Part shown: piece by piece, positions 1 to 58,058 of the stretch
Position numbering within the stretch: position 1 is the stretch's first letter
Layout: each line of letters opens with the position of its first letter
Assembly: GCF_004010195.1 (NCBI RefSeq)
Contig: NC_057724.1
Location: 64,878,293 to 64,936,350, forward strand
From: Chiloscyllium plagiosum
Taxonomy: Eukaryota
Length of the DNA stretch: 58,058 bases
Direction: 5' to 3'
The notes under the pieces: generated by a model
Seen by the model: only the letters and a program-made list of their open reading frames with translations
What the model was told of the DNA's origin: nothing
Database searches by the model: none
Made by a program: the position numbers and the translations under genes

Positions 1-112
1 TTGATTGAGACTGCACTGACAATGTTGGTGTAGAGCAGTCTGATCCAATTGCAGATTCCCTCCCCAAAGCCCATTTTGGAGAGAACATCTCTCATATACG
101 TGTATGATATCC

Positions 113-831
113 TGCAGAATGCCTCATCGCCAGACCTTTCCAACAAGCACCAAGACATGGCTTGGCTGGTGGTGAGAAGGGCTCTGCCTGTGAGATCCTT
201 TATGCACGCCCGGACTCTCAGCCGCACCACACGCTGCCCTCGAAGCGGCTGCGGGGGGGACGAGACTGTCACACACCTCCTTCTGGAATGTGCCTATGCA
301 GAGGAAGTCTGGAGGGGAATGCAGTGGTGTTTGTCGAGGTTCATCCTGAGCAGCGCCGTGACGCGGGACTTCATGCTCTACGGCCTGTTCCCCGGGATGC
401 ACACTGAGACGAACATTAACTGTGCCTGGAGGATCATTAACTCGGTGAAGGACGCTCTCTGGGCGGTCCGAAACCTGTAGATCTTCCAGCTGAAGGAGTT
501 GACCCCGACTGAGTGTTGCAGACTGGCACATTCCAAGGTCCAGGACTACGTGTTGAGGGACGCGCTGAAGCTTGGGGCAACTGCCGCCAAGGCGCAATGG
601 GGAAAGACCACCGTGTAACATCTGCCTGCCTAAAGAAGAACAGGGGGCCCGCGCAGTCATTTGGGCTCTGCTGACGCCTCAGCTAAAAACGTAATCGTAC
701 AGACCTGTAAATAGGAATGATTACTCTGTTTCGGCATGCAAGGAAATGGAATGTTTACATATATATGGCATGTCCAGTTGTATAGATCAAAGTATTTATG
801 AATAAAGTATATTTTTGAAATAAAAAAAAAA
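113..831 (+). mobile_element. 5'-truncated Tx1-clade (L1 superfamily) non-LTR retrotransposon: ORF2 C-terminal CCHC zinc finger, 3' UTR and A tail
   Basis: Translation contains CPRSGCGGDETVTHLLLEC (zf-RVT-type motif) and WRIINSVKDALW. Internal stop at 478-480. Ends AATAAAGTATATTTTTGAAATAAAAAAAAAA. Confidence 0.85.
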
Positions 832-1036
832 GGACAAACCCAGCAAAGTTGGCATCTGTGGCAAGAGGAGTGCCCTTCCGATGCCTCAAATGTATGTACA
901 TAGTCTTGTATAAGGAAGAAATACTTTGGGCTTGTTTATTCTCTAGATGTAAAGACCGCACGGAATCAAAGTGCTTACTGACCATGTATATAAAGTTTTT
1001 TTATGAATAAAGTACATTTTTGAAATTTAAAAAGAA
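832..1036 (+). mobile_element. Second Tx1-type 3' end directly after the first
   Basis: Ends TTTTATGAATAAAGTACATTTTTGAAATTTAAAAAG, the same terminal signature as 795-831. The body differs from the first copy. Confidence 0.55.
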
Positions 1037-1289
1037 AATCAGTTGCAGGAGGAAATCCTCAACATTGCATCCTCTGAATTCTCATGGCACCAGGGCAAGG
1101 AAATCTCCTGCTGACTATCATGTACCACAGGCCCTCAGCTAATGAATCATTGTTTTTTTCAAAATTTCAAAAATAAATAAATTGGAAAGGGACTAGGATT
1201 TCCAACAGGAATTTCACAACAGAACTGAATGGCTGATCCCCTAAAATTAACACAATTTGACAATTAGCAACACAACATTTTCAAACCGT

Positions 1290-4200
1290 TATGGAAAAGG
1301 ATAGGCCTGGTGCACAAGTTAAAGTTTAAATTGCAGCAAGGCCAATTTTGATGGTATTAGGTTGATTGAGGAGGCTGTTCACAGGTAAAGGGATGCCTGG
1401 CAAGTGAGAGGCTTTCGAAAGTGAGATAATGAGAGTTCAGGGAAAGCATTTTCCTGTTAGTGTGAAGGGCAAGGTGGCAGGAGTGGGGAACACTGGATTA
1501 CTATAGATATTGAGGCTCTGGTCAAGAAAAAGAACAAAATGCATCAGATATTTGTATCATCGATAGTTACAGGTGAGGTACCGAAAGAGTGGAGGTAGGC
1601 TAACATGGTACCACTATTTAAGAAAGGTGGTGAACAAAAGCCAGGGAACTATAGACCAGTGAGCCTGACATCAGTGGTGGGCAAGTTGTTAAAGGGAATC
1701 CTGAGGAACAGGATTTACACATATTTGGAAACGCAAGGACTGATCAGGGGCAGTCAGAATGGCTTTGTGCATGGGAAATCATGTCTCACAAACTATGTCA
1801 GGTATAGATAGGATAGATCAAGTGAATCCTTAGAAGAGTATAAAGAAAGTAGGAGTATACTTAAGAGGGAAATCAGGAGGGCAAAACGAGGACATGAGAT
1901 AACTTTGGCAAATAGAATTAAGGAGAATCCAAAGGGATTTTACAAATATATTAAGGACAAAAGGGTAACTAGGGAGAGAATAGGGCCCCTCAAACATCAG
2001 CAAGGCAGCCTTTGTGTGGAGCCACAGAAAATGGGGGAGATGCTAAATGAATATTTTGCATCAGTATTTACTGTGGGAAAGGACATGGAAGATATAGACA
2101 GTAGGGAAATAAATAGTAACATCTTGAAAAATGTCCATATTACAGATGTGTAATACAGAAGTGCTGGATGTCTTGAAACACATGAAGGTGGATAAATCCC
2201 CAGGACCTGATCAGGTGTACCNNNNNNNNNNNNNNNNNNNNNNNNNNNNNNNNNNNNNNNNNNNNNNNNNNNNNNNNNNNNNNNNNNNNNNNNNNNNNNN
2301 NNNNNNNNNNNNNNNNNNNNNNNNNNNNNNNNNNNNNNNNNNNNNNNNNNNNNNNNNNNNNNNNNNNNNNNNNNNNNNNNNNNNNNNNNNNNNNNNNNNN
2401 NNNNNNNNNNNNNNNNNNNNNNNNNNNNNNNNNNNNNNNNNNNNNNNNNNNNNNNNNNNNNNNNNNNNNNNNNNNNNNNNNNNNNNNNNNNNNNNNNNNN
2501 NNNNNNNNNNNNNNNNNNNNNNNNNNNNNNNNNNNNNNNNNNNNNNNNNNNNNNNNNNNNNNNNNNNNNNNNNNNNNNNNNNNNNNNNNNNNNNNNNNNN
2601 NNNNNNNNNNNNNNNNNNNNNNNNNNNNNNNNNNNNNNNNNNNNNNNNNNNNNNNNNNNNNNNNNNNNNNNNNNNNNNNNNNNNNNNNNNNNNNNNNNNN
2701 NNNNNNNNNNNNNNNNNNNNNNNNNNNNNNNNNNNNNNNNNNNNNNNNNNNNNNNNNNNNNNNNNNNNNNNNNNNNNNNNNNNNNNNNNNNNNNNNNNNN
2801 NNNNNNNNNNNNNNNNNNNNNNNNNATAGGATAAATAGGCAAAGTCTTTTCCCTGGGGTCAGGGAGTCCAGAACTAGAGGGCATAGGTTTAGGGTGAGAT
2901 GGGGTAAAGATATAAATGAGACCTAAGGGGCAACTTTTTCACGCAGAGGGTGGTACATGTATGGAATGAGCTGCCAGAGGATGTGGTGGAGGCTGGTACA
3001 ATTGCAACAGTTAAGAGGCATTTGGATGGGTATATAAATAGGTAGGGTTTGGAGGGACATGGGACAGGTGCTGGCAGGTGGGACTAGATTGGGTTGGGAT
3101 ATCTGGCCGGCATGGATGGGTTGGACTGAAGGGTCTGTTTCCATGCTGTGCATCTCTCTGACTCTAAACTTGATTGAGTTTTTTTGAAGAAATAAAAAAA
3201 GAGAATTGCTGAGGGCAGAGCAGTAGACGTGATCGATATGGACTTCAGTAAAGCGTTTGACAAGGCTCCCCATGGGAGACTGATTAGCAAGGTTAGATCT
3301 CATGGAATACATGAAGAACTAGCCATGTTCTGGATACTGAACTGGTTCGAAGGTCGAAGACAGAGGGTGGTGGTGGTGGGTTGCTTTTCAGATTGGAGGC
3401 CTCTGACCAACGGAGTGCCACAAGGATCGGTGAGGGGTCCACTACTTTTTGTCATTTATATCGTCAATTTGGATGTGAACATAGGAGGTATAGTTAGTAA
3501 GTTTGCAGTCCCACCAAAATTAGAGGTGTAGTGGACAGCGAAGAAGATTACCTCAGATTACAACAGGATCTTGATCAGGTGGGCCAATGGGCTGAGAAGT
3601 GGCAGATGAAGTTTAATTCAGATAAATGCGAGGTGCTGCATTCTGGAAAAGCAAATCAGAGCAGGATGTATACACTTAATGGTAAGGTCCTAGAGAGTGT
3701 TGCTGAACAAAGACCATGGAGTGCAGGTTCATAGCTCCTTGAAAGTGGAGTCACAGGTGGATAGAATAGTGAAGGTGATGTTTGGTTTGCTTTCCTTTAT
3801 TGGTCAGAGTATTGAGTACAGGAGTTGGGAGGCATGTTGCGGCTGTACAGGACATTGGTTAGGCCACCATTGGAATATTGCGTGCAATTCTGGTCTCCTT
3901 CCTATCGGAAAGATGTTGTGAAACTTGAAAGGGTTCAGAAAAGATTTACAAGGATGTTGCCAGGGTTGGAGGATCTGAGCTATAGGGAGAGGCTGAAAAT
4001 GCTGGGGCTATTTTCCCTGAAGCATCAGAAGCTGAGGGATGACCTTAGAGGTTTATAAAATCATGAGGGGCATGGATAGGATAAATAGACAAGGTATTTT
4101 CCCTGCGGAGGCGGGGGGGGGGGGGGGGGGGCGTGGGCAGGGGATGGAGTTCAGAACTAGAGGGCGTAGGTTTAAGGTGAAAGGAGAGAGAGATACAAAA

Positions 4201-4447
4201 GGGACTTCAGGAGCAACCTTTTCAGGCAGAGGGTGTTACGAGTACGGAATGAGCTGCCAGAGGAAATGGTGGAGGCTGGTACAATTACAGCATTTAAAAG
4301 GCAGCTGGAAGGTATCTGAATACGAAGGGCTTGGAGGGATATGGGCCAAGTGCTGGCAAATGGGACTAGATTAGGTTAGGGTATCTGGTCGGCGTGAATA
4401 AGTTGGATGCAAGGGTCTGATTTCATGTTGTACATCTCTATGACTCT
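1290..4447 (+). mobile_element. Nested, decayed CR1-clade LINE ORF2 fragments with 3' ends
   Basis: Motifs PGNYRPVSLTS, DFSKAFDKAPH, GVPQGSV, LEYCVQFWSP. 3' tails (ACTCTATG-like) at ~3165 and ~4445. Frameshifts and stops throughout. Confidence 0.9.
2222..2825. other. Assembly gap
   Basis: Run of N inside a CR1 copy. Confidence 1.
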
Positions 4448-4449
4448 AT

Positions 4450-6430
4450 ATAGACAGCTGGGATCAAACAAATTCCTTGAGGAATATACACTTGAGAAGA
4501 AATCCAGGAGGACAAAAAAGGGACATGAGATAGCTTTGGCAGATAGACTAAGGAGAATCTAAAGATTCTACGAGTATTTAGGGGCAAAATTATAACTAAG
4601 GACAGAATAGGCCCTTTAAAGATCAATGAAGCCACCTACGTGTGGAACCTCAGGGGATTGGTGAGATCCTTAAATATTTTGTGTCAGTTTTTACTCTGAA
4701 GAAAGACATGGAAACTAAGAACTCAGAAAAATAGTGACATCTTGAAAAAAGTCCATGTAACAAAAGTGGACGTGTTTCAGACAAAGGTAGATACATCCCT
4801 GGGGCCTGATCAAGTATTTACCAGGACATCGTGGAAAGCTAAGGAAGAAATTGCAGGGCTACTAGCAGAGATATCTGTGTAATCGACAGCCACAGATGGG
4901 CTGCCACAAGACTGGAGGGTGGCTAATGTTGTGCTATTATTTAAGAAAGGCTGCAAGAAAAGCCAGGGACCTACAGACTGATAAGCCAGACAATCGTGGG
5001 TAATTTGCTGGAGGGGATTCTGAGGGTTAGGATTTACATGCATTTGGAAAGGCAAGGACTGATTAGGGAAAGTCAGCATAGTTTTATGAGTGGAAAATCA
5101 TGTCTCACAAACTTGATTGAGTTTTTTGAAGAGGTAACCAAGAAGATAGGTGAATGCAGAGCAATAGACATTGTCTACATGGACTTCAGCAAGTCCTTTG
5201 ACAGGGTTAGTAAGGTTAGATTACATGGGATCCAGGACAGTGAGCCAATTGGATACAAAATTGGCTTGAAGGTGGGAGACAGACTGTGGTGGTAGAGGAT
5301 TATTGTTCAGACTGGAGACCTGCCACCAGTTGTGCGCTATAAGGATCAGTGCTGGGATCCACAGTTGTTCATTTATATTCACAACCAATTCATTTCTATA
5401 AAAGGTATGGTTAGCAAGTTTGTGGATGACACCAAAATTGGTGGTATAGTGGACAGTGAAAGGTGGTTATTTAAGAGTACAACAGGATCTTTATCAGCTG
5501 GGTCAATGGGTTAAGGAATGGCAAGTGGAACTTAATTTAGATAAATGCGAGGTGTTGCATTTTGATAAGACAAGTGAAGGCAGGACTTACACAATTAATA
5601 GTAGGGCCCTGTGCAGTGGTGTTGAACAGAGAGATCTAGGGGTGCAGGTACAGAGTTCTTTGAAAGTAGTGTCACAGGTAGACAGAGTGAAGGAGGTAGT
5701 GCTTGGCATGCTTGCCTGCATCGGTCAGAGCACTGAGTACAGGAGTTAGGCTGTCATGTTATGACTGTACAGGACATTGGTAAGGCCACATTTGAAGTAT
5801 TGTATACAATTCTGGTTGCTCTGCTATAGAAAGGATGCTGTTAACCTGGAACAGGTGCAGACAAGATTTACAATGATGTTACTGGAGGGTTGGCATTATA
5901 GGGAGAGGCTAGGACGTTTTTCCTTGGAGTGTAGGAGGCTGAGGGGTGAACTTATATACAGGTACATGGATAAGGTGAATAGTCAAGGTCTTTTCACAAG
6001 AATGGGGGAATTCAAAATTAGAGGACGTAGATTGAAGGGGAGAGTGGAAAGATTTACCTTGGATCTGAGCAACTTTTTCCACAGAGGGTAGTGCACGTGT
6101 GGAATGAGCTGCAGATAATGGGAGTGATGGGTGGGGGTGGGGGCAGCAGGATGGTAAAGACAGACCTGATTGGTCAATGAGAGGAATGAATCTGGTTGGT
6201 GGCTGGGAGGAGTGGAAGGGACTGGGATGTGAGGCTATTTGAAGGAGGGTTACACCCAAAACATCAACTTCTCCACCTCCTGATGCTGCTTGGCTTGCTG
6301 TGTACTTCCAACCTCCTGACTGTCTATTTTAGATTCCTGCATCTGTGGTTTTGTTTTGTCTCTAACCGTGGACAAGTTGGGCTGAAGTTTCTGTTTCTGT
6401 GCTGTACGAATGCAGAAATATGACTCTACA
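4450..6430 (+). mobile_element. Decayed CR1-clade LINE, interrupted near its 3' end (~6120-6365) by a PLE-type fragment
   Basis: KSCLTNLIEFFEEVT, YMDFSKSFDRV, SKFVDDTKIGG, RPHLKYCIQFW. Confidence 0.85.
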
Positions 6431-7377
6431 AAAGTAATTTTCTAATTCTCTTCCTGGTGTTGAAAAATCATTGAATTTCCACTGGCCTTAAACTCTGAAG
6501 AAAGCTGAATTTCTCCAAGTATAACCTCAGTTGCACCCACTTAGCCCCATTTACTTTGGCCTTGCCATTAGTTACCTAAGCACTGCAATTCACTCCTTAA
6601 AAGGTACTATGTAACTGTTACATAAAATGAAAATTGGAGGGCTCTTCTGGTGCATTGGTAGAGTCCTGACATTCTAAGCCAGAAGACACTGGTTCCCACA
6701 TGTTCCAGTATTTAATACCATGGATGGATAGGTTGATTGCAAAATATATTTTAAAAATTATGGTCAAAGAGAATAATTTGGATTTTACCAAGTGTTTTTT
6801 TTTGGGGGGGTGGGGAGGAGAGAATTTGATCACATTGTCCCAGACTGCAGGCTAACTTAATTAGTTGCATGATGTTATTTGTTGAGTTCCAACATCTCAA
6901 GGTCTCTGCTCCATCCCATCTGCCCACTGTGTGGTGGCACAGATAGATTTGCTTTGTAGCAACAGGAAGAGGGTTATTCGGCTAAAGACAGGGAGCCATT
7001 CGAGGGGTTGTGGTGTGCCCCTGCTCTATGCCAGACCAGCAGCCCCGCGCTCTCACGCAGGACCTGTCACAGCAGGAGAATGCAGAAAGCATTCGGTCCC
7101 CCCCTCCTGCCAGCGGATGTTCCATCTCCTACACAGAGCAGGCTGGCTCCAGCTCCATCTCGGGCAAGGCTTTTCTTGTGCAAATTCCCGACTGAAAATG
7201 ATCGCAAGCCATAAGACCCACTCCACCCACACGGTGTTTGTAGAAGGTTTGATGCCGTGTCCCACCCTTTTCTCCACTATCACCCTCGTTTGAAATGAAG
7301 TCGGCTGCGATCGCTTTCCCCCCCCCCCCCTCCTTCCTCCCTTCCTCCCTTGCATGTGCCTGTCGTAAAACACTCAC

Positions 7378-7531
7378 TTTTGATGGCGTTGATGAGCGAG
7401 GTGCCATCCCTGATGACTTCCTTGATGAATTTGTTCGTCCTCTCCAGCTCCTGCTCGTAAGATTTGAGCCGCTCCCTGAAATCCGGACTGTCCAGGGAGC
7501 AATCACTGAACTCCAGCGGAGGGTGGCCCAT
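7378..7531 (-). CDS. OPHN1: Oligophrenin-1 (BAR-PH-RhoGAP, GRAF family), first coding exon; the gene continues leftwards out of the window
   Basis: [51 protein letters not shown] matches the OPHN1 N-terminus as I recall it ([37 protein letters not shown]). The 154-nt coding portion is followed by a GTGAGT donor at 7377-7372. Good Kozak context (AACATGG). Confidence 0.93.
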
Positions 7532-8170
7532 GTTGGATTCGGAATCTTACACCCACTCCTTTCCTCGGTATTCTCCTTTCCAATCCACAGCTCCTCGGCT
7601 TTAACAGCCTTGTCTTAGGTTTAACGCTCAGTCCTGTCTTTTCTTGGGGTGTGCGATTACAGCTGAGTTTGTCACCGCTGATCAGCTGTTAGCGGGGCCA
7701 ATGGAAACAATGGTTGTGGTTTAATTGTTTCTCAATGTTACCAAATGTATCCTTGCTGTTTCAAGGCTGTCTCTTCCTCTGGGCGCCGGGCGCTGTAAGG
7801 GCAGCAAGCAGATGTATTTGCAGCCCTCGCCAGGTTGCCCCCTTCCCCTACCAACCACCCTCTGTCTCTATGTTGTGCTGCAGCAGCTCATCCCTAGGAT
7901 ATCACACCCACAAACGGATCGCATCACCTCCCGGGACACCCTGCAGTTTGTAGCGCTCCCGTCAGCGTCATAGCCAGAAGGGAGGAGCGGAGAGAGGAAA
8001 GGGAGGGGAGAGAGGTTGGAACTTTTAACACATACCGCACTGAGGCTTGTGATAGCTCGAACACAGAGCTTCTCTCAATCGCTTCAATTTGCAACTTAAG
8101 GCAGCTTCGACCTATGACAAAAAAGGGAGCGTTGTTTGGGGTCACGTTAATTTTCTACTTTATTCGTCGC
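7532..8170 (-). promoter_or_regulatory. Probable 5' UTR and promoter of OPHN1
   Basis: Repeat-free and relatively CpG-rich. CCAAT at ~7698, purine-rich tract at 7975-8015. No polypyrimidine/AG acceptor just upstream of the ATG. Confidence 0.5.
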
Positions 8171-8569
8171 TTGAAATTCAAATAAAACTGGAGAAACCAA
8201 CATGTGAGAGATTAAGTAAAAGGTTCGAAATTGGTAAACAGTGAGTGTGTCGAGTGCAGGGGAGTCCCATCCTGGATAAGCTCGTTCACAGCAAAGGGGT
8301 GACTTTACTTATTAGTATTGCTTACTTTGCTTCATGTTGCTTACTAGTATTGGCGAAGTTAGCGTTTTAGACTTTTGGGCACAGTGTCGTGTTTGGCAAA
8401 TGATGACAGGGTTTCATTATTTCCAGGCTTAAAACCATTAGCTGTGTGACGCTTTAACATTCTCTCCTTGTCCCCAGGTTTTATACACACAGATACATCA
8501 CACAAACAGACCAGATGCCAAATGTTACTCCAACACTAATATTCTTCCAAGAGCATTACAGCTTTTTAC

Positions 8570-10120
8570 AGCACAGAAGAATGGCCTTTGGCCCATTGTA
8601 TCCATGCCAATCAGTTAATATCTCTGTATTCTAACCCCATGTTCCAGCACATGGCCCAAAGCTTTCTATGCTATGACATTTCAAGTGTTTATCTTAATAG
8701 TTCTTAAATTTCTTCAGGGCTCCTGTCTCTATTGTCCTTTAAGGCAGTGACTTCACAACCAACTGAGTGAAAATGAATCCCTAAAATCCCTTGGGCTCCT
8801 TATATTAAACCATGCCCTGTGATTATTAACCCCTCTACTAAAGGAGAAAAGTTCCCCATCTACTCAGTCTATGCCCCTCAGAACTTTGTATGGCTTGATT
8901 ATATCCTCCCCTCTATCTTCTCTGGTCTAGAAAAACACAATCCCAGCCTTGAAATGCAGCAGGTCTGGCAGTGTGTGTAGACAGAAAAACAAAGTTAACC
9001 TTGAGGCCAGAACTGGTAATTTCTTTCAGCACCCTCTAATGCAATCCCATCTTTCCTGTCATGTGGTAACCAAAGCTCCACAGAATATTCCAACTGTGGC
9101 CTCACTAACATCATCTACAAGTCCATCACGGGCAGCACGGTGGCACAGTGGTTAGCACTGCTGCCTCACAGCGCCAGAGACCCGGGTTCAATTCCCGCCT
9201 CAGGCGACTGACTGTGTGGAGTTTGCACGTTCTCCCCGTGTCTGCGTGGGTTTCCTCCGGGTGCTCCGGTTTCCTCCCACAGTCCAAAGATGTGCAGGGT
9301 CAGGTGAATTGGCCATACTAAATTGCCCGTAGTGTCAGGTAAGGGGTAAATGTAGGGGTATGGGTGGGTTTCGCTTCGGCGGGTCGGTGTGGACTTGTTG
9401 GGCCGAAGGGCCTGTTTCCACACTGTAATCTAATCTAATCTAATCTAATAACTTCCCTGATCTTGTATTCAATGCCTTGCCTAATAAAAGCAAGTATCCC
9501 ATGTGCCTTCTTAATTACTTTATCTACCTATCCTGCTGTTTTCAAGGATCTGTGGACGTGCACACCAAGGTCCCTCTGATTCTCTGTACTTTCCAGGGTC
9601 TAACTAAACAATGTGTACTCCCTTGCCTTGTTAAAAAGTCAACACCTCACACTTTTCAGGATTAAATTCCATTTGCCACTCTTCAGCCCATCTGTCCAGC
9701 CCATCTATATCATCTTGTAGCACAAGGCTTTCCGTGTTGCTATTTACCACACTATCAATCTTTGTACCATCTGCAAACTTACCGATCATACCTCCTACAC
9801 TCATTTGAGATCATTAAATGTACACACAAATGGCAAGGGGCCCACTACTAGACATTACCTTCCAGTCATAAAAAATACCCTGTGATCATCACTTTCTGCT
9901 CCTTGCCACTAAGCTTATTTTAGATACAATTTACCTAATTGCCAGACATCCCATGGACTCTTAGCTTTTTAACGGGTCAGCCATGTAGTACCTTACCAAA
10001 GGGCATTACTGAAGTCCATATAGACTACATCCACCACGTTTCCCTCATCTACACACCAAGTCACCTCCTCAAAAATTCTTTCAAATTTATTAAACATGAG
10101 TCCTTTCGTCATAAAAATAA
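8570..10120 (-). mobile_element. Decayed CR1-clade LINE containing a SINE
   Basis: Reverse-strand CR1 RT-like text (AAGTCCATATAGAC, CATCTGCAAACTT) with a 3' end near 8570. Confidence 0.7.
9131..9449 (+). mobile_element. Near-intact tRNA-derived SINE (HE1-like shark SINE)
   Basis: A box TGGCACAGTGG, B box GGTTCAATTCC, CR1-like tail GGGCCGAAGGGCCTGTTTCC, (CTAAT)n terminus. Confidence 0.9.
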
Positions 10121-12224
10121 ATGACCCCCTCCAATTTTCCCCTTTATTCTGCCATGGGATTAGAACATCGAGGTAAAACCAGCATTAGTTTTCCATCTCT
10201 AATTGCCCTTACAGAATGACTTGTCAGGTCATTTCAAAGTTAAGAATCAATCACATTGCTGTAAGTCTAAAATCACACATAGGCTCGACTGGGTGAAGAA
10301 AGCAAGTTTCCTTCCCAGAGGACATTATTGCACATAATGCGTGTTTATGGGAATCAGGGACAGTTTAAGTCATAGAGTTTTTACAGGATGGGAGAGAGGT
10401 CCTTCAGCCCAATGTTTCCATGCTAGTCATCAAACATCTATTCTAGTCTCACAGTTCTCAGTCTTAATTACCAAGATGAGCTTTATATCCCAATTTTAAT
10501 CATTCAGCTGCTGTGGTGGGATTTGAACCCTCTCCCCAGAGCATGAGTCTGGGCTTTTCGATTACTGTTCCACTGATATTATGTCACCATCTCTTTAAGG
10601 GCAATGCTAGCAACCATCTGTGCTGCTACTGTCTGGTACTTTGGCCAAGTGATCAGTGTTCCTGTTCATCATTTGCCAGCACCCTTGGTAATTATCCAGC
10701 CATATTTTACTATCCACAGCATTCTTCCATGCCCACTCGCCTCCATGGCAAGGGTCACACTTTAATCTCTTGGTCACTGTAGGTCCACCTCTAACTGGCA
10801 CACGTGTACTTATTATAAACCATAACACCACTCCCTTCTCCAATACCACCACAGTGCCTTGTGGAATTATTCACTAATAAAGCCTGTACACGGTGCAGAA
10901 AATAATATACACAATCTGAAAAGTTTCGACACACCCCTGGGAGATTGTAGTGTGAGTTCAAGAACCACTTACACAATGCATCATAGCAGAGGCTCATTTG
11001 TTGTTACTTGACATGCAGTGCATAATTCAGAGCAGAGTTATTTCATATTGATCAGGAGCTGGAATATTGCACCAGTACTCCAGCCAACAGGCAGCTATTT
11101 GCGATGCAAAGTGATGCCAACAGCGCAGCTTCAATTCCTGCACCAGCTGAAGTTAGCATGAAGCTCCCACCTTCTGAACCTTGCCCCTTGCCTGAGGCAT
11201 GGTGACTCTCAGGTTAAACCACCACCAGTTGTCTCTCTCTGTCTCTGATAGCAGCCTATAAAAGAGCCTATGAAATAGCCTACAAAATATAATAGCATCC
11301 CAAATAAAATAAACCACAATCCTTTAAACACTCAATGACTACTTTGGAGACACAGCTTTTAAAACCAATTGATTAATGGAAATGTATGCACAGTGCATGC
11401 TGTAGGTTTTCCACACAGAGCAACAACAATATATAGCTCTACAGAGTATGGCTAATAATAGAAGCGTAAACTTCACCACAAAAGGAAATGTTTTGTCCAC
11501 CAGTCATCTGTTACACACATCAGATTTATGTCATTTCCTTGCTTTACCCCTTTTTAATTTTCTCTTTGTGTGTTTTTCTAATTCCCTCTTAAATGCAATG
11601 ATAGACATTCCAATAGCTGCACGTGTGGTAATGCAATTTACTTTCTAATAACCACATACATGTAAAAAACACTTTGAGTCTCCCTCCTTAATCTAGTAGC
11701 ACTAACATTTCAACAAGTACAAAGTGCCTATAGATCTCTCTGTCACGAAAATTGAGACCTTCCATTCAACTGCCTCAGCTGATACTTGCCTTCTCCAAAC
11801 CTACCAAAACAAGCCTTTCCATCGCCCTAACCTTGAATCCATTCCTTTTCCTACCCCTCTCTCCTCATCCCTTTATAAGCTTGCCTTGCCCATGAGACTC
11901 ACTTCCTGTTCTCTCTGTCCCATTCTCTCAACTCACTTTATTTCTTCCTGCCCCTAATGGGAGCTGGCATAGTAAATGTTTCCCTCTTTTTAGGTGCTGT
12001 TGCCTATCTTTTCGAAATTGCCACTGTCGATACTCACCTCCCTACCACAAATAAAAACATTCCGACCCTCTATCCTTTTAAATGTACACCACACTTTTCT
12101 ACTCCAAGGTCCAGCACAGTGTTTTTACCTCTCAGGTTCAATATCAAAACTTCCTGTTTGAATATCTCCAATTGGATTTTGGTCCCTGTCACTGAACTGA
12201 CATTAACAAACAAAACAGAAACCT

Positions 12225-12895
12225 AAGGGTTCAGGTACATCATTCCTTGAATTTGGCATCACATGTCGACAGGGTGATTAAGAAGGCATTTAGCACGCTT
12301 GCCTTCATTGATCAGACCTTTGATTATGAGACTTGAGACATTCATGTTGAGGTTGTGCAGGATGTTGGTTAAGCCTCTTCTGGAGTTTGGGGTCCAGTTC
12401 TTATCACTCTGTTATAGGAAGAATAGTCTTAAGCTGGAGAGGGCTCAGAAAAGATTTACTGGGATGTTGCTGAGAATGGAGGGTTTAAGTTATAAGGAGA
12501 AGCCTGGGACTTTTTTTCACTGAAGAAATAGGAGGTTGAGAGGTGACCGTACAGAAAATTCTGAGGGGTATAGATAATATGAATGGCAGGTGTCTATTCC
12601 CAAGGTAGTGAATTTCAAGGCTAGGAGGCATTTTTTCAATGTGAGAGGAGAAAGAATTTTAAAAAAGACGAGAGGCAACTTTAATACACAAAGAGTGGTT
12701 TGTATGTGGGATGAACTTCCAGAGGAAGTTGTAGTTGTGGATACAGTTATTTGATATTTGAATATGTACATGAATAAGAAATGTTTGGAGGATATGGGCC
12801 AAGTGCAGTTAGATGAGACTAGATTAGTTTTGGATTATCATCGGCATGGACAGGTTGGACTGAATGATCTGTTTCTGTGCTGTTTGACTCTATGA
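12225..12895 (+). mobile_element. CR1-clade LINE 3' fragment
   Basis: LVKPLLEFGVQF, KLERAQKRFTGML; ends TGACTCTATGA. Confidence 0.85.
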
Positions 12896-13167
12896 ATCAA
12901 TAACTCTTTTTCCAATGAGAACAAATTATCTGTCAGCAGAGGTGGCCAGTTCTGTTAGCTGCAATGCTCTAAAGCTAAAACTGTGTTAAGATTTTGTCTA
13001 AATTAATGATTAATAAAATAAGATTTTAACACATAGAAGATCCAAAAGACATGAGGCAGAGATTCTTTAATTCACTGGCATTACAGACATGAAGAGAAAT
13101 TAATGTTAAACATGGAAGCATTTACATGGAACAAAGCCTGTGGTTTAAATTGGGTTGAGGAACTAGT

Positions 13168-13450
13168 GGGGCAGCACAGTGGCTCAGTGGTTAGCACTGC
13201 TGCCTTACAGCACCAGGGACCCAGGTTCGATTCCAGCCTTGGGTGCCTGTCTGTGTGGCGTTTTCACATTGTCTGCGTGGGTTTCCTCTGGGTGCTTTGG
13301 TTTCCTCCCACAGTCCAAAGATGAGCTGGCCAGGTGAATTGGCCATTCTAAATTGCCCATAGTGTTAGGTGCTTTAGTCAGAGGGAAATAGGTCTGTGTG
13401 GACATGTTAGGCCAAAGAGTCTGTTTCTACACTGTAGGTAACCTAATCTA
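13168..13450 (+). mobile_element. tRNA-derived SINE (same family as 9131-9449)
   Basis: GGCAGCACAGTGGCTCAGTGGTTAGCACTGCTGCC head, B box GGTTCGATTCC, CTAATCTAA tail. Confidence 0.88.
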
Positions 13451-13681
13451 AAACTGGGTTTTTGTCAGTCTGCTGCTTCTTCCATGTGGCCTGTTACCCC
13501 AAGACAACTTTTGTTCCAGAGACAGTGAATTTGACTGCTCCAGCTATCCTTCCTCTCCTTCGCTGCCTACCTGGAGAAGGTCCCAGTTCCTCTGCTTGGT
13601 ATCTTCCATCACTGTTCCCACTTGCTGTTGGAGGTTATGTTACATCCTTGCTTAAAACTTGCTGATCTTGCAACTGTAAAT

Positions 13682-15320
13682 AGAGTCATAGAGATGTACA
13701 GCAAGGAAACAGACCCTTCAGCCCAATTCGTCTATGCCAACAAGATATCCAAAATAAATCTAATCCCATTTTCCAGCATTGGGCCATATTCCTCTAAACC
13801 TTTCCTGTTCATGTACCCATCCAGATGCCTTTTAAATCTTGTAATTGTACCACCCTCCACCATTTCCTCTTTCCTATAGCAGGGAGACCAGAAGTGAATA
13901 CAGTATTCCAAGAGTAGCACACAGAGACTGGCTGCTAAGCTGTTGCTTGTTTAGTAGCTTCATTCGCACCACAATGACCGTAAAGCACACACCCATATTC
14001 TTTTTGCATCACTGACCTGGACAAGTGAAAATATTGAGGCAATATCCGGCATTTGCTCATGGAGACCTATGCAGCTTCTTATCAGTACTGCTACAATCCA
14101 AGGGATACTGTGTGGCAGATCACCCACATTGGTGTGCAGTCAGTCAGGGCTCCCGGAGTCATATGCTTAATAGCACATTATTTCAGTTTCCATCTCCAGG
14201 CAAGTCCTCCCATTGCGATTTTTCAGGATGGGAGAAGGTATCCACATGTCCAGGATTCACAACAACCTGAGACCATAAAACCTGTGGCCCATCGAATCTG
14301 CTCCACTACTCGATGAGATCATAGTTGATCCGAAAATGTCAACGCCACTTTCTTGCCTATCCCCATAATCTTCAATTCCCTTGCTTATTAAAAATCTATT
14401 TGTTTCAGCCTTGCATGTACTTAACAACTCAACCATCTAGGGAAAAAAATTCACCGTCTCACTATCCTCTGACAGAAGAAATTCCTCCTCATCTTTGTCT
14501 CAAGTGGGTGACCCCTTATTCTGAGATTATGTCTTCTGATCCTAGACTCTTCCCCAAAGGGAAATAAGCCACTTTGCATTTACTCTGTTAAGTTCATCAG
14601 ATCTATATTTCAAGAATGTCACCTCTCATTCATCTAACCTTCTATGAGTATGATCCCGACCTACTCAACCTCTCCCCATAAGAAAATCCCTCCGAGCATG
14701 GAATCAGTCGAGTGAACTTTCTCTGGACTGTTCCAGTGTCAGTATATTCTTTCTTTAGATAATGGGGCCAAAATAAGGGGCATTCTAAGTGTGGTCTAAC
14801 TCATATAGTTGTATAGCTTATTGTTGTTTTAGCAAGACCTCCCCATTTTTGTGCTCCATTTCCTTTGAAGTAAAGGCCAATAATCTGTGAGCTTCCACAT
14901 TTCCTTCTGAATTTGGATGCTAGCATTTTTATGTTTCTTGGGCCCAAGGACTGCCAAATCGTTCTGTTCCAGAGTCATAGAGTTATAGAGTCATACAGCA
15001 TAGAAATAAGACCCTTCAGTCCAACCAGTCCATGCCAACTATAATCCCAAACTAAACTAGTTTCACCTGCCTGTGCTTAGCCCATAACCCTCCACCCCAC
15101 AAACATTTCTTATTTATATACTTAACTAAATGCCTTTTTAACATAACTGTATCCGCATCCACCACTTCCTCTGGAAGTTCATTCCACACACAAACCTCTC
15201 ACTGTGTGAAAAAATTATCCCTCGTGTCTTTTTAAATCTTTCTCCTCTCTCCTTAGAATGTATGGCCCCAATTTTGAAATTCCCTGCCCTAGTGAAAAGA
15301 CACCTGCCATTCTATACCCC
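13682..15320 (-). mobile_element. Several CR1-clade 3' fragments with some unique sequence between them
   Basis: TAGAGTCATAGAG tails at 13681 and ~14971; minus-strand peptides FKRHLDGYMNRKG and LEYCIHFWSP. Confidence 0.75.
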
Positions 15321-16709
15321 CAATTTTGGATTCAGAATTGCCAATTGGATACAAAATTAGGGGTATAAATAAGGCAAATGGCAGGTTTCTTTTCGTTGTG
15401 CACTTCTTTGAACTTTTGTACCTTTTCCCAGCATTTCATGCACGAATGTTCCACCTCAAACATCGTCTATGTTGGACCCCTGGAACTCATAAACAACTGA
15501 GTATCCTCAATCCTGTCTTCATTCACTGGATCATCGGGTGTTTCTGGTCTTCCCCTCAAGTTATCTAGCTTCCTACTCATCAAGTAGAATATCTGACAGG
15601 ACTACCAACTTCCTTTCTCTGAAATGTCAAGGGAATACTCAAGGAGCCTCTGCTTGGATTCGGCCTGAAAATCCAATTTTCTGTACCAAAGACCAGTGCC
15701 TGAGCCTCCAGTGATGGTACAGCAGCATCAGCCCCCTTCATGAACTAGTTTTAACTCCTCCACAATCCACTCCATCTTGGCCAGGCACCCCTCAACCTCA
15801 TATACCACGACCTGATGCCTGTGCTGTGGAATCCTACTGACTACTCGAGAAATGTAACATGAGACTTGAACACAAGGATGGCCCAAAGATCATGAAGCAG
15901 AGATTCTTTATTCTACTGGTATCACATTATTGCAAATATGAAGGGAAATTAAGATTAAACAAGGAAGTAATTATAGTATTTACCCAAGATAAAGCCTGAG
16001 GTTCACACAGGGTTGAGGAATCCTTTGTCTGTCCGTTCTATCTTCCTATGAAATTTCTGTCCCTGAATGCCCCCTTTTTTCACAGAGAAGATCCATTCAA
16101 CTGCTCCAGCTGCCTTCTCTCACCATTGCCATCTGCTGGTGGAAGTCCCTGCACACAATTGCTCAAGCTACCCAACTTGGCAGTCTCCCTGATGAAGAGC
16201 TTATGCTCGAAGCATCAATTCTCCTGCTGCTCGGATGCTGCCTGACCAGCTGTGGCTTTCCAGCGCCACACTTTTTGACTCTGATCTCCAGAATCTGCAG
16301 ACCTCTGTATATTTCAATCTGACTCTCCTCTTGTTTCTAAACTCCAGTAAATGCAAGCCCAATCAAATCAATCTCTCCATACATAGTTAGGATCATCCTA
16401 ACTATCAGACTGGTAAATCTTCGCTGGACTCTCCTTGGCAGTCTCCCTCACCATCACATGACTGCTGGAGGTTCCATCATACCACAGGTGAGGGTTAATA
16501 AACAACTAGAACACACCGAGTAATTAATGCACCTTCCATTAATAATAAAATGTCTTAGAAATAGGAGCAGGAGCAGGCCATTCAGCCCTTCAAGCCTACT
16601 CCAACTTTCAATGTGATCATTGCTGATCCTCTACCTGTTGCCATAGTCCCATTTCTCCCATAATCCTAGATGCCTTCATTATTTTAAAAAACATCTCTTC
16701 CTTCAATAT

Positions 16710-17257
16710 GTTGATTGGTGAGGTCATATTTGGAGTAGTGCGTGCAGTTCTGGTTTCCCTACTATAGAATGGGTATTATTAAACTCAAAAAAATGCAGAA
16801 AAGATTCACTAGGGATTTACCTGGACTGGAAAATTTGAGTTATAAGAAAAGTTTGGATATGCTGGGACATTTTCTCTGGGATGTAAGAGACTGAGGATTG
16901 ACTTTGTAGAGGTCTATAAAATCATGAGAGGCACAGTTCAGGTAGATAGCTGACCACTCTTCCCCATGGTAGGAGTAAATAGAGGGCATAGGTTTAAGCT
17001 GAGAGGGGAGAAAAATGAAAGGACCCAGAGGGGTGGTGCATGCCTGGAACAGGCTGCCAGAGGAAGTGGTGGAAACGAGTACAATTTTGTGATTTAAGAA
17101 ATATTTCAATGGGTACATCGATGGGATAGGTATGGAGGGATAGAGAGCAAACAAAGGCAAATGGGACTAATTTAATTGTGAAAACTGGGTGGCAGAGACA
17201 GTTTGGGCCAAAGGGCTTGTTGCTATGATGTACACCTATATAATTCTATGACTCTAT
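16710..17257 (+). mobile_element. CR1-clade 3' fragment nested in an older minus-strand CR1/L2 copy (~16555-18260)
   Basis: HIWSSA/VQFW-like text, AAATCATGAGAGGC, CTATGACTCTAT tail. Confidence 0.75.
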
Positions 17258-17959
17258 ATTCAGTGACTTAGCCTCCATAACTTTTCTCTTGTGATTAAGA
17301 ATTCCACAAATTCAATACTGTCTGAGTGAAGAACTGTTTCCTCATCTCAGTCCTAAATAGCCGACGCCATATCCTGACACTGTGAACTCTGGTTTAGACT
17401 CCCCAACCAGGGAAAACATATAATAAAAACGAGCATGCTGGAAAAACTCAGCAGGTTTGGTAGCATCTATGAAGAGAGAAACAGTTAACTTTTTGAATTC
17501 AATATGACTCTTCTTCAGAATTTCCTGCATTCATCTCTCTTAGAATTTTGTATATTTCAATCTGACTCCCCTCTTGTTTCTAAACTCTCGTAAATGCAAG
17601 CCCAATCAAATCAATCTCTCCATATAGGACTATCCAATCAACCTTACTCTCAGTCTAGTGAAACTTCACTGGACTCTCTTTCTTAGGTGAGGAAATTAAA
17701 ATTGCATACAATACTCCTGATGTGGTCTCACCAAATCCACGATCAACTACAACAAGACATCCCAACGTCTGAACTCCAGTCCGGTTGAAATTAAGGCCAA
17801 CATACCATTTGCATTCCTAAATGTTCGCTGCATCTACCTGTCTACCTTCATTGAATAGTATATAAGAACACCCAGACCCCTTTGTATATCCAATTTCTGA
17901 ATATATCACCTTTTAAATTGTACTCTTCCACTCATTCAACTTGACTAAACCTTGAAATT

Positions 17960-18085
17960 CCTGAAGAAGGGCTTATGCCCAAAACGTCGATTCTCCTGCT
18001 CCTTTGATGCTGCCTGACCTGCTGTGCTTTTCCAGTAACACATTTTCCAGCTCTGATCTCCAGCATCTGCAGTCCTCACTTTCTC
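17960..18085 (+). mobile_element. Short PLE 3'-end insertion starting at a hammerhead motif, with 15-bp TSD
   Basis: CTAAACCTTGAAATT at 17945-17959 and 18086-18100. The insert begins CCTGAAGAAGGGCTTATGCCCAAAACGTC (G12 mutated to A). Confidence 0.8.
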
Positions 18086-18929
18086 CTAAACCTTGAAATT
18101 TCCTTGCACAACTCACAATCCTACCCCCTTTTGTGTCATCAAAAAACATGCAAAATGTTGCATTTTGTTCCTTTTTCCAGGTAAATTATATTGACCGTGA
18201 TTGCTGGGGCCCTAGCAGTGATCCTTGTAAAGAGTCATTTATTCCTACTGTCTATTTCCTGTCTGAGAGGGGACATATTTAGACTGTGAAAGTGCATTAG
18301 CAAGACAAGGAAAATACGTATTATGAATGGGTCCAGGTTCTCTGATGCAGTGTATCAGCTGAGTAACTATCCAATGGGCACTAGGGAACCACAGAATTGA
18401 AACAACAGACTTTCATACCCATTTCCCTTTGAGGTTCAAACATATGGCAGCTGCTGTACAATTTGAAATATTTTCATCAGGCTTTTCAAAATATTTGTAC
18501 ATGTAATTCCCAAATTTATAGTCAAGCAAGATATAAGATTGACAAGGTACACAGTTGGCTGTTACATCTATCATTGAATTTCTTTTGCTTACGAAAACTT
18601 GAAAAAGTGTTCCACCTTTTTCCCTCACTGTTTAAATCAGACTATCCCATTTTACAGTATGGCACTCAGTAAAGAGACACATCAGTTGACCATAGGAACA
18701 GTAGTAAGTGAAAGCAGTGGCATTGCTGATCAAAATTCAACAGTTGACAAACCTACATAATGCAGTGACAGATTGAATAGCTAACAGGCCATATGTTGTC
18801 AATACTGATTTTGTGCAAATATGCTCTTGCAGTTGTCAGAGGATGCATAAGGATGTGACTATTATTTCAATATTAATTCACTTGACAATAATTGAGAATC
18901 TCAGATGTTTCAGACATACATCAGCAGCA

Positions 18930-19790
18930 AACCAGACATTCCAAAGAGCAAGAAAATTTCCCAGGGACAGATCCATGATCCACGGTTAACCAGCAAAGTT
19001 AAAGATAGTGACAAACTAAAAATAAAACATAAATTGTGCAAAAACAGGTGACAGCTCAGAAGATTAGACATAACACAAAAATAGCAAAATAAAGACTAAA
19101 AAATTAATAAGGAGGGGAAAATTAGAATGCAAGGGAAAGCTGGTAAAATCTAAAATAAGAAGATGGCAGATCAATTGAACAGGTATTTTGCATCAGTCTT
19201 CGCAATACAGCATAGAAATAGAAGGGATAGAGTAACTCAGGAAAATTATAAGTGCCTGGATCCTGATGTACTCCATCCTAGGATCTTAAAAGAAACAGCT
19301 AGAGAGATAGCTGATACATTGGTTTTAATTTTCCAAAATTCCCTGGATTTAAGGATTGGAAGATAGTACATATAACTGTTTTATCCAAAAAGGGAATGGA
19401 TAAGAAATGTCAGACGATGTAGGTTAACATAGGTCATAAGGAAAATGCTAGATACCATTGTTAAAGAAAGCAAACAGGCAAAAATCAATATGGTTTTGTA
19501 AAAGACAAATCATGTTTGACCAATCTATTGAGTTTCTTTGAGGAGGTACCACATGCTGTAGATAAAGAGGAACCAGGGGATGCACTGGACTTAGATTTCC
19601 AGAAGCATCTGATAAAATGCGAATCAAAGGTTATTATGGAAAATAAAATCTCTTAGTGTAGGGAGCGACATATTGGCATGAGTAAAAGACTGGCTGGCTA
19701 ACATGGGGTAGAGAGTAGAAATAAATGTGTATTTTTCAGAGTGGCAAGATGGAACAATTGGTATGCCACAGGATTGGTATTGAGGTCGCA
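18930..19790 (+). mobile_element. Decayed CR1/L2-type LINE ORF2
   Basis: MADQLNRYFASVF, PDVLHPRILKETAREIADTLVLIFQNSLD. Confidence 0.8.
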
Positions 19791-19850
19791 ACTGGATGTC
19801 AGTTAACTCACTGAGCTGGAAGGTTCGTTTTCAGATGTTTTGTTACCATA

Positions 19851-21249
19851 CATTTCAAAAATATACTTTATTTATAAAATTATTTTGATATCTATACAAT
19901 TGGTGACGCCATACATCCGTATTCATTGCATTTCTTTACATGCAGAGATCGGTATTAATCATTCGTATATACAAGTCTGTACATCGACTATCCAGATATT
20001 CTGCTAAGGCGTCAGCGGAGCCCAATTTCTGGGTGGGCCTCCTGTTCTTTTTAGGCAGGATGAAGTAACTAAGTAAGACGCGTGTTGCATATCTGTCGAC
20101 TTAGGTGAAATTCAATTCAACGTACATGCATGGTATATAGGAAGCCGTATTAAGCATAAGTGGGCGCCATCTATTGACATGTAACATCTGCTTTTTGTTT
20201 GTAAATCAGGGGAGAGCACGGACACAGTCCCCCACTACCACAAATTTTGCAGTCGAGTATCCCGCATTTGGGGAAATCGCAGGCATCAGCACACCCGAAG
20301 TGCAATGGGATAGCCCCGTCCTGGAAGAACTTTTTTTTAATTTCAAAAATATGCTTTATTCATAATATTATTTTGATATCTATACAATTGGTCATTCCAT
20401 TCTTATGCACACATCGCACTTCTTTACATACAGACATCGGAATTAATCATTCGTATATACAAGTCTGTACATTGACCATCCAGATATTTTGCTCAGGCAT
20501 CAGTGGGGCCCAATTTCTGAGTGGGCCCCCTGTTCTTCTTGGCAGGCAGATGTTACACGGTGGTCTTTCCCCACTACGCCTTGGCAGCAGCTGCCCCAAG
20601 CTTCAGCGCGTCCCTCAACACGTAGTCCTGGACCTTGAAATGTGCCAGTATGCAACACTCAGTCGGGGTCAACTCCTTCAGCTGGAAGATCAACAGGTTT
20701 CGGACAGACCAAAGAGCATCTTTGACCGAGTTGATGATCCTCTAGGCACAGTTGATGTTCGTCTTAGTGTGCGTCCCGGGGAACAGACTGTAGAGCACGG
20801 AGTCTCGCGTCATGGAGCTGCTCGGGATGAACCTCGACAAATACCATGCATTCCTCTCCAGACTTCCTTTGCATAGGCACATTCCAGAAGGAGGTGTGTG
20901 ACAGTCTCATCCCCTCTGCAGCCGCTTCGAGGGCAGTGTGCGGATGGCAGAGAGTCCAGGCGTGCATAAAGGATCTCACAGGCAGAGTCTTTCTCACCAC
21001 CAACCGAGCCATGTCTTGGTGCGTGTTGGAAAGTTCTGGCGATGAGGTATTCTACCTTACTTAGTTACTTCATCCTGCCTAAGAAGAACAGGGGTCCCAC
21101 CCAGAAATTGGGCTCCGCTGACGCCTTAGCAGAATATCTGGATAGTCGATGTACAGTCTGCCCAGGGAACCAGTCAACAGGATCCGCCCTCTCCTTTTCC
21201 CTAAGGGTTTCAAGGACACTACGTGTTGACCACTTCCTGATGGACTTTG
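19851..21249 (-). mobile_element. Composite Tx1 insertion (ORF2 3' part, 3' UTR, partial U1 gene plus flank, second Tx1 3' UTR) inside a PLE fragment
   Basis: GTTACCATA at 19842-19850 and 21250-21258. PLE sequence is contiguous across the two flanks. Tx1 segments are homologous to 113-831. Confidence 0.8.
20207..20330 (-). pseudogene. RNU1: U1 snRNA, nt ~41-164 only (5' 40 nt missing)
   Basis: Minus strand reads GTTCTTCCAGGACGGGGCTATCCCATTGCACTTCGGGTGTGCTGA...GCGATTTCCCCAAATGCGGGATACTCGACTGCAAAATTTGTGGTAGTGGGGGACTGTGTCCGTGCTCTCCCCTG, with the U1A loop ATTGCAC, the Sm site AATTTGTGG and the terminal stem-loop. Confidence 0.93.
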
Positions 21250-23624
21250 GTTACCATATTAGGTAACATCATCAGTGAGCCTCCAATGATGTACTGGTGT
21301 TATGACCTGTGTTTAGGTTTATTTATGTGTTTAGGTTTCCTTGGGGTGGTGATGTCATTTCCTGTTTGCAATTTATATAGATAACGTGGATGAATAGATG
21401 GAAAGTATGAATGCCAACTTTGGTAACAACACAAAGATATGTGGAAATGTAAATTGTGAAGAGCAGATAAGGATACTGCAAAGGGATAACAGATAAGTTC
21501 AACGAGTGGGTAAAGAAGTGGTAAATGGAGTATTTTGTGAGAAATGTGAAATTGTCCATTTTGGCAGGAAGAATTTTTTTTAAAAAAAGCTCATTGTCTG
21601 AATGATGAGAGATTGTAGAGTTCTGAAATGCAGAGGGATTTGGGTGACTTAATTCATCAACTACAAAAAGTTCATATACAGGTATGGCAATTAGGAAACC
21701 TGATAAAACATTATGATTTATTGTGAGGTGAACAGAATACAAGAATAGTAATTTTATGCCTTAATGAGCTATGCGTTTAATGATGTATACCTTTAATGAG
21801 TTTATTTTAAAATAATCTTGTCTTGAATACTGGGAAATGCATTCTGTTTTGAAAAATATAGGTAAAAGTAACAAATTCTATATTTATTTGAATTGATATG
21901 CAATTTTAATTCATCCAAGGATGTGAGCAAGAGGTCAGTTTTTTATGCCGCTCCTTATGCCTTTTGGAAGATGGTAAACTGTTTTCTTGAACCACTGCAG
22001 TCCATGTGGTGGTTGCATCCACAGTGTTGTGTGGAAGAGTTCCAGAATGTCAACCAAACAAGTAAAGGAACGCCAATATATTTTCAAGTCAAGATGGTAT
22101 GCAGTTTGGAGGAGAACTTGCAAGTGGTGGTGTTCCAATGCATCTGCTGTTCTTGTCCTGCTAGATGGTAGAGTTCACAGGTTTTGACAATGATCTTGCA
22201 GAAATCTTGTTAGGTTCCTGCAGTACATCTTTTACATTGTATACACTGTTATCACTCTGCAAGTATGGTTGTGGTGGTCATGGGGTGGGACTGAATGTTG
22301 AGGGAGCTAGAATGGATGCCAGTCAAGCAACCTGTTTGTCCTGGTTAGTCTCAAGCTTCCTCAGGTGGAGAGCATTCCATCACACTGCCAACTTGTGCCT
22401 TGTAGAAGGTGGACAAACTTTGGAGGAGTCAGGAGATGAGGTACCTTGCTGCAGAATTTCCAGACTTTGACTCATTCTTAATGCCACAGTATTTAACTGG
22501 CTGCTCTAGTTACGTTTCTGGTCAATATTGAAAAAGCAGTGCCAAATATTATAGAGTCACGTTTCTGTGCAACAACGAGCTATTATGTTTAAAATATCTG
22601 GTCATAGATGGTAATAGACTCTTTCTAAATAAACATTAACATAAATCATGGGTGATGATGCATCCCAGTTCTTATGGGATCCACCTATCACAGAAGGGAG
22701 CATTTTTTTAAAAAAGAAGTTATTCTTGTTAAGTGGGTGTCATCCCTACAGGTCAGCATTTATTGCCTATCCCTATTGGACTAGTCCAGGTCGGCTAAGA
22801 ATTCTCCTAAAGGACATCAATGAAGCAGATGGGCTTTTATAACAGTCAGGAGTGGTTACGTTGTTGCTGTCGGACTAGTTTATAATTTAAGATCATTTAG
22901 TGAACTCAAATCTCACCATCTACCATGCTGTGATTTGACCCTATATACCCAGAATATTATCTCAGAATTACTAGCCCCATAGCACTGCCACAAGGCCACC
23001 ATCTCTGGCTGCAGGCTTCTATGCTCTGCAATTTTCCAGTTTAGTGATAGTGAATGGGCACAATATTTACTAAATGAATCATTTGTTTCCACAAGGTTGG
23101 TTATTCTCTTTACTTATTCTTTATTTGATTTAATTTCAGACAAGAGTTGAAAATTTGGTGTTAATTTATCTAGCTGACATTTCATATGTTGTGTTCTCTG
23201 TTTGGTGGCAGGATCAGTGGCATCAAGGAGTTCTTAACTATAAATTAATTGCCTATTTAAGTGCCTCACTTGGCACTGGAGCAGGAACATCATTCAAAGC
23301 ATTTTTTGTCTGGAAATGAATCAGAATGCAAGAGGGAAAATGGCAGAGAACTTAATTTTCACCATCTTGCCTGATTAAATGTCCTCCTCACCTCCAAATT
23401 CACCACCAGCTGAAAAGCAAAAAGAAACCCCATCTGAAATCATGATTCATTGGACTGTGCTCAGGTTAAATGTCATGTTTCTCACAACCTCATATCTTTT
23501 ACATCAAGAGTTAAACAGCACGAAATAGACCCTTCTGTCCAACTCAACCATGTTGACCATACATTCTAATCTGACCTAGTCCCATTTGCCTGCATTTGAC
23601 CCATATCCCTCTAAACCCTTCTTG

Positions 23625-24206
23625 AGTTTTAAGATTTGTAGCTCAGGTTGAGGTTCTTGATGTCGGTTTGCTCGCTGAGCTGGAAGGTTCATTTCCAGAC
23701 ATTTCATCACCCTACCAGGTAACATCTTCAGTGGGCCTCAGGCGAAGCACTGTACATGATTCCTGCTTTGTATTTATATGTTTGGGTTTCTTGGGGTTGG
23801 TGATGTCATTTCTGTGGTGATGTCATTTTCTTTTTCTCAGGGGGTGGTAGATGGGGTCTAACTCAATGTGTTTATTGATAAGAGTTCCAGATGGAATGCC
23901 ATGCTTCAAGAAATTCTCATGCGTGTCTCTGTTTGGCTTGACCTAAGATGGATGTGTTGTCCCAGTCGAAATGGTGTCCATCCTTATCTGTATGTGAGGA
24001 TACTAATTAGAGTGGGTCATGTCGTTTTGTAGCTAGTTGGTGTTCATGTATCCAGGTGGGTAGTTTTCTGCTTGTTTGTCCAATGTAGTGTTTGTTACAG
24101 TTCTTGCATGGCATTTTGAAAATGACATTAGTTTTGTTTGTTGTCTGTATAGGGTCTTTCAAGTTCATTAGCTGCTGTTTTAATGTGTTGGTGGGTTTGT
24201 GGGCTA
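23625..24206 (-). mobile_element. Penelope-like element 3' fragment (GIY-YIG endonuclease)
   Basis: NVIFKMPCKNCNKHYIGQTSRKLPTWIHEHQLATKRHD. Hammerhead-like CTGAAGATGTTACC...GATGAAATGTC on the minus strand at ~23695-23732. Confidence 0.88.
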
Positions 24207-24238
24207 AATAATAATTCAAGGAAAAATCTCAGGTAATT

Positions 24239-24343
24239 TTTATTGTGGACAAGGAGTGATGGGAATCAAATGGATAAGAGCCAAATGAAGCAGCGAATCT
24301 TCAGCAAATACACTGACAACATGTGAACTTGATAAATTTTATT
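24239..24343 (-). terminator. Candidate polyadenylation signals of the 947-aa gene
   Basis: AATAAA on the minus strand at 24338-24343 and 24239-24244, 350-450 nt after the stop, in repeat-free AT-rich sequence. Confidence 0.45.
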
Positions 24344-24690
24344 TGTTTAGAAAATTTACAGAAGTACAATGTACACACATTCATATAGAAAAGTGCAAGC
24401 AAGTCAGTGGAAAGCGAGATTAAATATTGAGGCATCTTGATTTTCAAAGTTAATACTGCAAGATTCAGAACCAGCAATGCTAAGGTCATAATTAAACATG
24501 ATTACAAAGTTCAAGAATTGGGTGACAATTTAGGACTTCTGTCCACAAAAGTACATTTGGTTAATTACTTGTCTTCAGTCAAATTGAAGATGTCAGAGCA
24601 ATTTCATATTATGTGAATGCTGGTTAGATTCATGACAAGATCCTTTTAAACTTAAAATGTTTCAAAGGTCAGGCATTTCTGCATAAGGCA

Positions 24691-24815
24691 CTAGATATTG
24701 GATCCTTCTTCTGGAACAGGTACAAGATTCTCTTTCCCCTGCCGAAGAGCAGCATTTTCCTGCTCCAACATTGTGATCTTCTCCTCCAACTCTTTGTTTT
24801 TTCTCCGAAGCTTGG
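24691..24815 (-). CDS. Uncharacterised ~947-aa protein, last coding exon (coiled coil and stop)
   Basis: Acceptor TTTTTGTTGTTTCAG. Phase-1 entry gives AKLRRKNKELEEKITMLEQENAALRQGKENLVPVPEEGSNI*, with a clear heptad pattern. Confidence 0.8.
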
Positions 24816-25537
24816 CTGAAACAACAAAAACAGTTTAGGAATCAGCCTCAAGCCATAGAGATTACACTTCTTTCTCTAAAGATTTTAATACCATAGACTT
24901 GTATTCATCAGGTTGGGAATAGATCCTTATGCATCTACAAATAGATTGTTTTCAAGGGTTAGGCAGTGAATGATTGCCATGTTTAAATTATTGCCTGGAG
25001 AGGCTCTTTTATTGTAGTTTACTTCTAGTTTACTTCAGACAACGCAAACAGGCATTCACCATGACAGAATAAGATGTGTTATTTCTCATCACCAAGTTCC
25101 AGTTCAACACAAACACTGAAATAAACCTGCGAGTTGCCCACGTCACAATACAGATCATGATATCCAAAAAGGGAAAATAGAGTGATTACTTGGATTGCAA
25201 ATGGACCTTCAAGTTCACAAAGTATACTCAGCTATCATTCCAAAACTATCAAACAGGTAAAGATTGTTAGAACTGGGTCTGCTCTTCAATCCTAACCAGA
25301 TTTTTATAGTGTCCCTATCTCTGATCCAGGAGAACTCGGTTCAAGTCCCATCTGCTCCAGAGATGTATCATAGCATATCTGAACAGGTTGATTTGAAAAT
25401 CTCTCCCTTGTCAATCCTAAAAAAGGAAAGGCTTTTCCTATAAAACACAGAGGACTATATACACCCATTTGAAACAATAGCAAAGACTCTTTTACTAAAG
25501 CACTGGAGACATCTCAGATGAATCGATGAACTCTTAC

Positions 25538-25592
25538 CCACTTCAAGTTCCTGCTTGGATCTACATGTGGTTTCCAGACCTGTAGTTTTAAT
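25538..25592 (-). CDS. Uncharacterised ~947-aa protein, 55-nt exon
   Basis: Acceptor CCTTTGTCTTTGCAG, donor GTAAGA; IKTTGLETTCRSKQELEV; phase 0 in, phase 1 out. Confidence 0.78.
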
Positions 25593-26568
25593 CTGCAAAG
25601 ACAAAGGAATTTTGAATAAGGGAAGTCATGCATTTCACAATTTAAATACATTATAAAATGACACAATTACACAAATGCAAAAATAAGAAAACCAGATTTT
25701 ATGATATTCAGTGTGGAAATGTTACTGGACATGACAGCCAACAAGAAAGATGAGATAGGTATTTTCTGGATGAGGACACAAAGCATTCATTAATAATTAA
25801 AGGTTTGACTCAAGATTTGTGGCTTGGGTGCCAGTTGCTGCAGTTGAGGGTATGTTTGCCAAGCTGGGAAGTTGATTTGCAGACATTTCGTCTCCTGTCA
25901 AAGTGACATCTTCAGTGATTTGGAGCCTCCTGTGAAACACTATGTCTTCCGGAATTTATTTGGTTCTGTTCCTGCTGCTTCTGGTTGCCAGTTCCAGTTG
26001 CTCATTGTATTGGCCGGTATATTGGGTCTAGGTCAATGTACTTGTTGATGTCGTCCGTGCTTCTAGAAATTCTCTAGCTGTCCTCTATTTGGCTTGTCCT
26101 ATTTTCATTGTGTTGTCCCAGTTGAATTTGCAGTCCTTGTCATTTGTGCGTGTGGCTGTGAGGTACAGTTGCTCATGGTGTTTAGTGGCAAGTTGATGTT
26201 CGTGGATGCGGGTTGCAAGTTGTCTGCCTGTTTTCCCTATATAGTGTTGCGTGCAGTCTTTGCATGGCATCTTGTAAATTACGTTTGTCTTGCCAATAAT
26301 GGGTATAAGACCTTTTGTCCTGGTGAAGTGGTGTCTGAGCATGGCTGTCGGTTTATGGGCGGTCATGAATCCCAGTGGTCAGAGAGGTCTGGCTGTCAGA
26401 TTTGAGACACTTTTTTTGTACAAAAGGTAGCGTGGCTAGTGAGTTGGGTTGCTGGGTTGTTTGTCTGGTAGACACCTCCGGATGAAGTTGCAGGGATATC
26501 GATTCTTGGTAAATACTCTGTCGGGGTGTTCTTCTTCCCTTCATAGGTCAGGAGTGCTGCAGTGTGTT

Positions 26569-26779
26569 TTGGCTGAAAATGTGTTGCTGGAAAAGCACAG
26601 CAGGTCAGGCAGCATCCAGGGAACAGGAGAATCGACGTTTCGGGCATAAGCCCTTCTTCAGGAATGCTTATGCCCGAAACGTCGATTCTCCTGTTCCCTG
26701 GATGCTGCCTGACCTGCTGTGCTTTTCCAGCAACACATTTTCAGCTCTGATCTCCAGCATCTGCAGACCTCACTTTCTC
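26569..26779. mobile_element. Fold-back short PLE-derived insertion with hammerhead motif
   Basis: Arms 26572-26652 and 26666-26746 are reverse complements. TSD CTGCAGTGTGTT at 26557-26568 and 26780-26791. Confidence 0.85.
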
Positions 26780-27254
26780 CTGCAGTGTGTTATAGTCCGT
26801 TTGAACAGGGTTCTAATGCAGTTTCTCTTGTGTGTGTTTGGGTGGTTGCTGTTTTAGTTCAGGACCTGGTTGGTGTGTGTGTGGTTTTCCTGTACACTTA
26901 CGTGGTGCATTCACCATTCTGTATTCATTCTACCATTATATCTAGGAATGGGAGTTGAATGTTGGTTTCCTCCTCTCTTGTAAACCTGATCCCTGTGGGC
27001 ATAGGGTTGATCATCTGGTGTGTGCTCTTGATTTCTATTCTTTTAATAACAAAAGTGGTGTTCACGTATCTGATTCAGAGTTTGGATTGGATTTGTGGGA
27101 GGGCTGTTTGTTCCAGTCTTTGCATCACTAATCCTGCAATGAGCCCAGGGATGGGTGAGCCCATAGGTGTTCCATTGATCTATTCATATATTTGGTTGTT
27201 GAGTGTTAAGTGTGTTGTCAAGCACAGGTCTAGTAGTTTGAGTACATAGTCCTT

Positions 27255-27565
27255 TTTTTTTTAAAAGGCTCCCTACAGTGTGGAAACAGGCCCTTCGGCC
27301 CAACTGACTCTCAGAAGAGTAACCTCCCAGACCCATTTCCCTCTGACTAATGCACCTAAAATTATGGACAATTTAGCATGGCCAATTCGCCTGACCGGCA
27401 CATCTTTGGACTGTGGGAGGAAACTAGAGCACCCGGAGAAAATCTATGCAGACACGGGAAGAACGTGCAAACTCCACACAGACAGTCACCCGAGGCTGGA
27501 ATCGAACCTGGTACCCTGATGCTGCAAGGCTGCAGTGCTAACCACTGAGCCAACGTGCCACCCCA
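27255..27565 (-). mobile_element. tRNA-derived SINE
   Basis: Reverse complement of the 9131 family (GCAGTGCTAACCACTGAGCC, GGAATCGAACC). Confidence 0.87.
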
Positions 27566-28169
27566 CTTGTTGGTAGGTTCCCATCTTGTTGTCTGTTTGC
27601 CTGGGCCAACACAATAATCATAGGGACAAACCAAACAGAGGACAGCCAGAGAATTTCTATGATAATGGCACTCATCCACAGATGCCATCAACAAGCATAT
27701 AGACCTAGACACAATATACCAATCACTACCATGAACAACCGGAAGCAGCAGGAACAGAACTTAATAAATTCCAGAATTCACAGTACAAAAGTGTTTCATA
27801 GGAGGCTCCAAAGCACTGAAGATGTCATCTAGATAGGGGCAAAACATCTGCAAATCAACTTCCCAGCTTGGTGAACATACCCACAACTACGACAATTCAT
27901 TAATAATAATAAAAAGCACAGTAAATTCTGCTACACAAGAATTATCCTTAGTTAATTAAGTATGGAAAGTAGATTAACCAAATAGCACAAGTAACAATGA
28001 TAGGACAATGTATGTTGCAGCTGTGGAATATCAGAGCATTTGGATGCTCAGGAAATCCAGGACAAATCATCTGCAGAATGTTTCAGCAGTTAGAGGAATT
28101 CCTGATCAAGATTTCTGAAAGCTGAACTGCAGACACTCCACAACACATAAAAAGGGTAGATCTATCTGT

Positions 28170-31100
28170 CTAAAACAGTCACATCTCAGAGGGTCATGTG
28201 GTTTTTTTAAGCAATGAAGGGACAGAGGATGTGATCGTGAGTGAGGTAGGTAAAGAGACGAGAACACTGTAGGAAGAGCCTCAGACTTCACAACTGTCAA
28301 ATTGTTGAGGTACTCTTAGACAGTGTGGATAAGAGCAAAGCCTGCAAGGTAGATGAGCAGACTCACCATAGCACCATGGTAAAAGAAGCCATTGATTCAT
28401 GTGGAGTAAAAGGAATGTTATAGTTGTGGAGGACAGTATAGTGAGGATGACTGATCGTGCACATGTCTAGAAAGCTGTGATATCTGCCTGATGCCAGGAT
28501 TCAGGGCATCATCTTAGGATGGAGAGGATCCAGTCATCATAGTTCACAAAGGTAACAATGACATAGGTAGAATATAGAAAGAGATTCTGTCGAGTCAGTA
28601 AGAGGAGCAAGGCACCAAAGTAAGCAGAACTTCAAAAGATAATGATCTCTGAGACAGTGGGATTGTACCATTAGGACAATCTATACCCCAACCATGCTGG
28701 GACTGATGTACTTGCAAATTATATCACTAGGTAAACAGCAGGTTTTAAACTAAATAGTATAGGGAAGAGGATCAAATTCAGGAAGGTGTGATAAAGCAAA
28801 GACTAGAGAGGACTGTTAGTGTTAGTAATTAGTGTTATTGCTCGTCTTAGTCTGGTTACAAGATAATAAAAAAAAACAAACAAAACACAAAAAGTTCTAT
28901 CTGAATGCACACAGGATCTGAAATAAACAGGTGATTATTTATTTCAGTTTGCACTAATAGCCATGAGAGAAATGGTTACATAATGACACCAGAAAATACA
29001 GGATATTTGGAAAAGACAGCTAACTAGGAAAGGTGAAGGGGTAGTGAGGAAAGTCTGACTGTGCTAGGTTTGTATCAGTTGGACTTAAGAAGTGACTCAG
29101 GTTATGCCTTCTGGTCCTAGATTCTCCCACAAGGGAGATAAACCTCTCCATATCCATCCTGTCAAGTCCACTACAAATTTTTCAAGTTTCAATAATGGTC
29201 ACCTCTCAATTTTTAAACTTTGATGAGAATAAGAACAACCTACTCTATCTCTCCTCTTTGAAAATCCCTCCAGACCAACCTAGTGAACATTCTCTTGACT
29301 GGCTCCAATGCCAGCATATTCTTTCTAGATAAAGAAAACAAAACAGTTCACAGTATTCTAGGTGAAGTCTATCTTGTGCTTTATATGGTTTTAGCAAGAT
29401 CTCCCTACTATAGATCATTCCCTTTGAAATAATGGCCATTATTCCATTTACTGCTACCTGCCAAATTTGGATGCTGACTCTTCATGATTAATGTAGCATG
29501 GCCCTAACTCCGACCATGCCACAGCTTTTCATAGATTTTATCCATTTAAATAATATTCTCTATAGTTTCTGCCAAAGTGCATTACATCACATTTTCCCTC
29601 ATAGTATTCCACCTGCCACATTTTTACCTCCTCATTTAACTGGTCTCAATCCTGCTCTAGACTCGGTCATCCTCACCACTTATCTTCCTACCCATTTGTC
29701 ATCTGCAAACTTGGCAAAGTACATTCAGTTCTACCACCCAAGTCACTCATACATATTGTAAATAACTGGGCTCCAGCACTGAAAATAACCCCCACTTCTC
29801 CCAACTGTGTTTATTACTTAGCCATTCTTATCTCCATGCTAATATATTACCTCCAACACTATGAGGTCTTGTCTTAAGCAGCCTAATGTGAGGTACTCGG
29901 TCAAATGCCTTCTGGAAATCTATTACATTACATCCACTGCTTCCCCTTTATCTATCCCATTTGTAATCTCCCAAAGAATTCTAATAAAATTTGTCAGGCA
30001 TGATTTCTTCTTCATGCTAACTCTGCCCAATTACTCTATGTCATGCATTTCTAAATGTTCTAAATGCATCCTTTATAACAAACTAACATTTTTCCAAAAA
30101 CGTGTATTATGCCAACTTACTCACCATTTTTGTCTCCTTCCTATTTTGAATAAAATTGGTCTTCAGCCCCAAATGTTTTCCCAATATTTTATCTCTAGCA
30201 AAAAGTATTATATTAAAATTTCCTCTCCAACTTTGCCCCTTGATTTAGTATTTTTGGAATGCTATTAGTCATATCTGAAGTGAAGATGGATGCAGAGAAT
30301 TTATTCAGCTTCATTGCCATTTCCTCGTTACCATTATCATTTTTTTCAAGCCTCATTCACTAGGGGCCCTATGTTCTTTCCTGCCTTTTTCTTTCTTTAT
30401 AATGGTGGAGAATCTATTACCATTTGAAAATTTGTGTGTCATTTTCCATTTTTGACAAAGAATTTAAGGTGTTTTGATTTTAAAACACTTTGAAAAATTG
30501 TTTCCTTATTTTTGCTGCATTGCACATTTTTTATATGTGTTTAAAAGAAGCCCGTGCTGTTCATCTTAGTATTACTTCAAAGTTTATTTGAGTTTTCTTC
30601 AGAAACAACCCTTCACAATCCTCTGGCTTTCCTTTTTTTTTTGACACTTTGTACGTTTTCTTTCAATTTGATGCTATCCTTAGTTTCATTGGTTAATTTA
30701 TCCTCTTCCGAGAATCTTTCTTTCTCAGTGGGATATATTTCTGTTATCAGCATCTGCCATTGTTTCCCAACCATCTTTGCTAAACTTCTTTCCCAGCTCA
30801 CACTAGCTAGCTCTGCACTCAACCATTTGCAATTAACCTTACTTAATTTTAGCACTGTTATTTTCAACCTAGTTTCTCCCTCTGAAACTGAATGCTAAAT
30901 TCTACTATGCTTTCACCATAGCTTTCTGTGATCTTTTATTAAGAGTTTATTTATGAAACTAACCTCATTACATATCACCATATCTAAAATAATCTCATCC
31001 TTTGTTCAATTCATTACATATTATCTGAAGAAATGGTTTCAAATGTGCTATGAATTCTTCCTATGGCTATCTCTGCCAATTTGACTTTCCCAACCTTTAT

Positions 31101-31420
31101 GAAGATTAAAGTCAACCATAAGATATTGCCTCTTTTTACATTCCTTCATTATCACCCAATTTATTCTCTGTCCTACCATACAGTAAGTATTAGAGGCCAA
31201 TAGACTTATTCTACCATGGTCATCTTCCTCAGTACATTTTAAGCTCTATATGAATTCTACATCCTCCAATTCTAAATCATCTCTTGGTATCATACTTATT
31301 CCATCTACACTAATAAACTACCCAATTATCCTTTGCTTCCCATTAGTCATTGAAAACCCCTGAAAATTTAGTTTGCAGCTTTGATTTCTTGCAATTATGT
31401 CTCTTTAGTGGTTACAAGAT
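28170..31420. mobile_element. Old CR1/L2-type LINE remnants (plus strand ~28170-29080, minus strand ~29095-31420)
   Basis: Minus-strand RLHLEYCELF, KITVLKLSKVN...LASVSWERSL; heavily decayed. Confidence 0.6.
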
Positions 31421-31964
31421 CATTTTTTAAAGAAATTCAGTTTTAAGAGTCACTGGCTGGCCAGCATTAATTGCCTGTCCCTGCCTGTCCTTCAGAAGCT
31501 GGTGATGAGTTGAGTTGTCGTCTTGAACTGCTGCAATATACATGTCTGTAGGTAGACCCACAATGTTCTGAGGAATAAATTCCAGGATTTTGGACCAGCC
31601 TGATAGATAATCTCGAATTGTTCTTAACACTACTTAAATTCAAGCATGGATCATTTTTTAAAACAATTTTATCCACCTTTTGACTTTATTTACTGCTGCT
31701 TTAATATTTGTGCACTCAGGATAGAAAAATCTTAAATAGTTGCAGTAATCTACTCAGAAAAGTTAGTCATCCTGAATACAGAACTGAAAAAGTAAACAGA
31801 TTAAGAAGAGACTTATCAGTTTTAAATTTTATAACTTCAGTCTTCAGGGAAAGAAACCATCTAGTCATTATCATGGTCATTGGAGTCTCCAGTGTTGGCT
31901 ACAACATTTGTCATGTTAAAGTGGGACTAAAGTCATATTGTGATTCTGCACAAGGCAACCTCAG

Positions 31965-32408
31965 AAATGATTTAAAAGATGTTGCCAGGTTTGGAAGATT
32001 TGAGCAAAGGGAGACGCTGACTAGGCTGGGGCTATCAGAGCCATCAGAGGTTTATGAAATCATGAGGGGCATTGATAGGTAAGTAGACAAGGTTTTTTCC
32101 CTGGGGTGGGAGAGTCTAGAATAAGAGGGCATAGGTTTATGGTGAGAGGGGAAAAATTTAAACAGGATCTAAGGGGCAATGTTTTCACACAGAGTGTATG
32201 CATGTATGGAATGAGCTGCCAGAAGAAGTGGTGGAGGTTGGTACAATTACAACATTTAAAAAGCATCTGGATAGGTATATGAATTGGAAGGGTTTAAGAG
32301 AGATATTGGCCAATTACTGGCAAATGGGACTAGATTAGTTTAGGATATCTGGTCAGCATTTACGAGTTGGACTGAAGGGTCTGTTTCTGTGCTGTATTGT
32401 ATGACTGT
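31965..32408 (+). mobile_element. CR1-clade 3' fragment
   Basis: EVYEIMRGIDR; AACTTTT/GGAATGAGCTGCCAG block; TATGACTGTAT tail. Confidence 0.85.
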
Positions 32409-32596
32409 ATTGGCCACTTTGCAGCATAAATGAAGTTGGTACATTCTATATGAGTAAAAACTGAATGTGTTTTTAAAAATTGAGAGGGGAAAGAAAATTG
32501 CTTTCTCAGCCATTAGTTCCAAAATCCACTTTTAGCTTAATGTACTATCATATGGCTAATTTTGACTTTTAGTTCTGACATTTGACTTTCTCGCAC

Positions 32597-32673
32597 CTTC
32601 ATCCCCATCTGCTGCTTACAGTTGCCCAAACGTGGTTTCATCTCACATCTTGGATATTTGGCAGTGATGTCTC
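32597..32673 (-). CDS. Uncharacterised ~947-aa protein, 77-nt exon
   Basis: Acceptor TTTTTCTTATTACAG, donor AAG|GTGCGA; GDITAKYPRCEMKPRLGNCKQQMGMK; phase 1 in, phase 0 out. An alternative GTAAGC donor 23 nt earlier would break the frame with the next exon. Confidence 0.68.
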
Positions 32674-32886
32674 CTGTAATAAGAAAAAGCAGTATGCTTT
32701 GACAGAATGGATTTAAAAAAGGAACGGCAATGCAAATAGTTATAATAATACATTACAAATAAGTCAGATTGTTTCTGGTCAATCAGTTGAAGTTAAATCA
32801 CAATATTCGATATTCTGCATCAAGACTTTGTCTTAAAATATTGGTGTGTTCAAGAAACACTGGTTGTTTGGATGAACATACACCCT

Positions 32887-33115
32887 GGAGGAGAAAGTGA
32901 GGTCTGCAGATGCTGGAGATCAAAGTTGAAACTTTATTGCTGGAACAGCACAGCAGGTCAGGCAGCATCCAGGGAACAGGAGATTCGACGTTTCGGGCAC
33001 AGGCCCTTCTTCAGGAATGATTCCTGAAGAAGGGCCTGTGCCCGAAACGTCGAATCTCCTGTTCCCTGGATGCTGCCTGACCTGCTGTGCTGTTCCAGCA
33101 ATAAAGTTTCAACAC
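32887..33115. mobile_element. Fold-back short PLE-derived insertion with intact hammerhead cores on both strands
   Basis: Near-perfect inverted repeat centred on 33019. TSD TGAACATACACCCT at 32873-32886 and 33116-33129. Confidence 0.88.
33019..33056 (+). ncRNA. Minimal type I hammerhead ribozyme motif (mirror copy on the minus strand at 32982-33018)
   Basis: GATTC-CTGAAGA-A-GGGC(CTGT)GCCC-GAAAC-GTC-GAATC: stem I GATTC/GAATC, CUGANGA and GAAA cores, 4-bp stem II, palindromic ACGT in place of stem III, GUC site. Confidence 0.78.
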
Positions 33116-34722
33116 TGAACATACACCCTACCTCCTCAAACAGGAGATGGCACAAGTTAAATAAAAACTGAAATAACTGCAGATGTTGTAAATCAGAAAC
33201 AAAAACAGAAATTGCTGGAAAAGCTCATTAGGTCTGGCAGCATCTGTGAAGAGAAATCAAAGTTAAAGTTACGGATCAAGTGACCCTTCTTCAGCACATG
33301 GGTTAGTTTGACCTCAAATTAGGGGTTTACACTGTTGTGTCACAAATAGATTGGAACCAATAGGCAAATGGCAGGCCAATGCAAGAAGCAAAAAAATACA
33401 AACGGCCTTGGATTTCTTTGGGGACAAATGAATAGACGGACCTAGGTGAATGGGGAAAATTACTTGCAAATGGTTTTCAATATCGGAAAACGTGAGGACA
33501 TCTGCTTTTGGTCTAAAGAAGGTAGTCCAGATAGTTTGCAATGGTGAGAAGCAAGATGCAGCAAAGACTCAAAGAGACTTGGAGTTTAGGTACATAGATC
33601 AGAAAATGTCAATGTTAGCTATGATATTTAGTCAACAAAAATATACGAGGAACAGAAGTCATGCTTGAAGCTATTCTAATCCCTTATTAATCAAAACTTG
33701 GAGAACTGAGCACAGTTTTAAAGAGAAGAGGATAAGCTGCCTTTATGGAATTCAGTGTAGATTCACAAAAATAACCAAGACTTGGTGTCATGCTGGATGA
33801 GAGATCACACAAATGAGAATTATATTGCTTGGAATTCACAAGGTTAAAAAGATGATTTTGATCAAAGTCAAGGTAATGGACTGGGTAAATTGAAAGAAAA
33901 CATTTCTACTGGTTGGGGATAGTTTGCAAACTAGAACTAGAACTAGAGTTATCAAAAGTGAAATTAAGAACCTCCTTTATACAGAAGGTAGGAAAGGTTT
34001 GGAATTTTCGACAAACTGCAACTGAATCTAGATTCATAGTTTTGTTAGCTAAAAAGGCACAAGGAACACGAGGCAAAGGCAGGTATATGGAGAGTTAAGT
34101 CACAGGTCAGCCATGGCATCACTGAAGATGGGACAGGCTCAAGGGGCTAGATGAACCCTTCTGTCCAACGATGGGACTTCGAATATAGATATCAATAAAA
34201 GGGTCAGGCTCATATACAGAAAAAATGTCTTTTGAATAGTTTAGAATTTGCAACAGTAAGAAGTAGGAATTAAAGGGCTTTTTGAAATCCCATCGGATAA
34301 ATATTAATATTTTAGGTTGAATGGTCGATAAAAAGTACAAAGAAAATTGGAATTGTTGATGACAAATTTAAAATGTCATGTGTCACCAACCATATTATTG
34401 AGCAATAAAAATTAATCAAAAACAATTATTTCCCATGAAATGAAGCTGAAATTCAATTTTAAAATTAAAGTTAAAAACACATATACCTGAATAAGATTAT
34501 AAATACCTATTATGACATGACATCAAAATTTGCATATTTGTGATCCAAAACAAGTTCAGAGATATTAAATTGTTCCTTAATGGTGGCTCCTCAAAATCCA
34601 GAATACACGCTGCAGGTGCAAGTGTAAACAGAATATGAAGTACTTAGCAGCTCATAAGTGTTCATTGCCTCCTTCCCTTTCATTGTGCGTTAACGCATCT
34701 TTTTTCAGCATGCCATATTTAC

Positions 34723-34870
34723 CTCTACTAGAGGCAGAAGCCTGTTTGAAATTTGCTTTTGTTTCTTGCACAATGAATTTTGACAAGTTCAGTGAAGACC
34801 TTTTGTTTAGTCCAGGTATCTTTGAGATACTTTTAGCCAAAGGTTGATTAGATTTGGCTTTAGGAGTCAT
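34723..34870 (-). CDS. Uncharacterised ~947-aa protein, 148-nt exon with SKIP motif
   Basis: Acceptor CTGCTCTCTTTCAG, donor GAG|GTAAAT; MTPKAKSNQPLAKSISKIPGLNKRSSLNLSKF...ASSR; phase 0 in, phase 1 out. Confidence 0.8.
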
Positions 34871-35186
34871 CTGAAAGAGAGCAGAGTACTTATAAACAAA
34901 GATTTTCTCATTGCAACAACCATTCCAATGAGAGCAGAGATACCGTACAAAGGGTCTACCAGCACATCATGCTGGGTCATATCTATTCAAACAACTTGTT
35001 AAAAATGGAATACTAAAGTAGATTAGAGGATAGTGCAGTTGTGCAAATGGGATACAACTTCTGGCAATTGGTGACCATCCCAAAGATTAAAATTCACATA
35101 ATAAAGGAGCCTGTAAGAACAAATGGCCTGTTTTGCAAGAACAGTTATAAAGTATGGCAGATGCTGGAAATCAGAACAAAGCTACT

Positions 35187-35610
35187 GAATTGGATTGAAT
35201 TGAATTGAATTGAATTGAATTTATTGTCACGTGTACCAAGGCACAGTGAAAAGCTTTGTCTTGCAAGCAATATAGGCAGATCACATAGTTAAGTAGCATA
35301 GACAAGTAAATAAATAGGTCAACAGTGGCAAAAACAAAAACACAGGTACAGGCAAATGTTAAGAGTTTGAGTCCATTCAGTATTCTAACAATAGGGTAGA
35401 AACTGTTACGAAACCGGCTGGTGTGTGTGTTCAGGCTTCTGTACCTTCTCCCCAATGGTAGAGGCGGTAGAAAAACATTGCCAGGGTGGGATGGATCTTT
35501 GAGAATGCTGGCGGCCTTTCCTGGACAGTGGGCCTGGTAGATGGATTCTATAGATGGGAGGTTGGCCTTTGTGATTGTCCAGGCCAAGTTCACCACTCCC
35601 TGTAATTGTT
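35187..35610 (-). mobile_element. Rex1/Babar-like LINE 3' fragment ending in an (AATTC)n microsatellite
   Basis: LPSIESIY...KAASILKDPSHPG...LPLGRRYRSL..TSRFRNSFYP; (GAATT)n at 35187-35221. Confidence 0.75.
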
Positions 35611-35619
35611 TCAGGAACT

Positions 35620-36620
35620 CTTGAAGGTTCACAAGATTTGTTCCTAGGATGGGAGGGATGAAGACTGATTGGGTAAACTGGGCTTGTATTCTTAGTTTTA
35701 AAGACAGGGAGGTGGTCTCATTGAAATGATATACTTAAAAAGATATAGAGGGTTGATGAATGCAAGACATTTCCCCTGGTTGGGGAATTTCAAATCAGGG
35801 GGCACAATTTAAAGTAACAAGATCCCTCTAAGGTTCGCAATGAGGAGAAAGCATTTTACTCAGTGGGTTATGAATCTTTCAAACTCTCTATCACAGAGGG
35901 CTTTGGAAGTACAATCTTGGAGCATGTTTAAAGGTAGAGATTGAAAGGTGTCCGATTACCAATGGCATACAGGGCTATGGGGTAGCAATCGGTAAAAGTC
36001 ATTGATATGTTTGCTCAGTCATGAGCATTTTGAATAGATGGGTAGGCTCAACAGGGTGAATGTAATACTCCTGTTCATTTCTTCCTATTTCACCAGTCAT
36101 CTGCGTCCAATCCTGGTCACTGTGTTTTAGGAAGGGTATTATTAAGTTAGATAGGGTTCAAAAAAGATTTATCAGGATGTTTCCAGGAATGGGGAGTTTG
36201 AATTATAAGGAGAAGCTAGATAAGCTGGAACATTTTTCACTCGAGCATAGGCGGTTAAGGAGTGGCCTTATAGGGGTTCATAAAATCAGGTGTATGGGTA
36301 AGTAAGGTAGATAAGGTAGTTGTCTTTTCCCTAGGCAGGGGATTTCAAGACTAGGATGCATATTTTTAAGGTGAGAGGAGAATTTTTTTTAAAAAGACAG
36401 GAGGGGCATTTTTTTTTGTTTTATACAGAGTGGTTTGGGTAGAATGCACTTCCAGAGGAAGTGGTGGATGTGGGTACAGTTACAACACTTAAAAAAAGAT
36501 ATTTAGAAAAATATATGAATAAGAAATGTTTGGAGGAATATGGGCCAAGAGCAGGCAGGTGGGACTAATTTAGTTTGGGATTATGGTCAGCGTGGATTGT
36601 TTCCATGCTGTATGATTATC
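35620..36620 (+). mobile_element. Two CR1/L2-type 3' fragments
   Basis: GTCCAATCCTGGTCAC, GGGTTCAAAAAAGATTTATCAGGATG, CCATGCTGTATGA tail. Confidence 0.75.
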
Positions 36621-36830
36621 AATAACTGTCAGTACTTCTAAGTCTGGGAGAACACAAAAACTAGATACTTAAGATTTCCAGTTGGGAGAAAAAGAAAATC
36701 AGTCTGAGCTCACAGGAGACCAGCCAGTCTTGCATCAAGTAAAGCACTGCAATGTTTGTCCACCATATTACACACAATTTCCTCCAATTGAAAGCAGAAT
36801 AAATAAGACGGTTATAAAAATATAACTTAC

Positions 36831-39269
36831 ATTGGCATTGACTCCAATGTGGCATGATGAAAGCTTGTTATTTCCTGCAGTTTGCCCAGACCCTATTCCA
36901 CTGCTCAGCTTTTTTGAAACCTGATGAGGTTTTGGAAGGCACGTCTTTGAAACACCAACTGATTGCGTTGAAGGCTTTCTTCCTCTGTCCACAACAGAGC
37001 AACCTACTTTGCAGATTTGAACAGGAGGTATAATGTCTTTTTGCATTCCAGATTTACGTACTTGACTAACACTTTTCCTCCTGGCTCCTGGGAGATCAAC
37101 ACATTTCAAGGAATTCTCAGTTCTGATTTTGGCTTGCCTTAATTGCTGTCCAGATCTTGGTACATTTGAATTTTTTCCACTACTAGTTTCAATGGCAACA
37201 GTGCCAGAACTTCTGTGTTCATCCAGGGACTCTTCTGCTCCAACATGCATGTCATCCTGAAGTATGGCGGAAGAAACCAGGTTAGATTGGTCAAGTTGTT
37301 GATATTCTAGAAAACTTCGCCTCCTTTTGATATATGGAGTAGAAATATAGTTGGGAGCCCATTCTGAACTCACTATGTCATGAATCACGTCTGTCTGTTC
37401 ACAAGTAATTTGTTCTCCATGTTGGGAGGAGTTTCTTAAATGTAGGCTTCTTTCTAAACCATAAACCCCTTTACGTAATCCTACAGAACAGCTGAAATCA
37501 CAATCACCACCTCCATTTGCTTCAACTGATCTTTTTTCAATACCTATAGAACTATCCGCTTTCCCCAAATCCAGAATCAAATTTGAGTTACCACTGTTTC
37601 CACCTGTCTCCACTTGGTCTAACATTGATCCATAATCCATAACACATTGTCTCCCAAGTTTAAAGTTCTCAGATGTCAGTCTGACTTCATTCGAGCCTCC
37701 TGGTGATAGAGGCACCTGGCAATGGGGCAAGTTTGTTATTTTATTGGCATTTTCCAAACTGTTATCATGCTTTGATGCATCAAATGTAGCATTGCAGTCA
37801 AAGACAGTTACAATTCTACGTAACTGCTCTTTGTCGTTTGTTGATTGAAGTAACTTGCATCCAGACAAAGTATAGGCTTTGCTAGCTGTCTCAAAACTAT
37901 CTTCATATTTTGCTGCAAACATTGCATTTTTCCAGTCATCCACAGTCACAGTGCAATGAAATGGTACCATTACGTTCGTTGATGGAGGCATCTTGCAATG
38001 AAAGGAGCTAGTTACATTGAGGTCACATCCCTCATCATCTTCATATAGAAAGTTAAAAGTTCTATTTCTAAAATTATCCACAATTGTGGTACCATTTAAC
38101 TGCACTGTGCAATTAAATGAGTTAGTTACCTTCTGGTCATTTCTAATGTGGTTTTCATGCTTTGATAAATTAAGGGCTACATTTACATGATCTGTCACAG
38201 GTATTGTTTCATTCAACTGGATTAGCTCTACTTTAGATGAGGATAGCATACAGTTAAATACAATGGGCAGCTTGTTCTGCATATAACTGGAAGAGACAAC
38301 ATGCTTAAGTACACCAACTTCCCAGTCATTAAGGTCACTTTGCAACATCGTTTCATTTAACTGGATCAAGTTTTCAGAAGGGAACACGGGCAGAGCTCCA
38401 GCCTCAGTAAAGTCATTTGTTTTAACAGGTGGATCTTCAGTTTCCATTTCCGAGAGAATTTGTTGACAGTTGATACTGTTTTCCTCTTGCAATTCTGAAG
38501 TGGTGCCATCTTGTGGCAATTTTGCTGGGGAGGCAATTGAACAGTTCAACGGTATAAGTTCATTATTTATCATGGAAACATTAGTCACAGAAGCTGGATT
38601 TATTGCATCAACTATATGGAGATGACATAGCTCGCTTTTATCATTTAACTTAGTAGCTATACGTATACATTCTTCTGCAATAGCACTGGTGAATAAGTGT
38701 GACAAGTTACTTGATTCCATAATGGATAGTGAGCAACAGGTTAATTGTATTTGCTCCTGTTCAGAGGTACTTTTAGAAACATTAATGTCAAGCAAGGTTT
38801 GTTGCACTATCACATCCACATCTTTTGTTTTTAAAGGAATTTGACCTTTATATTTGCTGTCAGAACTTGGAAGACAATATGTTGCATTCAAAGAATTTTC
38901 TTTTGGCCGTGTATCCACTTTGAATTTGGTATCCAATTTTCGGGTAGAATTTAGACTGGAAGAGCCTGTGCTGAATTGCCCACTTTTGACAATGGAGGCA
39001 CTTGGTTGTCTTAGCATTCGTTTTTCAAGAGGTTTCAAGTTGTTGGTAGCAACTGTCTGTTTCCCCAATTCAGGCTGTGGCTTTTTTGAGCAACCTTGTG
39101 CTGGACCTTTTCTGGTCAGGAGTGAACATCTGCGTTGTGATGTTGCTTCACTATTCGTCTTAGCAGCTGGGGGAGCAACAGGATTGCTTGGGGTTCTAAT
39201 GGAAACTGAGGGTCTAGTGGAAATACACACTGAAGTTCGACACTTGGGTGCAGCTAATGATGACTTCAT
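36831..39269 (-). CDS. Uncharacterised ~947-aa protein, large exon (813 codons, S/T/K/N-rich, probably disordered)
   Basis: 2.5-kb uninterrupted, repeat-free ORF with no transposon motifs. First in-frame ATG after an upstream TGA (39345-39347) is at 39269 (MKSSLAAPK). Donor AAT|GTAAGT at 36830. Likely acceptor GGTTTCAG before 39380. The true N-terminus is uncertain. Confidence 0.85.
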
Positions 39270-39477
39270 TGAACACAGTCTGGATTGTGGTGATGTTTTC
39301 AGCACAGGAGGTGGGAAAAAGAGGAAATCAAAAGCAGTAGCTGATCAACAAATACCACTTAAAACAAAACACGCAGGCATCTGAAACCACAAGGCAAATA
39401 CTTTAAAAGGATGCAAAAACTGAAAGAACTCTGGATGTTGTAAATCAGAGACAAAAACAGAAATTGCTGGAAAAGCT

Positions 39478-39792
39478 GGGTGCGGCACAGTGACTCAATG
39501 GGTAGCATTGTTGCCTCACAGCGCCAGAGACCTGGGTTCAATTCCTGCCTTGGGCAACTGTGTGTGGAGTTTGTACGTTCTCCCAGTGTTTACATGGGTT
39601 TCCTCCGGGTGCTCCGGTTTCCTCCCACAATCCAAAGATGTGCAGGTTAGGTGAATTGGCCATGCTAAACTATTGGGGGGGGCGATGGCCTAGTGGTAGT
39701 ATCACTAGACTATTAAGTCAGAAACCCAAAATAATGTTCTAGGGGCCTGGGTTCAAATCCAGCTATGGGGTGTGGTGGAATTTGAATTCAAT
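39478..39792 (+). mobile_element. Truncated HE1-like SINE followed by the head of a second tRNA-SINE family
   Basis: GCGGCACAGTGACTCAATGG...GGGTTCAATTCC, then GATGGCCTAGTGG...GGGTTCAAATCC...GAATTTGAATTCAAT. Confidence 0.75.
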
Positions 39793-39801
39793 TTGCTATC
39801 T

Positions 39802-39891
39802 GGCTCGTTGGTCTAGGGGTATGATTTTCGCTTAGGGTGTTCTACTGCGCAGACTTGCAAGAGGTCCCAGGCTCAAATCCCAGACAAGCCA
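39802..39891 (+). pseudogene. tRNA-Pro(AGG), decayed, with an 18-nt insert at position 37/38
   Basis: GGCTCGTTGGTCTAGGGGTATGATTTTCGCTTAGGG-[TGTTCTACTGCGCAGACT]-TGCAAGAGGTCCCAGGCTCAAATCCCAGACAAGCCA is colinear with vertebrate tRNA-Pro. Several CpG>CpA changes, and TTC>CTC in the T loop. Confidence 0.85.
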
Positions 39892-39936
39892 TGTTTCTTA
39901 ACTTGACTTGTGCAAAAATGTCTGATTAATTTTACG

Positions 39937-40260
39937 AGTGGCACAGTGGTTAGCACTGCTGCCTCACAGCGCCAGGGAGCCGGGTTCAACTCCCGCCTCG
40001 GGCAACTGTCTGTGTGGAGTTTGCACGTTCTCCCAGTGTCTGCATGGGTTTCCTCCAGGTGCTCCGGTTTCCTCCCACAGTCCAAAAATGTGCAGGTTAG
40101 GTTAATTGGCCATGCTAAATTGCTCATAGTGTTAGGTACATTAGTCAGGGGTTGCATGTAGGGGAATGGGTCTGGGTGGGTTGTTCTTCAGACGGTCGGT
40201 GTGGACTTGTTGGGCCGAAGGGCCTGTTTCAACACTGTATGGAATAGAATCTAATCTAAT
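39937..40260 (+). mobile_element. tRNA-derived SINE (HE1-like)
   Basis: GTGGCACAGTGGTTAGCACTGCTGCCTCACAGCGCCAGG head; AATCTAATCTAAT tail. Confidence 0.9.
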
Positions 40261-40493
40261 TTGGAAGCATCTGAGGAGAGAAATCAGAGTTAATGTTTTG
40301 GGTTGAGTGATCCTTCCTCAGTTCTGCCAGGCCTGCTGAGCTTTTCCAGCAATTTCTGTTTTTGTACTTTAAGGATGTATTAATTTGGGGAAATTTTTAA
40401 TTTAAGCCAACTGATTCTCAAAGATTTTTTTTGTGAAAACCTGATTCTCACAAATATAAAAGAGGGAATTTATTTCTGGGCATTATAATTTCT

Positions 40494-41171
40494 TCAAAGT
40501 TTGTGCGAAGATTTGTAGCTCAGGTGCTCGTTGTTGTGGTTCTGTTCGCCGAGCTGGAAGTTTTTGTTGCAAACGTTTCATCCCCTGGCTAGGCGACATC
40601 ATCAGTGCTTGGGAGCCTCCTGCGAAGCGCTTCTTTGATGTTTCCTCCGGTGTTTATAGTGGTCTGTCCCTGCCGCTTCCGGTTGTCAGTTTCAGCTGTC
40701 CGCTGTAGTGGTTGGTATATTGGGTCCAGGTCGATGTGTTTGTTGATGGAGTTTGTGGATGAATGCCATGCCTCTAGGAATTCCCTGGCTGTTCTCTGTC
40801 TGGCTTGCCCTATGATAGTAGTGTTGTCCCAGTCGAATTCATGTTGCTTGTTGTCTGCGTGTGTGAATTCGACTGGGACAACACTACTATCATAGGGCAA
40901 GCCAGACAGAGAACAGCCAGGGAATTCATAGAGGCATGGCATTCATCCACAAACTCCATCAACAAACACATCGACCTGGACACAATATACCAACCACTAC
41001 AGCGGACAACTGAAACTGACAACCGGAAGCGGCAGGGACAGACCACTATAAACACCGGAGGAAACATCAAAGAAGCGTTTCGCAGGAGGCTCCCAAGCAC
41101 TGATGATGTCGCCTAGCCAGGGGACGAAACGTTTGCAACAAAAACTTCCAGCTCGGCGAACAGAACCACAA
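40494..41171. mobile_element. Young fold-back Penelope 3'-end insertion with ~305-bp inverted arms
   Basis: 40533-40838 is the reverse complement of ~40866-41171. Both arms encode FDWDNTTIIGQARQRTAREF.EAWHS. TSD CATTATAATTTCT at 40481-40493 and 41172-41184. Confidence 0.9.
41097..41136 (+). ncRNA. Minimal type I hammerhead motif of a second PLE family (mirror copy at ~40568-40608, minus strand)
   Basis: GCA-CTGATGA-T-GTC(GCCTAGCCAGGG)GAC-GAAAC-GTT-TGC. Confidence 0.7.
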
Positions 41172-41479
41172 CATTATAATTTCTCATAGCTGAAAGAGGC
41201 AGGATAAACCAGAAGACAGTCTTCCTCATTTTCTAATTTGACAACTTCAAAGAAAATTCGAATTGTGAAAGCAAACAAAATTTGAGGGAAATAGTTACAA
41301 CACAGAAGAGATGAGAAACAATTGACAGAGATGCATTGGAACACTACTCACCTACAATGTCTCCTCACTTGGGTGGGTGCAGGTGGAAAGAAATGTAATG
41401 ACAGAAAAGAGAATAACCATGTTTTCTCACGAGGCCCTCACCAAAATCAGTCTTCAAAGAGTGGGGTCATCCATCATAT

Positions 41480-43200
41480 TAATAAGTAAAAGGTTCTTCA
41501 AACATACGAACAGTAGAAGGTTAATGAAGGATAGAGTAGGACTCAAAAGAATAAGCTGCTCACTCAATCAAAGGATATGTCAGAGATACTAAATGAGTAC
41601 TTTGCTTCTGTCTTTATCAAATTAGCAAATGGTGACAATGGCCCAATTAAAAGTGTGCATTGTGAGCAACTGAGCAGTATAATGACAGATAAAGAAGTGA
41701 TACTAAAGGGGCTGGCAGCACACCAGATCCAGATCCAGATGCATCCTCGATTGAGAGGGGTAAAGCAGTAAATTACTGAGCCATTGACAGAAATTTTCCA
41801 GGCCTCCTTGAACACAGGATTAGTCCCAAAAGATGACAGGATTGCAAATATGAGTAAGAAAGGAGTAAAAGGATAACTGAGGAAACTATAGACTTCTTAG
41901 CTTGATGTCATAATATAGGATAAGATAAATATACATTTTGAGAACTATAAGTTAAAACTGGACAGTCAACACCACTTTGTCTCGGCAAGTCATGTCTGAA
42001 ATTTCATTGAGTTCTTTGATGCGGTTACACACAGGCAATGGATGAGGATGGTGCTATGGATGTTGTTTATTTGTGCAGTCAAAGTATTTAATATGGTGCC
42101 ACATGGCAGGTTGTTAGCAAGTTAGAAATGTTTGGGATTGATTGGAACTTGACAGTGAGGATTTGAAGTCCATTGATAGATAGGAAAGAAAGTGCGTAAA
42201 GATGGGCATTCTTTAAATTGCAGACAAGTTAAAAGTGGTGTTCCACAAGGATCAGTGTTGGGACCCTTGATTTTTCTGATTTATGTAAAAGATTTGGAGA
42301 TGGATGTTGAGGGCAAAAATCTCTAAATTTGCAGATGATACCAAGCTAGAGATGATACTGAATTGTGAGGAAAATGCTGAGCAACTTCAGAGGATCATTA
42401 ATAAGTTGGCCAAATAGGCAGACACCTGGCAAATGGATTTTAATGCAGAGAAATGTCATAGAAAAGTCACTTTGGTAGAAGAAACACAGACAATGCTTTG
42501 AGTGAGTCCAAGGAACATAGGTACCTCTGAGTTCATGTGCTTAATTCTCTGAAGGTGGCCAGGCAAGTTGAAACAGTTGTTAAGAAAGCTTATAGAAGCA
42601 TGAGGTTATAAGTAGAAATAAAAAGTATGAAAGTAAGGAAGTGATACTGATCTCTACAAATGATTGGTCAGAGCATATTTAGGCTCCTTATTTAGAAAAA
42701 TATGTTAAATCCCTAGAGGGAGTGGAAAGGAAATCTACTTGAATGATACCAGGGATAGGGACTTTAGGTACATGGAATGATTAGACAAATTGGGCTTATT
42801 CTCCTTGGGAACAGAGAAGATTAACGGATGAACTTATTTATGTGTTCAGAAATGGTGAACATTTTTGATAGAGCAAAGAAAGATATTGTTTCCACCAATC
42901 AGTATATCAGTCACAATTTCACAATTGTCACAAGTTCAAGACTGTCAGCAAGAGAGCTAGGAGTGAGATGAGGTGAAATATCTTTACTGAGGGTTGTTAG
43001 GATTTGGAATGTGCTGCCTGGGAGAGTAGTGGACATAGATTCTGTAGGAGGTTTCAGAAGATTTCAAATGAGAGCTGGATATATATAATTTGAAAGTGAT
43101 GAATTTAGAAGTTAGGGAGATAGGGCTGAAGACTAGGACTTCCTGGGCAGCTCTTGTGGAAGCTGGTACAGACATGGGTGAAGTGGCCTCCATGATTCTA
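41480..43200 (+). mobile_element. Decayed CR1-clade LINE ORF2
   Basis: EILNEYFASVF, GGTGTTCCACAAGGATCAGTGTTGGGACC (GVPQGSVLGP), KFADDTKL. Confidence 0.85.
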
Positions 43201-43874
43201 TAATAAAAAGACAGACAGATGGAGAAAAATATTTGGAAAACTTTAGGAGGAGGTTGGGACAGGGAAAGCAAGAGAATCAGGAAAGATATTCTCCAAACTT
43301 TGCCTGCAAGGTCACAAGAGGTACTCTATGGAGAATTATTGCCTCAGTAATTTTAAAATCAAAACCTACAGGTCAAACCTTGGCATGTGTTCATTCCAGA
43401 CATTTTCCAACCCCTATCTGGAGAGAACTTTTTAAGCGAGATGGGGAGGATAACGAAGTTCAGTAGGTAACTAAATTACAAGAGCATAATATAATCTCCA
43501 TGTACTTAAGTTATCATGATTCAATGTAATCAAGATAGCAAACTAATCAAGGATCGGCATTGCTTTCACATTACAATCAAAATACTCTGCTGCTGCATAG
43601 AAAACATGTACGTTCCATTACTGAACCTTCAGCAAGAGCATATTTAAGTTAAAAACCAACGTCTAAAAGCTCAAATAAGACATTGAAAAAAGGCAGTTTG
43701 TAACATGTGATTTACAGAAATTGGCCAAACATTGTTTCCTAGCATTGCAAGGGCCATTGAAATCCTAACCTGATGAATGACAGTTTCAATATACTAGTCA
43801 AAGTCAAAGTCAGCTGATGAGGCCATCAGACCACCCAATCTATTGATCACTGAACTCTTGTGGACTCTTTATAT

Positions 43875-44100
43875 GGAGAAAGTGAGGACTGCAGATGCTG
43901 GAGATCAGAGCTGAAAATGTGTTGCTGGAAAAGCGCAGCAGGTCAGGCAGCATCCAGGGAACAGGAGAATCGACGTTTCGGGCATAAGCCCTTCTTCAGG
44001 AATATTCCTGAAGAAGGGCTTATGCCCGAAACATCGATTCTCCTGTTCCCTGGATGCTGCCTGACCTGCTGCGCTTTTCCAGCAACACATTTTCAGCTCT
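43875..44100. mobile_element. Fold-back short PLE-derived insertion with hammerheads on both strands
   Basis: Spacer-less palindrome centred on 44003/44004 (CTTCAGGAAT|ATTCCTGAAG). Degenerate TSD TGGACTCTTTATATG / TGGACTATTTGTATG. Confidence 0.85.
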
Positions 44101-44302
44101 GGACTATTTGTATGCCAGGAGAGGAGATTCTTGCGATGTGGGAAAAAGAGACAGATTTTAGGAGGAGTGTACGTTATCATTCATAGTTTTTTTTTGGTTT
44201 AAGAAACATTTGTTGACTATCAGATAGATATCTAAAACAAAGGGTAACAAACAGCAGTGGAACTTCACAATATGGAACCGAGGACCCAAGGTTAATACCG
44301 GG

Positions 44303-47260
44303 CAAAAACAGAAATTGCTCGAGAAAACTTAGCAGGCCTGGCAGCATCTGTGGAGAGAAAGCAGAGTCAACATTTTGAGTTCAGTGACCCTTCTTCAGAA
44401 CTGGTAGTAGCCAAGAAAAGGTGGGAAAGGGGTGAGCAAATAGATACAGACAGAGCACAAAGAGAGAAATAAAATAAGAATGTTTGGAAGATACAGTAAA
44501 GGGATGGTTGATAGTATGCCAGGGAAGAAGAAAAGCTGATAATGGGGACAAAGAGTAGGTGACAATGAGTTAGCTGTGTTGAAAGAGATCATGTCACAAC
44601 AGGTCCCCAGATGGGTAAAGAACATGAAAGGTGGTGTTCAGACTGTAACATTATTGAAGTTAATAGAATCCTGAAAGCTGCACAATCCCCAAGCAGAAGA
44701 GGAGCTGCTGTTCGTCCAGCTCATACTGACCCTCACTAAACACTACAGCAGGCCTGAGATAGAAATGTTGGCCAGGGAACAGAGTGATGTGTTGAAATAG
44801 CAGGCAAGTGGAAGCTTGGGTCATTTTTATGGACAGAATGTAGGTGTGCTGCAAAGCAATCATGCAGTCTGCATTTCTTCTCCCCAACATTTGTGAGTAG
44901 CAAATACAGATGAGATTGAATGAAGAGCAGGTAAATCACTGCTTCACCTGAAAGGTGTGTTGGGAGACTTGGATAGTGATGAGGTAAAGGGGCAAATGTT
45001 GCACCTTCTCACATTGCATGGGAAGGTGCCTTCAGGGTTCAGGGAGTGGTCCTTGGGGAGTGGGAATGGAAGAGGAGTCCTGGAGTGCATGGTCCTTGCA
45101 AAATGCTGATAATGCACGTAGAGGGATGTAGATCTGGGGATAGCATCCTGCAGAAGTTGTCAGAAACAGCAGATTATGATCCTTCAGATATAGATGATAT
45201 TAAGCGTGAGGACCAGAGGGACCCTGTCAGTGTTGTGGCAGGGAGAGAAGGTGTGAGGACAGAATGATGAGAAACAGGTCAGACACGGCCAATGGCCTAT
45301 CAACCAGGGTGTCAGGGAATCCTCGGTTGAGGAAAAAGGTGGATATTTCTGAGGTCCCCTTGCAGAAGGTGGCATCATCAGAACAAATGCAATTGAGACA
45401 AAAACAGAGAATGGAACGGAGTTCTCTCATCTGCCACTGCCCCACTGCCTAGCTCTTAGTTCCCCCATCCTGAACTGCCTGCTTTTCCCTTCTTCCAAAA
45501 TTCTACACAGTTCTGCTGAGGCAGATCCATTCTTTCCACCTTTCTTACTCCACTGAACTTGTTTCTTCCTAACAAGTTTTTTGTCCCCTTGTCTAGTCCC
45601 TTCCCATTTACGTCTGTAAACCTGATGCTTTGTCAGATTCAAAATTTCCAGTTTGCAGGCATCAGTCATCTCCTCTTCACCACGGATGGGCAATCTTTCT
45701 AAACGTCCATCCCTCATCAGAATGGACTTGCTCTCACTTCTTCTTGGAAGATGATCTGAACTGCCCTCATTCACAACTACCACGCTCCACCTGCACATCT
45801 TCAATTTGAACAACTTCTTCTCACTTTATTCAGACCATAGGTGTGGCCACGAGTACCCAAATGGGCAGCAGTTATACTTGTCTCTTTGTTGGATATGTGG
45901 AACATTCCTTGTTCCAAGGCAACTCGAGTCAGTCCCAACAATTCTTTCTTCAACAAATCAATTATATCCTCGGTGCTGCTTCCCTCGCTTGTTCGGAATT
46001 GGAAGGATTCATCAATTGCACCTCCAATGCCCATCACACTCTCACCTTCACTTGGTCCATCTCTGTTCCCTTTATGGGGACAGGCTAGCCATTGATAATC
46101 ATGACAAACCAATTGACACACACACAGTTATCTAGACTATACATCCTCACACCCTGCTTCCTGCGATAACTCCATTCCAATCTCCAGCCTCTCAGTTCTG
46201 ATGATGCTACCTTCCACAGGGTGAGCTGAGAAATGTCCAATGTTTTTCTCAGCCAAGGACACCATCATGGTTAATAGGGTCTTTACCTGTGTTTAACCTT
46301 TGTCTTCCCTATTACAACACTTACAGACTCCCCCCAGTCCTCATTTTCCACAACAGTATCAACATCCAAAGATCATAAGCTGCCATTTCCACCACCTCCA
46401 GTGGAATGCCACCAAGCAGACCCATATTCCCCTCGCCTCCTTTGTCATTGTTTTTCAGTAACCACTCTCTCCAAGACATCCTGGTCCATTCCTCCTCCAC
46501 TCCCAACACCACTCTCAGCACCTTCCACACAAAAGCAGAAGATGCAACACAAGCCTCTTTACCCCTTACAATCAAAGGCTCCAGACACACATTCCAGATG
46601 AAGCAGCAATTTACCTGCACTTCACTTAATCCAGTTCACTGTATTCACTGCTCACAATATGGTTTCCTCTATCCTGGGAAGATGAAATGCAATGCATTTA
46701 CTCAGTCTGCAGTACACCCAATGATCCCGAGCTTCTGGTTGCCTGCCACTTCAACATACCGCTGTGCTCCCTGGCCAACATTTCTTTCTCTGTTCTGCTG
46801 CAGTGCTCCAGTGGAGCTAAGCACAAGCTAGAAGAACAGCACCTTATCTTCCACTTGGAAATGCTGCAGCCTTAAGTACTCAATATCAAGTTCAATAATT
46901 TTAAAAGCCTGAACACTTCCTTTATCCTACAACCTGTCATGACATGATCTGCTTTCAGTACAGCCAACCCATTTTCACCAACTCATTGTCCCCATTTATC
47001 AGCTTTTCACCTATTCCTTTGTCTGCCTAACTCTCTCTCCGGGTTCCATCTCCACCTATCCACACACCCCTTCTCACCACCACATCTTCCTGCCCCTCCT
47101 GCACCCACAAATCCATTGCCATTGTTATCACATAAATACCACCTTTTCCTAGCTACTATCAGTTCTGAAGACTGGTCCATGAACTTGAACATAAACACTG
47201 CATTCACACCACAGATGCTGCCAGACCTGCTGACTTCCTCCAGCAATTTCTGTTTCTGCT
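44303..47260. mobile_element. Old Penelope-like element pair in inverted arrangement (minus ~44303-45420, plus ~45800-47260)
   Basis: GVATSTQMGSSYTCLFVGYVE (RT motif), QQFTCTSLNPVHCIHCSQYGFLY (GIY-YIG region), KLEEQHLIFHL; homologous text on the opposite strand at 44650-45400. Confidence 0.78.
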
Positions 47261-48282
47261 TATGTTTGACTAATAAAGGGAAATATCACATGTACTCTTT
47301 ATCACCTTATCTAATTGTATTCAGGGATGTATGGACATGTACACCAAGGTCCCTCTGATCCTCTGTACTTCTCAGATTCTAACCATTCAACGTGTACTCC
47401 CTTGATTTGTTGGTCCTCCAAAGGGGCATCACCTCAGACTTAAGACCATAAGGCACAGTAGCAGAAATTAGGGCATTCGGCCAATCAAGTCTGCTCTGCT
47501 ATTCAATCATGGCCGATGGGTTTTTCAATCCCATTTTCCTTTCCTTCTCCCCGGAACCTTTGATCCCCTTAGCGTACAAGACCTTATCTAGTTTTTTTAA
47601 AAAAAACTACTCAATGACCTATCCTTCACAGCCAAGTGTGGCAATGAATTCCACAGATTCACCACTATCTGGCTAAAGACATTTCTCCTTATCAACATTC
47701 TAACAGGTCTTCCCTTTACTTTAAGGCTTGCCATAGGGTCCTCCTAGTCACTCCTGCCAATGGAAATCTTTTTAGGATTAAATTCTATTTGCCACAGTTC
47801 AAACCCACTGACCAGCTGGTCTATGTGATCCTTTAGTCTGAGGCTTTCCTCTTCACTATTTATCACACCACCAAAATGCACCATCTGTAAACTTACTGAC
47901 TTCCATGTCATAGAGTCATAGAGATGTACAGCATGGAAACAGACCCTTCGGTCCGACCCGTCCATGCTGACCAGATATCCCAACCCAATCTAGTCCCACC
48001 TGCCAGCACCCGACCCATATCCCACCAAACTCTACCTATTCATATACCCATCCAAATGCCTCTTAAATGTTGCAATTGTACCAGCCTCCACCACATCCTC
48101 TGGCAGCCCATTCCATACACGTACCACCCTCTACATGAAAAAGTTGCCCTGTAGGTCTCTTTTATATCTTTCCCCTCTCACCCTAAACCTATGCCCTCTA
48201 GTTCTGGACTCCCCGACCCCAGGAAAAAGACTTTGTCTATTTATCCTATCTATGCCACTCATAATTTTGTAAACCTCTATAA

Positions 48283-48646
48283 NNNNNNNNNNNNNNNNNN
48301 NNNNNNNNNNNNNNNNNNNNNNNNNNNNNNNNNNNNNNNNNNNNNNNNNNNNNNNNNNNNNNNNNNNNNNNNNNNNNNNNNNNNNNNNNNNNNNNNNNNN
48401 NNNNNNNNNNNNNNNNNNNNNNNNNNNNNNNNNNNNNNNNNNNNNNNNNNNNNNNNNNNNNNNNNNNNNNNNNNNNNNNNNNNNNNNNNNNNNNNNNNNN
48501 NNNNNNNNNNNNNNNNNNNNNNNNNNNNNNNNNNNNNNNNNNNNNNNNNNNNNNNNNNNNNNNNNNNNNNNNNNNNNNNNNNNNNNNNNNNNNNNNNNNN
48601 NNNNNNNNNNNNNNNNNNNNNNNNNNNNNNNNNNNNNNNNNNNNNN
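48283..48646. other. Assembly gap
   Basis: Run of N inside a CR1 copy. Confidence 1.
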
Positions 48647-48886
48647 TCACAGGCCTCCAATCTGAAAAACAACCCTCCACCATCACCCTCTGTCTTCTAC
48701 CTTTGTGCCAGTTCTGTGTCCAAATGGCTAGTTCTCCCTGTATTCCATGAGATCTAACCTTGCTAATCAGTCTCCCATTATTAGTGTACAGAACAAACAG
48801 CAAGGAGCCAGCATTGAACTGTGTGGTACACCACAGGGCACAGGCTTTCACTCTTCATTTTCGTCCTGCATAAAGCCAATTTTGGA

Positions 48887-49126
48887 GCCTGAAACTAAAA
48901 GAGAAAACGCTGGAAAATCTCAGCAGGTCTGGCAACATCTGTAAGGAGAGAAAAGAGCTGACGTTGCGAGTCTAACTGACCCTTTATCAAAGCTTTGACA
49001 AAGGGTCAGTTAGACTCGAAATGTCAGCTCTTATCTCTCCTTACAGATGCTGCCAGACCTGCTGAGATTTTCCAGCATTTTCTCTTTTGGTTTCAGATTC
49101 CAGCATCCGCAGTAATTTGCTTTTAT
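48887..49126. mobile_element. Fold-back short PLE-derived insertion (third variant) with decayed hammerhead cores
   Basis: Palindrome centred at ~48992 (TCAAAG|CTTTGA); TTGACAA-AGGGTC(AGTTA)GACTC-GAAATGTC; TSD CCAATTTTGGA at 48876-48886 and 49127-49137. Confidence 0.8.
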
Positions 49127-51471
49127 CCAATTTTGGATCCTGGATGCCATGTGTTCTTAGTTTCATAATCATCTGCCATGAGAGATCTTGTCAAAAGTTT
49201 TACTAAAGTCCATGCAGACTACATCAACTGCACTACATAGAACATAGAACAGTACAGGCCGTTTGGCCTTGGATGTTGTGCAGACTTTTTATCCTACATG
49301 AAGACCAAACTAACCAACATCACCCTCAGTTTACTGTCATCATGTGCCTATCCAAGAGTCAGTTAAATGTCCCTAATATATTTGACTCTACTACCACTGC
49401 TGGCATGCATTCCACACACCCACCACTCTCTGCGTAAAGAACACACCTTCTGACATCTAGCTTAAACCTTTCTCCAATCACCTTAAAATTATGCCCCCTT
49501 GTGATAACCATTTCTGCCCAGGGGAAAATGTCTCTGACTGTTCACTCTATCAAGTCACATCTCATTCCTTCTTTACTCCAATGAGAAAATCCCTAGCTCC
49601 CTCAACTTTTCTTCATAAGACATTCCCTCCACTCCAGGCAGCATCCTGGTAAATCTCCCTTGCTTCCACATCTTTCCAGACCAGAACTGAACACCATATT
49701 CCAAGCGTGTCTAACCAGAGCTTTATAAAGCTGCAGCATAACCTCACAGCTCTTAAACTCAATTCCCATGGTCATAAAAGCCAACACACCATATGCCTTC
49801 TTAACAACTCTATCAACTTGGGTGGCAACTTTGAGAGATCTATGGACATGACCCCAAGATTCCTTATTTATAAAAATCACAAAGAGCAGAGATTCTAGAG
49901 GAATACCACTGGTAACAGAATTCCAGGCTGAATACTTTCCATCTCCTCCCACCCTCGGTATTCTATGGGCCAGCCAATTCTGTATTCAGACAGCCAAATT
50001 TCCCTGTATCCCATGCCTTCTTACTTTCTGAATGAGCCGACCATGGGGAACCTTATCAAGCTCCTTGCTAAATCCACATACACCACATCACCTGCTCTAT
50101 CTTCATCAATGTGTTTTGTCACATCCTCAAAGAATTCATTAAGGTTTGTGAGGCATGACCTGTCCCTCTCAAAGCCATGCTAACTATCTGTAATCAAACT
50201 ATGGTTTTCCAAGTAATCATAAATCCTGTCTCTCAGAATACTCTCCAATAATTTGCCCACAACAGATGCAAGACTGACTGGGTCTATAATTCCCAGGATT
50301 ATCCGTATCCCCTTTCTTGAACAAGGAAATAATACTTACCACCCTCCAGTCATCTGGCACTACTCCAGTGGACAATGAGGACATAAAGATCATCGCCAAA
50401 GGCACAGCAAGCTCTTCCCTCACTACCTATAGTAACCTTTGGTGTATTCAGTCTGGTCCAGGGGACTTATCGATCCCTATGTCTTTCAAACTTTTCAGCA
50501 CATCCTCCTTCTTAACATCAACCTGTTTGAGCATATCAGTCTGTTTCATGCTGTCCTCCCAAATGTTAAAGTCCAGCTCAGTAGTGAATACTGAAGCAAA
50601 GTATTAATTAAGGACCTCCCCTCCCTCCTCCGACTCCAGGCACATGTTCCCTCCACTATCCTTGATCGGCCCTACCTTCATGCTAGTAAACCTCTAAATT
50701 TAGAATGCCTTAGGATTTTCCTTAATCCTACCCACTAAAGTTTTTCATGCCCCCTTCCAGTTCTTAAGTCCATTCTTCAGCTTCTTTCTGGTGACCTTGT
50801 AACTGTGGAGAGCTCTGTCTGATCCTTGCCTCTTCAGCCTTAAGTAAGTTTCCTTCTTCCTCTTGACTAGGTGTTCCACATCTCTTGTCACCAAAGGTTC
50901 CTTTACCCTGCCATCCCTTTCTTGCCTCATGGGACAAACCTATCCAGTAGTATCAGCAAGTGCTCCCGAAAGAGCCTCCACATTTCGGTCATGCATTTCG
51001 TGGAGGACATCCGTTCCCAATTTAATCACCCCAGTTCCTGCCTAATAGCATTGTAATTCCTCCTCCACCAGTTAAATACTTTCCCATACTGTCCACTCCT
51101 ATCCGTTTCCATGACTATAGTAAAGGTCAGGGAGTTGTGAGCACGATCACCAAAATGCTCTCTGCCAAGAGATCTGGCACCTGTCCTGGCTCATTGCCAA
51201 ACACCAAATCCAATATGGCCTACACTTTAATAGAACATAGAACATTACAGCGCATTACAGGCCCATCGGCCCTCAATGTAGCGCCGACTTGTCATACCAA
51301 TCTGAAGCCCATCTAACCTACACTATTCCATGTATGTCCATATGCTTGTCCAATGGCGACTTCAATATACTTAAAGTTGCCGAATCTACTACCGTTGCAG
51401 GCAAAGCATTCCATACCCTTACTACTCCCCGAGTAAAGAAACTACCTCTGACATCTGTCCTATATCTATCA

Positions 51472-51930
51472 CTCAGGTAAAAACAATGACTGCAGATGCT
51501 GGAAACCAGATTCTGGATTAGTGGTGCTGGAAAAGCACAGCTGTTCAGGCAGCATCTGAGGAGCAGTAAAATCGACGTTTCGGGCAAAAGCCCTTCATCA
51601 GGAATACAGGCAGAGATACCTGAAGGGTGGAGAGATAAATGAGAGGAGCTGTAGAGAGAGGAGGAAAACTTCTTCAAGGCCGGCATCCTTGCAAGAGGAT
51701 TCGCAGTAGGGTTAAAAATCAACTAGGTAAAAACAGATGCTGGAAACCAGATTCTGGATTAGTGGTGCTGGAAAAGCACAGCATTTCAGGCAGCTCCTCT
51801 CATTTATCTCTCCACCCTTCAAGCACTCTGCCTGTATTCTTGATGAAGGGCTTTTGCCCGAAACATCGATTTTCCTGCTCCTCGGATGCTGCCTGAACTG
51901 CTGTGCTTTTCCAGCACCACTAATCCAGAA
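51472..51930. mobile_element. PLE-derived insertion with direct and inverted copies of the terminal repeat, inside a CR1
   Basis: CAGATGCTGGAAACCAGATTCTGGATTAGTGGTGCTGGAAAAGCACAG occurs at 51493 and 51735. 51793-51930 is inverted. Intact hammerhead on the minus strand at ~51570-51605. Flanks ATATCTATCA / ATATCAATCA. Confidence 0.8.
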
Positions 51931-53002
51931 TATATCAATCAGCCCTCAATTTAAAGCTATGCCCCCTCGCCGTCACCATTCTTGGAAAAAGGCTCTCCCT
52001 GTCCATCCTATCTAACCCTCTGATTATCTTATATGCCTCTATTAAGTCACCTCTCAACCTTCTTCTCTCTAACGATAACAGCCTCAAGCCCCTCAGCCTT
52101 TCCTCGTAAGACCTTCCTTCCATACCAGACAACATCCTAGTAAATCTCCTCTGCACCCTTTCTAAAGCTTCCACATCCTTCATATACCAGAACTGTACAC
52201 AATACTCCAAGTGCGGCCACACCAGAGTTTTGTACAGCTACAGCATAACCTCATGGTTCCGGAACTCAATCCCTCTATTAATAAAAGCTAAAACACTGTA
52301 TGCCTTCTTAACAATCCTGTCAACCCGGGTGGCAACTTTCAAGGATCGGTGTACCTGGACACCAAGATCTCTCTGCTCATCTATACTACCAAGAATCTTA
52401 CCATTAGCCCAGTACTTTGCATTCCGGTTACTCTGACCAAAGTGAATCACCTCACACTTGTCTGCATTAAACTCCATGTGCCACCTCTCAGCCCAGCTTA
52501 TCTATGTCTCTCTGTAACCTACAACATCCTTCGTCACCATCCACAACTCCACCGACCTTAGTGTCATCTGCAAATTTACTAACCCGCCCTTCTACGCCCT
52601 CACTTTAGTTGACCTATCTACATATTGACTCAGGAATCCTTCCTGGACACACCTGACAAAACCTGCTGCACCCAAACTATTTGAACTAACAACGTTCCAA
52701 TCAATATTAGGAAAGTTAAAGTCACCCATGACAACAATCCTGTTACTTCTGCACCTTTCCAAAACCTGCCTGCCAAGGTGCTCCTCTGTGTCTCTGTTGC
52801 TATTGGGGAGTCTGTAGAAAACTCCCAATTAAGTGACTGCTCCTTTACTGTTTCTGACTTCCACACATACTGTCTCTGTAAACAAACCCTTTTTGACCAC
52901 CAGCTTTCTTAAACCAGCTTTTGACCACCGCATCTTCATAAACACAGTAACCATTTGAGGTCAGGATTGACTAAAGCTAGATTTTCACGTGAAAGTTTTA
53001 GA

Positions 53003-53528
53003 CTTCTGGTCTCCTTCCTATTGGAAAGATTTTGTGAAACTTGAAAGGGTTCAGAAAAGATTTACAAGGATGTTGCCAGGGTTGGAGGATTTGAGCTATA
53101 GGGAGAGGCTGAACAGGCTGGGGCTGTTTTCCCTGGAGCCTCAGAGGTTGAGGGGTGACTTTATAGAGGTTTACAAAATCATGAGAGGCATGGATAAGAT
53201 AAATAGACAAAGTCTTCTCCCTAAGGTCAGGGAGTCCAGAACTAAAGGACATAAGTTTATGGTTAGAGGGGAAAAATATAAAAGAGACCTAAGGGGCAAC
53301 TTTTTCACACAGAGGGTGGTACGTTTGTGGAATAAGCTGCCAGAGGAAGTAGTGGAGGCTAGTACAATTGCAACATTTAAAAAGCATTTGGATGGGTATA
53401 TGAATAGGAAGGGTTGGGAAGGATATGAGCCGGGTGCTGGCAGGTGGGACTAGATTGGGTTGGGATATCTGGTCAACATGGACGGGTTGGTCCGAAGGGT
53501 CTGTTTCCATGCTGTACATCTCTATGAC
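53003..53528 (+). mobile_element. Young CR1-clade 3' fragment
   Basis: Open frame FWSPSYWKDFVKLERVQKRFTRMLPG...FKKHLDGYMNRKG. Confidence 0.9.
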
Positions 53529-54172
53529 CTCCCTTTCTGCATCTGTGATACTATCCCTGATTAGCAATGCCACTCCACTACCCTCAGCTAGACACCTATT
53601 TACCTCCTCAAAACAAAATCAATACTTTTGATGGTTTATCAAATACTTTGTACGTTGCAACCGCTGATCAAAAATCAGTCTATTCCATTTTTGAATATAC
53701 TTAACAACACAGACTTTTTAACAGCAGAATTTGTGGGCAAAACTCAGGAGGTCTGGCCGCATCAGTGAAGAAAAAGGAAAGTTAACATTTCAGGTCCAAT
53801 CCTTGAAGGGTCACTGGAACCGAAACGTTAACTCTGCTTTCTCTCTCCACAGATGCTCCCAGACCTGCTGAGTTTTCCCAGCACCTGCTGGAGTTGTTTC
53901 TGATTTCTTTTGACAGTATTTTGCCCATTCTCTCTCTCTCTCATGTTGAAAGTTTGGTCACAAGACACAGCAAAGTGAATGAATAATCCAGCAACCTACA
54001 GCCTCAGTAAACGGAAAGTTCACATTTACACACAAACGTATTTTTATAAGGACAACCGAGTGTTTTACACTGAAATACAGACTGTACGGGAATGTTAGAG
54101 GATGGTGGGGGGGGGGGGGGGGGGGTTCTATTTCACCCTTTATCGGCAAAAAAAACTTTTTTGAACGCTCAC

Positions 54173-54300
54173 CGTCCCGACGTGGGCCTGTCAACGTCCT
54201 TCAAGTCCAAGCAATTGAAGCTTAAATCTCAGGCAGATTACAAACCGCTGCCATCTCCACTCTGAGGGAGAGGGCTAACCGCTATCCGTTTCCATAGCGA
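54173..54300 (-). other. Candidate non-coding first exon of the 947-aa gene
   Basis: Donor ACG|GTGAGC at 54172 on the minus strand at the edge of the CpG island; only short uORFs. The link to the 39380 acceptor is inferred. Confidence 0.5.
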
Positions 54301-54500
54301 CCGACGTTGGCGATTGGGAATTTGAAATCGGTGACCGTTGGGGGGCGGCTCTCGCGAGATCTGCATTGAATGGGCGGGGCTCAGATTTAAATGGTCGCGG
54401 TGTCCACCCGTCTCGCCCGTTTTTGCTGCTTTTGAGTTCGCAGTGACGGTTAGCCCCTGGTGTAGGCCTCACCTGCTCGCCGGGCTTGAAATTACCTAGC
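54280..54500. promoter_or_regulatory. CpG-island promoter, probably bidirectional
   Basis: High CpG density. ATTGG 54313, TTTGAA 54321, CCGTTG 54335, GC boxes 54342 and 54372, TCTCGCGAGA 54350-54359, TTTAAA 54386, CTTGAA 54485. Confidence 0.8.
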
Positions 54501-54506
54501 AGAGCC

Positions 54507-54517
54507 ATGTTGGGAAG
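54507..54517 (+). CDS. Candidate 11-nt first coding exon (MLG-R/S) of an unidentified plus-strand gene
   Basis: GCCATG followed by AAG|GTGAGT consensus donor at the right edge of the CpG island. No further exon found in the window. Confidence 0.4.
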
Positions 54518-55369
54518 GTGAGTGTTCCAAAACCCGCTCCCAGGGGGAGGACGAAACAAATAAGGTTGAATGAGTTTCGCCCCCATACCAGCAGGGTCTA
54601 TGTTTTACTGCAAACCAGTGGTTTACACATTGCCTGTCCAGTCTTTGAATCGTTAAAGTACTGAAGGATTTTTTTCAGCCCAAACTGTCCGCATGAGCTC
54701 TCTTAAATCAGCACCTCTTGGCGCCATTCCCCTGCTTCTGTCCTAATCCTACACCTTTCCATCGTTTCAAGTAACAGGTCTAATTCCCTCTCGAAGTCCT
54801 TAATGCAAGGTGTTATTCTGTATTGCGCATTAACTAAAATGCTTCAGCACCCTGAGGATGGAAATGGCCAGCAAGCAGGAGGTCAAGAATCTCAGTGCAA
54901 ACCTGAAGAACAATCTTCAGACTAGGCACTTTACAACCTTCAAGACCCAACATGGAATTCAACACCTTAAGATTGTCAACCCACTCCTATTCCTCCCGTT
55001 TCTTTTAGTTGTTGCATTCTCTGTCACCATGTCCCCTCTTTCCTGCGTGACCCCCCCCCCCCCCATTCGGACTATCTGTTCTTTCCAGTTTAGCAGTTAA
55101 ACGCACTTAATCTGCAATATTAGCAGTCTCTGTCCCACAGCATTCTGCCATCTGTTCTTTCCACACCCACACCTTCCCCCCGCCAACCCTCAACATTATT
55201 GCACAAATGCTGCCTTCTCCACACTTCATGTCAGCTCTGAGTCATCTATACTACTAACATTAGTTTGCTCTCTATCCATGGATGCTGTCTTGCATGTTGT
55301 GATTTCCAGTTTTTTTTTGTTTTCAGTACAGATTCAAGAATCTGCAGTAATTTGCTCTCCTAAACAAAA

Positions 55370-55590
55370 GGGAGAATCCCTACATTATGCCTGACAAGTC
55401 CACACTGACCCTCCAATGAGTAGTCAATCCAGACCCATTTCCCCTACTCTGTTACTGTACTCTACATTTACCCTGACTAATGCACCTAACCTACACATCC
55501 CTGAACATTATGGGCAATTTAGCAAAGCAAATTCACCTAATCTGCACATCTTTCGATTGTAGTAAGAAACCGGAGCACTCGGAAGAAATC
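55370..55590 (-). mobile_element. Partial tRNA-derived SINE
   Basis: GACTAATGCACCTAACCTACACATC, GGGCAATTTAGC, GAAACCGGAGCAC. Confidence 0.8.
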
Positions 55591-56416
55591 TGTTCCTGGC
55601 TTGGGTTGGAGGTTTCTGCGAAGTAGTCATTCAGCTTGTATTTAGTGTCCTGTGTGAGCAAAATCTAAATTAGATTTTGAAAATTTAAGCACTTGGGGTT
55701 TGCAACAATGGTAATTAGTCATTATAAAATCACATGTTGTGGATGCTGGAAATCAGAACTGTTGAATTTGTATGATTCTTCTTTAGAACATTCTAAAGAG
55801 GTGTCATTGTGGTCTGAACATTGAGCTCTGTTTCTCTCCTCTTGGGTATTGCCAGAACTGCTGAGATTCTGCAGCATTGTGTTAGTTAATGCTGAAAGAT
55901 GTCCAGTCCTTTATACGGCACTTAATTATCTTTAAATCATAATATGGAACCTTGATGAGATCACATTTAGAGTACTGTGTACAGTTGTGGGCTCCTTATT
56001 TGAAAAATGGTATAAGCATGTGGAGGCAGATCAGAAGCTTATTTAACTCCTTGCTTTTTTGAATTTAAGGCATAGCTTTTTATATTTTTTTTAAAAAAGC
56101 ATGGGCTGTACTGCTTGGAGCTTCATTATACTCCTTTGAAAAGTGATCTCTTACAGAGACTTTTATAGGGAAAACACCAGAAAGATTTCTGCCAATGTTG
56201 GAGAGATTCAGAATGGGAAATAGCTTAAGAACAATTTAAGATCTCTCCTTCTTAAGACTAATGAAGATAAATGAGTTGTTAGTGAAACACTCTTGTTTAA
56301 GTGCTATTCGCAGATCCCTATGACAATCTGCCCGCAATCAGCTTTTGAAAGTTCTTGTCTAATACTGTCAAAATTACCTTTCTCCAGTTTACAACTTCAA
56401 CTTTTAGATCTGTTTC

Positions 56417-56510
56417 ATTCCTGATGAAGGGCCTTTGCCCGAAACTTCAATTTTCCTGCTCCTCGGATGCTGCCTGTGCTGCTGTGCTTTTCCAGCACCA
56501 CTCAAATCTA
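56417..56510 (+). mobile_element. Short PLE 3'-end insertion starting at a hammerhead motif
   Basis: ATTC-CTGATGA-AGGGC(CTTT)GCCC-GAAACTTC; flanks AACTTTTAGATCTG / AACATTTAGATCTG. Confidence 0.72.
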
Positions 56511-56629
56511 AACATTTAGATCTGGTCTATTCTTTGTCATCACTATTTAAAAACTACTAGAATTATGGTCACTGGCCCCAAAGTGCTCCCTCACTGACAC
56601 CTCGGTCACCTGCCCTTCCTTATTTCCCA

Positions 56630-58045
56630 ATTTGTATCACCAATAGCCAATGGGTGAGCTGCTGGAAGACTGGCAGTTGGTTAGCGGGATGCCACTATTT
56701 AGGAAAATTGGTAAGGAAAAGCTAGGGAGCAATAGACGAGCGAGCCTGACATCGGCTGTCAGCAAGTTGTTGAGGAAACCTGAGGGAACTATTTACATGA
56801 TTTGGAAAAGCAAGGACTAATTAGGGATAGTCAACATGATTTTGTGCATGCGAACTAGTGACTGAGGTTGATTTGAGGTTTTTTTTGAAGTGACAAAGAA
56901 GATTTGAAGGCAGAGTGCTGGCGGTTATCTATATAGACTTCAGTAAGGTATTCAACGTTCCACAAGGTAAACTGGTTAGCAAACTTCGATCACGTGGAAT
57001 ACTGGGGGGATGAGCCATGTGGATACAAAATTGGCTTAAAGGTAGGAGACAGAAGATGGTGGTGGAGGGTTGCTTTTTGGACTGGTGCTGGGTCTACTGC
57101 TTTTTGTCATTACATAAATTTGATGTATGAGGTATGATTAATAAGCTTGCAGATAACACCAAAATTGGTGGTGTAGTGAACAACAAAGAAGGTTACCTCT
57201 GGTACAATCATATCTTGATCAGATTGGCCAATGGCTGAGAAATGGCAGATGGAGATAAATTTATACAGAGTTAGGTGCATTAGTCAGTGGTAAATATGGG
57301 GAATGGGTCTTGGTGGGTTACTCTTCAGAGGGTTGGTGTGGACTAGTTGGGCTGAAGGGCCTGTTTCCACACTGTAGGGGATCTAATCTAACAAATGTAA
57401 GGTGCATCATTTTGGTAGGGCAAATCAGGGCAGAGGTTATACACTTAATGGTCAGGATTTGGGGAGTGTTGCTAAACAGAGACCTTGGAGTGCAAGTTCA
57501 TAGTTCCTTGAAAATGGAGTTGCCAATAGACAGGATAGGGAAGAAGGCGTTTCGAATGCGTGCCTGTATTGGTCAGTGCATTGAGTATAGGAGTTGGGGT
57601 TTATGTTGTGGCTATACAGGATGTTGATTAGGCTACCTTTGGCATAATGTGTTCAAATCTGGTCTCCCTTCTATCGGAAAGATTTTGTGAAACTTGGAAG
57701 ATTCAGAAAAGATTTGAGAATGTTGCCAGGTTTGGAGGGTCTGAGTGTAGCGGGAATGCTGAATAGGCTGGGGCTATTTTCCCTAGAGTATTGGTGATTG
57801 AAGGGTGACATTATGGAAGGTACGTAAAATCACGAGGGGCATGGATAGGCTGAATAGCCAAAATCTTATCCCCAGGATAGGGGAGTCCAAAAGTAGAGGG
57901 TATGTGTTTAAGAGGGGCAAGATTGACATTATGGAAGGTACGTAAAATCACGAGGGGCATGGATAGGCTGAATAGCCAAAATCTTATCCCCAGGATAGGG
58001 GAGTCCAAAAGTAGAGGGTATGTGTTTAAGAGGGGCAAGATTTAA
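56630..58045 (+). mobile_element. Decayed CR1-clade LINE with a partial SINE at ~57268-57390
   Basis: GACTTCAGTAAGG, AAGCTTGCAGATAACACCAAAATTGGTGG, RDLGVQVHSSLK. Confidence 0.85.
57806..58042 (+). repeat. Tandem duplication, 2 x 118 bp
   Basis: TGACATTATGGAAGG...GGGGCAAGAT starts at 57806 and again at 57924; the copies appear identical. Confidence 0.9.
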
Positions 58046-58058
58046 GCGTGTGTGTGGG

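What the first reader, a model, noticed from the sequence alone, without database searches (positions are those of the whole stretch)
20207..21249. Tx1 retrotransposon joined to nt 41 of a U1 snRNA gene: candidate U1-targeting element
Seen: on the minus strand the Tx1 terminus AATAAAGCATATTTTTGAAATTAAAAAAAA is followed with no spacer by U1 nt ~41-164. Established: Tx1-clade elements are often sequence-specific for multicopy RNA genes (Keno in U2, Mutsu in 5S, Dewa in tRNA arrays). Inference: a family that inserts in the 3' strand of U1 stem-loop I, separating the 5'-splice-site-pairing end and U1-70K loop from the rest. I cannot tell whether this family is already catalogued. The related copy at 113-831 is not in U1, so specificity may be partial.
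Basis: partly seen in the sequence, partly recalled or inferred. Interest (0 to 1): 0.8.

Follow-up and report, generated by a model that had tools for sequence, protein, structure and literature searches.

The report
Keno-like LINE hitting U1 and U2
A jumping gene that is scattered by the thousands through this animal genome also lands again and again, in one direction, at one spot inside U1 splicing-RNA genes and at the matching known spot in U2 genes, and it seems to borrow these genes' promoters to be copied.

Summary
The junction is real: a Tx1-clade LINE tail (A8) abuts U1 nt 41. But the window locus is no U1 gene hit in place. It is a 1.4-kb retrotransposed chimera (LINE piece, U1 41-164, U1 3' flank, second LINE tail) between 9-bp target duplications in a dispersed repeat. 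Genome-wide, 21 LINE-tail|U1 junctions were found beside 20 intact U1 copies. All are in U1's direction, 19 of 21 at nt 35-42, from several subfamilies in several U1 paralog groups; chance gives under 0.004. Four are in place, one with a 10-bp duplication. The family is not U1-specific: at least 2,562 tails exist and 0 of 62 sampled ends abut U1. It also sits at the Keno site of U2, and 35 of 40 sampled 5' ends carry a U2 head beginning at or just inside nt 1; one has a fresh U1 1-56 head. Best reading: a Keno-like family with relaxed specificity that homes to about +36-42 of U1 and U2 genes and is probably transcribed from their promoters. My paper searches found no LINE with U1 as target; Repbase was not searchable. 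This scan noted U1-targeting LINEs before in other genomes, at other positions.

The parts
21259..21361 (-). Host dispersed repeat, 5' side (looks Penelope-like to me; label recalled, no Pfam hit for similar window ORFs)
   Evidence: 72-78% matches at window 23709-23812, L059, L170; Pfam blank for window ORFs 40589 and 40778
21250..21258 (-). Target-site duplication, 5' copy (TATGGTAAC)
   Evidence: paralogous repeats run straight through the site (window 23709, L059, L170)
21153..21249 (-). 5'-truncated Tx1 ORF2 piece (5' end of the chimera)
   Evidence: 87% to positions 691-790 of the U1-inserted copy in L041
21056..21159 (+). 104-nt inverted copy of 19974-20077 (U1-flank/second-tail junction included), replacing about 11 nt of ORF2
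   Evidence: 4 mismatches in 104; ORF2 resumes at position 802; short microhomology at the ends
20553..21056 (-). Tx1 ORF2 C-terminal part (zf-RVT region), decayed, with in-frame stops
   Evidence: 84-86% to window 114-821 and L041; zf-RVT E 2.3e-10 on the paralog window:34-477
20331..20552 (-). Tx1 3' UTR with AATAAA and A8 tail
20207..20330 (-). U1 snRNA nt 41-164
   Evidence: Rfam RF00003; 94% to intact U1
20068..20206 (-). U1 gene 3' flank, starting with a 3'-box-like stretch (3' box label from established knowledge)
   Evidence: aligns to flanks of intact U1 genes, e.g. L019
19852..20059 (-). Second, 5'-truncated Tx1 tail (3' end of the chimera; no A run left)
   Evidence: 86% to the first tail
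19842..19850 (-). Target-site duplication, 3' copy (TATGGTAAC), after one extra G
19792..19841 (-). Host dispersed repeat, 3' side
   Evidence: 78-88% to window 23656-23715 and L170
114..831 (+). Dispersed copy of the same Tx1 family, not in U1; a second, older tail follows at about 990-1033

Best explanation
An AP-endonuclease Tx1-clade LINE family (several subfamilies, plus an ORF1-only derivative) of the Keno type with relaxed specificity. Most insertions are dispersed. But it homes, always in the gene's direction, to about +36-42 of U1 genes and +38-42 of U2 genes (shown). The bottom-strand nick lies there and the top-strand nick about 10-20 nt further on (U1 nt 46-57, U2 nt 52-53; inferred from duplications). 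Copies in snRNA genes are probably the masters, transcribed from the external snRNA promoter, so their offspring start with a U2 or U1 head at nt 1 (inferred). Transcripts that read through the weak tail into the snRNA 3' half and flank are picked up when the reverse transcriptase jumps from a truncated LINE cDNA onto them (inferred). The window unit is such a chimera, pasted with a 9-bp duplication into a dispersed repeat. Its 104-nt inversion was copied from its own 3' part, by a switch onto the nascent cDNA or by later repair (inferred).
For: 21 tail|U1 junctions, 19 at nt 35-42, beside 20 intact U1 copies; expected by chance 0.0001-0.003. In place: L041 promoter end + U1 1-46|LINE|U1 37-164; L035 promoter + U1 1-68|LINE|U1 72-164; L033 U1 8-~31|ORF1-only element|U1 35-164; L038 distal promoter|LINE|U1 38-164. 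Junctions fall in at least four U1 3'-flank groups, each with intact paralogs, and tails of at least three types. U2: 6 of 8 pattern hits are LINE tails at nt 38-42; L144 and L134 carry the Keno 3' target quoted in PMC6136364; L152 has promoter + U2 1-53|LINE...|U2 42 onward. Heads: 35 of 40 5' ends carry U2 sequence, none reaches upstream of nt 1, 0 of 40 has an snRNA promoter match; fresh heads in L241/L075 (U1 1-56), L239 (U2 1-49), L214 (U2 11-46). Spacer U1 41-57 between tandem copies in L101; dispersed duplications of 14-22 bp. Chimeras LINE|snRNA 3' part|LINE tail: L039 (U1 39-162), L097 (U1 42-113), L153 (U2 variant 38-190 plus about 8 nt), L144 (U2 38-100).
Against: Under 1% of tails are in U1 (21 against at least 2,562 exact tails), so homing is a minority route. 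Only 4 of 21 junctions show U1 5' sequence or promoter on the 5' side; the rest have gaps, contig ends, deletions or other flanks. Some junctions may be copies of one event (e.g. L013/L016; tandem C37 cluster). No full-length element was seen behind an intact snRNA promoter. No RNA data were obtained. Kojima 2015 (PMC4494074, discussion read) explains such heads by template switching onto snRNA, which also fits single fresh heads.
Confidence: 0.7

Rival explanations
1. A strictly U1-specific Tx1 family.
For: Sharp, oriented site in U1; in-place insertion with duplication in L041.
Against: 0 of 31 sampled A/B-type ends and 0 of 31 C-type ends abut U1; the same tails sit in U2; U1-linked tails do not form their own clade; far below the 20% flank criterion of PMC4494074.
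Confidence: 0.03
2. No real preference: one or two chance insertions in a U1 array, multiplied by duplication and conversion, with later subfamilies landing in the A tail of the first.
For: Junctions cluster on C37 and small contigs; the family often lies in tandem with itself; U1 arrays homogenise (established knowledge).
Against: Two different subfamilies are joined directly to U1 5' sequence (L041; L033, L035) and a third case to the promoter (L038); junction positions vary by a few bases and 5' truncations differ; the same pattern recurs independently in U2 at the published Keno site.
Confidence: 0.1
3. Homing is real, but heads and snRNA pieces come from template switching onto free U1/U2 snRNA, and the element has its own internal promoter.
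For: Kojima 2015 favours template switching for crocodilian heads; snRNA retrocopies fused to a SINE head are common here; most heads are fixed subfamily features (shared 5-nt deletion), inherited from a master.
Against: Head 3' ends (U2 37 or 52, U1 56) coincide with nick positions read from in-place and tandem copies (L152, L101); several snRNA 3' parts carry genomic flank that mature snRNA lacks (window).
Confidence: 0.17

Closest known systems
Keno (Tx1 clade; KenoDr1, Keno-1_SSa; Kojima and Fujiwara 2004, not seen, as quoted in PMC4494074, PMC4640811 and PMC6136364, passages read)
   Same: AP-type endonuclease + RT LINE; sense-orientation insertion with the same U2 3' flank (L144, L134).
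   Different: Keno is described as U2-specific. This family has thousands of dispersed copies and, in this assembly, more junctions in U1 (21) than were found in U2 (6).
Tx1-Mar and SINEU of crocodilians (Kojima 2015, PMC4494074; passages and parts 3-4 of 5 read)
   Same: Keno-related Tx1 families with U1- or U2-derived heads, recurrently renewed; weak target preference; tandem insertion.
   Different: Their reported targets are a Mariner transposon and LTR elements, not snRNA genes, and how they are transcribed is left open there. Here the heads match the sites at which the family sits in U1/U2 genes.
Utopia (PMC4640811; passages and section 6 read)
   Same: Same U2 site; tandem copies; U2 5' part often lost.
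   Different: Restriction-like endonuclease; no U1.
Dada-U1 (PMC3706591, PMC8869645; passages read)
   Same: Targets U1 genes in one direction.
   Different: DDE DNA transposon, 6-bp duplication at a different U1 site.
HAL1-type ORF1-only elements (cited in PMC4494074; definition recalled)
   Same: Subfamily C is ORF1 plus 3' UTR, about 1.7 kb, without ORF2.
   Different: Derived from a Tx1-type LINE and found in U1 and U2 at the same sites.

Membership tests
Tx1 clade / Keno | AP-type endonuclease at the ORF2 N-terminus | tested here: met
   L148 and L097 show the endonuclease motifs; Pfam Exo_endo_phos E 0.0017, below the curated cut-off, on a gapped copy; full-length homologs carry PF03372
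Tx1 clade / Keno | RT, C-terminal zinc region, CCHC ORF1, A tail | tested here: met
   RVT_1 E 2.6e-22, zf-RVT, zf-CCHC and ZCCHC3 RNA-binding domain
Keno | Insertion with U2 3' flank starting at nt 38-39 | tested here: met
   L134, L143, L144, L145 at nt 38-39; two in C97435 at nt 42; site from PMC6136364 and PMC4640811
Keno | Target specificity (over 20% of flanks in the target, criterion of PMC4494074) | tested here: not met
   0 of 62 sampled ends at the U1 or U2 site; about 27 snRNA junctions against at least 2,562 tails
Keno | RT clusters with KenoDr1/KenoFr1 | not testable with these tools
   No hit is named Keno; a zebrafish deposit BAC82621.1 is 35% identical but carries no element name
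Tx1-Mar | U1- or U2-derived 5' head | tested here: met
   35 of 40 5' ends
Tx1-Mar | Preference for Mariner-N4-like transposons | not tested
   No repeat library; sampled flanks were unlike each other apart from self-insertions
   L041 with 10-bp duplication; L033, L038 with deletions; L035 at a second site

The most novel reading that the evidence does not exclude
The family has no promoter of its own and lives only through copies that land 36-42 bases behind the start of Pol II snRNA genes. It finds them by position (tethering to the snRNA promoter complex) more than by sequence, since U1 and U2 share just GTTCT there and 0 of 54 dispersed ends show that word. Thousands of dispersed copies are then dead offspring, about half of the assembled U1 loci have been consumed as launch sites, and this cycle explains the U1/U2 heads of Tx1-Mar and SINEU, whose transcription is an open question in print. 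A degenerate U1 9-28 inside one subfamily's 5' UTR would record an earlier U1-resident master.
Probability: 0.3. Interest if true: 0.72.

Novelty: new variant of a known kind. Interest (0 to 1): 0.5.

Why it matters
In the papers read, snRNA-targeting transposons are Keno and Utopia (U2), Dada (U1, U6) and a Tx1 family in U5; none is a LINE in U1. [quoted passage not shown] It offers a testable origin for snRNA-headed LINEs and SINEU: co-transcription from masters inside snRNA genes. It also shows that about as many U1 loci are disrupted as intact in this assembly, which matters for annotation.

Tried and rejected
In-place reading of the window locus: rejected; no U1 5' part or promoter, and a duplication in a foreign repeat. 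U1 3' halves as copies of mature snRNA: rejected for most junctions, which continue into genomic U1 flank. GTTCT as a general target word: 0 of 54 dispersed ends. A U1-only subfamily C: all 6 C-type tails in the first tree were snRNA-linked, but that was a sampling effect; the pattern excluded C, and 0 of 31 newly sampled C ends abut U1 or U2. U5 as a third target: 5 whole U5 matches and 4 exact pattern hits, none with a tail in the flanks checked; too few to decide between position and sequence. U4, U6, U11, U12, 5S and tRNA genes were not searched. Sequencing runs: holders in four coded organisms, all below half the words, no RNA holder listed; no reads were laid, so this is no evidence. Naming the element by protein search failed. 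In one search the label TxA for L032 is a regex error (type B). In one search L004 is placed at nt 48 because of an internal deletion; it starts at nt 41, and placements are off by up to one base. Seven-to-eleven-base 'duplications' that lie inside the element were ignored as chance.

Full report
Observation. On the minus strand a LINE 3' end with AATAAA and A8 (20338-20331) is followed directly by U1 nt 41-164 (20330-20207). Rfam gives U1 as the only gathering-level hit of the window. The U1 part has 7 differences in 124 nt from an intact U1 of this genome and continues into about 140 nt of U1 gene 3' flank. Nt 41 lies in the 3' strand of stem-loop I.

Anatomy of the window locus. Minus strand, 5' to 3': dispersed repeat; TATGGTAAC (21258-21250); ORF2 piece (21249-21153); a 104-nt inverted copy (21159-21056) of 19974-20077; ORF2 end and 3' UTR (21056-20340); A tail; U1 41-164; U1 flank; a second 5'-truncated LINE tail (20059-19852); TATGGTAAC (19850-19842); rest of the repeat. 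Three paralogs of the host repeat run straight through the site, so the 9-mer is a target duplication around the whole 1.4 kb. There is no U1 5' part or promoter in the window. The locus is thus a moved chimera. The inverted piece includes the junction between U1 flank and second tail and replaces about 11 nt of ORF2, so it was copied from this composite. A switch of the reverse transcriptase onto its own cDNA, or later templated repair, would do this (inference).

U1 junctions in the genome. A search with the junction scored 40 of 1,362 candidates; patterns added loci. Among 48 distinct U1 hits in the loci held, the script labelled 20 intact, 20 as LINE-tail junctions and 8 as other; a short one in L090/L101 makes 21. 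All 21 are in U1's direction. Nineteen begin at U1 nt 35-42, one near 60, one near 72. Expected chance hits in an 8-nt window in one direction are 0.0001-0.003 for 2,562-30,000 copies and 45-100 genes. Four are in place. L041 has the promoter end and U1 1-46, a 1.5-kb truncated LINE, then U1 37-164 (10-bp duplication). L035 has promoter, U1 1-68, element, U1 72-164. L033 has U1 8 to about 31, an ORF1-only element, U1 35-164. L038 has only the distal promoter before the LINE. The other 17 have gaps, contig ends, deletions or foreign 5' flanks. Junction loci fall into at least four U1 3'-flank groups, each with intact paralogs, and their tails belong to at least three types. Some may be duplicates of one event; I estimate about ten independent tail-by-flank combinations (inference).

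Not U1-specific. One terminal 25-mer occurs 2,394 times and the subfamily-C 25-mer 168 times. None of 31 ends in the first 30 loci of the first (all on C1) and none of 31 distinct ends in the first 30 loci of the second (C1-C5) abuts U1; these are first-listed samples, not random ones. U1-linked tails mix with dispersed ones in the tree, whose bootstrap had not settled. Dispersed copies have duplications of 14-22 bp where found, and 0 of 54 ends show GTTCT in the first 9 nt. Several ends are followed directly by another truncated copy of the family.

U2. Of 30 U2 loci fetched (47 matches), two were LINE-tail junctions. A junction pattern gave 8 hits (control 3), 6 of them LINE tails at U2 nt 38-42; one (L143) is a distant tail type. 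L144 and L134 carry the 3' target quoted for Keno in PMC6136364. L152 has promoter-side flank and U2 1-53, ORF2, a gap, then tails joined to U2 nt 42. U1 and U2 share GTTCT at nt 41 and 42. U5: 5 whole matches, 4 exact hits, no tails; too few to weigh.

Heads. A 5' UTR 21-mer occurs 194 times. Of the first 40 listed, 35 carry a U2 head, either U2 1-52 with a shared 5-nt deletion at the Keno site or a U2-variant 1-37; five are cut before the head. None extends upstream of nt 1 and none matched the seven snRNA promoters compared. Three have fresh heads: U1 1-56 (L241 = L075), U2 1-49 (L239), U2 11-46 (L214). One subfamily has a weak U1 9-28 match about 60 nt behind its U2 head (scores 26-33, at the edge of a null in which 1% reach 26 and the maximum is 34). 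Head ends agree with L152 (nt 53) and with the U1 41-57 spacer between tandem copies in L101. Chimeras like the window's recur: L039, L097, L144, L153; two stop almost exactly at the snRNA 3' end.

Proteins. RT, zf-RVT, CCHC ORF1 and AP-endonuclease motifs are present in family copies. L148 links a U2 head, ORF1, endonuclease and a B tail across a gap. Subfamily C lacks ORF2. No homolog is named Keno.

Mechanism. Shown: oriented, recurrent insertion at about +36-42 of U1 and U2, much dispersed insertion, snRNA heads, chimeras. Inferred: target-primed reverse transcription with nicks about 10-20 nt apart; masters transcribed from snRNA promoters; read-through RNAs captured by template jumps. 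Whether the site is read by sequence or by position behind the promoter is open. Template switching onto free snRNA remains a rival for the heads.

Literature. [quoted passage not shown] PMC4494074 (passages, parts 3-4 of 5; figures and supplements not seen): Tx1 targets in the figure legend include U2, U5, 5S and satellites; Tx1-Mar have U1/U2 heads; SINEU transcription is open. PMC3706591 and PMC8869645 (passages): Dada-U1. PMC6136364 (passages). Kojima and Fujiwara 2004 was not seen. Six paper searches listed no paper on a LINE in U1; Repbase, Dfam and subscription journals were not searchable, so prior cataloguing is not excluded. Earlier notes of this scan describe U2-headed Keno-like copies in this genome and U1-targeting LINEs in other genomes at other positions; I did not check the latter.

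Verdict. Real, partly as read: a Keno-like LINE with relaxed specificity for which U1 is a true hot spot, seen here through a transduced chimera. New variant of a known kind; interest 0.5.

Noticed in passing
L149:3-3517 (G000:C5:119988501 onward): Two long ORFs with C2H2 fingers and an RT C-terminus unlike Tx1 (R2/NeSL/Utopia-like to my eye; Pfam gave only weak zinc fingers), about 5 kb upstream of an old LINE-tail|U2 nt 38 junction.
   Followed up: no
L111, L115, L118, L119, L125, L126, L130, L136, L095, L096: Dispersed U2 and U1 retrocopies, 3'-truncated and followed at once by the same SINE-like head (tRNA-derived label recalled): probably snRNA/SINE template-switch chimeras, common in this genome.
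   Followed up: no
L113-L133, L152, L156: At least three divergent U2 variant families (75-82% to canonical U2), some with their own shared upstream and 3' flanks; one variant supplied the head of a LINE subfamily.
   Followed up: partly
L033:2501-4218, L172, L177, L189: Subfamily C: ORF1-only (HAL1-like) Tx1 derivative, 168 exact tails, several with long open ORF1.
   Followed up: partly
L203-L242: The commonest U2 head lacks exactly 5 nt at the Keno cut site, which would stop the element from inserting in its own head (speculation).
   Followed up: no
window 36768-39344 (-): 858-aa open frame, probably a large host exon, no Pfam hit.
   Followed up: partly
window 831-1033 (+): A second, older Tx1-like tail follows the dispersed copy head-to-tail.
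   Followed up: no
L035:5489-5607: A U1 gene whose proximal promoter and nt 1-45 are deleted without any LINE at the join.
   Followed up: no

Follow-up and report, generated by a model that had tools for sequence, protein, structure and literature searches.

The 58,058-nucleotide stretch of the bamboo shark (Chiloscyllium plagiosum) genome analysed here, which we call the window, raises the question whether a predicted five-exon gene with the architecture of a microtubule plus-end (+TIP) protein is real, and what its product might do. The 947-aa product of the five exons is letter-for-letter identical to the uncharacterised RefSeq protein XP_043560992.1 of LOC122557394, a minus-strand gene in which all four introns are GT-AG, with phases 0/1/0/1, and the 948 codons contain one stop. 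LOC122557394 is a real bamboo shark gene, already catalogued in RefSeq with at least three isoforms. The original prediction was therefore right about the GT-AG exon model and mistaken in calling the gene unrecognised; it also missed a further exon upstream, which ends at 54173. The exons are as follows:

54173..54205, minus strand: 3' part of the upstream first exon, with the donor GTGAGC, 14.9 kb from the giant exon
36831..39279, minus strand: giant exon, with the ATG at 39269, encoding aa 1-813 in a coding part of 2439 nt (39269-36831)
34723..34870, minus strand: coding exon 2, 148 nt, bearing SKIP
32597..32673, minus strand: coding exon 3, 77 nt
25538..25592, minus strand: coding exon 4, 55 nt
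24691..24815, minus strand: last coding exon, 125 nt, with the coil and the stop, followed by AATAAA at 24343 and 24244

The giant exon lies inside the gene: its acceptor is at 39279, and the upstream exon ends at 54173. When joined to this acceptor, the upstream exon reads TSGRLCSMKSS, as compared with MSGRLCSMKSS in the C. punctatum protein P0017, and because ACG at 54183 in the window copy takes the place of the start codon of the C. punctatum protein (MSG), the upstream exon is likely to be 5' UTR in the C. plagiosum assembly. It also aligns with the first exon of the neighbouring paralogue. Exon 3 was the sole candidate to pass the splice filter between exons 2 and 4, while exon 4 has another GT 4 nt upstream of its donor, which accounts for RefSeq isoforms X1 and X3, both frameshifted and without the coil; the coil is absent from several annotated isoforms. 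RNA support is indirect. Contigs from putative RNA runs cover the exons, and two contigs of run X2, which is RNA by our guess and comes from another organism, break off precisely at 24815 and at 36831, with overhangs of 21 and 30 letters, in matches where repeats obscured the five joints. A literature search by gene identifiers found no publication.

The case for EB binding centres on one site in coding exon 2:

34811..34825, minus strand: SKIPG, aa 829-833, predicted EB-binding SxIP motif, in 22/23 rows of alignment A2

The single row without SxIP at this column comes from a protein whose sequence stops short of it. The variants stay within the consensus (SKIP, TKIP, TQIP, TRIP and SRIP), whereas the mean column conservation is 0.57, and from bamboo shark to chimaera they are mostly followed by G-hydrophobic-K-K/R. 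According to the available part of PMC12695022, a hydrophobic/basic tail after SxIP is required for affinity, and the window motif has the features described there, lying in a basic stretch rich in Ser and predicted to be disordered, and being followed by a tail of that hydrophobic and basic type. None of the proteins tested is by itself enriched in SxIP matches (p=0.097, 0.30 and 0.69). Because S/T-x-I/L-P is not above chance in the window protein (3 seen, 1.1 expected, p=0.097, 2000 shuffles), the EB case rests on conservation, and conservation of the SKIP site in orthologues, which had been proposed as a check, was indeed found. A second variant named in the original prediction, SKTCLPKP, is not conserved as SxIP; it matches the consensus through TCLP only, which occurs in two of the 23 aligned rows, the others having mostly M/L/I. 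SKIP is thus likely, as judged from its conservation, to bind EB proteins at growing microtubule ends.

The rest of the chain has two predicted structured elements:

38646..38684, minus strand: conserved short helix AIAEECIRIATKL, aa 196-208, from structure prediction and conservation
24739..25556, minus strand: terminal coiled coil, aa about 898-935, across the last two exons

The basic ends and acidic middle described originally are reflected in net charges of +20 (aa 1-150), -34 (151-700) and +30 (701-900). Except for the short helix and the terminal coil, the 947-aa protein is predicted to be largely disordered, AlphaFold2 giving 882 of 947 residues a pLDDT <50, low values that stem from the shallow 23-sequence alignment, and confining helices to 195-210 and 898-935. 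The four proteins checked have neither a signal nor a membrane segment (maximum hydropathy 1.13 in the window protein), and a Pfam search returned sub-threshold coil matches only. The previously noted terminal coiled coil corresponds to the predicted helix 898-935 and likely dimerises in parallel orientation: the homodimer model scored 0.37 vs 0.01 for the best control, with a contact agreement between runs of at least 82% and pLDDT of at least 69, a score that may reflect memory of similar coils and whose calibration lacked disordered chains. The dimer-score mark was reached by 17/29 eukaryotic solved homodimers and 0/30 monomers, and in only one of seven eukaryotic cases that had no older solved relative. 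Together, SxIP conservation, predicted disorder and the predicted parallel coil dimer lend support to the suggested EB-binding +TIP architecture.

Sequence comparison detected no homology to a named family; the family is new and its kind known. GTSE1/PSRC1 proteins resemble it in being mostly disordered, with SxLP motifs, CDK sites and LIQL-like segments (available parts of PMC3517537 and PMC7041688), but their PF15259 domain is missing from the window family. GTSE1_N (PF15259) matched none of 16 family members at E<=1, and the two PF15259 genes elsewhere in the shark genome, on C26 and C23, score within the shuffle range against the family, which argues against the remote GTSE1 relationship considered originally. 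A GTSE1-like reading of helix 195-210 was also rejected, its score lying within those of shuffles, and none of five helix segments matched any Pfam family. A shark exon that we take to be MTUS1 from its position near PCM1 and a motif, with no database name, shares with the window gene a giant early exon with an acidic N/D-x-T-hydrophobic region, then S-T-P, then a basic P-K-P region; a profile comparison of this likely MTUS1 exon with the window family gave a probability of 0.3% and scores below shuffles. MTUS1/MTUS2/CCDC69 share a C-terminal coil, but according to the available text of PMC11621681 that family is defined by a long C-terminal coiled coil, as opposed to the 38-aa helix found here, and with the long coil absent and the profile probability for the likely MTUS1 exon so low, the remote MTUS relationship is not supported either. 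A pattern for the MTUS coil motif gave one chance match.

CCSER2 likewise has a disordered chain and a coiled coil, and its SxIP motifs, two in number as given in the accessible part of PMC10486078, lie in basic surroundings rich in Ser, although, compared by description, its coil is central and that of the window protein terminal and short. No CCSER names occurred among the family-search matches. CXorf49 (DUF4641, PF15483) was an Atlas lead at 0.76-0.77 only and was dropped, since 16 members matched 20 families and PF15483 was not one of them. Beyond what the SxIP +TIPs CCSER2, GTSE1 and the MACF1 tail have, the window protein carries an array of repeats and an extended polo-box site:

37335..37361, minus strand: W-A-P-N-Y-I-S-T-P, aa 637-645, predicted extended Plk1 polo-box docking site
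37782..38369, minus strand: degenerate 40-47-aa repeats (LIQLNET...NxTF), aa 301-496, with N-x-T-hydrophobic sites

W-x-P-x-x-x-S-T-P is the best-conserved motif of the family and its top-conserved 5-mer window, and it provides the conserved S-[ST]-P docking motif of a Plk1 receptor in 24 of 26 proteins, both exceptions being fragments. It shares register with FDPPLHSpTA of CENP-U (aromatic at -7, Pro at -5), in which Phe71 inserts into a cryptic polo-box pocket, as reported in the available part of PMC12183085. CENP-U/PBIP1, BUB1 and astrin have the same S-T-P docking core, a likeness at motif level only with no shared domain, and in astrin the docking STP likewise lies close to Plk1 sites within a disordered arm. 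No meaningful match to the docking region came up in a PDB sequence search. On motif grounds, the family protein is likely to dock the cell-division kinase Plk1.

Upstream of the docking motif, the number of 40-47-aa units varies among species from 3 to 14. A hydrophobic residue follows N-x-T at 6/10 sites in the window protein vs 9/49 for other threonines, and at 31/33 vs 14/65 in Carcharodon, a bias that matches the Plk1 consensus in the accessible text of PMC7837267. N-glycosylation was rejected as the cause of the N-x-T sites, given this +1 bias and the lack of a signal or membrane segment in 4/4 proteins. The conserved polo-box-type site and Plk1-type repeats had gone unnoticed, and they favour the mitotic role that was originally thought possible. 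The LIQL segments could alternatively be clathrin boxes of a spindle clathrin adaptor like GTSE1, since LIQL is GTSE1 motif E (PMC7041688, in the part available) and the window protein has two conserved copies; however, the clathrin-box consensus ends in D/E, whereas the window copy, like most relatives, has N there, the start of N-x-T, and with no GTSE1 homology this reading is highly improbable.

Taken together, these motifs suggest that the family is probably a dimeric +TIP that binds EB and is controlled by CDK1/Plk1. With its two SKIP motifs, the dimer would track tips avidly, the basic ends assisting on the microtubule lattice. CDK1 would phosphorylate T644 in S-T-P and prime the dock, the polo-box would bind the primed site with W637 in its hydrophobic pocket, and docked Plk1 might then phosphorylate the N-x-T-hydrophobic array in the acidic middle, which would switch the protein's binding or location during division. 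A different weighting of the same motifs would make the protein mainly a nuclear/kinetochore Plk1 receptor like CENP-U or BUB1, with SKIP secondary. The docking motif is the most conserved one and the sole clear match to a distant chimaera paralogue, P0029, itself without SKIP (no P0029 orthologue was found by a protein query, in a stricter first look, or by a pattern query), and most relatives have a KRP...SPKRxK exon, likely a nuclear localisation signal, together with V-S-x-I-x-E-E, which is loosely PP2A-B56-site-like. SxIP, however, is retained in every orthologue covering the site, and the window copy has neither the KRP exon nor the B56-like motif, so that a mainly nuclear receptor appears distinctly unlikely.

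The window gene lies head-to-head with a paralogue:

54173..54517, no strand: 345-bp CpG-rich stretch between the first-exon donors of the head-to-head paralogues
54507..54517, plus strand: coding end of the first exon (MLG...) of the neighbouring paralogue LOC122557393

The other LOC122557393 exons lie beyond the window, at contig coordinates 64946087-64967202. The 345-bp stretch is likely the shared promoter of the pair. It holds CHR-type hexamers at 54200, 54321, 54386 and 54485 (four vs 0.55 expected, with a hexamer set picked after the sequence had been viewed), and canonical TTTGAA alone is not enriched in it (1 vs 0.25 expected, p=0.23). In human head-to-head pairs, CHRs drove just one gene of two, according to the available part of PMC4176359. 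A further promoter element, TCTCGCGAGA, is located at 54350. In addition, an X-box-like element at 54288 was found post hoc (1 seen vs 0.008 expected). The neighbour's mRNA has left a processed copy, and therefore LOC122557393 is presumably expressed in the germline. The X-box-like element and the germline expression of that copy would suit a centrosome/basal-body scaffold in ciliated or sperm cells, one that relies on the EB and Plk1 motifs yet does not act mainly on spindle tips, and Plk1 is active at centrosomes too (PMC7803464, as far as available). This is nevertheless a single post hoc promoter motif with CHR-type hexamers present as well, and the Pfam matches include no known centriolar domain, which makes the scaffold rather unlikely. 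Neither a search for the Yip1 family nor ten peptide motifs located YIPF6 near the locus, and a literature search on synteny gave nothing relevant among the matches listed.

Between the two copies, dN/dS is 0.66 over 785 codons, which leaves the greater part of the chain under weak constraint. As a duplicate, the window copy has been trimmed: it is without the KRP exon, of which no remnant was found in the window, and without one upstream SxLP, both kept by most relatives. The losses of the exon and the upstream ATG, the degenerate repeats and a longer branch (0.44 vs about 0.35) could mean that it is decaying and that the neighbour alone is functional. Against this, its frame is open with 94% identity to two other Hemiscylliidae proteins, SKIP, S-T-P and the coil are all retained, and putative-RNA contigs cover its exons; decay is thus very unlikely.

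Homologues were found in cartilaginous fishes only (sharks, rays and chimaeras). At E<=0.001, 1.84 billion representatives yielded 12 hits, namely 11 named cartilaginous fishes and one 67-aa record, and no bony-vertebrate homologue was among 16/8000, 15/8000 and 19/7999 scored candidates. The apparent restriction to cartilaginous fishes comes from searches that were length-limited or have reduced sensitivity for disordered proteins. The top ESM Atlas cluster, at 0.90 and 0.88, has 98 members from Chordata under the label 'hypothetical protein' and could be this same family.

SxIP, the polo-box dock and the short coil are all of known kinds, and we claim no new mechanism. A fuller picture, which we offer tentatively and with more doubt than confidence, is a cartilaginous-fish mitotic/meiotic scaffold that couples EB tip tracking to a CENP-U-style Plk1 dock, in which the 3 to 14-unit site array expands and contracts, the carpet-shark head-to-head copies, only one of which has the nuclear signal, share one small cell-cycle promoter, and the 4-nt splice shift toggles dimerisation. 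An anonymous RefSeq family has thereby become a testable hypothesis with three point-mutable motifs. If true, cartilaginous fishes would have a spindle regulator that was lost or altered beyond recognition in bony vertebrates, and the family would offer a natural series on how Plk1-site number tunes a +TIP, as well as a case for how duplicates on a common promoter divide work.

The window gene is real and was annotated before this analysis: the original prediction had called it unrecognised, whereas RefSeq already annotates it as LOC122557394. Its coding exons are as follows.

Coding exons of LOC122557394 (window coordinates)
39269-36831, minus strand: giant exon, acceptor at 39279
34870-34723, minus strand: coding exon 2
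32673-32597, minus strand: coding exon 3
25592-25538, minus strand: coding exon 4
24815-24691, minus strand: last coding exon

All five have GT-AG splice sites and matching phases and total 2844 nt, and their 947-aa product is identical to XP_043560992.1, isoform X2 of the 'uncharacterized' Chiloscyllium plagiosum LOC122557394, which bears out the five-exon model. The proposed extent, however, overlooked an upstream exon, which ends at 54173 and, joined to 39279, reads TSGRLCSM; because C. punctatum has MSGRLCSM, the upstream start is ACG in this assembly. X1 sequencing contigs with 0-2 differences cover the giant exon and the last exon in part, two X2 contigs stop precisely at splice sites 24815 and 36831, and depth is 0 in two unique intron bins, with the RNA nature of X1, X2 and X4 being a guess and individual joints being obscured by repeat rows. 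X17 depth on the last exon is low, and all of it lies in the orientation expected of minus-strand RNA.

Word-based searches returned 16, 15 and 19 proteins, every one from a shark or ray. A profile search against 1.84 billion representatives brought in skates, an electric ray and chimaera, the last with both an orthologue, LOC103179184, and a distant paralogue, LOC103189208. Neither approach found bony-vertebrate relatives, an absence that is unproven for a fast, disordered protein, and on these searches the family has so far been seen only in cartilaginous fishes. No paper was found for six of its identifiers. Callorhinchus LOC103189208 has a W-x-P-x-x-x-S-T-P region and VIQLNET, without SKIP or the terminal coil; two queries found no counterpart in the bamboo-shark genome.

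The paralogue LOC122557393 is transcribed the opposite way; its first ATG is at window 54507, and the remaining exons lie past the window end. In a 19-sequence tree the two bamboo-shark copies unite within carpet sharks (support 0.968), and whale shark and zebra shark fall on the neighbour's side; the two copies differ at a dN/dS of 0.66. A processed retro-fragment of the neighbour, two exons fused at the splice junction, lies at L006:1061-1288 (contig C99957 of genome G000), and C38, C17 and C30 carry further broken fragments. Sequence flanking the pair includes the following.

Flanking genes (L-numbers denote other fetched loci)
Window about 7380-7530, minus strand: BAR-domain RhoGAP gene, first coding exon (further exons in L014-L018)
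L029:5665-5778, minus strand: STEEP1 (CXorf56) exon, right flank
L038-L044, plus strand: LDLa-LRR-7TM receptor gene, RXFP type, right flank

Downstream exons of the RhoGAP gene match Pfam BAR_3, and from its N-terminus we take it to be OPHN1. Since human STEEP1 lies far from OPHN1, the bamboo-shark neighbourhood may represent an older gene order. The window is dense in many places with reverse-transcriptase fragments of LINE type and with short interspersed repeats (e.g. 1800-6100, 26000-27700, 49600-53450), and roughly half of its length has matches at other fetched loci.

The first-exon donors of the two paralogues are 345 bp apart, and this stretch is the sole repeat-free CpG-rich one from 39300 to the window end. 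It holds four CHR-type hexamers against 0.55 expected, an X-box-like element and a palindrome, TCTCGCGAGA, all from a motif set picked post hoc. CTTGAA stands 16 nt ahead of the start-codon position in both first exons, which match overall at 31 of 68 bases. Functional CHRs of late cell-cycle genes are TTTGAA, TTTAAA and CTTGAA, and in human head-to-head pairs they drove just one gene of the pair (excerpts of PMC4176359). A centrosomal or ciliary scaffold, with which an X-box-like element might be compatible, is a minor possibility.

SxIP motifs are not enriched in number in the window protein; one SxIP column is kept in 22 of 23 aligned relatives, its changes staying within the consensus, and the conservation of SKIP, named earlier as a check, was confirmed. 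The proposed second variant, SKTCLPKP, did not hold, as TCLP occurs in 2 of the 23 and LPKP is the conserved part. An additional SxLP ahead of GARRK is common among relatives and missing from the window lineage. AlphaFold2 gives pLDDT <50 at 882 of 947 residues, with helices at 195-210 and 898-935. The terminal coiled coil falls in the second predicted helix, its heptads having Leu in position d and Val/Asn/Ile/Asn in position a; modelling of the tail gave a parallel, in-register dimer (score 0.37, best control 0.01; contact agreement at least 82%, pLDDT at least 69), a pass that may reflect memory according to the tool's warning. Disorder and dimerisation are predicted properties. A GTGGGT double donor (window 25538-25541; about 4950 in locus L003) is common to both paralogues; its upstream GT, when used, takes the coil away, and in the bamboo shark as in other species certain annotated isoforms drop the coil by frameshift.

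W-x-P-x-x-x-S-T-P, present in 24 of 26 proteins, is the top-conserved element. The polo-box core is S-pT-P (excerpt of PMC7803464), and CENP-U FDPPLHSpTA, whose Phe71 goes into a cryptic pocket, is matched by the family's aromatic at -7 and Pro at -5 (excerpts of PMC12183085). The acidic middle contains 40-47-aa repeats, with three anchors in the window protein, up to 14 in Carcharodon and none by the same pattern in chimaera; the residue following their N-x-T sites is mostly hydrophobic, fitting the Plk1 consensus as excerpted from PMC7837267. A nuclear or kinetochore Plk1 receptor, which could share this dock, is unlikely. The KRP...SPKRxK exon, a likely nuclear signal, is missing from the window copy, and no remnant was found in the window; IKRRRS, directly after S-T-P (37314-37331, minus strand) and confined to the window lineage, might stand in for it. 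That the window copy is a decaying duplicate seems very unlikely.

Two of the suggested remote kinships did not survive. GTSE1/PSRC1 membership was rejected, as the family lacks PF15259 and genuine GTSE1/PSRC1 genes lie elsewhere in the genome; a GTSE1-like clathrin adaptor is the least probable reading of all. MTUS membership was rejected by the tests available, the coil being short and profile similarity to the following exon not exceeding shuffles.

Exon compared
L073:2492-4726 (contig C1 of genome G000), plus strand: 745-codon open exon, likely MTUS1, ~280 kb from PCM1 C-terminal exons

We take this exon to be MTUS1 from its position and a motif; its small motifs stand in the same order as in the window gene. 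In its mode of action the window protein would resemble SxIP +TIPs, CCSER2 and GTSE1 among them (excerpts of PMC10486078 and PMC3517537), with a CENP-U-type dock added.

The gene, its duplication and its motif conservation are established here; the proposed function is a well-founded prediction. Judging from its motifs, the protein is probably a dimeric EB-binder: paired SKIP motifs would bind EB avidly, CDK1 would prime T644, Plk1 would dock at the primed site, and multisite phosphorylation of the repeats would switch its binding during division.

Follow-up and report, generated by a model that had tools for sequence, protein, structure and literature searches.

The four palindromic hairpins of a 58,058-nt stretch of the Chiloscyllium plagiosum genome (assembly GCF_004010195.1, NC_057724.1:64,878,293-64,936,350, forward strand; hereafter "the window") are head-to-head copies of a pseudo-LTR lying between target-site duplications (TSDs), each probably produced in a single insertion by twin priming. 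This reading is drawn from sequence comparisons, which also indicate that the arms are pseudo-LTR ends of an autonomous, Neptune-type Penelope-like element (PLE). As objects, the hairpins are ordinary, being stumps from a known class of retroelement whose layout has been published, and it is the mechanistic statistics that are worth following.

All four fold-back elements were found where the original prediction placed them, one arm is longer than the other in every case, and the copy-specific bases said to be common to both arms were seen on direct reading. Copy A spans about 32887-33117, with 99-nt arms (98% identical) and an exact 14-bp TSD at 32873-32886 and 33116-33129 on the plus strand. 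With positions counted from the first C of the CUGAAGA box, its tail-less arm runs from -4 to +90 (33020-33113, plus strand), and its tailed arm, a pseudo-LTR copy with an intact minimal hammerhead, occupies 32888-33019 on the minus strand (core from 33014, predicted cut at 32987). The PLE "tail" (arm +91 to +127; 32888-32924, minus strand) is present in the long arm only, in keeping with the bimodal 3' ends of 100 arms given below, and its layout agrees with that described by Arkhipova et al. 2013 (PMC3846280) and Frangieh et al. 2024 (PMC11167929). Copy B (subfamily B; 43875-44100; 98-nt arms, 99% identical) has a tailed arm with an intact core on the minus strand and a tail-less arm with a broken core on the plus strand, both beginning at -4, and its 15-bp TSD (43861-43875/44100-44114) carries 2 mismatches. 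Copy C (subfamily B; about 26569-26780; 80-nt arms, 100% identical) combines a tail-less minus-strand arm that starts at -5 and includes the core with a tailed plus-strand arm that starts at +11 and has no CUGAAGA box, between exact 12-bp TSDs (26557-26568/26780-26791). Copy D, of a divergent family D (48887-49126; 110-nt arms, 92% identical), has two decayed cores and an exact 11-bp TSD (48876-48886/49127-49137). The window also holds a fifth, longer pair (subfamily E; 51476-51931), both arms of which extend upstream into PLE 3' UTR around a rearranged middle, a solo tailed arm of subfamily B starting at -4 with a TSD (17957-18086, plus strand), and further solo or degenerate arms.

A motif scan identified a minimal type I hammerhead on both strands of copy A, with predicted cuts at 33051 and 32987, the first of which is the position anticipated for a cut after GUC. 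The plus-strand motif (33019-33056) consists of stem I (33019-33023/33052-33056), CUGAAGA (33024-33030), an extra A, stem II (GGGC/GCCC), and GAAAC-GUC, with the predicted cut after 33051. Hammerheads had been expected in both polarities in each element; copy A does carry two intact cores, but direct reading of the others found one in B, one in C, and none in D. The plus-strand core of copy B reads GAAACAUC, and the cores of copy D read GAAAUGUC on the plus strand and GCAACGUC on the minus strand. Among arms that reach the core, an intact one is present in 73 of 83 A arms, 18 of 29 B arms, 10 of 23 E arms, and 1 of 6 D arms. The family D hammerhead is a variant with a U3-A8 core, a 5-bp stem II, and an AGCU/AGCU stem I, and families A and D show concerted differences in stems I and II and in the 3-8 core pair, as judged by eye in few families. 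The assignment to minimal type I hammerheads of the PLE type, with an additional nucleotide following A9, is supported. No hammerhead model in Rfam, which is without a model matching these minimal ribozymes, matched any of the window elements; sub-threshold microRNA-hairpin matches appeared at copies C, B, and D, and nothing at A.

Fold prediction suggests that the hairpin context works against the ribozyme. In a lone A arm, stems I and II form with a predicted probability of 0.9 or more; for the whole of copy A, the hairpin has a predicted energy of -207.7 kcal/mol versus -147.1 kcal/mol for the fold constrained to the ribozyme, a cost of 60.6 kcal/mol. With a cost of this size cleavage is unlikely, and a cis dimer is impossible because the two cores lie on opposite strands. 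The ribozyme in a read-through hairpin transcript is therefore predicted to be trapped in an inactive form, and the expectation that transcription in either direction yields a ribozyme strand holds at the level of sequence only. If the hammerhead functions anywhere, this is most likely in tandem arrays or the source element and not in the stumps.

The source element is visible in copies that extend beyond the hairpin arms. Many solo arms continue upstream into a common pyrimidine-rich 3' UTR and then an endonuclease C-terminus (L031 and L111), and other copies continue into RT, linker zinc finger, and GIY-YIG sequence; because the arms run into 3' UTR, endonuclease, and RT sequence, we identify the arm as the pseudo-LTR of a coding PLE. 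This pseudo-LTR is present both after the end of the ORF (L031 and L111) and, past the tail, before the shared sequence in tandem copies (L123, L124, L127, and L216). Arms also extend downstream into N-terminal ORF-like sequence, and we take the piece in L123 to resemble a PLE N-terminus. An RT piece joined to the tail (L114) gave a weak RVT_1 match (E value of 3e-5, below the gathering score) and matches 130 proteins, the best at 85% identity, with the nearest named ones from sharks and rays; one relative, P0043, carries RVT_1 together with GIY-YIG. In a subfamily A copy (L216), direct reading found a CxxxxCxxC linker (CNRRRCNTC) followed by IIY...LYIG and His/Cys endonuclease residues, and a Pfam search with two short endonuclease pieces returned no match. 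The source RT and GIY-YIG domains were read in pieces from several copies, the long copies containing N runs. A CX2-5CxxC zinc finger between RT and a C-terminal endonuclease is described as marking Neptune and Nematis (Craig et al. 2021, PMC8557442), and our Neptune-type label rests on this linker motif, which is common to Nematis. Membership in the EN+ PLEs is indicated by the RT and GIY-YIG domains, the double pseudo-LTR, the one-end tail with inverted copy and TSD, and the minimal hammerhead. The separate noncoding class that had been proposed thus gives way to the pseudo-LTR of a coding element, while the proposed retro-derived rather than DNA-transposon origin is supported by the RT-encoding source.

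The hairpins are very abundant, as had been expected from the window. Exact head-to-head centres number 2,369 of the A type and 7,277 of the B type genome-wide, far above chance, with 0 in reversed-pattern controls, and a 30-base pattern from the middle of the subfamily A arm has 18,614 exact matches. A sample of 80 10-kb stretches placed arbitrarily (765,982 non-N bases), drawn from the larger chromosomes of this 3.56-Gb genome, contained 32 pairs and 103 solo arms, which by rough extrapolation corresponds to approximately 150,000 pairs and 480,000 solos genome-wide.

To describe the arm ends we used the first 100 exact A arms on contig 1, together with a pair census of 216 arms (at least 90% identity) that yielded 51 head-to-head pairs; 30 loci that best matched copy A were excluded from the end statistics, since they had been picked by their likeness to it. 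The 3' ends of the 100 A arms are bimodal, with 36 at +90 to +93, 58 at +122 to +131, and 6 between. Exactly one approximately 35-nt tail is present in 50 of the 51 pairs (P = 5e-14 versus independent assortment); 15 of the 51 came from a tail-selected search, and the remaining 36 follow the one-tail pattern without exception. One of the 51, a pairing of A with D (L205), is probably two unrelated insertions. Each of the two 3' ends is also found in solo insertions with TSDs, the 43 true solos comprising 27 tailed and 16 tail-less arms. Outside the best-match set, an exact duplication of 13 to 17 bp flanks 39 of 51 A pairs; searching for exact duplications found none in 12 of 51 A pairs and 77 of 114 solos. 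Of the 39 A pairs with a TSD, 36 show microhomology of at least 1 nt with the target at the inner end and 30 show it at the tail end. A DNA-transposon MITE would likewise be short, palindromic, flanked by duplications, and very abundant, but this explanation is refuted: TSD length is not fixed (11 to 18 bp overall), the tail on one arm keeps the inverted repeat from being terminal, and the arms are 5'-truncated ends of an RT-encoding element. The terminal and TSD signature of a DNA transposon, against which the original prediction was to be held, was looked for and not found.

Variation at the centres bears on how the two arms came together. Among the 30 best matches to copy A the outer ends are alike, yet there are 19 different centres, with the centre of the window copy present in 3 of them. 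Recurrent centres use short microhomology (e.g., TTC/GAA), are seen in both orientations relative to the tail, and reappear in subfamily B, and therefore form repeatedly. The notion that the hairpin is a mobile unit of its own, a nonautonomous palindromic element retrotransposing whole, would account for the nearly fixed outer ends and for the recurrence of some centres, the window's among them; it is largely refuted, and we consider it very improbable, since centres vary as described and the fixed ends are the RT start sites common to solos and long copies. Mixed A/B centres are rare, at 11 compared with 9,646 matched ones, so both arms nearly always derive from one source sequence, either one RNA copied twice or two RNAs from one locus. 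Five of the 11 mixed centres were inspected: one (L306) is a clear chimera, two (L305 and L308) differ at the loop alone, and two (L304 and L307) are older or nested. The arms of L306 (G000:C11:4414641) differ at several subfamily-diagnostic sites inside a 14-bp TSD, which suggests two RNA templates or a template switch.

That arms nearly always match in sequence type, and that many centres show short inverted microhomology, could also be explained by fold-back, the published interpretation of head-to-head pseudo-LTRs, in which a single cDNA, or an antisense RNA template as suggested in PMC3846280, self-primes the second arm and palindrome instability later reshapes the centre. We consider fold-back improbable. 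Of 50 pairs, the arm with the greater 5' reach is the tailed one in 21 and the tail-less one in 24, and the two are equal in 5, an asymmetry of which later deletions of palindrome centres could mimic part; that either arm may reach further argues against a simple fold-back, and in the 24 pairs neither arm contains the other, so that neither is a fold-back copy unless the centre was deleted later. The idea of a single template per hairpin consequently stands as regards one source sequence, but not as regards one arm having to copy the other. Further against fold-back, tailed and tail-less arms both exist as solos with the same 5' pileup, target microhomology is present at both outer ends, the arms of L306 differ at diagnostic sites within one TSD, and at one locus (L221) two arms, both starting at -4, are separated by 135 bp of unrelated DNA within a 15-bp TSD.

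Of the 100 A arms, 45 begin at -7 to -1, 17 further upstream, and 38 downstream, some of these downstream ends stemming from indels in the ungapped extension; the same peak, at -6 to -1, holds 19 of 52 B arms, 10 of 33 E arms, and 5 of 10 D arms. Hammerhead cleavage as the origin of these ends was rejected, since 3 of 100 arms start near the cleavage site. With 5' ends lying before the core and few at the cut, the template RNA would be uncleaved, as reported in PMC11167929, where RT copies uncleaved RNA and cleavage by the ribozyme is unnecessary. The template base preceding -4 is C. Immediately before -4, AG outnumbers AA genome-wide by 316 to 85 in A and by 1,186 to 382 in B, a 4.3- to 6.4-fold excess over the background, where AA exceeds AG; at a junction at +13, used as a control, the first 100 of 115 matches give 17:83, a figure in which AA may be inflated by inverted-arm junctions. 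In a small unselected sample the base before -4 is G in 10 of 26 cases, and many of the extra G's fall within the TSD or short filler. Fold-back on stem I was rejected as a general cause of the extra G, subfamily B having a different stem I and the same excess. In copy A, G33019 is either an added (cap-type) G or the last base of the other arm, and the extra G in general could be a cap-independent terminal addition.

We take TCATTCC, which fits subfamilies A and B, E in part, and D not, to be an initiator-like motif. In L1 insertions an additional G is the mark of a capped 5' end (PMC11702581), and the PLE promoter has been located in the pseudo-LTR (PMC2377424). From the extra G, the pseudo-LTR promoter, and the initiator-like motif together, we infer with moderate confidence that the pileup reflects run-off to a capped transcription start. 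That twin-primed insertions owe the pileup to stalling of RT or processing of the RNA where stem I of the hammerhead begins is a doubtful alternative to this one step. It draws on the pileup coinciding, in all four families, with the stem I 5' strand, even in D, where a clean initiator-like motif is absent, and on a D. virilis intron end reported at this spot (Cervera and de la Pena 2014, PMC4209133). Against it, a stem should stall RT on its 3' side, before being copied, the extra G sits specifically at -4 in two subfamilies with different stem I, and an AG acceptor at -4 is missing from A and B. No RNA run carrying the sequence was listed among the indexed runs. When two raw RNA runs were compared with a nonpalindromic long copy, one gave 0 reads and the other 1,113 reads on both strands, 93% of which continued into unlike sequence; among these 1,113 reads no pileup of starts or ends was present. 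At L111:1493, A>G differences occurred in 162 of 322 reads in one orientation versus 17 of 98 in the other (run X22) and were rare in the contigs of another run; this may be editing or one expressed variant locus, and we left it uncounted as editing.

In the twin-priming mechanism that we propose, a GIY-YIG endonuclease would nick both target strands approximately 14 to 15 bp apart, after which one target 3' end would prime RT at an outer start (the tail end, +125 to +131) and the other at an inner site (+90/91), each event aided by 1 to 4 nt of microhomology. Both cDNAs would copy uncleaved RNA through the hammerhead, and most would end at or just short of a fixed RNA 5' end, 4 to 6 nt before the core, that is probably a capped transcription start; with a capped start at this place, the template would be either the pseudo-LTR copy at the 5' end of the mRNA or a short transcript of that copy. 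The host would then end-join the two cDNA 3' ends, using microhomology or short templated filler, and priming from one end alone would leave a solo arm. The product would be a dead-end stump, its passenger ribozyme sequestered in approximately 95 bp of double-stranded RNA upon read-through. A more general version, to which we give about even credence, is that a dimeric RT-endonuclease primes both nicked strands at two dedicated starts, one per target end, and on the 5' pseudo-LTR of an mRNA capped at the hammerhead start makes strong-stop-like run-off cDNAs that are end-joined into palindromes, with some 150,000 stumps recording the reaction. If true, a single mechanism would explain PLE tails, inverted pseudo-LTRs, and the many short "nonautonomous" copies, and dimeric twin-start priming would replace the antisense self-priming model.

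Several other elements accompany the hairpins. A second PLE family is present in the window as an inverted pair with 310-nt arms (40494-41171), an endonuclease C-terminus, a hammerhead-like motif, one tail, and a 13-bp TSD; being another PLE family in the same layout, it serves as an internal control. Older relatives of this family lie at about 23830-24000 and 25830-27900. The segment 44305-47255 is an older copy of a PLE, which retains an RT remnant (45637-45917) and whose long inverted arms are about 80% complementary, and long diverged inverted pairs 1 to 2.4 kb apart, at 12656-15237 and 55389-57352, are probably older retroelement insertions. A stretch derived from U1 snRNA (19974-21159; Rfam U1, 77 bits at 20207-20371 on the minus strand, with a diverged 5' part) lies among inverted 104-nt arms and coding-like sequence, and we presume that it may be a U1-associated non-LTR element with an inversion. 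Elsewhere in the genome, the window hairpin family forms 224-nt tandem arrays in L123 and L124. Head-to-tail arrays with a 205- to 224-nt unit composed of hammerhead, arm, tail, and following sequence occur there (G000:C1:26521900-26522700), in L216, and at G000:C2:96929338-96929779; these are retrozyme-like, and their same-strand ribozymes could dimerise. L216 also contains a short-period tandem repeat array (1400-3400 and 6400-7700) that is host to a complex PLE insertion.

These findings matter in several ways. The origin of head-to-head pseudo-LTRs in PLEs is stated as open in the accounts of PMC3846280 and PMC8557442, and the steps after initiation are described as unvalidated in PMC11167929. 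Direct predictions for that in vitro system follow from the single tail per pair, from a 5' reach that is symmetric between the arms, from microhomology at either end, and from the G-marked pileup. On the order of 100,000 near-perfect hairpins of approximately 95 bp could feed RNA editing or small-RNA silencing, and in repeat annotation they may be mistaken for MITEs or microRNA precursors. Repbase or Dfam may already list the family. A literature search conducted largely outside the subscription journals turned up nothing published on these elements of the shark or on PLE twin priming.

Inverted pseudo-LTRs, a one-ended tail of 30 to 40 bp, and a TSD are published features of EN+ PLEs (PMC3846280; PMC8557442), and the shark insertions share with the elements described there the head-to-head pseudo-LTRs, the tail at one end, the TSD, and the hammerhead within the pseudo-LTR. 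They differ in consisting mostly of the pseudo-LTR alone, in their density of approximately 40 pairs per Mb, in the sharp 5' pileup, and in TSDs of 13 to 17 bp rather than the 8 to 10 bp given in those accounts, and they favour two sense-templated cDNAs over the antisense self-priming proposed in PMC3846280. The hammerheads resemble the metazoan PLE ribozymes of PMC4209133 in their 4- to 5-bp stem I, the extra nucleotide after A9, the absence of helix III apart from the palindromic ACGU, and the U3-A8 core variant (seen here in D). That study already noted opposite-strand hammerhead pairs 100 to 700 bp apart; in the shark, unlike the ribozymes described there, stem II is just 4 to 5 bp and the opposite-strand pairs abut and mask each other.

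The closest experimental parallel is Poseidon of Anolis carolinensis, studied in vitro (PMC11167929), where the tail is bounded by a pair of RT start sites, cleavage and extension take place on both strands, and uncleaved RNA is used, as we propose for the shark. The shark source is Neptune-type, unlike Poseidon, and its copies show short microhomology at both start sites, whereas initiation in vitro is described as proceeding without homology to the cleaved DNA; neither inverted pairs nor a 5' end made by run-off is derived in the Poseidon account, in its treatment of initiation. Non-LTR retrozymes (Li, Clavereau and Pollet 2026, bioRxiv 10.64898/2026.07.22.740005) are likewise noncoding derivatives of PLE pseudo-LTRs with type I hammerheads, but they are described as head-to-tail arrays with same-strand ribozymes, and the four window elements, arranged head-to-head, fall outside that definition. 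As in L1 twin priming (Ostertag and Kazazian 2001, as cited and tested in PMC11702581), the second target end would prime with microhomology, the TSD is kept, and the inner junction would be end-joined; in L1, however, the two cDNAs copy adjacent RNA segments, whereas in the shark both would copy the same approximately 95 nt from two fixed starts and so yield a palindrome.
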